From Octopus sinensis (Eukaryota), in the NCBI RefSeq assembly GCF_006345805.1, contig NC_042998.1:153698001-153762000 (forward strand): a stretch of 64,000 nt of DNA, in the 5' to 3' direction. Position 1 is the stretch's first letter, and each line of letters begins with the position of its first letter. The notes under the pieces were generated by a model. It did no database searches. It was given only the letters and a program-made list of their open reading frames with translations, and was not told the DNA's origin. The translations under genes were made by a program, and so were the position numbers. This document shows positions 1-64,000 of this stretch, in pieces.

Positions 1-3000
1 TACCAGGAGTTGATGGAATTATCTACACTCCCAACTCCCAAAACTGCTGACCTTGCATCATGAATAATGGCTTCACTGACTGTCCAAAAGGCCAATCGAT
101 GATTCATAGCATTGTTGAGAGGAAATTTTTGAATTGAAACAGATGTTTGAATATAAGTTGAGTACAAAATTTCAAATTGGAATTTATGACAATACAAGAA
201 TCAAAATTCCTGATCTTCTTGTTATTGATCCTTAATATTGGTTCATAAAATATATTTACAGCAAGAACTATGCAATATGATGGTGCTTTAGATAATAATC
301 ATGAATGAATATGTAGAGTTAAATTAAACATTTCATCAAATGGTTGATTGTTTGGAATAGATTAAACTTCACTAAATTCAATCAAATATTAAGAGGACAT
401 GTTTTTAGGTATGATAAAATAAAAAAAGAAAAAAAGTAAGCAGTGTCTATAATATCAGTTGCTTTTTAAGAGCATATTCAAACTTAGAACCCTCTTTATT
501 TTTTTGTAGATCAGTTATCTTTCATAGATATCCTTCATAATGTCAACAAAATACATAGTGTTACCTGTAATCAAATGAAGTACTCAGATAAATTCTTAAA
601 GAAAAATTTAGTAAAATAACTTTGTCATTATTAGATTGGTGTTTGGAACATAACTTAATATGAAATTTTGATAGGTTTCAATCTAAATACAAGGAGTTTG
701 TATTATTGAATTAGTGATGAATTAAGGTTGGCTGGTATCAAAAGGGCTAATCTACTGATGCTATCATGTAAACACTAAAATGAAATGAACAAGTTATCAA
801 ATTAGAATGACTGCAGTTTATTAAGTTATAATATGCAAAAAAATGTTTAATTTAAAAGGTTACTATATCTCAATCCCAACGTCTCATATACAGAGAAGTA
901 AATGCTAAGATAAAGAGACCAAAATGGAGACCCAAAAAAAAAAAAAAATTACCCCTAAAATTAAAATATTTGAAATAGCAGGTGAAACATCTATCAAAAA
1001 TAAAATATATCAAAAATAAAATATACAAAAATAAAATATATATTGGAAGAAAATAAAAAATAATTTACTATTTGAAGATACATGTATGTGAGTGTAAATA
1101 TGCATATATTGTATGCATGTGTGTGTGCATGCACACACACACACATTCATGCCCAAGCACACAAATGTACAGTGGAAGATGAAAGTGTCAAGTGGACAAG
1201 TCAACAATTCAGTATTATGTACTCATATGAAACTGAGTTACGTTATCTGTGAAAAACTACCATTACATCTTAGAGGGGATATCTTGCTCACACAACATTG
1301 TTGAAACCAGCTCTGCTTATAGGGGCTTACAGCAATAACTTCATTAGTACTACTGGTGTTGAATGTAAAACAGAAGGTATCACATAGATCTAGCCCGACA
1401 AAATGTGTATTAGCTGCTGAGTAGAGAAAATAGTTTAAAATATGTAAGAAATGTTTTAAGTACTTGCCTTTCTAGTTAGGCTTTAGTGACAAATCATTTG
1501 ATAAATGAACAATCAAACTACCATATAGATAAATACATAGTTGGGTAATAATTATAATCCTTGTTCATGCTAGGCTTTATGTGACAATACAGTGAATGAC
1601 AAAAAAAAAAAAAAAGGTCTAATTTCACACTTACTAACCAGCTGAATCAATTAAAAGCCAGTCTTCAGTATTTAAAACCCAATTTAAAGATCTAAGCTTT
1701 CTTCTCCATTGAGGTGAAGGTTTCAAAGAAATTCAACATTAAATTGTTCAAGAAAATTGAGTATGTTTTTAAATACTTTAAAGATTTTGACAGCATCAAA
1801 GAGAATAACCTCAAATAATAGTAGGCTAAAAAACTTTTGCAAAAATACAAGATTGAGATTATGAATGATTCTATGGAATTCTTCAAGTTCAGCATTATGA
1901 ATTACAGTTGAAATTTAATGTAGGATAGGTCAAATCAAATAGATCAAGACCAAAGGATCTAGGTAAAAATTATGGGAGTACAGAAACAAAGTTAGTTACA
2001 ACTTTATTAAAGAGTCCTGAATTGGAGAAAGGAAAACTGACAAAAAGTTAAAGCAAAACTATTTTTCAATGCTTTTATTATATATAAAAAAAACAAAATG
2101 GGAAAAAAATTTTTAATAACTTCAAGAAGTGTGAACACAGGAACAGATATGGGATAAGATGGAAAACATCACTGCATGATTGGACATACAGTTTCTCTTT
2201 AAAACAGAAATTCTATTTTAAGATACAATTTGAAGATTGATCTCAGTACCTTGACCCACTTACCTCAATGAAACTAAGTCCTGGTAGAGCTGTGTGTGTG
2301 TGTTTGCGTATATATACACACACACACACACACACACATACTTTATTTGTGCATTAAGGCTACCGTTGGTTTCATGTTAAGAAATATCTCAACAATTCTT
2401 CAAGCAGGTCACATAGAAAAATTGGTGTTCATTGCCATTTTGGATAAAAACAATACACAAATAAAGAATCTTTATCCACTGATTTGGTGTTGAGCACTAA
2501 TTGTCATTCTTCAATATATATATGCACAACAGGGCCCTTTGCCTAATTTCCTTCCTCCTCAAGACATCCACTGTCACTTATCCCCTCCCTAACTGCAGTT
2601 CTTCCTTGATACCACTTTTCTACCCAGAACCATTTCACTTATTATCCATCCTCCATCCATTAATATTGTTCTATCCACCCACACCTTCACTGTGCCACCA
2701 AATTTTCTCCTTCACCCCATATATCTCACTCTCTTCATACATTATGCCTGCCTCTTTTCCCCATCCACTTCTGTAACTTACTCAATATCATGTCATTTCT
2801 CTTTCATTCTTCAGTTTACTGTATCATCACTACTACCTTGCTGCACCACACTATCAGATATCCCTTATTCCCCCACTCACTACTGGCCCTTCTTGTCCCC
2901 TAGACCACTCTGACACCTCATCATTACTATTATCACTTTCTATCACCATGGGTCCTCTACAATAAGAGACCTGTTCTGTTCTGGCCCCTTTCTTTCATAC

Positions 3001-3984
3001 CTTATCCCATTCTACTCCTTATCTCCAAGTATAAAGTTGCCTTCTTATCTCAGGGTTCATAGCCTTGAAAACTGCATGACAACTGTACTAGTGCTGGTGG
3101 CACAAAAAAAAGTACCCAGTTAAATATGTAAAGTTGTTGGCACCCAACCACAGCAACCATGGCAAAGCAGACAGTGGAGCATTTTGCTGTCCTTTGTCCA
3201 TGGGATCCTATCTAACCCATGCCAGCATGGAACATGGAGATAAATGATGATGATGATGATTAAGAACAAAAGTAGTAGTAATGATTTCTAACATTTTCTT
3301 CATTACATGACTGCTATCATCATCATTGTTTTAACATATATTTTTCCATACTTGCATGAATCAGACAAGAGTATGTTGAAGAAGAGCTTTCTATGACTAG
3401 ATACCCTTCCTCTTGTCAAGCTCCATTGTTTCCATATAAGTTAGTCAGCTTCCAGTTTATTGAACAACAAATAACCCAGATATGTCTACATGGAGAACTG
3501 GAAAGAAATGAAATCATATAAAAGAGTCTTCTGTTTATAAAGATCCTGCAACATGTCAAAATGTCAGGAAGCCTGGACATGCTTTTATGGTGCACTGGAA
3601 GCAAACGACACCATCAGCAAAGCCAGTGTTTACAATCAGCAAATGAAACACACATGTAGATAAGGGAAATATGAACTCGTACAAACACACAAATATATGC
3701 AGGCTTCTTTCTGTTTCCATCTACCAAATCCATTCACAAGCTTTTAGTCAGCCCAAGGCTACAGTAGAATACAATTATTCAAGGTACAGTAGTGATACTG
3801 AACTTGAAATCACACAGTTGGAAAGTAAGCTTCTTAACTACAATCACATCTGTGCTTATTATTCTTGTTTATTTATTTGTTCATTATAAATGTTTTAAAA
3901 GTACAGTCTAGCTCCATTGTTCTTGTATGATGAAACAAAAAGAAATGTTGTATACAAAAGATTAAAGCAAATAATAATCCTTTC

Positions 3985-4200
3985 TACTATATGCACACAG
4001 CCTGCAATTTTGCCACAATTTTGAAATAAATACCAGTCAACCTCAGTGCTTGAGTGATACTTATTCCATTGACTCCAAAAGGACAGAAGGCAAAGCAGAC
4101 CTCGGTGGAACTTGAACTCAGAATGTAAAGACAGAGAAAATGCTTAGCAGCATTTTGTTCAGTATGATAATGACACTGTCATATTAAAGCAAATAACAAC
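3985..4200 (-). mobile_element. Degenerate SINE-like dispersed repeat
   Basis: Similar to 29352-29530 (aaggcaaagcagacctcggtggaacttgaactcagaatgta vs aaggcaaagtcgatcttggcagaatttgaactcagaatgta). Confidence 0.5.
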
Positions 4201-4803
4201 AACGATTTCTAACATTGGTATGATTTAATCAACATGTGTATATTATTGGTCCTTATTTACCACCAATAGGCCTGCTCTATAGCTTTATCAATGCATCAAA
4301 AATTCCAAAAAGTTTTTGTGGAAAATTTTATTGTACATGCAGCCATGTCTATACTGATATACAATGGAAAAAAAACATTTTAAAAAATAATTTAATACTT
4401 TTCTTTGTTTTAAATTAATTTCATCCTTAAGTGTAGATTTACTACTACAATAAAATAAGCTTAATCTAAAGCTTACTCCACTGAATTTTAGCTGACAGAC
4501 ATCAAATGAAAGATGTGATTAACCTAAGGTGCAAACTTCAAATAAAAGATATAACAAGCACTGAAATTTTCCAAATTTGTTCCAAAGCACTGACATTTGT
4601 AACAAGATGGTATGCAATAGTTACCACAGAATAGTTTTCGATTTAGATCTTTAAAAAATTCCACCCCATCTTTTTTGTAAATAACAAACAAATACACTAA
4701 CCAAATAAAATAAAGCAGCAAGAACATATAGATAAGTAAACATAAAAAAATGAAAGAAATTTTTCAATAACATGATGATCAAATTCAGAGAAGAAATACT
4801 CAC

Positions 4804-4952
4804 GCATAGTGGTGTGCAATGGGAGTTCCTGGAGCAGATATGTAGGGACCTGTATTTGATTGAACGCTGCTCTCAGAGGGACTGTTAGACAAAGAGTCAT
4901 TAGCAGTACTGTGTCTTCTAACCACTTTGCCTTCTGCATCAGCCATATAATT
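4804..4952 (-). CDS. FNBP1L: Internal exon of FNBP1L/CIP4-family gene, end of HR1 and Ser-rich linker
   Basis: NYMADAEGKVVRRHSTANDSLSNSPSESSVQSNTGPYISAPGTPIAHHY; acceptor ttttctgctgcag|AAT in phase 0 matching the previous exon; donor GC|gtgagt; 149 nt. Confidence 0.85.
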
Positions 4953-5959
4953 CTGCAGCAGAAAATAAAATATTTTAGATAACTTTTTAAACACATACTC
5001 CATTTCTACCTACCATCAGTTTCTGATTGATCTTCAAACCAAACAATTCTTGTTCAAACAAACATACAAGAAGGATAATGGCTCAAGGGAGCAATACATA
5101 TATGACACTAATTTTTGTTTTTCTTTAAAGTGACAACCTGATAAGATATGGAGAAAAAATTTCTTCAACCCTTTGAAACATGAAAACAATATTATTTCAA
5201 CTTAGAATTACATGAAATGGAGTACAGTATAAGAAAATATAGCTTATTTTCATCCCCTGCATAGGCAATATAATTCATTATGAGAGCTTAAATAAAATGT
5301 TTGATGTCTTAAATACACTTCTTAAACAAGCTATACAAATATAAAATGCTCAATCTGTTAGTAGTCAACATGTATGTTTTGATCATTAATGTTTCGATGA
5401 GGCTACAGAAAATTAAACTTTTAACATAGGTTTATAAGTTTGTAAACACAAACACAGAATAGAAATATTTTGTATCAAAACAGATAAACTTATAGCATAG
5501 GGGTATCCAAACACGAAAGAAAATTTTTTTTAATGATTTATATTATCCACCCATCAAAAAAAAAAATGAAAAAAAATCAAGACATTTAGAAACAGTTCCT
5601 CTGAAGCAATGAAGCACACAGAGCTATATAGCAGTCAAGTTTCAGTAAGAAGCAAATAAAGTGAACAGATTTAAACAAATAGACAGATATAACTGGTGAA
5701 ACACATGATAGTTCAAACAATATTTATCACTATTGACACAATAAATTCTACTGAAAACTTAATCCATATCTGAGTACAGCATATAAATTTGCAAGGTGAC
5801 CATTCAGGATAATTTGATGGTAGAGTCCAATCTATTTGGTTAGCAAACAAAACTGAAAACATTTGTTTGCTATGCAATAACCTATAATGAATATCATCAA
5901 TGAATCAATATTTTACATAGGGGTATTATATTTCAAACCAACACTTGTTAAAAGGCTTA

Positions 5960-6900
5960 TTAACCCTTTAGTGTTCAGACTGGCCAAAACCAGTTGAAAA
6001 TAATTCCCCTTTATTTGTTTGAACCAGCCAAATCCGGCCATATCTGAAATCACTAAAAAAATAAACAAATCACATTATCGAATTCTCGTAGCTTTCAGAT
6101 AATGTGAGATAAAGCCTTTCCTGCCTCTCTTCAAGTAAAAATACCATGAAAGTTTTGAAACTTCTTGGTATTTTCAATGTTTGAAGAGAAGTGTAGATCT
6201 TAGTTCTTAACAATATGGCATCAGCAAGTTGTGATTCCAACTTTGAAGGTTTACTCTTGATGATGTACAAAATATAAACAAAAACAACAGTGATTTGTCT
6301 TTGGATGAATCTAATATTGATATTTACGAATCTTTGTTGGACGAAGAAGATTTTAATAATGAAAGTTATGAAAATGATGCTGAAAACATTACAGCGACAT
6401 AGTTTTTGGTTACTACATCAACCACAATTTCCGATTTCACAGAAAAGACTAGTCCGCAACAAAGTCTACCTCCCAATGCTCAACCATCAGACTATTTATT
6501 TTTATTTTTACTGAAGGGTTTTTTTTGAGACTGTCATAGAGGAAACAAATAAACATGCTCAATGCATAATTTCTATTTGTGGATGACCTGATCCACTATG
6601 GCAGCCAATTGATACTGCAGAAATGTGAGCTTTATTTACTATAAACATTATGTTTGTTATCAAGCAGAGTCCTCAACTGTGGAACTACTGGAGTCCTGAT
6701 CTCCAGCATTATGTCTAATTATAGTTAATTCATATATTGTTTATGTAAAAAGCCACAAGGTCCTTCCACCACTGAAGGATTATGACTATTTGAAATTTCA
6801 GGTTGACATCGCATCTCAGTTACATGATGGCTGTTCTTCCAGAAAGCACAGAGTTGGGAGAAAAGCAAAATTAACTGAGATGGCTGTCAACAGAGAAAAT
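5960..6900 (+). mobile_element. Degenerate piggyBac (PGBD4-like) transposon remnant
   Basis: Starts TTAA-CCCTTT; acidic N-terminal coding remnant, then FFETVIEETNKHA-like and NYWS-like motifs with frameshifts. The same terminus recurs at about 7613-7640. Confidence 0.55.
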
Positions 6901-7639
6901 AGTGACTTCCAAAAAGTAGAAAAAAATATATAGAAAGAAAAATGTTTGCAGACTGCTTTTGGTGCAAAAAAGAAAAACTGTGAAAAGATATCAGGTTGAG
7001 ACCTCATATATGTGTTTGTTTTGCAAAGTGCTCTTGTGTAAAGGGTGCTTTGGACAGTTTCATGATAAAAATATGGCAAAACTATATTTTGTTGTTTGAT
7101 AGTAATACTATCATATATTCCTTTCATTTTATTAAAAATAATATGTGAAAGTGAGAAATACATATTAATTTATAGAATGTTACACACCTGTATTCAACTT
7201 TATCTCATCTGTTAATGAGGTTTTTTAATTAGATCCATTATTATATAAATGTATTCATTAAATAGTATGAGAGTACATAGCCAATGGTACATTGACAAGT
7301 ATAAGAGTTTTGTACCTTATTTTCAATGAAAATGTTTGAGTGAAATATAGAGAAAGAATAAAATCTTGCACCAGTTACACCTGTATTTTAATCAATTCAA
7401 ATTAATGTACCTCATCTTGAAAAGTGGCAAAATTGTTGGCGGTTAACATCTGGGATAATTTTAGAAACAAATCAAACAGGTAAGATGCATTAAGAATTTC
7501 AATTTTAGTGTTTAATCATAGTGCTATTGCTTTTACACCTGTTAATTAAATTTACCTGCCCATAAAAGTCATATTTAATCAGAAAGATCAGCTAAAATTA
7601 CATAACCACTTATTAACCCTTTAATGTTCAGACTGGCCA

Positions 7640-8115
7640 CTATAAACCATTTCGATGACTGGCATCCGTGCTAGTGGAGTGCTAAGAGTACCATATGAGT
7701 GAGATCGTTGCCAGAGCAACAAGCTGGCCTCCGTTCCGATGGCTTGTTAAAACCACCATTCGAGCATGATTGTTACCTGCGTTGCTTTACTAGCACTTGT
7801 GCTGGTGGCACGTGAAAAAAACATTTGAGCGAGGTCGTTGCCAATGCCGCTGGACTGGCTCCCGTGCAGGTGGGACATAAAAAGCACCATTTGAGCATGG
7901 CCGTTGCCAGTACCTCCTGACTAGCCCTCGTGTCGGTGGCACGTAAAAGCACCCACTACACTCTCGGAGTGGTTGGCATTAAGAAGGGAATCCAGCTGTA
8001 GAAACTCTGCCAGATCAGATTAGAGTCTGGTGCAGCCATCTGGTTCGCCAGCCCTCAGTCAAATCGTACAACCCATGCTAGCATGGAAAGCAGATGTTAA
8101 ACGATGATGATGATG
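7640..8115 (+). mobile_element. RTE LINE 3' UTR/tail fragment
   Basis: About 60-bp gtggcacgtaaaaagcacc units, ending caacccatgctagcatggaaagcagatgttaaacgatgatg as in the RTE at 26063-28894. Confidence 0.8.
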
Positions 8116-9514
8116 ATTTATTCTTGTGTTTTGAGGAGTGAAATGCAGTAGAATCAGAATATTTTCAGAGAATTTGCACTTTCAAGTGTTCCTCAAAATT
8201 ACAGTTGTGTGATATAGATTGTTCAGTAAGTTCTTTTGAACTACCGTTATTGTGCTTGACATCATTTTTATCCCATTGAATCTTTATTTTATTGTTCTGT
8301 TGTGCAACCAACATAAATCAACTTGTGTTTGATGCATTCTGCTGTGTCCCATATAGTCTGTGAAAAGGGCTTGCCTCTGTTTTTCAGGGTACACTATGCA
8401 TAAACTCCAAAGGTAGTTTTATTGGGGTTAGAGGCAGTGGTTAATAGTTCCCTTACATTTTTATGGCATCTAAAGGCTACAACAAGTGGATGAAAGAATA
8501 TTTGTTTGAAATGAGGATATTTTTCTGAAGTACACTGGTAACTCTCATGCAACACTTTTGAAATACCAGTGAAGTTTTGGTGCCAGTTAATCACTAAAGG
8601 AATTTAATCACAAATTTTACTTTGGCTGATAAAATTAAACATGAAATTTTGACTTACCTTGATAACTTTAGTTATGTCATTTGGGATTTCATTTAATCAT
8701 AATTCACAGTAATTGTGTTTGACATAATGGAAAACAAAAGTATGTTTCCAATAACTCCAGGACTTTCGATTTAACTTAATTGCATGATGTGGATGATCAG
8801 AGCAGTAGTGAAGATGAATGTGAGATGATGTGGATTTGTAAAATAACTGTCACTGTTCAGCCTTCTGAAAACTTAATTTTTGTGTCCAAAAATTTGACAC
8901 TTGTTTTTGAAAAACTCAACAAGAAATTTATATTGGGCTTTCTGCCATAGTTTTTTCATAAAGCAGTCACAGAAATGCAAAAACTTATGTAAATTATCCT
9001 GTGACTCTTCCCAAACAAAAAGGATATCATCAATGAACTGTAACCAGAGTATTGGTTCATGACTGTGCAGGGGTCTGAATGTCTCCCATAACTGTTATGG
9101 GGTACCCATGGTGTATCCCCTTGTATGGTGGTAAAATTTTTGTTTAAACTTCATGGTGTTACTCTGTAACATATACTTCAATAATTTACTGAGAAAATTA
9201 GATGGAATACTTTAGTTTGACCATTTTTCAAAGGCTTCCATGTAAGCCTCTCACTCTCCCCACCTTCATCACGGTCAATGTTGGGGTTATAACAATGCAT
9301 TGGTCCAGATGCGTTTCCACTGTTCGAAGCAGTGCTGGAACTCTTGCAAAGTGATACCTTTTAATGTCTCTGTCATGTTTTTATTCACCTCTTCCACATC
9401 TGCAAATTCTGTAGTACCAGCTTTCGTCACCAGTGATGGCCTTTGAAAAAGGGTCTGGATCAATTTCTAGCTGCCCTTTCAGCATTCAGACATGCATTCA
9501 GTTGTGACTGCTTT

Positions 9515-9635
9515 TGATGCCAGATAAGACCGGAGCCTGGTGCAGCCTCCTGGCTTCCCAGATCCCCGGTCAAACCATCCAACCCATGCTAGCATGGAGA
9601 ACGGACGTTAAACGATGATGATGATGATGATGAAC
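9515..9635 (+). mobile_element. Short RTE 3' tail
   Basis: ccatccaacccatgctagcatggagaacggacgttaaac(gat)n. Confidence 0.8.
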
Positions 9636-9659
9636 AAGGGAGATGCAAATTTTGCTGCA

Positions 9660-10130
9660 ATTCTTTTCATTTGCAATTCCTTGTTCCAAATTTGTTAGCA
9701 AGTGCTCCAGGATACACTAGTTGTATCAACAAGTTTGTCAATTGTTTGGCGAAGGTCCTCCATGATCAGTTCATGAATTTTCATGATGCTTTCTTTCACT
9801 TGGAAGGTCAACAGTTGCTCTAAACAAGGTTGGTCTTCAAGCGACAAATAACCATTCCTAAAGCATGAAAACCACTTGTAAACTTGTGCTTTGCTTGTGG
9901 CAGTGTCCCTGTAAGCTGTTTGAAGCATGACAACTGTTTTGGTTGCTGTTTTCCCCAGCAGAAAACAGAATTTCACAGAAGCATGCTGTTTCTTTGTGTT
10001 AGCCATCACAAAAGTTGATGAAAACGGGAGAAGCACTGCAAAACAAAGACACACCATGTAACAGTATGACTTCAATTGCTGCTGCTGCTGGTCGGCAGAT
10101 TGATGCCTGAAGGTCACATCAAGTGGCTTT
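9660..10130 (-). mobile_element. mariner transposase remnant (N-terminal HTH)
   Basis: ORF 9695-10117 contains VKFCFLLGKTATKTVVMLQTAY..QVYKWFSCFRNGYLSLEDQP, typical of the mariner N-terminus. Confidence 0.8.
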
Positions 10131-10384
10131 TAGGTGTGGAAGCCTGAACTACAATGGTCTTGCCCCACAGAAAATGTTTCCAGCTACTTTTGATTAACTC
10201 CTCGTATATACATATACATACATACATACACATTCATACATACATGTTTGTGCTTCCTTGTTTTGACATTATGTGATGCATGTTAACAAGTGTCAATGTC
10301 ATACAGGTAGCATATTTCATTTCCAATCTTCCCCAAAAATTTATCAGGGAATGATAACTTGCTTGGTAACCAGTATTAATACTT

Positions 10385-10555
10385 ACTCGCGGAGTGGTTG
10401 GCGTCAGGAAGGGCATCCAGCTGTAGAAACACTGCCAGATCAGACTGGAGCCTGGTGCAGCCCCTGGCTTCCCAGACCCCGGTCAAACCGTCCAACCCGT
10501 GCTAGCACGGAAAGTGGACGTTAAACGATGATGATGATGATGATGATGATGATGT
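10385..10555 (+). mobile_element. Short RTE 3' tail
   Basis: ggagtggttggcgtcaggaagggcatccagctgtagaaac...ggacgttaaac(gat)n. Confidence 0.8.
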
Positions 10556-10711
10556 TACCAGCTGGGTAACAAGTATTAACTTGCTTGGTAACCAGTGAGG
10601 GCTAGCAACAAGATCCCTTTGACTTGTGTAAGCATTAAAAACTGGATGTTAAAATGATGAATGTGATTCAAATAATGTTATTAAAAATGACAAGCTTAAT
10701 ATAAACAATAC

Positions 10712-10844
10712 CTCAAATTTGATCAGTTCCTGGTTCAATCGGTCAAGTTTCTGTGCGTTCTCTTCCAGTTTTTTATCCAAGCTGCTAGCATCACCAAGTG
10801 CTGGATTGTTTATGTATACATCTTTCATCTTCAGCATACCCTCC
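10712..10844 (-). CDS. FNBP1L: Internal exon of FNBP1L/CIP4-family gene, HR1 domain C-terminal half
   Basis: (R)EGMLKMKDVYINNPALGDASSLDKKLEENAQKLDRLNQELIKFE matches family KMKDVYxxNPxxGD motif. Acceptor tttcatag|G, donor GAG|gtatt; 133 nt, phase 2 to 0, joins the previous exon in frame. Confidence 0.92.
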
Positions 10845-11259
10845 CTATGAAACAGTTAATATGGAATGAATTGAAAGAATAAAAGATTTACATTTTCTCT
10901 TCTACAATATTAGTCAGTGTACTGTATTATAATTAGAAGCGTGTGTAGGGAAATTGTTACACAAAGAGATCAGAACATGAAAATACACAAGGTCAAAATA
11001 ATCTTTGCAATAAAATAATCACAAGAAGCATCTATTTAGTCTTCTTCATGCTGTTGTTGCCCATGAGCTTTCTCTCTTGTAGCTGCAGGTGCCTTGTGTT
11101 ACCTTGAGAGGGTACTTAAAATAGATACTTCGCAAAGTTTATTTCTGATATTTTAAGCTGGAAACAGCCTACTTTTGATTTAGAATGAGGCTAAATTTCT
11201 GTCTTCTGATGCCATTTTCATTATTGCCACAAAGTACACAAAGTTTTAAATTGATTATA

Positions 11260-12240
11260 GCTTTATGGATTTTGTTCTGGACAAAAAATGGGCAGTCCTG
11301 CATTTGATGAAGCTTTTCTGGAAGAAATCTTGTTTAATTCTGAATTGGATGACAGTTTTGAAGGATTCACTCAGGCAGATATCAATGGTGAAATGGTTGG
11401 AGGTAATGATGAGGATGGTGACTATGTTTATAATGATGCACCAAGTGGATACTATCATCCCTGGCCAGTTGATTTTCAGGAAGTTACTGGCCCAAGGAGG
11501 TGCCTGATGGCATTTCTGGGGGGCAACTCTTTTGTCTATTCCTTAATGATAAAATCATAACTTTGTTTGTCAATGAGACAAATATACATGCTAGTCAGGA
11601 GAAGGAAAAGAGAGGGGAAAATACTGGCACCCACTTGTGTATATCAACATATGGAAGGACACCATTTTTGAAGAAAGGAAGGCATTTATTGCAATTTTAC
11701 TTCTGATTGTGCTCACAAAATGCTTATTGTTTGACTTGGATTGGTCTACTGATGACTTTATTGAGATGTCAGGCTTCAGGGACATCATGACAGGAGACAG
11801 ATTTCTGAAAATTCTGTACTTTTTCTATCTTTCAAACAGGCTAATTCCAAAGAGAAACAAAGGAATCACCTTGAGCATGACAGGGCTCACAAAATCCAAC
11901 TACTTTTTGAAAAGCTTGTGCCACTTTGGCAAAAAAATTTTTATCCTGAAAAGGAACTCAAGTATGAATAAGGCTGCTAATGTACATGCCAGTAAAACCG
12001 ACCAAGCAGGGCCTGAAAAACAAGGGTTGGGTGATGCAAAAACTGGGTACGTGTACAATTGGCAACTGTACATAGGTTGAAAAACAGCTCAAGCACCAAG
12101 GGCTGTTGGTGTTGCACATAAAGTGGTTTCTCTGAGAATGTGAAAAATAAGGGTCATGCCATTTACATGAACTATGTTTTTTCTTCACCTAGCCCAACAC
12201 GAAAAAATAGGATGCAGCACACTATGTTAAAACTGTCAGG
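11260..12240 (+). mobile_element. Degenerate piggyBac transposase remnant
   Basis: Acidic N-terminus (ORF 11288-11560), then FVNETN, DWSTDDFIEMSGFRDIMTGDRFLKIL and DAKTGYVYNWQLYIG motifs across frameshifts. Confidence 0.75.
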
Positions 12241-14929
12241 ATGTGAGTAATAGAATCAAAGTAGCAAGACCCTGGACAGGTATGTCCCTATGTATAAGGA
12301 GTAGTTACAATGTTATGAAATCCTTATGAAGATGTTTTAGACTAAGACTGTTGTGTATTAAGATTAATGGAAAGATATAATCAAGGATTGCCAGTATCAA
12401 AATCTTGTAAGATAATGGTGGGTACATATAATGATAAGATAATGGGTACATATAATGTAAGATAATGGTGGATACATATAATGATAAAAATAGAGGCAGT
12501 TAAGGTAGCTATAGCAACTTTTTCTAATTATATATAATTTTGTAAGTGTTAAGCTCAAAACTGGAGTTTATCAAAATACAGATGGTGGTAGTTATCTCTT
12601 AAACCAGTATGGGCATCACTGAAAGTACAGCAATGTTGTTCAAGAGATGAATAAATTGAAAGAGTTCCTCACTGTCCTCTCTGGGCTAAATTTCATACTG
12701 CTCTGATTGCAAATTCAATTTTAAGTTCAATGTATATACAAAATTTTATCGATGAATTAGATGCTGAAGTATTTTATGTTATCTGTAGAAGTCAATAACA
12801 GTTCAGTGTCTAAGTAATGTTAGATTTTATAAAAATAAACATTTTTAAATAATCAGGTTACAAAAGGAAGTTAGACTTAATGCGAGGGGTTTCAGATGTC
12901 TTTAACATCTTGTATCAGTTGAAGTGGCAATAAGTTAATTTAGAAAATTTTTTTATATATAATGCTATGGATAAAATCACAAGACTTGTTAACATGCCTG
13001 GAGAATTCTGCAGCCAAAGTTAGTCTGTTCCTCAATGCAAAGACTGATTACAGGATAAACAAGGATTATCCCATGCTGACCCAAGAGAGGGACCAGCGAT
13101 TCAAGTTGACAGAACTGCAATGCTGCATGGGCCTTGAATTAGGTAGCACTATGAATTTTTGAAAATATTTAAATGTAATTTCTACCATACTTTTTCTTGG
13201 AGAGCATCCAAAAAGGAAAGTGTTGATATCTCATTTGTGAAACTTAGATATTTTAGAAAATATGACAATCTGAATAATTAGCCATATTTGTGATGTCATA
13301 TCTTTGACACTGAGGTGATTATCATCTTCAAATTACACAATTACATTAATAGTGACTTTAGTATACAGGTTTTTTTTCAGATTCTTGGAAAGAGAACTTT
13401 TTTTACTTTTTGGAAGCTTTTTTAAATATTTGTGTAAAGCCTATTTTGTTACATGTCACAAGCAGTCAATTTTGCAGTGTTTTCAGACCTAGTTAAATCC
13501 AAAAGTACAAGCCACAGGGACTTCAGTTTTGGCACATTTGTAGTTGCTATAGAACTAAATAAACCCTGAGGTTTGGAGACATGACACCATTGAAATAACA
13601 TTTTAATGGACTATTAAAAATGGCTATAAATGATGGAGTTTTGGATCAGGAGCCTACATAAGTTGGATTTTCTTTGTTTTGATGAGGATTTTTTTCATCT
13701 TTTTTTTTTTAGATCAATCTTGGAAATAAAGGGGGTAAGCTTTTTATAAAAAACAATTTTAGAAAATTTATGATTCCCCCTTCCCTGAGAACTGATTTTT
13801 GCCAATTTATTTGCAGTACACACTTAGACTTTTTGGTAAGAAAGAAAGAAAGAAAAAAGTAAATATTTTCAAACAAAAAGTCATGTGATTTAAGGGAGAT
13901 TTAGCTGTTGCATTATATCTCACATCCACCTGGTACTATTCTCAGAATTGCATGTACACCTAGACTAAAAAACAAATAAAATGTGAAAACTAATTCCTAC
14001 AACATAACTTACAGCAAACTTGTTATTAGGAGAGAAAGAGAAAAAAGTAAAAAACCCAAACTACCAATGGTAGTTAAAATCAGAAACAAATCCTCCAAAA
14101 AACATCACATTTGACTTTAATAGTCCACATAATTATATTCATTGCACAATATCATTTTCATTGGTGAAATTTGACCAATATTTTTCAAAGAAAAATAAAA
14201 TTTACAAGTATATCTGCTTGGTTTACTTAGTGACTCTCCAAATGTTAAAACAGCAAAAGGGAATAAACAACACTCTGAATACGATGGCTCTATGCTAAGT
14301 TTGAGCTCAGTTTAGTGCATTTTTTTGTAGTAATATATGTTTACATAGTAATTAGCTTGTCCATTTCTTTAAATTCTGGCTCAAACTCAATATTTGAAGC
14401 CTTGGATTTGTGTTCCACTTGACCTCTTGTTATATATAAATACTCAGTTTGGTAAGTAGTGTCAGTATACCACCCTCTATACTGACTGTGTTTTTCGGCA
14501 TATTGTGGCCAGATTTTGACCATATTGAATTTACAAGAAATTTTGTTTATTGTGATATAAATCTTGAAGAAAACATGTTCTTTTCTAAGTGAAAATTAAC
14601 AATAAAATTTTCACTTAGAAAAGAACATCAATTTTCATATCAAAATAAAACAAAAACATAGTTCAAGTTATAGCATTTCAATGCATTGCACTAGAATGAG
14701 GGCTACTGTTCAGTCGAAAAAAAAAAAAAAAGACAAACTTTGTAGATGCATGGAAATCCCAAGATGTTTGAGGGATCTTGACATGATAAGAAAGTTTGCA
14801 TCTAGAACTTGGGAAAAATTTATTTTGGCATGGAAAATGATGAAGCAAAAAGTGTGTTTTTGCGTATTCAAACTGTGCTTGTCTCCATTGTATAGCACTC
14901 TATAGTGATACTTACTTGAATGTAGATTT

Positions 14930-15300
14930 TCTGAGAAGATTAGAAAGAAATGAAGTGAGCATGCTCTGCTGAATGTACAATGTGAATGTGCCATGAAAGA
15001 ATTAGTACAAAGGTGCTGAGTGAAAAACTGGGCATTAGAGGAATCAGTTGTATGCAAGGAAGAAGACTGTGTGGCTATGGACATGCAATTGCATTTGGAA
15101 GAGAACAGCTGTATAAAGTAGTGCTGATTGCTAAATGTGACTGGAACTTGTAGAAAAGGGAAACTCAGGAAGACATGGTATGAAGTGGTTAAGGCTGTCT
15201 TTAGGTTCCTGAGCCTGAGAAGAGATGACACTGGACTGGTATCTCTGGCAATGAGGTTCTTGAAAAGACCCGGCCTTGTCAGTAAATCTGACTTCTGGAA
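14930..15300 (+). mobile_element. Old RTE LINE C-terminal remnant
   Basis: GTCRKGKLRKTWYEVVK resembles GTRGRGRPRKTWxEVVK of the younger RTE copies. Confidence 0.55.
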
Positions 15301-16849
15301 GTGCTATGTACTGTGCTTTTCACCTGCAATACAGTGACTCAACCCCTCAACTCTTATGCATTAATCCTGCTACTTCTCCTGCAGACTACCAGCCTTGTCA
15401 TCCCCCTCTCTTGCTCTATCCATCTGTCAAATGTTTTATCGTTACCACTTGCATCTCCACCATCCTCTTCTGCACCCCTCTATCTTCCCTAGCTCATGAT
15501 ACCTTACTCATCCACTCCTCTGGCAGTTGGCCTGCCATCCCTCCCTTCATTTTCCATTCCCTAAACCTTGCAAACTAATATTTCAATTCACCTGGTATTT
15601 TGTAGGCTATCTAGGCATCTCATTACCATTATTTATCTCTTGCAACTTCTGCTGTTTATTTTCTTCCCCCTTCTCCAACTAGATGTAGATGTGTGTAGCC
15701 ATGCAGATCATCCATAAGAACGTCACTGCCCCACCAACTTCTCATAGTTCAATCATTTCATCCACTAGCATGAAGCTGAACCCCACCGCCCAGGGTTTGT
15801 AGTTCTGTGAGCTGCATGGTGACCTCAAAAGTGCAGGTAACACAAAAAACACCCAGGCCATGCTGCAAAGTTGTTGGCATTAGGGAGAGCATCCAGTTAT
15901 AGAAACCATGCAAAAAGAGATATTTGAGCAGGATGCAGCCTTGGACACATTAGATCCTGTCAAACCATCTAATGCATGCCAGCATGGAACACTGGGTGAT
16001 GATGATAAATTGCTCACAACTCAAATATGTCAGTGACTTCAAGTACCTTGCGTTCTATGTTGCTGACAGTAAGGGAGAAGCCTAGAGTACCAATAAGTTT
16101 CAAAACATTTGACAAGCAAGTATTTCAAAGCCAACAAGACTTGCTTTCTTCAGGGCATTTATAGAGAGCAATGCCCTCTATGAAACCAAAACCTTCAAAA
16201 TTGCCTTGATAGTACAAATCAAGCTTGTCACAAGAGTTCGAAACATCTTATGGTGTAAACACAAGACTAAAGAGGGGATTTATGGATACATTCCGCCCAT
16301 CTCTACTATTACTTTGCTGGCCACTGTTCTTGTGTCCACCAACCACTTATGCCTACACTGTCAGATATTGTATTTTGGAAACTCCTGTGCTCTAACTACA
16401 TTGATGTTAATGGCAGAGACACACATGAAATTAAGGCTCTACCAAAGCTAGGGAGCTGATTCCTAGCACAACATTTTGAAATGCATCTTCATTGCAGCTG
16501 CTTGAAGAAGATACACATGTGAGAACCTATCTTATTTAAAATTTCTTGAAAATTATCTCTCAAATCCAGAGGCTTGTAGAATCACAATATCTCTCACTAG
16601 CTCTATCTCTTTCAGTATTTCTTTGTCTTGGTAGAAAAGAACAAGGTGTTTTTTGTTTTTTTGGTTTTACTTTTATTACTTCTATAATAAAGAATTTATA
16701 TACATAACATAAACAGCAAAAACATGCCATAGATACACAAAGGGAAGAGATTAAAGAAAGAGAGAAGTTTTGATTTTCATTTACACCCTAGGGGGATCGG
16801 CTGAACAAGATACTCTCATTGAATATGACTAAATGCAATTTGATTTTCA

Positions 16850-17790
16850 TCATAGCACCCCTTTGTGGTCCACACACTTCTTCCATTGGTGATGCAGTGT
16901 TTGGATCCCATTGATGAAGAAGCTTTTATCCTGTTGCTCAAAAAGTCATCAACAGCAGATATGATGTCATTAATCATTGCGATACTGGCAGGTGCTTTTT
17001 CACGTTGGGGAACAGAGGATAATCAGCTGGGGCAGTCACGCACAGCAGCCATTGAAACAAAGGATTTGTGTGCATTGTCCTTATGAAACAAGATCCTTTT
17101 TGTCAGTTTTTCTGGCATCTTGATAGCCTTTTGTAACTACCTCAGCAAGTTGGCACAGTACTCTCAATTAATATTGTAGACCGTTTGAAGATGGTCCATA
17201 ATCACAGTGCTTTTGCATCCCTAAAAGCTGAGGCCATCACCTTCTCTGCAGATGAAATGACCTTGGCCTCCTTTGTAGTGTGTGAGGAGGGGTGTTTCCA
17301 CTGCATGGATTGTCTCTGGCTCAAAGTGATGAACCCAAAACTCACCCTGGGTTAGGAAATGTTCAAGGAAACCAGCCTTAAACAATGTCACCTTTTCCCA
17401 TGATGTGATCAGCTTGGTGTACTTTTGACCAGGTGTCAGAAGAAGTAGCACTCATCAAGCAGAAATCTTCATCATGTCAAGTTCATTGTGCAGAATATTC
17501 TCAACTCTCTCATGGGATATGCTAATAGCATTGGCTATTTGATTTATAGTCAGTCACCTGTCATCCATTGCCATGTGGTGAAGATGCTTAATGTTTTTCT
17601 CAGTGGCAGCAGTTGCAGGACATCTAAACCTTGGGTCATCTCCAAGACTCTCCCTTCCCCTCCTAAGTCAACTGTTGCGTAATGTAGCAAGCATGTCAGC
17701 AAGAATGTCCTTAGGGGCTAAACCTTTTAACTGCAGATACTTGATAACACCATGATGCAAAATTTAGTTTATTTTCATGAGAAGTCACTA
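16850..17790 (-). mobile_element. Degenerate mariner transposase
   Basis: LLTPGQK and FLTQGEFWVHHFEPET in ORF 17221-17451; ESLEDDP-like and WKKCVD-like remnants flank it. Confidence 0.75.
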
Positions 17791-18464
17791 CTAGTTACTT
17801 TTGAAGTCTTCTTTGAACAGTCAGATGTCAGTTTACCTGGAAAAAAGTAAAGCAGTTATTAATAAGAAGAACTGAAATTAATGCATGCAAGATTTCACAA
17901 CTCTAGCATCACTCCTTCATAGTCAGCCTATGAACTTTTCAGCCCACCTTGTATTAGCTTGGTGGCAGTACATATTTGATAAGGAAAGAAATGAATGACC
18001 ATACCTTATTGAAGCTTTGGCAATGCATGCTTAATTGTTACTTCATAATATTTCATGAATATTTTCAATATAATTTTAAAAACATTTTTCTAATTTATCT
18101 TTTATTGTAGTTTAAAAAATAATTATCCATCTCAATACTTTGAACACTTTTCATAGCAAAATTAAATATTAAGATATTTCTTTTCATCAATATTTCAGCT
18201 TTCAACAACTGATAGCCGGCCGCCAACACTTTTTTTCTGCAAAATAGCCTGTTTGGGCTATATAATTAGCATTTGAGAATTTAAAATCACTTCTTTAACT
18301 TTCTAAGACATCTCAATGCTTCTAAAGAAAACTTCATTTGTTTGTTTACATTCATCGTAATTTGAATTTATATAGATATTGATTTTCAAGTAATTTGAAA
18401 TAAAAAAAATTTGAACTGTGTTAAGAGGAAAAGTACATGGAATTTTGAAATCATTTTGAAATAC

Positions 18465-18577
18465 CTTTCAGCTGTTTCTTTACCAATTTCTTTGTTTATA
18501 AGATCAATCTTCTGCTGTAGTTTCTTCCTCCTCTGATTGGGGGGTAGATCACTGAAGTCTTCTTTCTGATCATCCAC
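18465..18577 (-). CDS. FNBP1L: Internal exon of F-BAR protein (FNBP1L/CIP4/TOCA-1 family), start of HR1 domain
   Basis: Translates [37 protein letters not shown](R), matching the family motif [17 protein letters not shown]. Acceptor ataattcag|GTG, donor GAAAG|gtat; 113 nt, phase 0 to 2. Confidence 0.92.
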
Positions 18578-19104
18578 CTGAATTATATAAATAAGCTATA
18601 ATTACTAAGTGAAAAGTTATAATTAATAATCATTGCGAATTACATCATGCTTATACTCCCCTTCTCACTACCACCTATCCAAACAAACATTCTTGTTATC
18701 AAGTGCAACCTACAAACAAAATAACATTTTTCTCATCAATTTGCTCAAATGGTGGGGTAGTAAACTTATACACAATGCCCCAAATTTGAGGGAGGGATAT
18801 GTGATTAAATAGCTATGAATACTTAGCTGATACTTAATTTATGAACATAAGAAGGATGTAAAGTTAAATGAACTTTGTGGGATTTGAGAGAGGAATATAG
18901 TCAATTAAACTAATACAAGTACTCAATACATATTTTATCAATACTGGAGTGATGAAAGGCAAATTCAACTGTTAGGTATTTTGTTTAGTACTCTACTGCT
19001 TCTGCCATCCACCAAGGTAACTAAATATATAAAGAGTTGAATAAAGAAATTATTATTATTATTATTATTATTATTGATAATAATAATAATAATAATAATA
19101 ATAA

Positions 19105-19191
<87 letters not shown>

Positions 19192-19193
<2 letters not shown>

Positions 19194-19748
19194 GCCCTGA
19201 TGCAGAACCAGGCAGTGGCTCTCATGGCTTCTGATCTTAACTGATTAGAAGTGTTATCATGTACATTGTTTTGTCCTGGTATAAAAGATGGGCTACAGCA
19301 AATATTCTGCTCAATACCACAGATTTGCTTGTCAGTTGTTTGACCATAACCAGTTGAGCATGTCCCTTAGTGGCTGACGATATGTGCATCTCTGATCACG
19401 AGCAGAAGTAGTGGGGGAGCATCATAGCCATGTGTTGAGAGGGATTCTTTGGGGTTTGAATAATTCACCTCTGGAAACATGGGTGGTTCTTTCAACATCC
19501 TTAAACAACCCTTATTCAGGGACCTTTTGAGCGGGATGGGCTACTCAACCTGAAGAAAATTCTAACTGGGCCCCACCTGCAAGGTCATGTGCTTGTTTAT
19601 CTTGATATGAGATCATCATGTCGCGCACATATGGTTGTGATGCATGTGCCTGGTGTACCTTTATCAGACGGGTAGTCATGATGGGTATATTGGGCTTCGT
19701 ATATTTTACCCCAGTGTCACTTCGATGGCATGAACTGCTCTCTCACTC

Positions 19749-19786
<38 letters not shown>

Positions 19787-20372
19787 TAACAATAATAATA
19801 ATAATAATAATAATAATGCCCTGATGCAGTACCAAGCAGTGGCTCTCATGGCTTCTGATCTTAACTGATTGGAAGTGTTATCATGTACATTGTTTTGTCT
19901 TGGTATAAAAGATGGGCTACAGCAAATATTCTGCTCAATACCACAGATTTGCTTGTCAGTTGTTTGACCTTAACCAGTTGAGCATGTCCCTTAGTGGCTG
20001 ACGATATGTGCATCTCTGATCACGAGCAGAAGTAGTGGGGGAGCATCATAGCCATGTGTTGAGAGGGATTCTTTGGGGTTTGAATAATTCACCTCTGGAA
20101 ACATGGGTGGTTCTTTCAACATCCTTAAACAACCCTTATTCAGGGACCTTTTGAGCGGGATGGGCTACTCAACCTGAAGAAAATTCTAACTGGGCCCCAC
20201 CTGCAAGGTCATGTGCTTGTTTATCTTGATATGAGATCATCATGTCGCGCACATATGGTTGTGATGCATGTGCCTGGTGTACCTTTATCAGACGGGTAGT
20301 CATGATGGGTATATTGGGCTTCGTATATTTTACCCCAGTGTCACTTCGATGGCATGAACTGCTCTCTCACTC

Positions 20373-20404
<32 letters not shown>

Positions 20405-20408
20405 TAAC

Positions 20409-20439
<31 letters not shown>

Positions 20440-20993
20440 CCCTGATGCAGTACCAAGCAGTGGCTCTCATGGCTTCTGATCTTAACTGATTGGAAGTGTT
20501 ATCATGTACATTGTTTTGTCTTGGTATAAAAGATGGGCTACAGCAAATATTCTGCTCAATACCACAGATTTGCTTGTCAGTTGTTTGACCTTAACCAGTT
20601 GAGCATGTCCCTTAGTGGCTGACGATATGTGCATCTCTGATCACGAGCAGAAGTAGTGGGGGAGCATCATAGCCATGTGTTGAGAGGGATTCTTTGGGGT
20701 TTGAATAATTCACCTCTGGAAACATGGGTGGTTCTTTCAACATCCTTAAACAACCCTTATTCAGGGACCTTTTGAGCGGGATGGGCTACTCAACCTGAAG
20801 AAAATTCTAACTGGGCCCCACCTGCAAGGTCATGTGCTTGTTTATCTTGATATGAGATCATCATGTCGCGCACATATGGTTGTGATGCATGTGCCTGGTG
20901 TACCTTTATCAGACGGGTAGTCATGATGGGTATATTGGGCTTCGTATATTTTACCCCAGTGTCACTTTGATGGCATGCACTGCTCTCTCATTC
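19192..20993. repeat. Three tandem copies of a ~560-bp dispersed repeat separated by (AAT)n, period ~623 bp
   Basis: Units at about 19192-19748, 19815-20372 and 20436-20993; a diverged partial copy lies at about 28896-29315. Confidence 0.95.
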
Positions 20994-21710
20994 AATAATA
21001 ATAATAATAACAATAATAATAATAGTCGTCGTCATCGCCATCATCATCATCATCAAGCAAAAGCATTGAAGATGCAATACCACACTGATTGCATATCAGA
21101 ATTCCATAAAAAGCAGACTATTCATAAATAACCTGATGTTATCTTTTAAGAGCCTGGGTGGAGACACAGAAGATAATATACCTCCTGAAGCAGAAGAAAC
21201 CTGCTAATTTTGGAATAACATGTGGAGGCACAAGGTTTCCCATGACTACAGTGCCGAGTAAATTCATTCCATGAGATCCAAACTCCAGTACCTTGAGGAT
21301 CCAAGGCAGGAACATGTATGCATAACCGATCTATCTGCACAGGTATCAAAACAGCCAAACTAAAGTGGTTTAGGTTAACACACAAATGAATTGGCTTGCA
21401 ATTAAACAATTGCCTACAGGATGGTGCAGTTCCAGAATGGAAAGTAGAGTGAAAGACAACATTGTTAATGGGAGATCAATAAAAGGGCCATGAGGCTGGC
21501 AATTACCAACCTATTGCTAATCTTAATCTCTTATGGAAAGTATTAACAAGCATCTTCACAAGAAAAATACATATGTTACTTGTAGAAAACAATCTACTTC
21601 TAGTAGAACATAAAGGATACTATTTTCATTTTGTATCTGGTTTGAATCTGTGTGTTGAAACAAATTTTTGTTGTGTGTGCTGAGAGTCATACTGTCTTAA
21701 TATCTAACAA

Positions 21711-22622
21711 ACTCACTGGTTCAATTTCCACTCATTTAGTATTTTTTTTTTGTGTCTTCCAAAAATTTTCATTGCTTTTGCAAACTTGTCAATGGATTTT
21801 GACTTTATCTGATATTGGAGTTACATTCCTTTTGTCTGTTTGAGATTCTGTTGCATGCGTGTGTGTGCACATCAGCATGCATATGTATGTATGTATGTGT
21901 GCTGCATATTCATGTGTGTGTTTGTGAGTGCCTCCACCTCTGCTTTTTTGTGTGTGAATGTTTGAGTGCATCTATGTATATGAGTTTGTGTGAATATGTA
22001 TGTATCTGTTATGTATGGATGTGTCTTCATATGTATCTCTGTGTACATATATGTGGAGTGTGTGTGTGCATTTATGGTCATATGTTTCCGTCTCCTTTTG
22101 TAGGTAATTAGATGGGTAGATAAATAAATATGTAGGTAAACAGATAGATACATAGGTAGGTAGATAGATAGATACATAGGTAATATGGACAGACAGACAG
22201 ACACACACAAAATGAGACGGAAACACAAGATCATATTTATACATACACTCCACACATGCATACACACATCCATACATAACAGATGCATGTACATAATCAC
22301 ACAAACTCATACACAGACACACTCAAACATGCACATGCAAGGAAGCAGAGGTACACACACAAATACACATACACAAGCACACACACAGAGACAAACACAT
22401 GAATATGCAGAATACATACATACACATACATACATAAGCACACATGCATGCTGGGGCAGATGCACACACACACACATGTAACAGAATCTCAAGCAGACAA
22501 AAGTAACACAGCTCTGATAACGGACAGAGTCGATATCCATTGATAAGGTTGTAAGAGCAATGAAAATTTTTGGAAGATACACACACACACACAAAAATGA
22601 GTGGAAATTGAACCGCTGAGTG
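21711..22622. mobile_element. Fold-back/MITE-like element with ~190-bp imperfect terminal inverted repeats
   Basis: ggttcaatttccactcattt...ttttgtctgtttgagattctgtt at left is the reverse complement of aacagaatctcaagcagacaaaag...aaatgagtggaaattgaacc at right; GT-rich left half, CA-rich right half. Confidence 0.75.
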
Positions 22623-22757
22623 CATTAGCTATTAAGGCAAACACAACAAAAGGAAAACTGGAAAAGAACTAAGGGCATCAAGAACCACCTTGTGATAGAC
22701 AGGGCTGTAATGAAGAACTACAATGGTACCGAAAAAAAATCTTGCATATGGCCTGGA

Positions 22758-25440
22758 CATCATCATCATCATAATTGTTGTTTAACGTCCGCTTTCCATG
22801 CTAGCATTGGTTGGACAATTTGACTGAGGGCTGGCAAACCAGATGGCTGCACAAGGCTCCAATCTTGATCTGACAGAATTTTTACAGCTGGATGCCCTTC
22901 CTAATACCAACCACTCCAAGAGTGTAGTGGGTGCTTTTACGTGCCACTGGCATGAGGGCCAGTCAGGTGGTACTGGAAACAGCCACACTCAAATGGTGTT
23001 TTTTACGTGTCACCTCCACAGGAGCCAGTCTAGTGGCACTGGCAACGACCTCGCTCAAATGTTTTTTCCCGTGCCAGTAAGGTGACGCTGGTAACGATCA
23101 CGCTCAAATGGTGCTTTTTTCGTGCCACCAGTACGGAAGCCAGTTAGCTGCTCTGGCAACGATCATGCTCGGGTGGTGCTCTTACCACTCCACTAGCATG
23201 AATACCAGTCATCGAATTTGATTTCGATTTCACTTGCCTCAACAGGTCTTCACAAGTAGAGTTTAGTGTCCAATGAAGGAGAGGTACGCATAAGTGGGCT
23301 GGTTACACCCCTGGCATAGGCCACGAGATTATGGTCTTATTTGGCTTGCCGGGTCTTCTCAAGCACAGCATATTTCCAACAGTCTCGGTCACTAGTCATT
23401 GCCTCAGTGAGGCCTAATGTTTGAAGGTCATGCTTCACCACTTCATCCCAGGTCTTCCTGGGTCTACCTTTTCCACAGGTTCCCTCAACCGCTAGGGCGT
23501 GGCACTTTTTCACACAGCTATCCTCATCCATTCTTGCCACATGACCATACCAGCGCAGTCATCTTTCTTGCACACCACATCTGATGCTTCATAGGTCCAA
23601 CATTTCTATCAAGAAACTTACACTCTGTCGAGTATGCACACAGACATTGCACATCCATCAGATCATACTGGCTTGATTCATTGTGAACTTATGCATGTCC
23701 TCAGCAGTCACGGCCCGTGTTTCACTACCATGTAGCATGGCTGTTCATACATATGCGTCATACAGTCTACCTTTTAACTCTAAGTGAGAGGCCCTTTGTC
23801 ACCAGCCGAGGTAAGAGCTCTCTGAACTCTGCCCAGGCTATTCTTATTCTAGCAGCTGCTCTTTCAGTGTACCCTCCCCCTCTACTGTCTTCGTAACCTA
23901 GGTAATGGAAGCTATCAACTCCAAGCTTTTCTCCCTGGAATGTGGCGGAAGTTGTTCTCTGCACATTTTCAGTGTTTATTGCTCCTGAGCATCTGCCACA
24001 TATAAAAACTATCTTCCTTTGATATTGCTGCCCCTCTTATGTGTCCATAGCTTACACTGGGTACATCTTATAGAGTTTCTACCTATGCCTTTTCTACAGA
24101 TCGAGCAGGGCCATCTACCTGAAGGGGTTTGTGGTTTGCCTGCCTTCCTACTTATTAGGACTTTGGTTTTAGCTAGGTTGACTCTAAGGCCCTTTGATTC
24201 TAATCCTTGTTTCCACACCTGAAACTTCTCTAGTTCTGATAGTGACTCAGCAATTAGAACAAAGTCATCAGCGTAGAGGAGTTCCCAGGGGCATCCTGTC
24301 TTGAATTCCTCCGTTATTGCCTGGAGAACTATGATAAATAGGAGGGGGCTAAGGACTGAACCTTACCTATACCCTCACCTTACTTACAGTGTCCCTGTAC
24401 ATGGCTTGCACAGCTCTCACTAACCATTCATCTATCCCTAGTTTCCTCATTGACTACCAGATAAGAGTCGGAGGACCCTGTTAAAGGCTTTCTCCATGTC
24501 AGCAAAAGCCAGGTACAGAGGTTTATCTTTGGCTAGGTATTTCTCCTGCAGCTGTCTTACCAGAAATATAGCATCAGTGGTGTTTTCCATGGTACAAACC
24601 CAAACTGCATCTCATCTAAACTGACTCTCTCCCTAATCAGTTGGGCTATGACTCTCATCGTGACCTTCATTACCTGATCCAACAACTTGACACCTCTGTA
24701 ATTATGTGTATCTAAAGCATCACCTTTACCTTTGTAGCAGTTGACTATGGTGCTGCTACACCAGTCATTGGGTATCACTCCTTTGTGTATCACCTGGTTA
24801 ATTATATGGGTGACTAGGCTATAGCCGACGCTGCCAGATATTTTGAGCATCTCTACAGTGATTCCTGATGGGCTGGGGGCTTTCCCTGTCTTCATACTCT
24901 TAATTGCTTTATCTACCAAGGTATTGTCAACTCAGATAGCTGGTCCCTCTGTTGGGTTGACATTCGGCAGATTCTCTTTCTCCCACTCATTTTCTTTATC
25001 CAGCAATCTTTCATAATGGCGTCTCCAAACCTCTCTCTTTGCAGACTCGTTTAGTGCAAGTGAACCATCATCCATGTGAACACATTTCTCTCCCACAACA
25101 TTACGATTCTCTCTCACACACTGTCTTGCAACACGAAATACCTTAAGTCTCTGGTCCTCACGGCACAGAACATTGGCAAAGTTTTTCTTATCTGCTTCCC
25201 TTCTGGCTAAATAAACCTGCCTCCTAGCTTCTCTTCTGGCAGTCTGATACAGTTCCCTGCTACCACTATTCTTCCAGTCTTTCCAAGTCTGTTTCTTTTT
25301 TCTAATAGCCGAGTCAACAACATTGTTCCACCACCATGTTATTTTGGGTAGAGAGGGGACTTTGCACCATCCACAGATCTGGTCAGTGGCCCTCAACAGG
25401 TTGTCCTGTAGAACTCTCCAGTTGTCCTCTACATCGTATG
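22758..25440 (-). mobile_element. 5'-truncated RTE-clade LINE (copy A), frameshifted
   Basis: ORF pieces 24932-25453, 24557-24919, 24009-24218, 23337-23540 give the RT (NYRGVKLL, YADD), a Cys-rich finger and GRPRKTW; 3' tail ggacgttaaac then (gat)n. Confidence 0.93.
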
Positions 25441-26062
25441 AGAAATGGCTCATGACATGTTACTGCATTTGTGGATTCTGGAAACAGTGGACATGTGTGT
25501 ATAAGTGGAGAATTTCAGTACACTAATCAAGAACAGCATGCCTAGTTGGAAAACACATCTTTTCTATAACTGAGGTAACAATCAAAAGAGGTATCTTCCT
25601 GGGAGATTCTTGTCCACTTTTGCTATTTTTTATAGCCTTGATCCCACATCCAAAGTTGTTCTCCACAAAGTCAACACAAACTACAAGCTGACAACGAATG
25701 GACCTTATCTCAAGCAGCTTCTTTTTATGGATGATTTAAAATTGTTCACAAAAACAGACTGAAATAGAAAGGCTGGTTGAGACTACAAATGTGCAGCAAG
25801 GATATAGGAATGGAATTTGGGATCTCAAAGTGTGCAGCACTCACTTTGAAATGAGGGAAAAAGAGCAGATTGCAGCGGTATATATTTGCCAAACAGAGCA
25901 AATAGGTGACCCAGATGATGATGGGTACATGTACCTTGAGAGCCTGCAACTAGACAACATCTTGCATAGAAAAATGAAAGACAAGGTTACTGCTGCATAT
26001 TTGAAGTGCCTCAAACTTCTCTTCCAATCAAAACTCATGTAAGGAACCTTGTGAATATTATG

Positions 26063-28894
26063 TTGTATCAGACAGCCAGAAGGGAAGCTAGGAGACAGGT
26101 TTATTTAGCCAGAGGGGAAGCGGATAAGAAAAAATTTGCCAATGTTCTGAGCCGTGAGGATGAAAGACTTGAGGTATTTCGTGTTGCAAGACAGTGTGTG
26201 AGAGAGAATCGTGATGTGGTAGGAGAGAAGTGTGTTCGCATGGATGATGGTTCACTTGCGCTAAATGAGGATGCAAAGAGAGAGGTTTGAAGATGCCACT
26301 ATGAAAGGTTGCTGAATAAAGAAAATGAATGGGATAAAGAGAGTCTGCTGAATGTTGACCCAACAGAGGGACCAGCTATCCGAGTTGATAGTTCCGTGGT
26401 AGCTAAGGCAATTAGAAGCATGAAGACAGGGAAAGCCCCAGGCCCATCAGGAATTACTGCAGAGATGCTCAAAATATCTGGCAGTGTCGGCTATAACCTA
26501 GTCACCCGTATAGTCAACCAGGTGATACACGAAGGAGTCATACCCAATGACTGGTGTAGCAGCATACTAGTCAACTGCTACAAAGGTAAAGGTGATGCCC
26601 TAGATACAAATAATTACAGAGGTATCAAGCTGTTGGATCAAGTAATGAAGGTTACGGAGAGGGTCATAGCCCAACTAATTAGAGAGAGAGTTAGTTTAGA
26701 TGAGATGCAGTTTGGGTTCGTCAATGACTGGTGTAGCAGCATACTAGTCAACTGCTACAAAGGTAAAGGTGATGCCCTAGATACAAATAATTACAGAGGT
26801 ATCAAGCTGTTGGATCAAGTAATGAAGGTTACGGAGAGGGTCATAGCCCAACTAATTAGAGAGAGAGTTAGTTTAGATGAGATGCAGTTTGGGTTCGTCA
26901 GGGAAAAGTACCACTGATGCTATATTCCTGGTAAGGCAGCTGCAGGAGAAATACCTAGCCAAAGATAAGCCCCTGTACCTGGCTTTTGTTGACATGGAGA
27001 AAGCTTTTGATAGGGTCCCCCGATCCATTATCTGGTGGTCAATGAGGAAACTAGGGATAGATGAATGGCTGGTGAGGACTGTGCAAGCCATGTACAGAGA
27101 TGCCGTAAGTAAGGTTAGGGTTGGCAACATGTACACAGAAGAATTCAAAGTAGAGGTTGGGGTCCACCAGGGTTCAGTACTCAGCCCCCTCCTATTTATC
27201 ATAGTCCTCCAGGCAATTACGGAGGAATTCAAGACAGGTTGTCCCTGGGAGCTCCTCTACGCTGACAACCTTGCTCTTATTGCTGAGTCACTATCAGAGC
27301 TGGAGGAGAAGTTCCAGGTGTGGAAGGAGGGTTTAGAATCGAGGGGCCTTAGAGTCAACCTAGCTAAAACCAAAGTACTAATAAGTAGGAAGGTAGACAA
27401 TCCACAAATGTCTTCAGGAAGATGGCCCTGCTCGATCTGTAGAAAAGGTGTAGGTAGAAACTCTATAAGATGTACCCAGTGTAAGCTATGGACACATAAG
27501 AGGTGCAGCAATGTCAAAGGTAGGCTAACTGGGAAGATAGTTTTTGTATGTGGCAGATGCTCAGGAGCATTAACATCCGAAAATCTGCAGAAAATAACTT
27601 CTGTCACTTTCCAAGGGGAAAAACTAGAAGTAGTTGATAGCTTCTGTTATCTAGGTGACCAAGTCAGTAATGGGGGTGGGTGCGCTGAAAGTGTAACTGC
27701 TAGAATAAGAATAGCCTGGGCAAAGTTTAGGGAGCTCTTACCTCTGCTGGTGACTAAAAGCCTCTCGCTCAGAGTAAAAGGCAGACTGTATGATGCGTGT
27801 GTACGAACAGCCATGCTACATGGCAGTGAAACATGGGCCGTGACTGCCGAGGACATGCGTAAGCTCGTGAGGAATGAAGCCAGTATGCTCCGATGGATGT
27901 GTAATGTCAGTGTACATACTCGACAGAGCGTTAGCACCTTGAGAGAAATGTTGTACCTAAGAGGCATCAGTTTTGGTGTGCAAGAGAGACGATTGCGCTG
28001 GTATGGTCATGTGGCGAGAATGGATGAAGATAGGTGTGTGAGAAAGTGCCAATCCTTAGCAGTTGAGGGAACCCGTGGAAGAGGTAGACCCAGGAAAACC
28101 TGGGGCAAGGTGGTGAAGCACGACCTTCGAACTTTAGGCCTCACTGAGGAAATGACCAGCGACCGAGACCTTTGGAAATATTCTGTACGTGAGAAGACCA
28201 GGCAGGACAAGTGAGCCCAGCCCACTTATGAATGCCTTTCCTCCCTTGGACACAAAGACCTGTTGAGGCAAGCGAAGTCGATATAGAACCTCATCTGACG
28301 ACAGGCACTCATGCCAACCCCCTTTGCTTGCAAAGACATGTTGGGGAAATCGAAATCGAATTGAACCAGCCAGGATCCCTGGTCTGGTGGTACGTAAAAA
28401 GCACTATCCGACTCGTGGCCGATGCCAGCGCCGCCTCCACTGGCTACCGTGCCGGTGGCACGTAAAATACACCAATCTGACCGTACGACAGGCACCCATG
28501 CCAACTCCCTTGCTTGCGAAGACATGTTGGGGCAAGCGAAATCGAAATCGATTTGAACCAGCCAGGATCCCTGGTCTGGTGGTATGTAAAAAGCACTATC
28601 CGACTCGTGGCCGATGCCAGCACCGCCTCGTCTTGCTTCCGTGCCGGTGGCACATAAAATACACCAATCCGACCGTGGCCGTTGCCAGCCTCGCCTGGCA
28701 CCTGTGCAGGTGGCACGTAAAAAGCACCCACTACACTCACGGAGTGGTTGGCGTTAGGAAGGGCATCCAGCTGTAGAAACACTGCCAGATAAGACTGGAG
28801 CCTGGTGCAGCCTTCTGGCTTCCCAGATCCCCGGTCGAACCGTCCAACCCATGCTAGCATGGAGAATGGACGTTAAACGATGATGATAATGATG
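26063..28894 (+). mobile_element. 5'-truncated RTE-clade LINE (copy B)
   Basis: ORFs 26309-26917 and 26877-28214: NYRGIKLL, FVDMEKAFDRV, GVHQGSVLSPLLF, YADN (catalytic D to N), CxxC/H-C finger, GRPRKTW; 3' UTR and (gat)n tail. Confidence 0.95.
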
Positions 28895-29314
28895 AATACC
28901 GCAGATTTGTTTGCCAGTTGCTAGAAGAAAACCAGTTGAGTATAACCCTTAATGGTTGATGATATGTGCACCCTTGATCATCAACAGGAGTAGTGGAGGA
29001 GCATCATAGTCATGTGTTGAGAGGAATTCTCTGGGGTTTGAATAATTCACCTGTGGAAACATGGTGTTTCATTTATCGTCCTTAGACAACCCTTATTCAG
29101 GACAGGCAACTCAACCTGAAGAAAATTCTAACTGGGCCTCACCTGCAAGGCTATGCACTGTTTATTTTGATATGAGATCACCATGTTGTGCACATATGGT
29201 TGTGATGCATATGCTTGGTGTACCCTTAATAGATGGGTAGTCATGTTGGGTATATTGGGATTCATATATTTGTAACCCAGTGTCACTATGATTGCATGCA
29301 TTGCTCTCTCATTC

Positions 29315-29350
<36 letters not shown>

Positions 29351-29351
29351 T

Positions 29352-29530
29352 CTTTCTACTAAAGGCACAAGGCTTGAAATTCAGTGGGAGGAGAATAGTC
29401 AATTACATTGACCCCAGTGTTTCACTGGTACTTAATTTGTGGATCCTGAAAGGATGAAAGGCAAAGTCGATCTTGGCAGAATTTGAACTCAGAATGTAGT
29501 GGCTGACAAAATACTGCTAAGTATCTTGCC
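29352..29530 (-). mobile_element. SINE-like dispersed repeat fragment
   Basis: Related to 3985-4200 and more weakly to ~18760-18960. Confidence 0.5.
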
Positions 29531-29859
29531 CCCTTAATAATAACAACAATAACAATAATAATGACAAAGGCCATCCCAAAACAAACACAAGCAATGATGG
29601 CAACAAAGCCACTGTGACTACAGGAATTAGTCAAAGAGAACAATAGCTTACAACAGTGCTACCACCACCACCACCAACAACAACAATACAAGCAAATGAT
29701 AATAATACTGATGATATGATGATAACATGCCCTGGATATGGCATGAAACTGCATCTGGTTGTGGTATTATGACGTGGGAAGAACAAAGTTACCCTTAACC
29801 TCAACTACCTTCAGGTCATCGATGGGCAAAGTGTAGTACCTGTAAGCCCACCCTGAGAC

Positions 29860-32615
29860 ATAGAAATGCCAGATTAGCATCTGGTGGGGTTAAACCTGTC
29901 TCATGGGAGGAGGGGCCCCCTTAGCCTTTGTTGGCAACCCCTCTAGAGAAGGTGACTCAATAAAAACACTGATGGTCGTGCCACCTCAACACCAAAATTT
30001 TCAGGAGTAAAAATGTCAAATACAAAGATATTAAAACAATGGATTGAACAAGATTGGCACCAAAAACCAAGTACATGAGGGTAGGTGTGGACTCTTGGAG
30101 CCTTGGCTAGCAATTCACCTAGTGATGGTGTCATAATAAAAATGCTGGTGATTGCACCTTACAAATGCTACCTCTAAATGAGTGATGTCAAAATTAAATA
30201 ATAACCACAACTGTGCTAACAGGTCTGGAACTGTTAAAAGTGAAAGAGTCACACAAGGCAGGCAGGGAGTATCTGGTCAAGCTCTGGCAGGTCATCATCA
30301 AGCTATTGATTAGGAACAAAATTGCAGTCAAAAGTGCAAAAGAAAAAGATGTAAACAGAATAGTAATAAAATGCTGCCCGAGAAGTGAGCCAAATAAAAG
30401 AGGCTTCATGAATAAAATAAAGAGAATATGTGATGAAAAAGGAGGTATCGAAGTATTTGCTCAGCGACTGATAGACTAAGCAAGAGCAATCCATAGGAAT
30501 AACTGGATTACAGGAGTAGAGATTGAAGAAATTCAGAGAAACATGATAAAAAAAGAACAGAAGGAGCAGCACAGAAAATCTACTAAAGATGGTTAAAAAA
30601 GAACAGGTGGTGAAGCATGTAATGGGAGAAAAGGACAAGAATAAAATACAAAGAGAGCATGTAAGAGAGATCAAAGAGAAACCTCAGCATGGCCAATTTT
30701 GAGAGTCACTGTAGACGTAAGGGGAACAAATTCCTGGGCTTCGTTAAAAAAGGGGCAATTAAAAAAAGAAACAGAAGACCTAGTTGTAGTAGTCCAAGAT
30801 CAAGTGATAAAAACAAACAACTTGAAGAAAAATCTATATAGAGAGAATGTGTCAAGAAAAATGTAGAGCCTGTGGAACTTGGAATGAGACAGTGGCACAC
30901 TGGCACACACTGTGGAAGAATGCCCCAAGTTGGCACAGGAAGAATATAAGAAATGGAGGTACAAACAGGTTATAAAAGTTTTACATTGGAAATTGTACAA
31001 GAAATGGGAATTTGAAGTTGGAAACACAAAACGATCATCGAATCAAAAGAGTACTGGAGAGATGTAATATTTAGTGGGACTTTCCTATTTAACCCTTTCA
31101 TTACTATATTTCTGACCAAAATACACCCCTTATGTGTTTCAATTAATTTCTAACGTAATCATAAATTTAGTCTGGTTTCATTAAACAACTATAACTTTTT
31201 TATTTATCAATATATCAACGTGAATTTTGGAAGATAATTTAATGAAATGTTCTCAACCAATTCTATACTATAATTTTTGTCACAAAGTGACTCTAATTGC
31301 AGGTAGATACAGGTAAATTCAACAAAATATAAAATTATTAAAATTTTGTTCAAACATCGCTATAGAAAATGGGTTATTAGCTAATATTCAATTGGGTATA
31401 CAACAAAATTTTACGATAGAATTTGTTATTCTGGGTAACTTTCTGATACCCATAATAATATTTATGGCAAAATAGTTTTAATTTCATTTAAGGTTATGGG
31501 AAACCACTTTCTTTCGTTTTGTTTACATTCAGCATAACGGTTCGTTTCCGCCGTAATGATTTCAAATAGGCTCATTCGAAAAAGTAAAAAGAAATAGTCT
31601 AAGGCTTTACTCTTCTGGGAAAGTCTGTGGCTTGGTCCAGTTTCTTCAGAAAAATCACCGAAAGAAACAGTTTCTAAATTTTCACTCCATTCAGGTGCCA
31701 ATTCATTTTCTTTATCGCTGTCGGAGCTCTCGGATTCACTGTTTTCACTTTCGGAAAATGAAACATCAGATTCATTATCAAATACCACATGCTTTTTTTT
31801 TTCAGTCATAGAGTTAGATTTATGAAGGTCTTCAGTAGAAAATCCTTCGAATTCTGACTCGCTGCTTGAGATAATGAAATTCGTATCCATTTTTTGTCAG
31901 AATTACAAATTTTGAAAACACAATAGGAACAAATTTCGGGAAAAAATCTCCCAAAATTCACGGAATTAAAATTACACTTCGATTTTTGTACAAAACTGTA
32001 GTTGAACTCTGTACGAAGTATAATACGTGTTTTCATGAATGTACTAAAGAGATTTGCTCTGATATTCTCATTTAAATATGAAGAGGTAAATTCGGGCGGT
32101 TTTGGGCGGCTTGGTCACATTAACCAAAATTTTTTTCGGGCGGTTTGGTAACGAAAGGGTTAAACAGACAAGAAATTAGAAAATAACAGACCAGACATAA
32201 TGATTGTAGATGAGGAAAAGCAAAGTTGCCTACTTATTGACCCATCATGCTCATTTGCTTCCAGGATCGTAAAGAAATATGAAGAAAAACAAAATAAAAT
32301 ACAATCCTTTATAGTTTGAAACAAGAAGAATTTGGAGTATGCGAACAGTACAGTCGTGCCTATAATAGTTGATGCGTTGGGAGCAATAAGCCAAGATATA
32401 GACAAATGGCTGAAGAAGATTGAAATAGAATGCCTGGTGGAGCTCCTACAGAAAGTTTGTCTCTTAGGGACAGCAAGGATTATCAGGAGGGCACTAGGCA
32501 CTTGAAAGACTGCTGAAAACTTGTGGATACCTAAGGTTGCAGGTGGCAACCTGCTCTCCACATGGTTCCTACCAGGAATAAGACTGAACCTGAGCCAAAC
32601 CAAAATAATAATAAA
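29860..32615 (+). mobile_element. Internally deleted R4/Dong-like (REL endonuclease) LINE
   Basis: N-terminal KCCPRSEPNKRGF...QRLID piece; C-terminal KKETE..QDQ, CCHC-type remnant, WDFPI-TDKKLENNRPDI and VVPIIVDALG; AAT-rich tail. Interrupted by piggyBac. Confidence 0.75.
31093..32159 (-). mobile_element. Internally deleted piggyBac element with TIRs and TTAA duplication
   Basis: TTAA|ccctttcattac ... gtaacgaaaggg|TTAA (1 mismatch). ORF 31462-31890 is an acidic transposase N-terminus with DYFFLLF..EIITAETNRYA..W..ITLNEIK. Confidence 0.9.
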
Positions 32616-32639
32616 TTAAATTGAAGTGGAGGAATAAGT

Positions 32640-35580
32640 TCCAAGCAATGGATTTATGGGCAATATCTCTTGAGATATGGAGCAAGAGTGTTACAAAGGC
32701 GAACAAAGGAACTACAATTCTTGGATAAGAAAACTACTGACAATACATAATGAGTTCTACCTGAAAAGTGATGCTGACAGGCTACACCTTATGAGAAAGA
32801 AAGGAATGTAGGGACTGATAAGTTGTGGGGATCATATTCAGACAGAGAAACACAATATAGCTTCATATATAAAGAGTACAAAGGAAGCATTACTTGCAGA
32901 AGTAAAGAAGGCAGATCTATTACATGTGGAAAACAGTCAGGATAAGAAGATGCAAGGTCAGTGCTTGAGAGAAAGAAATACCAAAATACACAGACTCAAA
33001 TAAAAGATAGCAGGAGTTACAAAACAATGGAGACCTTGATATGTGCAGCACAAGAACAAGCATTAAGAACTAATTATATCAAGCACAAAATTGGTCAATC
33101 AGCAGACTCAGATAAATGTAAAATGTGTGGCAAAATGGAGAGACAGTGTGACATATTTTAAGTGAATGCTGCTAAAGGGCCCAGAGAGAATTCAAGAGAA
33201 GGCATGATAATGTTGCCAGAGTAGTCCACTATGTAACAAGTTTGGATTGGAAAGAACAAGAAAATGGTATGAGCATGAGCCAAAGAATGTGGTAGAAAAT
33301 GAGTTAAGGTCCTTTGGGACTTCTCAATCCAGTGTGACCACGTTAGAATTCTGATATTGTACTGGTAGACAAGAAAGAAAAGTCACATCTGATAATGTGG
33401 TCAGTGAAAAGACTATACAGTTTCAATATTGTTGGTGTCTTTAGGTACAGTGAAAAGAGTATCCACAAAGTTCTTGAGACTTGAAAAGAAAGTTCCACAT
33501 TAATATACAAGAAGTCAACAGCAGGTACAGTAATGATACCTCCAGCAACAATAGGAGAATGTTAGATATAAAAATAATTATAATAGTTATTTTGAACCTA
33601 ATTGCAGAATTCATATATATTTTCTCAATAACGTTGGAAACTTGCTGGCTCTCAGTTTCTCATCCTAGGTATCCCCCTTCAAAATAATGTGACAAGTTAA
33701 AATATTCCAATGTTATTTTTCAGCAAACTGACTAGTGCCAGATGAAGCATCATTAGAAATAAAATGTTGACTGACTTTGAACTAGAAACTATCAAAGAAA
33801 AAGTGGAAGAATTCAGACAACTTGTCAGGCGCCACCAAGAGAATGAAAAAAAACGACAAGTCAAGACATTATGAAGAAAACACCATAAAAGAAAATATTA
33901 CTAATGAAGCAAAAAAGGCTCTAGAAGATGAAAAGAAATGAAATGAAACAAGAGATAGTTAAGGGAACACTAATGAAGGATAAACCTCTAGTTTATAAAA
34001 TAAGAAAAGCATTAATATCATTAACAAGGCTGTTGACAAGATCCAAAAGGACATAGCAAGACCACTGTCCATTATTGAAATAACACTAGAAGGAACTATA
34101 TATGTCATCAATAAAACAAACAACTGGAAAGCAGCAGGTTATTGTTGAATTGCCAACTTTTGAGATTAAGAATCTAGTTAGCATACACAAAGACCTCGCA
34201 TTGACACATAATCACATCCTCTCTGAGGAGACTGCAAAACTTAAGTACCTTATTCAACTGAATCTTAATTATTCATATATATATATATATATATCTCAAG
34301 GATACAAAAAGGGTATTGAAGCTATGACTGTAAGGATAAGTTACTTATCAATTAAGCCTCTTGGAAGAAGTGAAGAATAGAAGGAAGAGCCGCTCCACAA
34401 CATAGGTAAGTTACAAGAAAGCTTTTGACAGTGTATCCCATACCTAGATTGCAAAGCATGGAAAACCACCTCCCACCTGAGCCATGACAAAGGCACACTG
34501 ACATCAAGACCTATATATATATTAAAAGTGGAATATCCCAAAGGAACTCGCACTCACCTCTGTTATTCTGCATTGGACTTGCTTCCCTTAGCACTCAACA
34601 CTTAGCCACAACAGTGGCTATGGTTGCCAGGTAGTGATGAGAAAACTGAATCATTGATTTTATATATTTCAAAACCTTTGCTAAAATGATAACCAACAAA
34701 CTGGACTCCTCAATGTAGTAAAGATCATTAGTGATGACATTGGTATGAAATTTGGCCTAGAAAAATTAGCAAATGCCATCATCAAACATTGAAAGCTAAT
34801 CAATACCAGTAATTAGAACTTAATGTCAGCACCGTTATAAATGAATTAGAACATAGTGTCAATAAAGGTGATGAAATACAACACACCTTACTGAAGAAAA
34901 AAATTAGAAAACAGTATTACCAGAGAGTCAGAATGGTACTCAGATCTAAATTGAATGCTGTTTACAAATTTGAAGTCATCAACACATTGGTAGTACCAGT
35001 TGTAACTTACAAGGTTCAACATCATCAACTAGGCAGTGAACAATCTGAATACACTAGATGCCAAAACATGGAAAATGCTAACAGTAGAAAAAATGCATAA
35101 CTTAAAAGCAAATACCAACAGGCCTGCAAAGAATGTAACATCAACATCACCAAGAAATGGAATGATCATCAACCAGAAACAGTCATGGAAAATAAAAATG
35201 CTATCAATGGGATAAGCCTATTCATACAGACCATTCAGACATCATTATGAAGGATAGGAAGGAAAAGAAATACCTAATAATAGATGTTGCAACACCATCA
35301 AAGAGAAATATATCCACAAAAGTCACCAAAAGAATTATCAAAGTGCAAAGATTTAGAGATAGAAATGATGTGAGCAATGGATGCTGAAGTGATACCTATT
35401 GTTACTGGTGCTCTAGAGCTCATGGAAAAGGGACTCAATGAATTCTCAACAAACTGCCTGGTAACATCAACATTCATGAGTTCCAAAAGATTAGCATCCT
35501 GGGAACAGTTTGCATGCTTAGAAAAATGCTCTCCATTAACTAGTAATAACACATCCTTTGGTGCCCTAGGACCACTGATT
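32640..35580 (+). mobile_element. Additional decayed R4/Dong-like LINE fragments
   Basis: ETLICAAQEQALRTNYIK..DKCKMCG motif (ORF 32961-33161), plus RRHDNVARVVH-like and IGMKFGLEK-like remnants. Confidence 0.6.
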
Positions 35581-36529
35581 GGATTTTGGCTCTATAAGGA
35601 AGAAACAGGAATAGGAATCAGTAAATCATCATCATTTAACATCCGTTTTCCATGCTGGCATGGGTTGGACAGTTTGACTGAAAACTGGTAAGCTGGATAA
35701 ATAATAACAATGATAATAATAATAATAAAATGAGAAATGTCTGAACTTAGTTGAAAAGCTGAAGAAATTATGATAATTGAAGCATTTGACACAACACACA
35801 AATTGTTATTTGACAGATATTAGAACTGAGACTTGCATGGCAGACCTGCAGGAAGTGCAATCCTGTATTCTGCAAGAATCTTATAAAAGATTCTTGGGAT
35901 CTGAGGAGACCTGTTGTCACCAAACTGCAAGACAACATCCCTGTTAATACAGTGTGGAAAAAGATTTAACAAAAGCAATAAAAAATATCAAACAAAACAG
36001 ACAAAAATCTATCTTGAATGCTAATTCCAGTGTACAAGGGTTTTTTATAATAAAATCAAAAATATATTTTAAAAGAATATTATGAGATTATTTGTCAGAC
36101 AAAAAGCTATAAACACACTAGTAATATGTTATGAGGAAGGAGTAGTAGATTAAAAATAGCCAAATTTATATCTATGGTTTCAATAAAAAATAATAGAGCC
36201 AATAAGCTAATATCAAAACATGAATTATGGAAAATATTTTGGGGAAGTTAACATAAAAAAAGTTTAAGCAGCTTAAAAGAAAGATTCCAATTACCTACAA
36301 ACTTTAAGACAGCTCAGTTATCAATTAGAATTCAATGTATAAACATCTAGGCACAAATATAGCTAAGACACAAAAAATTTGTAATACTAAATTCTACAAC
36401 GAATGAATAAGGTTACAAAATGCTTTGCATTATATTAATTAAAAAAATAATAAAATAGCTAGAAAATAGCAAAACTGCTTCAAATAATAATAATTTTAAA
36501 ATTTAACTATGAAGTAAAATCTCTATTAC

Positions 36530-36762
36530 GCTTTACTCTTTCATTCTTTTACTTGTTTCAGTCATTTGACTGTGGCCATGCTGGAGCACTGCCTTTAGTC
36601 AAGCAAATTGACCCCAGGATTTATTCTTTGTAAGCCTAGTACTTATTCTATCAGTCTCTTTTGCTGAACCGCTAAGTTATGGGGATGTAAACACACCAGC
36701 ATCGGTTGTCAAGCGATGTTGAAGGGACAAACACAGACACACAAACATACATACACACACAG

Positions 36763-36799
<37 letters not shown>

Positions 36800-37020
36800 A
36801 TATTATATATATATATATATATACATATACACACACACACACACACACATATATATGACAGGTTTCTTTCAGTTTCCATCTACCAAATCCACTCACAAAG
36901 CTTTGGTTGGCCCGAAGCTATAGTAGAAGATACTTGCCCAAGATGCCACGCAGTGGGACTGAACCCGGAGCCATGTGGTTTGTAAGCAAGTTACTTACCA
37001 CACAGCCACTCCTACACCTA
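36530..37020 (-). mobile_element. tRNA-derived SINE (family A) with internal CA/TA microsatellite
   Basis: Minus-strand head with A box TGGCTGTGTGG and B box GGTTCAGTCCC; tail ccagcatggccacagtcaaatgactgaaacaagt. Confidence 0.85.
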
Positions 37021-37892
37021 TTCTTGACTTAAACTGAATATCTAATCTAATCTAGCAAATTAAAAACATTATATTTGATAAATACAAGAAGGTTCTATTA
37101 CAGTCAGTTGATAAAAACTGGTAGCATCTAGCTAGACAATTGCTACAGTAATCTATTGCATTAGTTATTTCACATCTAGTTAATTTTTTAGTGATATAAT
37201 TTGATAATTTTACATTAAAAAAAAAACACTCTTTTGGTAGATCTATAAAGGACATAAATTATTTGTTGCTAGTTTGATAAAATTTGAATTCATTGAATTC
37301 AAATATTTAAAAAATTTGTTTTTAGTGATTGGTGTACAAGTGAATGGTAAATGGTTGCTTACATCCTGATACAAATATTTCAAGTCAAAATGAAAGTAAA
37401 TTCAAAAGATCCCCAAGGAAGTAAACCCACATCTATTCCCTAGAACTATGGTATATTCATATACCATCGGACAATTTATGCTGTCATTTTAGCATTCACA
37501 GTACATTTGAAAATCATTTAAAATCTTAAACCTGTGTATTTCTGGTCTCTTTTTAATTTATTACTATGAATTTATGATTGCAAATATCTTTATTATTTTG
37601 TTACTGAAAGTAGTGATCAGTGATTAATTAATTCAAGCTATTTTCTTAGGTACCCAAATTTGAGTGTCATACTTTAGAAATGTAAACATATGTCATTAAA
37701 ATCAAAAATAAGTTGATCAATAAAATAAATGTAGGATCAGAAATAACACAATCTAAATGAAATTTACACAATCATTGTTAATTTTTTGAGTGATTGTGGT
37801 GCACACACCACAACATGAACAACAAATACATGCAGAGCAAAATGTGCCAAACTCAATAATACTTCTACTGTAAAGCACATGAATATACATAC

Positions 37893-37907
37893 CAGTAATC
37901 CAATGAT
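37893..37907 (-). CDS. Candidate 15-nt microexon (IIGLL in phase 0) in the F-BAR to HR1 linker
   Basis: Long pyrimidine tract ending tttttctctctcaaaag|ATCATTGGATTACTG|gtatgt; frame-preserving; TGCATG motifs nearby. No transcript evidence. Confidence 0.55.
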
Positions 37908-39375
37908 CTTTTGAGAGAGAAAAATGAAACAAAAGAAAGATCAATACAAAAAGACAGGAGGCACAAGAAATAAAATAAAGTAACACTACACACACACACA
38001 TACATGCATGCACACACATTTGCCATCCACCAAAAATAAATATAAGATATCAATATTCACAAGCAACAATACTTTAACAATGAAAAACTGTTGGGAAAGT
38101 ATTTCTGCAGTAACACAATTTCAAAAACATCTGATATAAAAACATCAGGTAAAAGATTTAAATTATTTTCTTGATAAATTTATTCCTGGAAATTGTTGAT
38201 TAAAAGAAACTACTTAAAAAAATTATTGGTCATTACCAGAATAAAATAAAATGAATATCCAACAAAACTCGCACCTCACAGAAATAAACAGATTAAAGAT
38301 ACAGTTATTTTGAATTGCTAACATGGAAATCTATAATAATAAACACAAAATTCTGTCTGTCCAGGACCCCTCTATCTCAGTCTATATTTGCTCTACATAG
38401 ACATATACCTTTTTGGAAAAAGGATGATCCTTTGATTGTAAATCTGCCCTTCATTTGGTTCTTGAATATTCAGCATTGGGATCTGATTTAAAAGCACTTG
38501 GGTTGCTATTTCTAGCAGGTAAATCTTGGTTGATTCATGCCATCCTGCTTGGCACTTGTCATATGACATCAGAGATCAAGGGGGAGATAAATGACATTCA
38601 CTTTGTTAATTTTTCATTGAGATAAGAACTTTGGGACAAATTGACCAACAGTTGGAATTCAACTTGGGAGTGGAACATTAGAATTACAAAATTAATTCTC
38701 ATCCGTCTTTAACCTCTGGTAAAACACTACCGGGCATACAATCATTACAAACATATTATAGTCATGATATTTAGTTCTCTTTAGAGTGTGGCTTTTAAGA
38801 TAGTATTCTAATAAAACAGAATTCTCTGTAAGCTAACTAAAAGAAAGCAAACTGATGCAGCATTTATATAAGAGAAATCAATTTAGTGTGCACAGGATGT
38901 CTAAATGGAGAGGGTAAGGCAATTTTCTTTTAAAAGTCATTTTGACATAATATTTTTTGCAAAATTATATAAATTATTTTAACAAAATTTTGGTATAACT
39001 AATTGAGAGAAAAAATATTCCAAATAGAATTTTAAAAGACCTACCTTATCTAAGTACTTATTATCAGTTCAAAAGTCAGCAAAAGAAGAAAAAAAAAAGA
39101 AAAAAACGGGGGTGGGGTTTATCTCAAAGGAGAAAAAAAATTAGTTCACACACAATATTACAAATAAATTATATCATTTGCAGTACTATTTGCACACTTC
39201 CAAACCATCTGATTGACCAGTCTGAAGTTTTAATTCATTTTAATAATTATAAAAAATATGTTAAATAAGTACTTTAGCAATGTAAAGGATTTGTTGAATT
39301 AAACTATTCTAAGTGCTCTGTTAGGAAAGCTAAGCCTTGTAGTCACTAGTAACAACAAATAGTAGGAACACTTAC

Positions 39376-39396
39376 AGATTTTGACATCCATCTTCC
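39376..39396 (-). CDS. Candidate 21-nt microexon (GRWMSKS in phase 0)
   Basis: cttattcatatag|GGAAGATGGATGTCAAAATCT|gtaagt; frame-preserving, no stop. Splice signals only. Confidence 0.35.
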
Positions 39397-40049
39397 CTAT
39401 ATGAATAAGATTTTTCTTTTCAATATTAATGTAAGAATGTAATACTGAAGAACAGTTATGGAAAACAAATTCATTTGTTCTTATTTTCTCAAATAATAAA
39501 AAAAAAACCAAAAAAAAAAACCAAATTTCCAAGAGTAAATAATTTTAAGAATAATCTGCAGAGATAAATTGCCAACATGAAGTGGGACTGAAAATAAGAA
39601 TGAGTAAACTATTTTCAGATAATTTCTATACAGTCTTGCGAATGTGTCTTCAGGTAATAGTAATTCTAAAAATATTTTCACGTAGAATTCCTGTTCAAAA
39701 CATATAATTTTGTTGCCTTAGTACTTTACTGCGATAAATATAGGAACCCATTTAGAATTTCTAGAAAAGATGATTTGATTGTGAAAGAAAATAAAATAAT
39801 TTCTTTTATTTTGCCAACAGGACCACTCCAAAAATACATTCAAATTTATATAATAAATGAGGGATGGGTCAAAAGATACAGTATAGTATATTAAGAGGTG
39901 TTAAAATTTTATGTTTTAAATTACACAAATAAGTAAATATACATATTTTTTTTGTCTCAGCTAAGAATTCATCCTGCAGCTATTTCACTAGAAATAGGGC
40001 ATCAATGGCAATCCTTCCTGATAAAAACTCAAAAGCTAATTTTCTTCCC

Positions 40050-40300
40050 TCTACTATAACTCTCTGTTACTTTCATATCTTGGTTCATCAGTTTGATACC
40101 TTTGAATTGCATCTTTCTGAAGTATCTCTTTTGCACCTGTAACAGTTGCTGAAAATACAGCTAAGCCAGTCATTGAGTATAGCATTCTTTGTATTACCTG
40201 ATTAATTATGCAGGTGACTAGCACATTTTTACTGGATATTTTCAGCATATCAATGACTATCCTCAATGTTTCTGCTCAGCCATATGACTCTCGAAGTTTC
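40050..40300 (-). mobile_element. Old RTE RT fragment
   Basis: DMLKISS..LVTCIINQVI resembles EMLKISG..LVTRIVNQVI of the younger copies. Confidence 0.55.
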
Positions 40301-40609
40301 ATTATACAATGGTCAAATTGTTAGTCATAATAAATATACTGTAATTTTGAAAATGTTTCAACATTAAGAAACTGAATATTATTAGTTAGGTTGACAAAAC
40401 TAAAATTGATATGTAATCTAATATCTCTTTTGACTTCACTTCTGAAGATGCTATGAAGAAGCTATGGTGAACAATGATCTCCAGAAGTTTGGCTGTGTGG
40501 TTAAGTTTGCTCCCACTGTGCAGCACCCTGGGCAATTATCTTCTACTACAGCTAAAACCAACCCAGGTAAAACAGAGTGAATTTGATACACTAAACTAAA
40601 TGAAGCCTG

Positions 40610-40790
40610 TCATGTGCATGTGTGTATGAGAGAGAAGGGGAGCAGAGGGACAGAGAGGGAGAGGGATAAAGAGAAGGAGAGAGATTGTGTATGTGTCCAA
40701 GGCTATAGCAGAAGACACTTGCCCAGTGGGACTGAACCCAGAACCATGTGGTTGGTAAGCAAGCTACTTACCACACAGCCACTTCTACAT
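40610..40790 (-). mobile_element. SINE family A head fragment
   Basis: gacacttgccc..gggactgaacccagaaccatgtggttggtaagcaagctacttaccacacagccac, shared with 36930-37010. Confidence 0.75.
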
Positions 40791-40844
40791 ACATAAATAT
40801 ATATATAAATAGGATATAGGGGCACAAGGTACCAATTTTTGATG

Positions 40845-41830
40845 GAAATAACAGTTGGTAATCATTCAATGCTAGGTAAAGCTTCACTGTGGTGAACATA
40901 AAAAATTTTCATCTTACCTCTCAAAAGAACGCCTGAGAAATGGGTAACCTAGTACTCAAGTTTTGGACTTTTCAAAATATGTTTGTTATAATACTGATTG
41001 ATCCTCATCAGCTGGGGCTATTGGCTGACAGGCAGTGATGTAGCGGATATTTTAAATTTAGTCTCTTCGGTTGACCTAGCTGACGAAGATCAATCAGTTT
41101 TACAATAACAAACAGATTCTGAAAAGTCCAAAACTTGAGTACTAGGTTGTCCATTTCTCTGGCGTTCTTCCTATAGGTAAGACAAAAATTTTTATATTAG
41201 CTGCCCACACACATCTTTGCTTCTATACATTCAGTGAAGCTTTACCTAGCATCGAATGATTATCAACAGCTATTTGCAGCAAAAATTGGCACCGTATCGT
41301 GCCACTATTTCTTATTCATAATTTTACCTTTATGGTGCTTTATTTATAATTCTACCTTTACAGTGCTTATTTATAATTCTACCTTTACGGTGCTTTATTT
41401 TGCCGGAAAACAATATTATTGTATTGTAATAATATTTATATTTTTATATAAAACTTTTTCACTGGGGCTATTGGCTGAGTATACAGGCATTGATGTAGTG
41501 GATATTTTAAATTTAGTCTCTTTGGTTGACCTAGCTGATGAGGACCAATCAGTTTTATGATAACAAATGTATTCTGAGAAGTCTGAAACCTGAGCACTAG
41601 GTTGTCCATTTCTCTGGCGTTCTTCCGAGAGGTAAGATGAACATTTTTCATATTCACCACCTGCACACATCTTTGCCTCTATGCATTCAGTGAAACTTTA
41701 CCTAGTGTCGAACAGTTATTGACTGCTATTTCCAGCAAAAATTGATACCTTGTTGTGCCAGTATTTCCTATTTATAATTCTACCTTTACGGTGCTTTATT
41801 TCGCTGGAAAACAATATTATTGTATTGTAA
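40845..41830. repeat. Cluster of one inverted and two direct copies of an unclassified repeat
   Basis: 40845-41000 is the reverse complement of ~41090-41290; ~41010-41420 is repeated at ~41460-41830. Confidence 0.75.
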
Positions 41831-41853
41831 TATGTATATATATATATATACAT

Positions 41854-41888
<35 letters not shown>

Positions 41889-42639
41889 GGAAGTCATGAA
41901 GGTTATGGTATTATATTTATTCCTTCATTATGGCCACTTCAACAAGGTTCACATATAACATGAATATAAATATGATTGTTTAATATCACAATCTATTACA
42001 TACAATTCATGTTCATCTCATCAGACAAAGGTAAAAAACAGAAGAGAATTTATATTTGTATTTGGAAAATTATGATGTATATAGTTGTTCGTCAAAAGCA
42101 CAGAAGATGGAGCCTCATGTATAAAATGGGAGCGAATTTTCTGATGAGCATGTGAGAAATAGTGTAGGCCAGTATTGAATATAGTTTAACTTATTTGCAT
42201 TAAATGATGTTATTGAATCATGACAATATTTTGTAGTGCCAGAAATAGATAATTGGAACTTGATTACTGACAAATAGTTATAAATTTACTTAGGAAGGTG
42301 TATATACATACAAATACACACATATAAACATATCTATACATATGAACACATACATAGATATTTGTATGTGCATGTCTAATATGTACAACCTTCTTAGTTG
42401 ATTTATAACTCTCTATACGCAGATACTCAACTTCTGATAGACTACAATATGGTACTATAGACTATTAAAAGTATCATGATTAAATAACATCATTTAATGT
42501 CAATAAGTTAAATTCTGTTTCAATACTGGCCTCTCCTATTTCACAGATAAGAATTCACTCCCTCCCTTTTTCTGATGAGGTGAACATGGATCACATGTAA
42601 TATGTTGTAATATTGCATAATCATTTATATTGATTTTCA

Positions 42640-43091
42640 TATATATATATATATCAAAATACACACACACATATACACATATATCACTAAAGTCCTATTT
42701 GGGGTGAAAAATCAATAAATTGATTCCTTATAGGATTTCCCAATAAAATTGGCTACACCCCATTTTCAACCATGACTTTTACCAATTTCAATGTATTTTG
42801 TTCAAATTTGATGCCAGCATTATTTAGGACTCATGGGATCTTTGAATGCTTTAAGTTCTCAAAAAATGAAAAAAAAAAAAAGCCTGATGAGTGGGAAAAA
42901 TCGATAAACCAATTCCGTATGGGATTTCCCAATCATGTTGTCTGCAACTCATTTTCAGCCAAAAGTTTACCAATTTCAATGGATTTCACTCAAATTTGAT
43001 GTTGATATTACTTAGTTTGGTTTGAAGTAAAGAACTTGATTAGCTTAATAATCCTAACTTAATCCCGGGCAAAGCCGGGCTATACTGCTAG
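42640..43091 (+). mobile_element. Non-autonomous Helitron (3' end clear, 5' end uncertain)
   Basis: GC-rich hairpin cccgg-gcaaag-ccggg (43064-43079) followed by terminal CTAG at 43088-43091. Confidence 0.6.
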
Positions 43092-45999
43092 CACTCTTAT
43101 AAATGTGATAAGCTTTCTATTGTAAGCAATACTGTTGGGTCCCTGCCTTAAATTTCCAAAATATTCACACTGAACAGTATAGAAAAATTGGCTTAAAATA
43201 ATTTTCATATTTTAAAGAACAGGTATTGATATATTTTATACCACCAATACTAGCAAAAATTATAAATGGTGAATGACAATTACCAAACAGTTAAAGCAAA
43301 TCATTTAATGAAATTTTGATTTTCAAAGTGTCACAGAGGCTAGTGGTATTATTTTGGAGAGGAACCTTCAAATTGATAAATTTTAAAAAATTGAAAGTGG
43401 TATGATGAACTGAGTTAAAAAAAATGTGCGAGGGACTTGGTGGTGATGATAGTAGTTTATTTATTGGTAGTAATTTTGCAAATGTTGGCATGGATGTGTG
43501 TTATTATGTATTCCAAATAACTTTCTAAATTTTTTATTTGTAAATATCTCTACTAAAAAAATTTGATAGAAATTTATAATGATGTCTTTGATTTAATAAA
43601 AATAAAATCACTCTCATATATCTGCATTTGAACTATCTTCTTATACTTAAGATGCATGTGTTTAAAGATTAAAAATTCCACATTTTACAGGAAAATCGTT
43701 TTATCAGTTTACACAAGTTTTATTCAAGCACATCATATTTATTAAAGAAGCAGGGTCTAAAATTCTGAAGAAATCAATTTAAAATTTACACAAAGTGTCT
43801 ATTATATAATCTCTTATTTATTGAGACGATTTTCATTAAGACATTTGTCAACAACAAAATTATAGTAGTGTAACTAGAATCGATGGCCTGCATCAATAAG
43901 AGTTAACTCAGTAAAAAGCAATGGTCGAGTTATGTTATAGAGTCCAAAAGAAAAATACCATATACTTTACGAGGAGCTCTTTATTTTCTAAATCTGCTTG
44001 CTATTGTTAAATACTATTTTTATTTAATGCTTTTCTTTCTAATTGAAATTTTTTGATTCTAAAGAAGTCTACCAGTTTTTAAAGCAAATTTGTATAGAAA
44101 ATGGCTGGAAACAGATTACTTTTGATATTTAATGAGTTTGTGCACATATTTGATAAAATTCTTTAAAAAAATCAAGCATACTATACGCTTCTTACCATAA
44201 ATCAAATAAGTCCAGTGCAAAGATAGGGAAAGAGAATATTTAACATTAATTTTACATGTTAATCCAACATAAAATATATTCAATTTCAATAAAAATGTGG
44301 CATATTTTCACATGAATAGTGAAGGTGTACCTATATTTTTGAATCTGTGAAATAAAATTTCACATCAATAAGAGGCAATATTTGAAAATATATTTGTGGT
44401 TCTTAAAACAGCATTTCAGGTATAAAATTAAGACGAATGAGGAAAAAGATAGGTGAGATATAATATGACAAAACTTTACTACATTAAATAAAAAGAACTG
44501 TTCTTAATGCTAACAAAGGATCCAATAAACGAAAAGAACTAGTTTATGTTCATGAAAATCCTCAATATAAAAATCCCTGTTGACAGCTTCAAAGACAACA
44601 GAAATATTTTTCTGGATTACCAAGTTCTCAACCTGATTAACATAAAACTATATCAGTTTCCCACTTTATAATCCCCAAAAGATCAAACTTCCCAACAGTC
44701 CAAACTGATTTATTTTGATTAACCACAAAATCAATTTTCATAGAGGAAGAATATCCCTAGTATATTATGAATAGTTATCCCATTAACGTCAGAATAAAAT
44801 TACATTAGGTTAGATAGGATTTGAGTTTATATCCTTGAAAGAAGGAATTACACAGATTAAGGTACACTTAGAAAAACAACAAGGTATACAGGATGTTATA
44901 AAATACCATCAACAGTATTCAACATTTAATGTATAATTTCACACACATATAAATCTGTATAACCAAGCATAACATTTACACTGCTTTGTGAAGCATACAA
45001 TCACAGTTGCTCAACAATCCCTGCTTTCGCTCAAACGTCATGATTTAATAAGATACCAGTTCCAAAGGAAACTAGTATAGGCAAAAGCCAGTTAATTTTA
45101 TGAAATAAAACAAATTTGTACACATTTGAAGAAGAGTTTTACCCCAAATATCAGAACTCACCTTTCCACATAGTCCACAAATTCTTTTATTTTACAAATT
45201 TCATCAATATCTGCAATTTATCAATTCTAAATCTTGTCATTGGCATAGGTAGTCTGCTAATTAATTTGTTTGATACCAAACTGCCCGAAACTGCCCCTTC
45301 CTGTTTGAAAGTGTTTTAGATTACAACCTTCCATCAAAATTTCATGTCAATTTATGTTATAAACAGAAACTTCATGATGAAAGTTATTTTTCTAAATTAT
45401 TCATTATTTTCAAAATTAAAGAAAACAAAAACAATGTATTTTAACAGAAATAAGATAAAAGATTAAATTGATAACCACCTTAACTAATTACAGAACATGT
45501 TCCTTGTCCACTTATAAAAAACAAAAAGTCTACAATGCAACAAGAAGTAAAAAACAAGAAAAGAAATAGTTGAAGAGCAAAAAAGACTATATGCAAAAAA
45601 AAAAAAAAAAGAGTATGTGAACATGTTAGAAGCTGCTCATTGATTAATTTCTAGAACATACATTTTGAAGATTATATAGCACATATCTTACTTTATGCAA
45701 AAAATTACAAGAAATATAATTTCTTGAATTCAAATCATTCTTGTCCTAGATTGTTAAATGTATTTGGTTAAGTGGCAACAAAACCAAAAACCAAATACAT
45801 TAAAGGTACTGTGACAAATTTTCCTCCGTCTCCAAGTAATTCTTGAAGGCCCGGTCAATTATCTGCTAGGATTGAATGACTTAACAATAGCTCAATATAG
45901 CATTTTAGTTGAGAGCCATACAGTCACTGATGGGTTTCAATTTTTAATAACTTCCTTCACTTTACAAATAAATGCATAAAATTTTGATACAATATAAAG

Positions 46000-46501
46000 G
46001 ACATAATGCACAAGTCAAATTTTGCAACACCATTACATCACATATGAAAAATGACATCCCTTAAATGGTAGCCATTTTTGGCATTGTACACCTTGCTCAT
46101 TTCAAAACTTGCACCATAAAACTCACTGTCCTGTTCTTGTTACAACTTTCACCCTCCGCAAAAAATTCCAAATTTCATTTAATTTGTATTGCAGGAAGGA
46201 CTGTTTCAACGGCGTTGTGTCTTGTCCTTGCCTTCAAACGTGGAGTAGATGAAACAGGGACAACTGAACAAGGGGAATATTCTTTATGTTGTATGTCTTG
46301 TTACTGTTTGTTTTATTGTTGTTCCAAAAAAAGTTTGTTTCTATGTTTTCGATTCTCATTGTGTTCATCGTTTTTTTGATGTCCTGTACCAATATATGCA
46401 TGTACATATACATGTATATGTAGGTATGTACATATATGTAAGTCTATATGCATATATATATATATATATATACCGATCCATTCTTGTTGCTTATTTTTTC
46501 G

Positions 46502-46536
<35 letters not shown>

Positions 46537-47140
46537 ATATATATACGTTTATATATTTGTTTTACAAGATTTTTGATGTGAAATCGTGTGTTGAAACAGA
46601 TATTGTTGTATTTAGGAATGGTCATTTTGCCAGTTTAGCCAATAAAAACACACGCACTATAAATTTGGTGTTACTTTGCTTCAGCGTTATTTATTTTTTA
46701 CATTAATCTTTATCTTATTTCGGCCAGAGTTCTTTCGTCACACTCCTGTGACCGCATCAGTGGTTCTTTGCTTTCTTTTTTCTTATTTGTGTGTCTCTCC
46801 TTACTAACGGTCAGCCATTTTGTATTTCTATTGTATGTGTCTTCATTTGGGCATGCGTATACCTCTATGTGTGTCTATGTTTAGTTAGTGTGTGTTTGTG
46901 GGGAAGTGCCTGTAATATTTGTATCTCTTGTTTATATACATTCGTGTAATTTTTTTTTTATTATTACTATTATTATTATTATACATAAATAATAATAATA
47001 AGTAGGTGTAAACACATGAACAAAATAAAAATAAACAAAAACAAATTACATGAACGTATATAAACAGGAGATACAAATATTACAGGCACTTCCCCATGAC
47101 CATTCCTAAATACAACAATACATATATATACATATATTTT
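46000..47140. mobile_element. Probable Penelope-like element terminal (pLTR-like) sequence with internal inversion
   Basis: ~46590-46840 is the reverse complement of ~55425-55675; internal ~52-bp inverted repeat (46899-46952 / 47043-47096); hammerhead-like motif at 46724-46763. Class assignment is inference. Confidence 0.45.
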
Positions 47141-47200
47141 ATCCACACACACACACACACACACATATTATATATATAATATAATATATATATATATATA

Positions 47201-47247
<47 letters not shown>

Positions 47248-47269
47248 AATCATAATCAAATCAAATCAA

Positions 47270-48160
47270 AACAATCAAAATAGATGAACATCAATGGAAT
47301 TTGTATCTTTGTGGTACCAATGCCGGTGGCACACAAGAAAACCATCCGAACGTGGCGGTAGCCAGTACCACATCGACTGGCCTCCGTGCTGTGGGCACGT
47401 AACAAGCACCATCTGATCGTGGCCGTTCGCCAGCCTCATCTGGCACCTGTGTTGGTGGCACATAAAAACACCATCCAAAGACCCGGCAAGACTAGTCAGG
47501 CCATAACCCGTGGCCCCTACCTGGGACGTAATCAGTCCACCTGTGCATACCTTCCTTCTTATGACACTTGTGAAGACCTGTTGAGGCAAGTATGTGACAC
47601 TTGTGAAGACCTGTTGAGGCAAGTGTGTGACAGTTGTGAAGACCTGTTTGAGGCAAGTGAAAATCAAACCAAATCAAAATAGATGAACATCAATGGAATT
47701 TGTATCTTTGTGGTACCAGTGCCGGTGGCACACAAGAAAACCATCCGAACGTGGCCGTAGCCAGTACCGCATCGACTGGCCTCCGTGCTGTGGCACGTAA
47801 CAAGCACCATCCGATCGTGGCCGTTCGCCAGCCTCATCTGGCACTTGTGTGTCGGTGGCACATAAAAACACCATCCGAGCGTGGCCGTCTGCCAGCCTCG
47901 TCTGGCACTGTGTCGGTGGCACATAAAAAACACCATCCGAGCGTGGCCGTTCGCCAGCCTCGTCTGGCACCTGTGTCGGGGCACATAAAATCACCCACAC
48001 AACACTCTCAGAGTGGTTGGCGTTAGGAAGGGCATCCAGCTGTAGAAACACTGCCAGATCTGACTGGCCTGGTGCAGCCTTCGGGCTCCCCAGACTCCAG
48101 TTGAACCGTCCAACCCATGCTAGCATGGAAAGCGGACGTTAAATGAGGATGATGATGATA
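47270..48160 (+). mobile_element. RTE 3' UTR/tail with duplicated segment
   Basis: aaatcaaaatagatgaacatcaatggaatttg occurs at ~47272 and ~47672; ~60-bp units; ends ggacgttaaat(gat)n. Confidence 0.8.
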
Positions 48161-48370
48161 TATATATATATATACACACACCAACACACACACATATATA
48201 TATGTCTTATATTCCTCCCCACCACTACAAACTCAACACCACTATAAAATGGTCAAAACTTTTCACATAGGAACTTAGTTTGATTTGAAAATCCCACTAG
48301 AATGGGAGAAAGCGCTAATACATGATCTAAGTTATATGATGTATAAAAAAATGTAATATACAAATAAATA

Positions 48371-48745
48371 TCTCTCTCTATATAAACGGCAGTTTGTCTG
48401 TGTGTGTTTCTGTGTGTCTGTTTGGTTGTACCCTCACTCTGACCACGGCTTTCAACCGATTCTGATGAAACTTGACACACACATAGCCCAATGTCATAAT
48501 TCAAAACTAACGCAGCGAAAATTTTGAAAAGTTCCCCCAGTTCTGAAAAAGATCGATAAATTCGACATGGGGTCGACTATCAGAAACACAAACCACAGAT
48601 GGTCTAGGGGACGCAACTCGACCTTTTTAACTATCAAAAAAAACTTTACCATCATTTTTTTCCCCATTTTTTTGCTATAACTCTCTAAAAATGCTTTATA
48701 GTTATTTCCCTTACAAACCCGAGCAACGCCGGGCGATACTGCTAG
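48371..48745 (+). mobile_element. Complete non-autonomous Helitron
   Basis: A|TC 5' terminus, subterminal hairpin cccgagcaacgccggg (48718-48733), 3' CTAG|T, no TSD. Confidence 0.75.
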
Positions 48746-48829
48746 TCTATAAATATAAACCATCCGATTTTCTGAGTACCTCATTTCTTCTAATATAAAT
48801 ACCTGTACATCATCTAAAAACCTTCCAAT

Positions 48830-48855
48830 ACATATATATATATATGTATACATAT

Positions 48856-48903
<48 letters not shown>

Positions 48904-49663
48904 ACACATATATATATGTATACATATATATATGTACATATATATACACACGTATATATATATATATATATATGTATCATATACATATATATATAATATA
49001 TAACCACACATATATATATGTATACATATATATATATGTACATATATATATATACACACACATATATATATATATATGTATACATATACATATATATATA
49101 TATGTATATATATAATACACACATATATATATGTATACATATATATATGTACACATATACAATATATAATATATATACACACATATATATATACATATAT
49201 GTATCTACATATATATATACATACATTATATAATATATACATATTATACATATATACATATATATACATCATATATATATTATATATATGTGTAAATATA
49301 TATATATATCATATATACATATATATATATATTACATATTTATATATATACATATATATATATATATATCTATATATGTATACATATATATATATCATAT
49401 ATATTATATATTATATATATATATACACTATATATATATATATTATATATATATATATATGATACATATATATATACATATATATATAATATATATGTAC
49501 CTATATATATATATCCACATATATATATATATGTATCTATATAATATATATACAAACATATATATATGTATATATATATGTATATATATATATTATGTAT
49601 ATATATATATATACACACATATATATAATGTATATATATATATATGTATACATATATATATAC

Positions 49664-49694
<31 letters not shown>

Positions 49695-49710
49695 CACATA
49701 TATATATATG

Positions 49711-49744
<34 letters not shown>

Positions 49745-49751
49745 TACACAC

Positions 49752-49784
<33 letters not shown>

Positions 49785-49955
49785 TATGTAATATATATAT
49801 ATATATACACACTATATATATATATGTAATATATATATAATGTATACATAATATATATGTATATATATTATACCATATATAATATATATGTACTATATAT
49901 ATATACACATTATATATGTATATTATATATATATACACATATATGTATATATATG

Positions 49956-50003
<48 letters not shown>

Positions 50004-50527
50004 CATATATATATATATGTATATATATATATGTATGTATATATATATATATATATGTATATATATCTATATATATATATATATATATATGTATAATTAT
50101 GTATATATATGTATATGTATATATATGTTATATATATATATATAATAGATATATATACTATATTATTATGTATCTAAGTATATATATATATATATGTTAT
50201 ATATATTATATTTATACATATATGTATATATATGTATATATATATATTATATAATTTATACATATATGTATATATATGTATACATATTATGTATATATTG
50301 TATACATATATGTATATATATGTATACTATATGTATATATATTTATAACATATAGGTTATATATGTATACATATATGTATATATATGTATACATATATGT
50401 ATTATATATGTATACATATATGTATATATATGTATACATATATGTATATATATGTATACATATATGTATATATATGTATAACATATTGTATATATTATAT
50501 ATATATTATATATATATATATATATAT
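48830..50527. repeat. ~1.7-kb (TA)n-rich compound microsatellite
   Basis: Almost exclusively TA with TG/CA interruptions. Confidence 0.97.
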
Positions 50528-50529
50528 AA

Positions 50530-51240
50530 ATCTGTCTCTTTTCTCTCTCTCTCCCTCCTCCCTTATTCCACTCCGTTCTTTCCCTCTCCATCCTTCCCCC
50601 CCCCCTTTCTACGTTTCTCTATCTCTCTCCCTCCAGCCCCTCGATCTGTCTCTTTCTTTCTTCTCCTCCCTCGTCCACCTTCTCTCCCTTTTCATCTGTC
50701 CCTTTCTCCTGTCTTTTGTTCTCACGTGACAGCTAGCCGCTGTTGAGCGCTCTTTTCGTTTTTCAGCAGCCTCAGAAGCAACACGGATTTGTTCGTCTCC
50801 CCGTGGCCTTTAGGCACAACTTCACAAGCCAGCCCCTACTCAAATCGTCCTGGTCGAAAGACCCTGTCCTACGTCCTGGTTTTGTTTTGTGTTTATTTTT
50901 TATTTTTACCGTTATTGTTTTTACGTTTTTGTATTCTTATTGGTGTCACGTATTTCTGTATTTTTGTTTGTGTACTTCGAAACTTATTCGTATCGTTTCC
51001 CGTCCTTTCGTTGTATACCATTCGAAGCTTTCTCCAGGGGATCTAATGCGCTTGGCTTAGATTTCCCTTGGCGGGCTGGCCATATCGGAGCAATCTCAAG
51101 ATTAATCAGCCGAATTGCTAAGATGATCTGGTTCTTGACTGATGACTGAGGGCTTCGAATGTCCCGTCCTGTGGTTCTTGTGTCGTCTCTGTGGTGTTTC
51201 ATGTTTCTTGTCCAGTCTGTATTTAATTTTACTGTTTACC
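50530..51240. repeat. Unclassified element bracketed by (TA)n
   Basis: Sharp compositional boundaries against TA tracts; CT-rich start and CpG-containing body; no recognisable ORF. Confidence 0.4.
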
Positions 51241-51289
51241 TATAATATATATAATATATATGTATATATATAATATATATATAATATAT

Positions 51290-51545
51290 CGATATATATA
51301 AAGCTGAAGTTGTCTGTGTGTGTGGCAGGTTTGGTAGCGTTCAACTAACACTATCTCCTCCGAGACCCTGCGGCGCAAGTTGACAAAAATTGACAATATG
51401 TTAGAAGAAGGCTTGCCCTTCCTTCCGTAGGAGAAAAATTTCAAATCGGACCATGTTAACACCAAAAATTATTTACATCAAAAGGGTGCTTTTTTCTATG
51501 AAAATCGCTATTTTTTACGATGTTTTGACTACTGTGTCGCCATTT
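51290..51545 (+). mobile_element. Possible Helitron-like 5' fragment
   Basis: tatatataaagctgaagttgtctgtgtgtg resembles the start of the Helitron at 48371 (tatataaacggcagtttgtctgtgtgtg); no 3' end seen. Confidence 0.35.
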
Positions 51546-52546
51546 GTAGAAGGCAAATCGAGGAATCGTGCCAGATGGCGAACCAGTGGTGGGGCCAGCT
51601 CTGCCGACACGGCAACGCAGTTGAAGGAGGTGGTGGCCCACTGATGCAGTTTAGGAGGCGGTCCGCAAGGAGTCGCTGGTGCTTTGTTGGCACTTGGGGG
51701 AGCTCTGTATTCGATGGTTGCGTGGGGCCGGTGGAGCCCGACAGGCAGTGCAGAGTAGGAGCTCAATTGGGGGTCGGTTGGACCCTGGTGGAGGCAGAGG
51801 CTGACAGAGCCCTGGTTGGGTCGGCCGAGTTATTGAAGGCTGCGCAGGCGATTTGCAGAGGGCAAATCGGGGAACTGCGCCGGACGGTAAACCAGCGGCG
51901 GGGTCAGTTCTGCCGGTGCAGTGATGAAGTTAAAGGAGATCGTGGTCCGCTGATGCAGTTGCGGAAGAAGCAACCGTTGGTGAAAAGCGCAGGACGTTGG
52001 TCGCGAGGGTTGTTGGATGCTGGTCGCACGTACCTGGCAGAACGATTCGTCGGCCAAGGCGGTCGTCGCTTGAGGAAGCAGCGAGGCTGGAGGAAAGTCC
52101 CAGTACGGCAGCGAAAGAGGAGATATCGGCGACGGGGAACAGTGGAAAAGCGGAATGGTCCCTGGTCGTCAGCGATAATTGCGCGGAATGGGGATGGCAC
52201 AGCGAGGTGCTACGTGGGTTATAGAGCCCTGAGGAAGGTGGCCACTGTGAAGGATTGGCCGGACCCTTCCTGTGTAAGGGATTTGAGGAACTTCCTCGGA
52301 CGGTGCGCCTATTGTGGGCGACCAGTAGGAAGCCTGGCGGCGTTGGCAGAGGTGTTACCCAAGCCGCAGAGGGAAGGTGCCAACCTGTGGCTGGTGCTGA
52401 GGTGGTGGCCGTGGGAGGTGAGACCCCCGGAGGAGAAACCACCCAAGGGGACCTCCAGTTCCTGGAGCGTCTGCTGGAGCTCGCCCTCGGAGGTGCGGGT
52501 TTGTTGTGCTTTTTGTCGGGTCGACAAAAGCTTAGGTAGGGGGTAG
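51546..52546 (+). mobile_element. Deleted Gypsy/Ty3 internal region with residual pol motifs
   Basis: ORF 51575-52546 has PWSS..DGTARCYVGYRAL (RT N-terminus) and WPDPSCVRDLRNFLG..Y (RT thumb); no YxDD; purine tract aggtagggggtag abuts the LTR. Confidence 0.75.
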
Positions 52547-53652
52547 TGTTACGGTTGGCTAGGTGCATTTCTGGTGACCCACTTAGGAGCAATGGCGCCG
52601 GCATGTCTGGTAAAGAAAGTGACAGGTTCCTTGTTTAATGGGTTTTGGAAGGACCTTTGCCCTTGTGCCGGTCGAGAAAGGGTCAGGAGAATGTGAAAGA
52701 GGAGGACAGATTAAGGGAATCTGAGGGCAGATAGAGGGGAAGAATCTAGAGCTGTCATGAGAGAGATAGAGTATAAGGCTAAAGGGACAGATGGAGAGGG
52801 TAATAGATTGAGGCGATATAGATAGAGTAAGGAATCAGATAGCAAATAGAAAGGCTATATGTGGGAGATGAGGGAGTGGAAGAAGGACAGAGACGAAGTG
52901 AGGTCTGGGCAGTCGTTGAGCGGTCGTCGAAGAAGACAGACGGATCTTGCAGTCGCTGGCCGGTCCTCGAGGAAGACAGTCAGATCCTGGAGGTCAGAGC
53001 GAGTAGATGGAATCTTAGAAGCGTTGGAATCTTAGCGAGCAAGCTGGGATGCAAGAAAGCTTGGCGGCACAGAAGGGATATGTACAGAGGATTTAGCAGT
53101 ATTGAGAGGAATGGGACACTGGCGATTCAATTAGGAATTGAGTATGTGTTTGTGCATTGATACGTGTCACGATGTATTGAACATGGAAAAGAACAGTCCA
53201 GGACTTGTCGATATGTCGATTATCGAGTTGTGGTATTTATGTTCAGAATTGAGTAAAGGACTTGTTGATGTGACTTTATCTGTGATGTTTAGAAAGAGAC
53301 TTTAAAGAACTGTTGTCTTCGGACGTGAACTTTGAACTGTACTCTTGAATGCTGTTGTATTATGCTTTGATCTGTTGTATGATGTATTGAGTAGTCACGT
53401 GCATGTCTTCCTTTAAATGTCTGCCTTAAATGTATTTGATGTGTAGCAATTGATTGTCATATAAACTGTTGTTTGAATATAAGCCAGTGTCTCTGTTGCC
53501 TTGCCTCTCTTTGGGTTGTATCTCGGTTGTGCCTCTGTATCTCTGTGCTGCTGAGGTTGTTGTTGTTGCAGTATCTCTCCTCTCTCTCCTCCTCTTTGGG
53601 TTCCGTGCGAACTAGTGGCCGTTCGGCTAGCGACGACGGGGATTCCGTAACA
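52547..53652 (+). mobile_element. Gypsy 3' LTR (1106 bp)
   Basis: Perfect 8-bp terminal inverted repeat TGTTACGG...CCGTAACA, preceded by a polypurine tract. Confidence 0.8.
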
Positions 53653-53778
53653 TATATATACATATATATATATACACATATATATAATAATATATATATA
53701 TATACACATATATATATAGACATATATATATATATAATATATATAGATATAATATATATTATACACATATATATATAT

Positions 53779-53817
<39 letters not shown>

Positions 53818-54091
53818 TATATATATAAATATATATTATATATATAATATACATATAATATATATATATAATATATATACATATATATATATATATAATA
53901 CATATATATATATATATATATATACCATTATCTATACATATATATATATATACATATATATATATATGCACATATTATTACATATATATAGTATCTTATA
54001 TATACAATATATATATATGTATATATATCAATATATTATGTATATATACATACATATATATATAACACACATATATTATATACATATATAT

Positions 54092-54122
<31 letters not shown>

Positions 54123-54192
54123 TATATATACATATATATATATACATATATACATATACATCATACATATATATATACATATACATATATAT

Positions 54193-54227
<35 letters not shown>

Positions 54228-54309
54228 GATATATACACACATATATATACCTATAATATATGTGATAATATATATATATATATATATATACATATATATA
54301 ATATATATG

Positions 54310-54364
<55 letters not shown>

Positions 54365-54655
54365 GTATATATGTAATATACATTATATATATATGTATAT
54401 GTATATATATACACATGTATATTATACACATATATATATATTACATATAGAACTGTTTCATTCAAGAGAAATCTTCAGGAGCTCTCCTGAAGATTTCTCT
54501 TGAATGAAACAGTTCTAGTCCTGTAGAAGCTCCTTCTATATAATAAATTATATGTATATATATATATATGTATATATATATATTATATAATATATGTAAT
54601 ATATATATGTGTATATATATATATGTGTATATATTATATATATATATATTATGTG

Positions 54656-54688
<33 letters not shown>

Positions 54689-54746
54689 GTGTATATATTA
54701 TGTGTATATATATATTCTGTGTATATTATATATATATGTGTATATA

Positions 54747-54787
<41 letters not shown>

Positions 54788-54908
54788 GTATATGTATATA
54801 TTATATTATATATTATATGTATATATATATATATGTATATATTATTGTATATATAATATATGTATATATATATATATGTATATATTATATGTATATATAT
54901 ATATAATG

Positions 54909-54942
<34 letters not shown>

Positions 54943-54960
54943 TATATTAATATATATATA

Positions 54961-55002
<42 letters not shown>

Positions 55003-55010
55003 ACATATAT
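53653..55010. repeat. ~1.35-kb (TA)n-rich tract containing a short palindromic insert
   Basis: TA dinucleotide-dominated sequence, interrupted at 54448-54545. Confidence 0.95.
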
Positions 55011-55011
55011 A

Positions 55012-55415
55012 TATTCACTCTTTTCTCTCTTTTACTTGTTTCAGTCATTTAACTGCAGCCATGCTGGAGCACCACCTTTAGTCGAGCAAATTGACCCTGG
55101 GACTTATTGTTTGTAAGCCCAGTACTTATTCTATCTGTCTCTTTTGCCGAACCGCTATGTGACGGGGACGTAAACACACCAGCATCGGTTGTCAAGCAAT
55201 GCTAGGGGGACAAACACAGACACACACACATATATATATATATATATACACATATATATGACAGGCTCCTTTCAGTTTCCGTCTACCAAATCCACTCACA
55301 AGACATTTGTCGGCCCGGGGCTACAGCAGAAGACACTTGGTCAAGATGCCACGCAGTGGGACTGAAACCAGAACCATGTGGTTGGTAAGCAAGCTACTTA
55401 CCACACAGCCACTCT
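55012..55415 (-). mobile_element. tRNA-derived SINE (family A)
   Basis: Colinear with 36530-37020 including head boxes and 3' tail. Confidence 0.85.
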
Positions 55416-55419
55416 TGCG

Positions 55420-55985
55420 CCATTTTGTATTTCTATTGTATGTCTTCATACAATAGAAATACGAAATGGCTGACAGTTAGTAAGGAGAGACACAAATAAG
55501 AAAGAAGAAAACAAAGGACCACTGATGCGGTCACAGGAGTGTGACGAAAGAACTCTGGCCGAAATAAGATTAAGATTAATGTAAAAAATAAATAACACTG
55601 AAGCAAAGTAACACCAAATATATAGTGCGTGTAATTTTAATGGCTAAACTGGCAAAATGACCATTCCGAAATATAACAATATATTATATATATAATATAT
55701 ATATATCTATATATATATATATATATATTCAAAGTTAGAAAAAAACACCTTTTATCATTCAAAATAAACAATTAATTACACCATCTAGAAATTACATATA
55801 ATAGAAATATAAAATTAAAATAACAATAAAATACCAATGATTAAGTAAATTGCACAAAAATAATAAAAACATAATAAAAACCTATATAATATTTCTATTA
55901 TATGAAATTTTCTAGATGGTGTAATTTAAATGTTTATTTTGAATTGATAAAAGGTGGTGTTTTCTAATTTTTAATATATATATAT
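55420..55985. mobile_element. Probable Penelope-like terminal fragments
   Basis: Reverse complement of ~46590-46840; hammerhead-like motif at 55519-55558; imperfect ~75-bp inverted repeat (~55735-55810 / ~55885-55965). Confidence 0.45.
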
Positions 55986-56084
55986 ACATATGATTGATTG
56001 ATTGATTCTATTTTCAGCTTATGAGCTGTGGCCATGCTGGCTCACAGCCATTTGGTGTTGCTACTTGGTTTCACTTCACGAAAG

Positions 56085-59061
56085 CTTTCTAGCAACTGCC
56101 ATTTGGTGCATGAGAGAGTTCGATGCAGCTGCCCTCATCTGCCCCTCCTGCCGTGAAGTTGGTTCATCTGGGACACCTGACAGGAAGATCCAGCTTCATT
56201 TTAAAGACATCTGTATCCACCCCATGCAGGTCTCTCAGGTTCTTCGGGAGATTTGAAGAGCTGTGGGCCTCGAAGCCCAGGCTATCACAGAATCTTGTCC
56301 TACATCTTGATGGGCAAGTTTGGAGTCCTAGGCACCACACTGGCGCCCAGTTCTGGCATTTGCGTAACTCTCGATGCCAAAGTTCAGGACACGTCCCTCC
56401 AGGATCTTCCGGATGTATATAATGGTATATCTTTCCCGCCTACGCTCCAGGGAATATAGTTTTAATCTCTTGAGTCTTTCCCAGTAGCTTACATTCTGCA
56501 TAGAGGCTATCTTCTTCGTATAGCTACGTTGGATCGCCTCGAGCTCTGTGATCAACTTGACACTGGATGGTGACAATAACTGAGAGCAGTAGTCAAAGTG
56601 GCTTAGGACAAGTGTCCTCCAGAGGACCTTCATGTTTTCTTGTTCTCTTCTGTCTTTTCTAAGGTTCTGAGGATCCATCCGGCCAGTCGTCTACATTTCA
56701 TTGCCAATTTAGCACCATGTACACGAAAGGTCGCGTTCATCACTCATGTAAATACCTAGGTCACGCACTGATTGTGCCTCTGGGATTGCTATTCCTCCTC
56801 GGTTCAGTGTATTCATTGTGGTATTGTGCATTTAGTTTTGCATGCTGATAGTATAGAGCTTGAAACTTTTCAGCATTGAACTGCATGCTATTCTTTTCGC
56901 CCTTGTATATTTTGTCTACTCACATTGCGGTGTTTAGTGTCCTCAGGGTTCTGTATTGCCTGTGAAACTTTTGTATCATCTGCATAACTTGTGATCGTGG
57001 CTCTCTGCGTAGCTGAGGGCATGTCTGAGAGGGCCATTATGAACAGTAGTGGTCCCAAAACAGTGCCCTGCGGAACACCGCTTACTATTTGCGTGTTAAT
57101 GGAAGTGGCCACATTGGCCACTACCACCTGACTTCTATCTTTCAGAAAGTCATGAAGCCATTCTCCCAGTTTTCCAACTATGTTGAGATCACGAAGTTTG
57201 TGACATATCATTCCCTGATCGACTTTATCAAAGGCCTTTGCAAAGTCGAGATATATCACTTCCACATTTGAGTGGTTGAGCAGCCGTTTCAGCACCCAGT
57301 CATAGTGTTGTAGGAGCTGAGTTAAACAGCTTCTCCCTGGTCGGAAACCATGTTGGGTGTCGGGCAGCAAGTCATTCTCTTCAAGGAAGGTGATCAGCTT
57401 CCTTCTGACTATTCGTTCCATGACCTTGCTGATGTGTGAGGTCAGAGAGATAGGTCTATAGTTCTTGGCTTCCGCTCTGCTACCTCCTTTATGAATGGGG
57501 CATATTTTACCTTCCTTCAGTTTTCTTGGGAGGTTGCCAGCTGCAAGGAAGCTCTGAAAGAGGAACTGCAGTGGTCTTGCTAGGACTCTCTTACATGCTT
57601 TTCGGAGGATTGCCGGGAATCCATCGGGGCCAGTAGCTGAGTCTGTTTTCATTTCATCTATAGCCTTGATTACATCGTCTTCCTTTATATCGATGTAATC
57701 TATCGTCGCCGCCTCTGATTTTATATCTGCAGTGGTAAAAAAGTCAGTTGGATTGGTGATTTGGAGATGCCCAAGGGGTGGAGTGAAAACACTCTTGAAT
57801 TGCTCATTCAGTATTTCACTTACCCTCATTGGTTTTCCTGTAAGTGTGCCATCCTTTTCGAGGAGTGGCCCTATTCTACAGTGCACTGTAGCTGTTTCTT
57901 TGGCATACCTGTAGAAAGCTCTGGGGTTAGATTTTATGTTGTCTATAGCCCAGGCTTCTTTGTCTGCTCTTTCCCTTTCATGGGAGAGTTTCAGACATTT
58001 TTCGATTTCCAACAGTTTTATTTTTAGGCGGGACTTTTCACTGCTTTCAATCTGTTTGTTTAGGCGATTTGAAAATTTTGTACGCCGTCTCATTAAAATT
58101 TTCCTCTCTCTGGGGATTTTGTTTTTGTGTACAGTGGCCTTTCTCTCTGGGACACATTTGTAGCATATGGCTTGCATTACAGACATGAATTGTTGAAGTT
58201 TCACGTCGATGTCTGGCGAGGAGAGACATTTAGGCCAGTTTTGTTTGAGGATCTTTCTCAATTTGTTTCCAGTTTGCCTTATGGTAGTTCAAGCTGGAAA
58301 GATTCTGAGGGTTTCTTGTAGGCCATGTCCGTGCTCTCTTTTGGCCCGTACATGGTCAGCTCTATCATGTTGTGATCCGAGAGTAGTGTCGGTGTCACTT
58401 TCACATTATGGATGAGATCCATGTCATTTGTGAAGCAGAGATCCAGTGTGTTACCTGCCCTGGTTGGTTGGAGTATTACCTGCTCCATGTACAGGGTGTT
58501 GATGAGGTTCAGGAGGGACTTCGCCTGTCCTCGTTCACATCTTGTCATTCCTGGGAGAGAAAGGCCCTCGGGCCATCTGACATTGGGCAGATTGAAGTCT
58601 CCCATAGGAAGTACACTTATGTGTTGTTCTAATGTGGTTAGAACTTCTATTTTTATAAGGCAGTCTTCAAATTTGCCCACATGGCTTGGGGCATCTGGAG
58701 GGCGATATGTAGCACACACAACTACATCAAGTTGCCTAATATGTACAATTAGTGTGTCACACACCGAGTTTGAGTATGACAAGAGGACCTGGGGTGTGAG
58801 GTCCTCACGGATGTACATAGCAACACCTCCATGACTCCTTTCTTTCCTGTCGGTCCGTAGTACAGCATACTGTGGTATGTGTAACTCCGCATCTGCTATC
58901 CGTTTCAGGTGCGTTTCTGTAAGTGCTATGCATAAGGCTTGATTGCATGCAACAAAGTCTCTCAGGAACGGGATTTTTGTCCTGTTACTGAGTGTTTGCA
59001 GTCCTCTGATGTTCAGTAGGAGCATCGAGGTGAGGTGTACGTTGTTACCGGTGGTGTCCAT
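56085..59061 (-). pseudogene. LINE ORF2 (APE endonuclease + reverse transcriptase), frameshifted
   Basis: LLNIRGL, LTETHL, GDFNLP, NTLDL, SDHN (EN); NYRPISLTS, QHGFRPGRSC, YLDFAKAFDKV, GVPQGTVLGPLLF, YADD (RT); LERRRERY. Frameshifts near 58270 and 56920. Confidence 0.93.
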
Positions 59062-59919
59062 CCTGGGTCTGTTTGCTGTGGTGGTCTGGTATATAGTGGG
59101 TAGTCCCACCTGCGGGCTTGGATTTGATGAAGCCAGGTCAGCTGCTGTACAATCTTTTGTGCCATGCACAAAAAAGATTGTTGCTCAGCAGCTGCCCTTT
59201 CGACAACATCATGTTGGTGGTTTGTGGCACGCACAACATCTGCGTACCTCCGCTTTGGGACAAGTGGTGTGTGGTCCATCCCTTTTCCTTGTGTTGATGG
59301 TTTGTCCATCTGCCTCGTGTCTCTGTGGCAGGGTCCCCGATGTGCAAAGCGGCAGCCTGCACCTTCCTTTCCATGCCAGCAGGAACCTCTCAGGTAGAAC
59401 CTACACACCCGTGTGCGCTGTTTGTTTCCATCTTTTGAGGTTCCACTTCTATTCCTGGTTTTTTCACCCTTTGGTCCTGCTCGAGCTTTTCCTTTAGCTC
59501 TTCCAGCCCTTCTTTTAGTTCTTCCTCCTCCCTCTACCTCTTCACCGGGTTCTCCGTCTCCATGGCCCTTGCTGCCGGTTGGAGAACTTGCACCTGGGTT
59601 CACTTCCCGGGCAGGTTTCTCATTCAAAACCTCCTCCCGGGCGTCCACCAGGTGGGGGGTGACTTCTTTCATCGTCTCCATTCTTGCCATCTTTGCTCCG
59701 CTCGTTCTCAAAGATGGCATCAAGTGCGCCAATGTGCGACCGTATAAGCGCATATGAGCGCACAAATTCCCGTCTCTTTCGCTCCATCTGAGCCGCTGTC
59801 CTCTTGTAGCCTTTGCTCTTCAGCGCAGCCGCAATCACCTCGCTAGGGCTATCTCCGTCGGTGCACTTCCAGGCTCGTACGAATAAATCTAGTTCGTCAG
59901 GTCTCCATGCTCTGGACAT
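59013..59919 (-). pseudogene. LINE ORF1 split in two frames: Myb/SANT-like N-terminus and CCCH zinc finger
   Basis: 59620-59919 WRPDELDLFVRAW..IAAALKSKGYKRTAAQMERK; 59013-59765 CRFYLRGSCWHGKEGAGCRFAH (C-x7-C-x8-C-x3-H). Confidence 0.65.
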
Positions 59920-59974
59920 GCTGGATGATCTGTCTATTTGTTTATCTATCTAACTATGTTCGAGAGAAGACAAG

Positions 59975-60880
59975 AAGATATTAAGGCTAATTAGAAGATA
60001 GAGTATTTGGAAAAAAAAAAAAAAAAAAAATATTAACAATATTAAAGTTTGTGGGTAAAAATGTTATTTAATCTTAAGGCTAATTAGGAGATAGAGTATC
60101 TGAAAATATATTAGCAATATAAATATTATATTAGAGTGTGGGTAAAAACGTTTTTTTTTTTTTTTTTTTAAATCTTAAGGCTAATTAGAAGATATATTAA
60201 AGTGTGGATAAAAACGTTATTTAATCTTAAGGCTAATTAGAGGATAGAGTATTATTAATATTAACAATATTAAAGTTTGTGGGTAAAAACGTTATTTAAT
60301 CTTAAGGCTAATTAGAGGATAGAGTATTCAAAAATATATTAAAGTGTGGGTGAAAAAGTTAAAGTGTGGGTAAAAACGTTATTTAATCTTAAGGCTAATT
60401 AGAGGATAGAGTATCTGAAAATATATTAACAAATATTTAAAATGTGGGTAAAAAGGCTAATTAGAAAGATATTAGAGTGTGGGTAAAAAATTAGAAGATG
60501 TTAAAGTGTGGGTAAAAACGTTGTTTATTCTTAAGACTAATTAGAAGATAGAGTATCTGAAAAATTATTAACAATGTTAAACAATATTAAACAATGTGGA
60601 GGCGCAATGGCCCAGTGGTTAGGGCAGCGGACTTGCGGTCGGAGGATCGCGGTTTTGATTCCCAGACCGGGCGTTGTGTGTGTTTATTGAGCGAAAAACA
60701 CCTAAAAGCTCCACGAGGCTCCGGCAGGGGATGGTGGTGATCCCTGCAGTACTCTTTCACCACTCTAAAGGCGGTGCTCCAGCATGGCCGCAGTCAAATG
60801 ACTGAAACAAGTACAAAAAAAAAAAAAAAAATATTAAACGTTATTTAATCTTAAGGCTAATTAGAAGATAGAGTATCTGA
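59975..60880. repeat. Minisatellite of ~65-85-bp units upstream of LINE ORF1
   Basis: Recurrent aaaacgttatttaatcttaaggctaattagaggatagagtat...aaagtgtgggt. Confidence 0.85.
60593..60829 (+). mobile_element. tRNA-derived SINE (family B) with poly(A) tail and 10-bp TSD
   Basis: A box TGGCCCAGTGG, B box GGTTTTGATTCC, tail ccagcatggccgcagtcaaatgactgaaacaagt(A)n; aatattaaac at 60583-60592 and 60830-60839. Confidence 0.85.
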
Positions 60881-61604
60881 AAGAGGAGAGATGGGAGGGT
60901 AAGAAAGAGGGGAAAGATTATTTATCTATCTAAAGTTCGTAAAAGTTCACGTCCATGCATATATACGCATACATATATACATACACGCACACACACATAC
61001 ATACACGTGCGCACATATACACATATACACAGACGGGGAGAGAAGGAAGGTGGAAAAAAAAAGAAAATGAGTGAAAATATATTAAAATATATATATATTT
61101 TAAAGTGTGAAGAAAGGGTTATTTAATTCTGAAGCCAATTTCTGCCTTCGAGAACAGTTATTGAGATGTAAACAAACAAAAATGGCGATCGTAAACTTTA
61201 ACGGAGATGTGGGCTTAAGTTAAGGGGGATAAAATAGGATAATAAACAAAATATGAAATAGAAGATGAAAGTGATACTTAATCCAACGATGTGGTCTGGA
61301 TTTTTTGTGGTTTACGGGATTATTTTCCAGGAGATGTTTCTTTTTCCTTCTTCTAGGAGATAAGTTACTTCAGTGGATTTTTCCACCATGTGCGTTTTCG
61401 GCGAAAAGAAAAATTATTACTGTATTTGGCTTCAGGCAAAATATATTACGTTTTTGATTAATATATTTGTCGCCGAAGTGTTATAGTGGGTTTTATGAGT
61501 TGAATTTGTGACTTTCAGTAGATTATTTCACCGATTTATGCACACTTTCTGCCTTTTTTAAACAGAGCAAAGGCGATACACGACTTTCCCTGTCGGAACC
61601 GGAA

Positions 61605-61644
<40 letters not shown>

Positions 61645-61655
61645 TATATATATAC

Positions 61656-63574
61656 ATGAATGGGATAAAGAGAGTCTGCCGAATGTCGGCCCAACAAAGG
61701 GACCAGCTATCCGAGTTGACAGTTCCTTGGTAGTTAAGGCAATTAGAAGCATGAAGACAGGGAAAGCCCCAGGCCCATCAGGTATCACTGCAGAGATGCT
61801 CAAAATATCTGGTAGTGTCGGCTATAGCCTAGTCACCCGTATAGTTAATCAGGTGATACATGAAGGAGTCATACCCAATGACTGGTGTAGCAGCATAATA
61901 GTCAACTGCTACAAAGGTAAAGGTGACGTCCTAGATACAAATAATTACAGAGGTATCAAGCTGTTGGATCAGGTAATGAAAGTTATGGAGAGGGTCATAG
62001 CCCAACTAATTAGAGAGAGAGTTAGTTTAGATGAGATGCAGTTTGGGTCCGTGCCAGGAAATAGTACCACTGATGCCATATTCCTGGTAAGACAGCTGCA
62101 GGAGAAATACCTAGCCAAAGATAAGCCCCTGTCTATGCTGATGACCTTGCTCTAATTGCTGAGTCACTATCAGAACTGGAGGAGAAGTTACAGGTGTGGA
62201 AGCAAGGATTAGAATCGAAGGGCCTTAGAGTCAACCTAGCTATAACCAAAGTCCTAATAAGTAGGAAGGTAGACAAGTCACAATGCCTTCAGGTAGATGG
62301 CCCTGCTTGATCTGTAGAAAAGGCCTAGGTCGAAACTCTATAAGATGCACCAAATGTAAGCTATGGACACATAAGAGGTGCAGCAATGTCAAAGGAAGGC
62401 TAACTAGGAAGATAGCTTTTGTATGTGGCAGATGCTTAGGAGCAATAAACACTGAAAATGCGCAGAGAGCAACTTCCGCCACATTCCAGGGAGAAAAAAT
62501 AGAAATAGTTGATAGCTTCCGTTACCTAGGTAACCAAGTCAGTAGCGGGGTCGGGTGTGTTGAAAGTGTAACTGCTAGAGTAAGAATAGCTCTTACCTCT
62601 GCTAGTTCAGAGTAAAAGGCAGACTGTATGACACATGTGTACGAACAGCCATGCTACATGGCAGTGAAACATGGGCAGTGACTGCTGAGGATATGCGTAA
62701 GCTCGCAAGAAATGAAGCCAGTATGCTCCGATGGATGTGTAATATCAGTGTTCATACTTGACAGAGTGCAAGGACCTTGAGAGAAAAGTTGGACCTAAGA
62801 AGCATCAGTTGTGGTGTGCAAGAGAGAGGTTTGTGCTGGTATGGTCAAGTAACGAGAATGGATGAAGATAGTTGTGTGAAAAAGTGCCACACCCTAGCGG
62901 TGTGGAAGAGGTAGACCCAAGAAAATCTGGGACGAGGTGGTGAAGCACGACCTTCAAACTTTAGATCTCACTGAGGAAATGACTAGAGACCGAGACCTTT
63001 GGAAGTATGGTGTGCGTGAGAAGACCCGGCAGGACAAGTGAGACCATAACACGTGGCCTCTACCTGGGATGTAGCCAGTCCACTTATGCATACTTTCTTT
63101 CTTGGGACACAAAACTCTACTTGTGAAGACCTGTAGAGGCAAGTGAAAATCAAAATCAAAATCGAATCAATCAACATCAATGGAAATTGTAGCTGTGATA
63201 CTAGTGCCGGTGGCTCATGAGAGAACCTTCCGAACGTGGCCGTTGCCACCGCCGCCCCAACTAGCCTCCGTGCCAGTGGCACGTAAAAAGCACCATCCGA
63301 TTGTGGCCGTTGCCAGCCTCGCCTGGCCTCTGTGCCAGTGGCACGTAAAGAGCACCATCCGATCGTGGTCGTTTTGCCAGCCTCGTCTGGCACCTGTGCC
63401 GATGGCACGTAAAAAGCACCCACTATACCCACAGAGTGGTTGGCGTTAGGAAGGGCATCCAGCCGTAGAAACATTGCCAGATCAGACTGGGCCTGGTGCA
63501 GCCTTCTGGCTTCCCAGACCCCAGTTGAACCGTCCAACCCATGGAAAGCGGACGCTAAACGATGATGATGATGA
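61656..63574 (+). mobile_element. 5'-truncated, internally deleted RTE LINE (copy C)
   Basis: ORFs 61727-62155 and 62283-62615 match copy B; RT core is deleted near 62130 (KPL joined directly to YADD); 3' UTR and (gat)n tail. Confidence 0.92.
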
Positions 63575-63595
63575 TTGATATATATATACACACAC

Positions 63596-63632
<37 letters not shown>

Positions 63633-63787
63633 CACATACATACATATAAATATACACGCATATATATATACATATACACATACATAAATATATACATATA
63701 CATACAGATACATATATATATATACATACACACACACACATATATATATACATACATACACACATATATATATACATACATACACAC

Positions 63788-63834
<47 letters not shown>

Positions 63835-63860
63835 AATACACACACACACACACATATATA
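63575..63860. repeat. TA/CA compound microsatellite
   Basis: Direct inspection. Confidence 0.95.
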
Positions 63861-64000
63861 TACAAGTAGATATGTTTTATATATGATCTTATACTCCTTC
63901 CTGTAACATTAATTAACACATGTGTGCAACACATAGTTACTACATCTGTATGTACTCTTCTAATACTCTCTAATATTTTTGAATAAATAGACACACTGCA

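What the first reader, a model, noticed from the sequence alone, without database searches (positions are those of the whole stretch)
37893..37907. Candidate 15-nt microexon in the F-BAR to HR1 linker with neural-type splicing signals
Seen (minus): ~60-nt pyrimidine tract with UC repeats, AG|ATC ATT GGA TTA CTG|GTATGT, TGCATG ~60 nt downstream (37829-37834) and ~100 nt upstream (~38003-38012); phase 0 fits the HR1 exon. Established: TGCATG is the Rbfox motif; as I recall, vertebrate FNBP1/FNBP1L/TRIP10 are alternatively spliced in this linker, including short 5-residue inserts, with effects on membrane tubulation. Inference: a homologous or convergent tissue-regulated microexon in a cephalopod.
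Basis: partly seen in the sequence, partly recalled or inferred. Interest (0 to 1): 0.7.

Follow-up and report, generated by a model that had tools for sequence, protein, structure and literature searches.

The report
Conserved 15-nt microexon before HR1 domain
A 15-base mini-exon (five hydrophobic residues, IIGLL) lies in a huge intron just before the Cdc42-binding HR1 domain of a TOCA/FNBP1-type membrane-bending gene; a very distant relative keeps its splice sites, length and reading frame, so it is almost certainly real, and it mirrors a known vertebrate FNBP1 mini-exon.

Summary
On the minus strand, AG|ATCATTGGATTACTG|GTATGT lies at 37907-37893. A 60-nt tract upstream is 80% pyrimidine. 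TGCATG lies 59 nt downstream and TGCATGCATG about 100 nt upstream. The next exon (18577, HR1_TOCA domain) starts in phase 0.

The signals alone are only suggestive. The decisive evidence is an orthologous locus, L003. Its 4-fold degenerate sites are 54% different from the window, and none of its introns align. Even so, a 71-nt island lies 4.2 kb upstream of its HR1 exon: AAG|ATCATAGGAATGTTG|GTATGTAT.
- The exon length is the same, and AG and GTATGTAT are intact.
- There are two synonymous changes and one Leu-to-Met change (IIGLL to IIGML).
- One alternative frame has a stop codon; the other changes three of its four full codons.
- Single-base indels begin right after the 5' splice site.
- TGCATGTATTT is also kept downstream (+59 versus +75).
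- Both species have a 78-95 nt AG-free zone upstream.

So this is very probably a real coding microexon. It is probably a regulated cassette with an Rbfox-type downstream enhancer.

Not shown: inclusion in mRNA, tissue specificity, and the taxon. The SRRM4-type UGC motif is absent. A later check showed that TGCATGTATTT, but not the bare 6-mer, is frequent and repeat-associated in the window, so that cue is weak. The closest parallel is the vertebrate FNBP1 alternative exon (LSLK-) next to HR1.

The parts
37893..37907 (-). 15-nt microexon ATCATTGGATTACTG, read in phase 0 as IIGLL.
   Evidence: Sequence. The L003 ortholog is ATCATAGGAATGTTG (IIGML), with the same length and the same AG/GT boundaries. 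Frame +1 has a stop in L003, and frame +2 gives HWIT versus HRNV.
37908..37985 (-). 3' splice region. It holds the AG (37909-37908), the 80%-pyrimidine tract with UCUCUCUC (37910-37969), and a 78-nt AG-exclusion zone. Branch-point candidates (UUUAU/UUGAU) lie at -70, -65 and -35.
   Evidence: L003 has a 95-nt AG-free zone and a CUGAU at -79. Both gaps are in the top ~2% of inter-AG gaps.
37885..37892 (-). 5' splice site GTATGTAT, preceded by CTG.
   Evidence: All 8 bases are identical in L003. It is as close to consensus as the 5' sites of the neighbouring constitutive exons, AAG|GTATTT and GAG|GTATTG.
37865..37879 (-). Conserved downstream intronic block TGTGCTTTACAGTAG. It contains a YGCY (UGCU) and a GU-rich core. 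Its binding factor is unknown.
   Evidence: L003 has TGTGCTTTA-AGTAG. Two 1-nt indels between the species in this stretch show it is not coding.
37824..37834 (-). TGCATGTATTT, a candidate Rbfox-type (U)GCAUG intronic splicing enhancer 59 nt downstream of the microexon.
   Evidence: The same 11-mer lies at +75 in L003 (L003 266-276). TGCATG occurs only about once per 3 kb on this strand. Caveat: this 11-mer is common in the window, so its recurrence in L003 is weak evidence (see the full report).
38003..38012 (-). Upstream TGCATGCATG. It is probably incidental, because it is embedded in a TG/TGCA microsatellite.
   Evidence: No TGCATG occurs in the 175 nt of upstream flank that L003 holds.
18465..18577 (-). 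HR1 exon 1 ([37 protein letters not shown]-). It starts in phase 0 and is the acceptor for the microexon.
   Evidence: PF25610 hits. 86.9% nucleotide identity to L003 4348-4469.
10712..10844 (-). HR1 exon 2 (-REGMLKMKDVYINNPALGDASSLDKKLEENAQKLDRLNQELIKFE).
4804..4952 (-). Next coding exon (NYMADAEGKVVRRHSTANDSLSNSPSESSVQSNTGPYISAPGTPIAHHY-).
   Evidence: The 5' splice site is GC|GTGAGT.

Best explanation
The 15 nt at 37907-37893 (minus strand) are a genuine coding microexon of a TOCA/FNBP1/CIP4-family gene.

Position and product:
- The microexon lies in an intron of more than 45 kb. It is 19.3 kb upstream of the first HR1 exon, and the previous exon is more than 26 kb away, outside the window.
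- When included, it inserts five hydrophobic residues (IIGLL) four residues before the conserved [17 protein letters not shown] start of the Cdc42-binding HR1 coiled coil. It does not change the reading frame.

Proposed splicing mechanism (inferred):
- The exon is too short for ordinary exon definition.
- It relies on a good 5' splice site (CUG|GUAUGU) and on a long UC-rich pyrimidine tract with a distal branch point and a 78-nt AG-free zone. The AG itself is in a poor context (AAAAG).
- Inclusion is probably switched. An Rbfox-type protein could promote it by binding the downstream UGCAUG (+59).
- Where a PTB-type protein is abundant, it probably represses inclusion by binding the UCUCUCUC/UUCUUC tract.
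- This would make it a tissue-regulated cassette (neurons and/or muscle).

Proposed protein effect (inferred, weakest step): the hydrophobic pentapeptide changes how the linker or the N-terminal cap of HR1 behaves. It could add a small membrane-inserting or packing element next to the polybasic region, or alter HR1-Cdc42 binding or autoinhibition. Either would tune membrane tubulation against actin signalling, as linker isoforms do in vertebrate FBP17 and CIP4.

Shown: the sequence anatomy, the gene family, the phase, and conservation with a coding signature.

Inferred: actual inclusion, alternative status, the regulators, and the protein effect.
For: 1. Gene identity and phase. HR1_TOCA hits. 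PDB FNBP1L at 4e-23 and CIP4 at 1.5e-20. HR1 exon 1 starts ttcag|GTG in phase 0, and the spliced product is an open frame, [13 protein letters not shown]....

2. Orthologous island in L003.
- Only the three exons and this 71-nt island align between the loci. BLAST E = 3.6e-6 with a 401-nt query, and 6e-4 for the locus-against-window search.
- The island is colinear and on the same strand, 4.2 kb upstream of the L003 HR1 exon.
- Neutral divergence is near saturation: 22 of 41 four-fold sites differ, and there are 55 synonymous against 3 non-synonymous codon changes.

3. Coding signature.
- The length is exactly 15 nt in both species, and AG and GTATGTAT are intact.
- The 4 substitutions give IIGLL to IIGML. 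Only 1.8% of random 4-substitution sets are as conservative.
- Frame +1 carries TAG in L003.
- Single-base indels start just after the 5' splice site.

4. Regulatory anatomy kept in both species. There are long AG-free zones of 78 and 95 nt, in the top ~2% of inter-AG gaps. Branch-point candidates are distal, the tracts are UC-rich, and TGCATGTATTT lies at +59 and +75.

5. A third organism. ORF P0053 contains KDHWITGMY. This is the frame +2 translation across the 3' splice site, the microexon and the 5' splice site, and it is identical to the window while the flanks differ.

6. No RNA family matches and there is no excess folding (z = +0.47).

7. Precedent. Mouse Fnbp1 has a small alternative exon near the HR1 coiled coil with upstream (CU)n PTBP1 sites (PMC8925968). 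Linker isoforms change tubulation and curvature sensing (PMC6549137; PMC7649350).
Against: - There is no transcript or junction evidence of any kind. The protein databases held no spliced cephalopod product.
- Conservation is shown at the DNA level in only one other species. P0053's DNA could not be retrieved. P0053 carries an odd internal duplication.
- No ortholog was detected within 9.5 kb upstream of the HR1 exon in the more distant locus L004, nor in the short flanks of L001 and L005-L007.
- The upstream exon was not found, so the donor side of the junction is unseen.
- The thresholds used for the decoy count were set after the fact.
- The Rbfox and PTB roles rest on motifs only. TGCATG is not enriched in the window overall.
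- The 11-mer TGCATGTATTT proved common and repeat-associated in the window, so its recurrence in L003 is weak evidence for an Rbfox element (see the full report).
Confidence: 0.72

Rival explanations
1. It is a real microexon but a constitutive one. It would be included in every transcript, so there is no tissue-regulated switch.
For: Conservation of the exon and its splice sites says nothing about alternative use. The 5' splice site is as good as those of the neighbouring constitutive exons. No isoform data exist.
Against: About 40 nt of intron just 3' of the exon are conserved, and a GCAUG lies at a similar distance in both species. Flanking-intron conservation of this kind is typical of regulated cassettes. 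The AG context is poor (AAAAG) and the branch point is distal. The vertebrate counterpart is alternative (PMC8925968). The compact non-cephalopod gene in L014 joins its linker exon to its HR1 exon in phase 0/phase 0, with no obvious 15-nt exon between them.
Confidence: 0.17
2. It is an SRRM3/4 (eMIC-domain) dependent neural microexon, a member of the bilaterian neuronal microexon programme.
For: The length is 15 nt. The UC-rich tract is long, the branch point is distal and the 5' splice site is good. These match the architecture described for such exons (bioRxiv 10.1101/2024.09.17.613571). The host gene is a membrane and cytoskeleton gene.
Against: The characteristic UGC between the pyrimidine tract or branch point and the AG is absent in both species. 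The nearest UGC is at -56 in the window, and there is none within 100 nt in L003. That motif is present in 74-79% of SRRM3/4-dependent microexons. The mouse Fnbp1 exon is a striated-muscle event controlled by PTBP1 and QKI.
Confidence: 0.15
3. The conserved 71-nt island is a non-coding intronic element that never appears in mature mRNA. It could be a decoy or pseudo-exon that helps process the very long intron, a recursive-splicing site, or a transcriptional enhancer.
For: It sits in an intron of more than 45 kb, where recursive or decoy sites are known to act. No transcript evidence is available.
Against: There is no AG|GTRAGT juxtaposition, as a recursive site needs: the AG is followed by ATCATT. 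The exact 15-nt length and a synonymous or conservative substitution pattern in the required frame are unexpected for a non-coding element. Conservation is centred on the two splice sites. No structured RNA was found.
Confidence: 0.08
4. It is a chance constellation of splice-like signals in an AT-rich intron, and the L003 match is a chance alignment or a shared repeat.
For: Similar AG..GT units with pyrimidine tracts occur 3-5 times in the window when any length from 3 to 27 nt is allowed. TGCATG is at chance frequency.
Against: BLAST E = 3.6e-6. The match is syntenic and in the same orientation, and it is the only intronic match between loci whose neutral sites are 54% different. The region is single-copy in the window and in L003.
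Confidence: 0.03

Closest known systems
Vertebrate FNBP1 (FBP17/Rapostlin) small alternative exon next to the HR1 coiled coil
   Same: It is in the same gene family and the same region: the alternative exon is proximal to the HR1 coiled coil. The published exon oligo CUUUCUCUCAAGCU reads LSLK-, a short Leu-rich insert. UC/CU repeats lie in the upstream intron. Short exons are flanked by very large introns, and inclusion is tissue-regulated (PMC8925968). From my own memory, not tested here: human FNBP1 residues 330-395 read LMSLL + 56 residues + LSLKL, followed by GATPEDFSNLPPEQRRKKLQ. That would place a 5-residue insert immediately 5' of the HR1 exon, as seen here. The 66-residue total agrees with PMC7649350.
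   Different: The peptide differs (IIGLL/IIGML against LSLKL). The exon size and the exon-intron structure of the vertebrate event were not verified here. The vertebrate exon was shown to be controlled by PTBP1 and QKI, with little RBFOX2 effect in C2C12 cells, whereas the motif present in both species here is UGCAUG. Orthology across phyla is not shown: the compact protostome locus L014 shows no 15-nt exon at that place.
Long and short linker isoforms of FBP17 and CIP4 (about 60-residue poly-PxxP / IDR exon; Trip10 168-nt exon)
   Same: These are alternative splicing events in the same F-BAR-to-HR1 linker. They have documented effects on tubulation, localisation, neurite formation and curvature sensing (PMC6549137; PMC7649350; PMC8925968).
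   Different: Those inserts are 56-66 residues, proline-rich and disordered. This one is 5 hydrophobic residues. No such long cassette was seen in the window or in L003 between the microexon and HR1.
Rbfox-activated cassette exons with downstream (U)GCAUG
   Same: UGCAUG lies 59 and 75 nt downstream of the exon in the two species. A downstream position is the one associated with exon inclusion (PMC8925968, citing Sun et al. 2012).
   Different: Only the motif is shown. Binding and dependence are untested.
SRRM3/4 (eMIC) neuronal microexon programme
   Same: The size class, the long UC-rich tract, the distal branch point and the gene-function class all match.
   Different: There is no UGC between the pyrimidine tract and the AG in either species. 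Neural specificity is unknown.

Membership tests
TOCA/FNBP1/CIP4 (F-BAR - HR1 - SH3) gene family | HR1 domain of the TOCA type | tested here: met
   All 51 database relatives carry PF25610 HR1_TOCA. phmmer gives PDB 5FRG FNBP1L at 4e-23 and 2KE4 CIP4 at 1.5e-20.
TOCA/FNBP1/CIP4 (F-BAR - HR1 - SH3) gene family | N-terminal F-BAR/FCH domain encoded upstream of HR1 | tested here: not met
   No F-BAR or linker exon is detectable in window 38000-64000 by eye or by tblastn with the L014 F-BAR and linker exons. It presumably lies beyond the window. L014 shows F-BAR exons upstream of HR1 in a compact relative.
TOCA/FNBP1/CIP4 (F-BAR - HR1 - SH3) gene family | C-terminal SH3 domain | not testable with these tools
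   The gene runs off the low-coordinate end of the window. SH3 ORFs lie downstream of HR1 in the related loci L004 and L014.
Coding microexon (3-27 nt cassette) | Canonical AG and GT boundaries with a polypyrimidine tract and a usable 5' splice site | tested here: met
   Both boundaries are identical in L003.
Coding microexon (3-27 nt cassette) | Length is a multiple of 3, with the frame preserved and a coding-type substitution pattern across species | tested here: met
   15 nt in both species. IIGLL versus IIGML, with 2 synonymous changes and one Leu-to-Met change. The other frames give a stop or radical changes. Random expectation is 1.8%.
Coding microexon (3-27 nt cassette) | Presence in mature mRNA (junction reads or cDNA) | not testable with these tools
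   No spliced cephalopod product is in the searchable protein collections. No RNA-seq access.
Rbfox-regulated exon | (U)GCAUG within about 100-200 nt downstream, conserved across species | tested here: met
   TGCATGTATTT at +59 (window) and +75 (L003). The background rate is about 1 per 3 kb per strand. The 11-mer itself is common in the window (see the full report).
Rbfox-regulated exon | Inclusion depends on Rbfox binding | not testable with these tools
   This needs a minigene, knock-down or CLIP experiment.
SRRM3/4 (eMIC) dependent neural microexon | UGC motif between the branch point or pyrimidine tract and the 3' AG (bipartite UCUCUC...UGC enhancer) | tested here: not met
   The nearest UGC is at -56 in the window, upstream of most of the tract. 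There is none within 100 nt in L003. Definition from bioRxiv 10.1101/2024.09.17.613571.
SRRM3/4 (eMIC) dependent neural microexon | Long UC-rich tract, distal branch point, strong 5' splice site | tested here: met
   78 and 95 nt AG-free zones, yUnAy candidates at -65 to -79, and GUAUGU. No MaxEnt score could be computed.
SRRM3/4 (eMIC) dependent neural microexon | Neuron-restricted inclusion | not testable with these tools
   No expression data.
PTB-repressed exon | UCUU/CUCUCU motifs in the upstream pyrimidine tract | tested here: met
   UCUCUCUC at -12 to -5 in the window, and UUCUUCUUU in L003. Mouse Fnbp1 has a (CU)n PTBP1 site upstream of its exon. Binding is untested.
Recursive splice site / RS-exon | The 3' AG is directly followed by a 5' splice-site consensus (AG|GTRAGT) | tested here: not met
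   The AG is followed by ATCATT.
Ortholog of the vertebrate FNBP1 microexon | Same intron position and phase relative to the HR1 exon, and traceable through intermediate taxa | tested here: inconclusive
   The position next to HR1 agrees (plus my recollection of the human sequence). However, no 15-nt exon was seen in the phase-0/phase-0 linker-HR1 intron of the protostome locus L014, or upstream of HR1 in L004-L007 and L011.

The most novel reading that the evidence does not exclude
The microexon is the protostome ortholog of the vertebrate FNBP1 five-residue, Leu-rich exon that immediately precedes HR1. On that reading, a regulated 15-nt cassette at the linker/HR1 boundary of TOCA-family proteins dates back to the bilaterian ancestor. 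It would have been kept for more than 500 My, together with its UC-rich upstream tract. That would make it one of the few microexons shared between vertebrates and lophotrochozoans, and it would point to a conserved switch in how F-BAR membrane bending is coupled to Cdc42 binding.
Probability: 0.25. Interest if true: 0.65.

Novelty: new member of a known kind. Interest (0 to 1): 0.48.

Why it matters
Microexons are easily missed by gene annotation, and they often act as small switches in trafficking and cytoskeletal proteins. This one is pinned to exact coordinates by a conservation signature, in a protein that couples membrane curvature (F-BAR) to Cdc42/N-WASP actin assembly. It sits at the spot where vertebrate paralogs are also alternatively spliced, with known effects on tubulation and neurite formation.

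If it is regulated in cephalopod neurons or muscle, it offers a clean comparative case for asking whether such switches are ancient or arose repeatedly. It is directly testable: RT-PCR across one junction, a minigene with one motif mutated, and tubulation or Cdc42-binding assays with and without five residues. If it is constitutive, the result is still a correction to the gene model.

Tried and rejected
- I looked for the upstream (F-BAR/linker) exon in window 38000-64000, by six-frame ORF listing and by tblastn with the L014 F-BAR and linker exons. Nothing was found.
- I tried to reach more orthologs through spurious ORFs that overlap the microexon. A concatenated-ORF query and a focused query to the search for homologous proteins both returned nothing.
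- The exhaustive representative search gave only P0053, plus an unrelated repeat protein, P0052.
- Two DNA-pattern scans of JGI metagenome contigs found nothing. P0053's contig therefore stayed out of reach.
- I searched L004 (9.5 kb upstream of its HR1 exon), L005, L006/L007, L001 and L011 with an nhmmer profile of the island and with regexes for AG-15nt-GT units encoding hydrophobic peptides. There was no convincing hit. L004 5505 (IFLGF, with a GTGCAA 5' site) was judged to be chance.
- I tested a structured-RNA or miRNA reading. There was no Rfam hit above threshold and the folding z-score was +0.47. Rejected.
- I tested a recursive-splice-site reading. Rejected on sequence.
- A second colinear match (L003 2387-2454 versus window 31170-31101) is AT-rich and weak. 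I did not take it as an exon.
- Literature searches for the sample and assembly accessions, to name the organisms, found nothing. Searches for 'microexon + FNBP1L' and for the size of the Fnbp1 exon also found nothing.

Full report
**Observation**

On the minus strand the window reads ...gtttcatttttctctctcaaaAG|ATC ATT GGA TTA CTG|GTATGTatattcatgtgctttacagtag.... The 15 nt occupy 37907-37893.
- The 60 nt upstream are 80% pyrimidine and end in UCUCUCUC.
- TGCATG is at 37834-37829 (+59 from the 5' splice site). TGCATGCATG is at 38012-38003.

**Host gene**

The minus strand carries three clear exons downstream:
- 18577-18465: [37 protein letters not shown]-
- 10844-10712: -REGMLKMKDVYINNPALGDASSLDKKLEENAQKLDRLNQELIKFE
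- 4952-4804.

All 51 database relatives of the first two exons carry Pfam PF25610 (HR1_TOCA). The spliced peptide matches the solved HR1 domains of FNBP1L (5FRG, 4e-23) and CIP4 (2KE4, 1.5e-20).

The first HR1 exon starts ttcag|GTG GAT in phase 0. Any exon spliced onto it must therefore end on a codon boundary, so the 15 nt can only be read as IIGLL. The joined sequence is an open frame.

No F-BAR or linker exon is detectable in the 26 kb of window upstream of the candidate. The microexon therefore sits inside an intron of more than 45 kb, and 'F-BAR to HR1 linker' is an inference from the family's architecture.

**Are the signals alone more than chance?**

Only weakly.
- TGCATG occurs 57 times on both strands against 55 expected.
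- The upstream copy lies in a TG/TGCA microsatellite.
- With thresholds set at the candidate's own values, it is the only 15-nt AG..GTRNGT unit with such a pyrimidine tract in 128 kb of sequence (both strands). It is one of 3-5 if any length from 3 to 27 nt is allowed.
- These thresholds were chosen after the fact, so this shows only that the candidate is among the best in the window.

**Conservation (the decisive evidence)**

One HR1 hit (P0019) lies on an 874-kb contig of an ENA assembly. I fetched 20 kb around it as L003.
- Between L003 and the window, only the three exons align at E < 1e-10, at 83-87% nucleotide identity.
- In those exons, 22 of 41 four-fold degenerate sites differ. There are 55 synonymous and 3 non-synonymous codon changes.
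- Neutral DNA is therefore close to saturation, and the introns are indeed unalignable.
- A 401-nt query around the candidate nevertheless finds one match in L003, at positions 149-217 (76% over 71 nt, E = 3.6e-6). It is on the gene's strand, 4.2 kb upstream of the L003 HR1 exon.

The alignment is:
- window: caaaAG|ATCATTGGATTACTG|GTATGTATATTCATGTGCTTTACAGTAG
- L003: gacaAG|ATCATAGGAATGTTG|GTATGTAT-TTTGTGTGCTTTA-AGTAG

What the alignment shows:
- The AG, the first eight intron bases and the 15-nt length are identical.
- The four substitutions give ATT to ATA (Ile, synonymous), CTG to TTG (Leu, synonymous) and TTA to ATG (Leu to Met).
- In the other frames, L003 has a TAG stop (frame +1), or HWIT becomes HRNV (frame +2).
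- Only 1.8% of random sets of four substitutions are as conservative in frame 0.
- Single-base indels appear immediately after the 5' splice site, so the coding constraint stops exactly at the predicted exon end.
- The island is single-copy in both loci. It matches no Rfam family and has no excess secondary structure.

A third, weaker witness is the 45-residue ORF P0053, from a JGI/IMG metagenome contig.
- It was found by an exhaustive search with the frame +2 translation of the region (E = 1.5e-4).
- It contains KDHWITGMY, identical to the window across the 3' splice site, the microexon and the 5' splice site, while its flanks differ.
- Its DNA could not be retrieved.

**Regulatory anatomy shared by both species**

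- The nearest upstream AG is 78 nt away in the window and 95 nt in L003. Both gaps are in the top ~2% of inter-AG gaps.
- Branch-point-like yUnAy sites lie at -65/-70 and -79.
- The tracts are UC-rich.
- The 11-mer TGCATGTATTT lies at +59 and +75.
- There is no UGC between the pyrimidine tract and the AG in either species. That motif characterises 74-79% of SRRM3/4-dependent microexons (bioRxiv 10.1101/2024.09.17.613571).
- The architecture is therefore 'microexon-like': a distal branch point, a weak AG context and a good 5' site. The specific cue present in both species is Rbfox-type, not SRRM4-type.
- Rbfox proteins act in muscle as well as in neurons, so 'neural' is not established.

**A late caveat on that 11-mer**

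After this analysis I was shown a count for the window: TGCATGTATTT occurs about 30 times on the minus strand, against roughly 0.1 expected from the base composition, while the core TGCATG is at chance level.
- The 11-mer is therefore part of a repeat-associated, low-complexity sequence that is common in this genome.
- Finding the same 11-mer near the exon in L003 is consequently much weaker evidence for a conserved Rbfox element than I treated it above.
- What remains is a single TGCATG at a plausible distance in each species. That has a chance probability of a few percent per species.
- I did not repeat this count myself. It should be re-run, and the L003 background measured, before the motif is cited as conserved.
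- This lowers my confidence in the Rbfox part of the mechanism to roughly even odds or below.
- It does not touch the evidence for the exon itself, which rests on the splice sites, the fixed length and the codon pattern.

**Limits of the conservation evidence**

- The more distant locus L004 (HR1 exon 1 about 60% identical) shows no ortholog within 9.5 kb upstream of its HR1 exon.
- The short flanks available in L001, L005, L006/L007 and L011 show none either.
- In L014, a compact non-cephalopod TOCA gene, the linker exon ends ...GGIFHIFGSKG|gtatgt in phase 0 and the HR1 exon starts in phase 0. This confirms the phase logic. Its 1.4-kb intron holds no 15-nt candidate, only an unverified 30-nt one.
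- The exon is therefore shown for the window's lineage and one deeply diverged relative, plus probably a third organism. It is not shown for the whole phylum.
- The organisms could not be named. It is consistent with the very large, repeat-rich introns.

**Comparison with what is known**

- In vertebrates, the linker between the F-BAR domain and HR1 is the alternatively spliced part of this family.
- FBP17L and FBP17S differ by 66 residues starting at residue 330 (PMC7649350). The long CIP4 and FBP17 isoforms carry a poly-PxxP insert of about 60 residues that reverses localisation and tubulation behaviour in neurons (PMC6549137).
- Mouse Fnbp1 has a small alternative exon close to its coiled coil. 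The published 14-nt exon oligo, CUUUCUCUCAAGCU, reads LSLK-. Its upstream intron contains a (CU)n PTBP1 site. Events of that study's panel are included in adult striated muscle and, for some, in brain. PTBP1 represses the Fnbp1 exon and QKI promotes it (PMC8925968).
- From memory only: human FNBP1 330-395 reads LMSLL + 56 residues + LSLKL, followed by GATPEDFSNLPPEQRRKKLQ. This adds up to the published 66 residues. It would place a five-residue, Leu-rich insert directly 5' of the HR1 exon, as seen here.
- I could not verify the vertebrate exon structure with the tools, so orthology versus convergence stays open.

**Mechanism proposed**

Shown:
- A 15-nt phase-0 unit with conserved splice sites, immediately 5' of HR1.

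Inferred:
- It is included as a cassette.
- Inclusion is helped by a downstream UGCAUG-binding factor. This is now only weakly supported, given the caveat above.
- A PTB-type protein on the UC tract probably opposes inclusion.
- The inserted IIGLL/IIGML lies four residues before KEDFSDLPP. There it could add a hydrophobic packing or membrane-inserting element next to the linker's basic region, or alter the N-terminal cap of HR1 and so Cdc42 binding.
- The protein-level effect is speculation by analogy with the vertebrate linker isoforms.

**Verdict**

- The reading 'a real, conserved coding microexon at the linker/HR1 boundary of a TOCA-family gene' is well supported (about 0.8 for the exon itself).
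- The reading 'alternatively spliced and Rbfox-responsive' is plausible but weakly supported.
- 'Neural-type' in the SRRM4 sense is not supported by the motif test.
- It is a new member of a known kind, of moderate interest. Interest would be higher if the exon proves orthologous to the vertebrate FNBP1 exon.

Noticed in passing
window 19100-21000: Three tandem copies of a ~622-nt unit, 98-99% alike, with spacing of 624 and 621 nt. Each carries long trinucleotide runs. They lie inside the intron between the microexon and HR1 exon 1. The period is too long for TRF, but the repeat finder shows it and so do the triplicated ORFs.
   Followed up: partly
window 56891-59949 (minus): A non-LTR retrotransposon with long open frames: endonuclease (PF14529/PF03372, 301 aa), reverse transcriptase (RVT_1, 466 aa), and an upstream 268-aa ORF with a weak Torus/CCCH-like hit. 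It lies in the same orientation as the host gene, inside the long intron.
   Followed up: partly
window 24012-25459 and 9698-10129 (minus): A second reverse-transcriptase fragment (RVT_1), and a Mos1-type transposase HTH_48 fragment in the intron between the two HR1 exons.
   Followed up: partly
window 31101-31170 vs L003 2387-2454: A weak colinear similarity (75% over 72 nt, E = 0.007) between the microexon and HR1 exon 1 in both loci. It is AT-rich with a core CTAaATTTATGATTA..TTAGAA. It is probably chance, but it is the only other colinear intronic match.
   Followed up: partly
P0053 (JGI/IMG metagenome contig of 2707 nt; no locus): This 45-residue ORF is the frame +2 translation of the microexon region in another organism. 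It carries the unit VLFPIAIAKDHWIT twice. The second copy diverges right after the position of the exon's last base (…ITDPSLSV rather than …ITGMY). This could be a local duplication of the microexon or an assembly artefact.
   Followed up: partly
L003 1-270 (minus): The collection's gene caller called a 108-residue 'gene' antisense to the microexon. It reads through two TGA codons. This is an artefact of prokaryotic gene calling on eukaryotic DNA. It may explain why such ORFs could not be found again by protein search.
   Followed up: no
L014 4316-5740: In a compact non-cephalopod TOCA gene, the linker exon (…KKRGGIFHIFGSKG|gtatgt) and the HR1 exon (cag|AATGCTGCA…) are both phase 0. The 1.4-kb intron contains a 30-nt candidate, cag|AAGCTTTCAGAAGTCTGTATGGCAATCAAG|gtatgtgctta (KLSEVCMAIK), with GCATG just upstream. 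Its 5' flank, gtatgtgctta, resembles the conserved gtatgt…tgtgcttta seen here.
   Followed up: no
window 48500-50500, 53400-55000, 63000-64000: Long degenerate (TATG/TATA)n-type microsatellite tracts. They translate as [12 protein letters not shown] in all frames and dominate the composition dips, with GC down to 0.22.
   Followed up: no
L003 versus window, whole loci: The L003 organism has much shorter introns at this gene: microexon to HR1, 4.2 kb against 19.3 kb; HR1 exon 1 to exon 2, 5.5 kb against 7.6 kb; exon 2 to exon 3, 1.1 kb against 5.8 kb. The HR1 peptide is 97-98% identical. Most of the size difference in the window is accounted for by repeats.
   Followed up: partly
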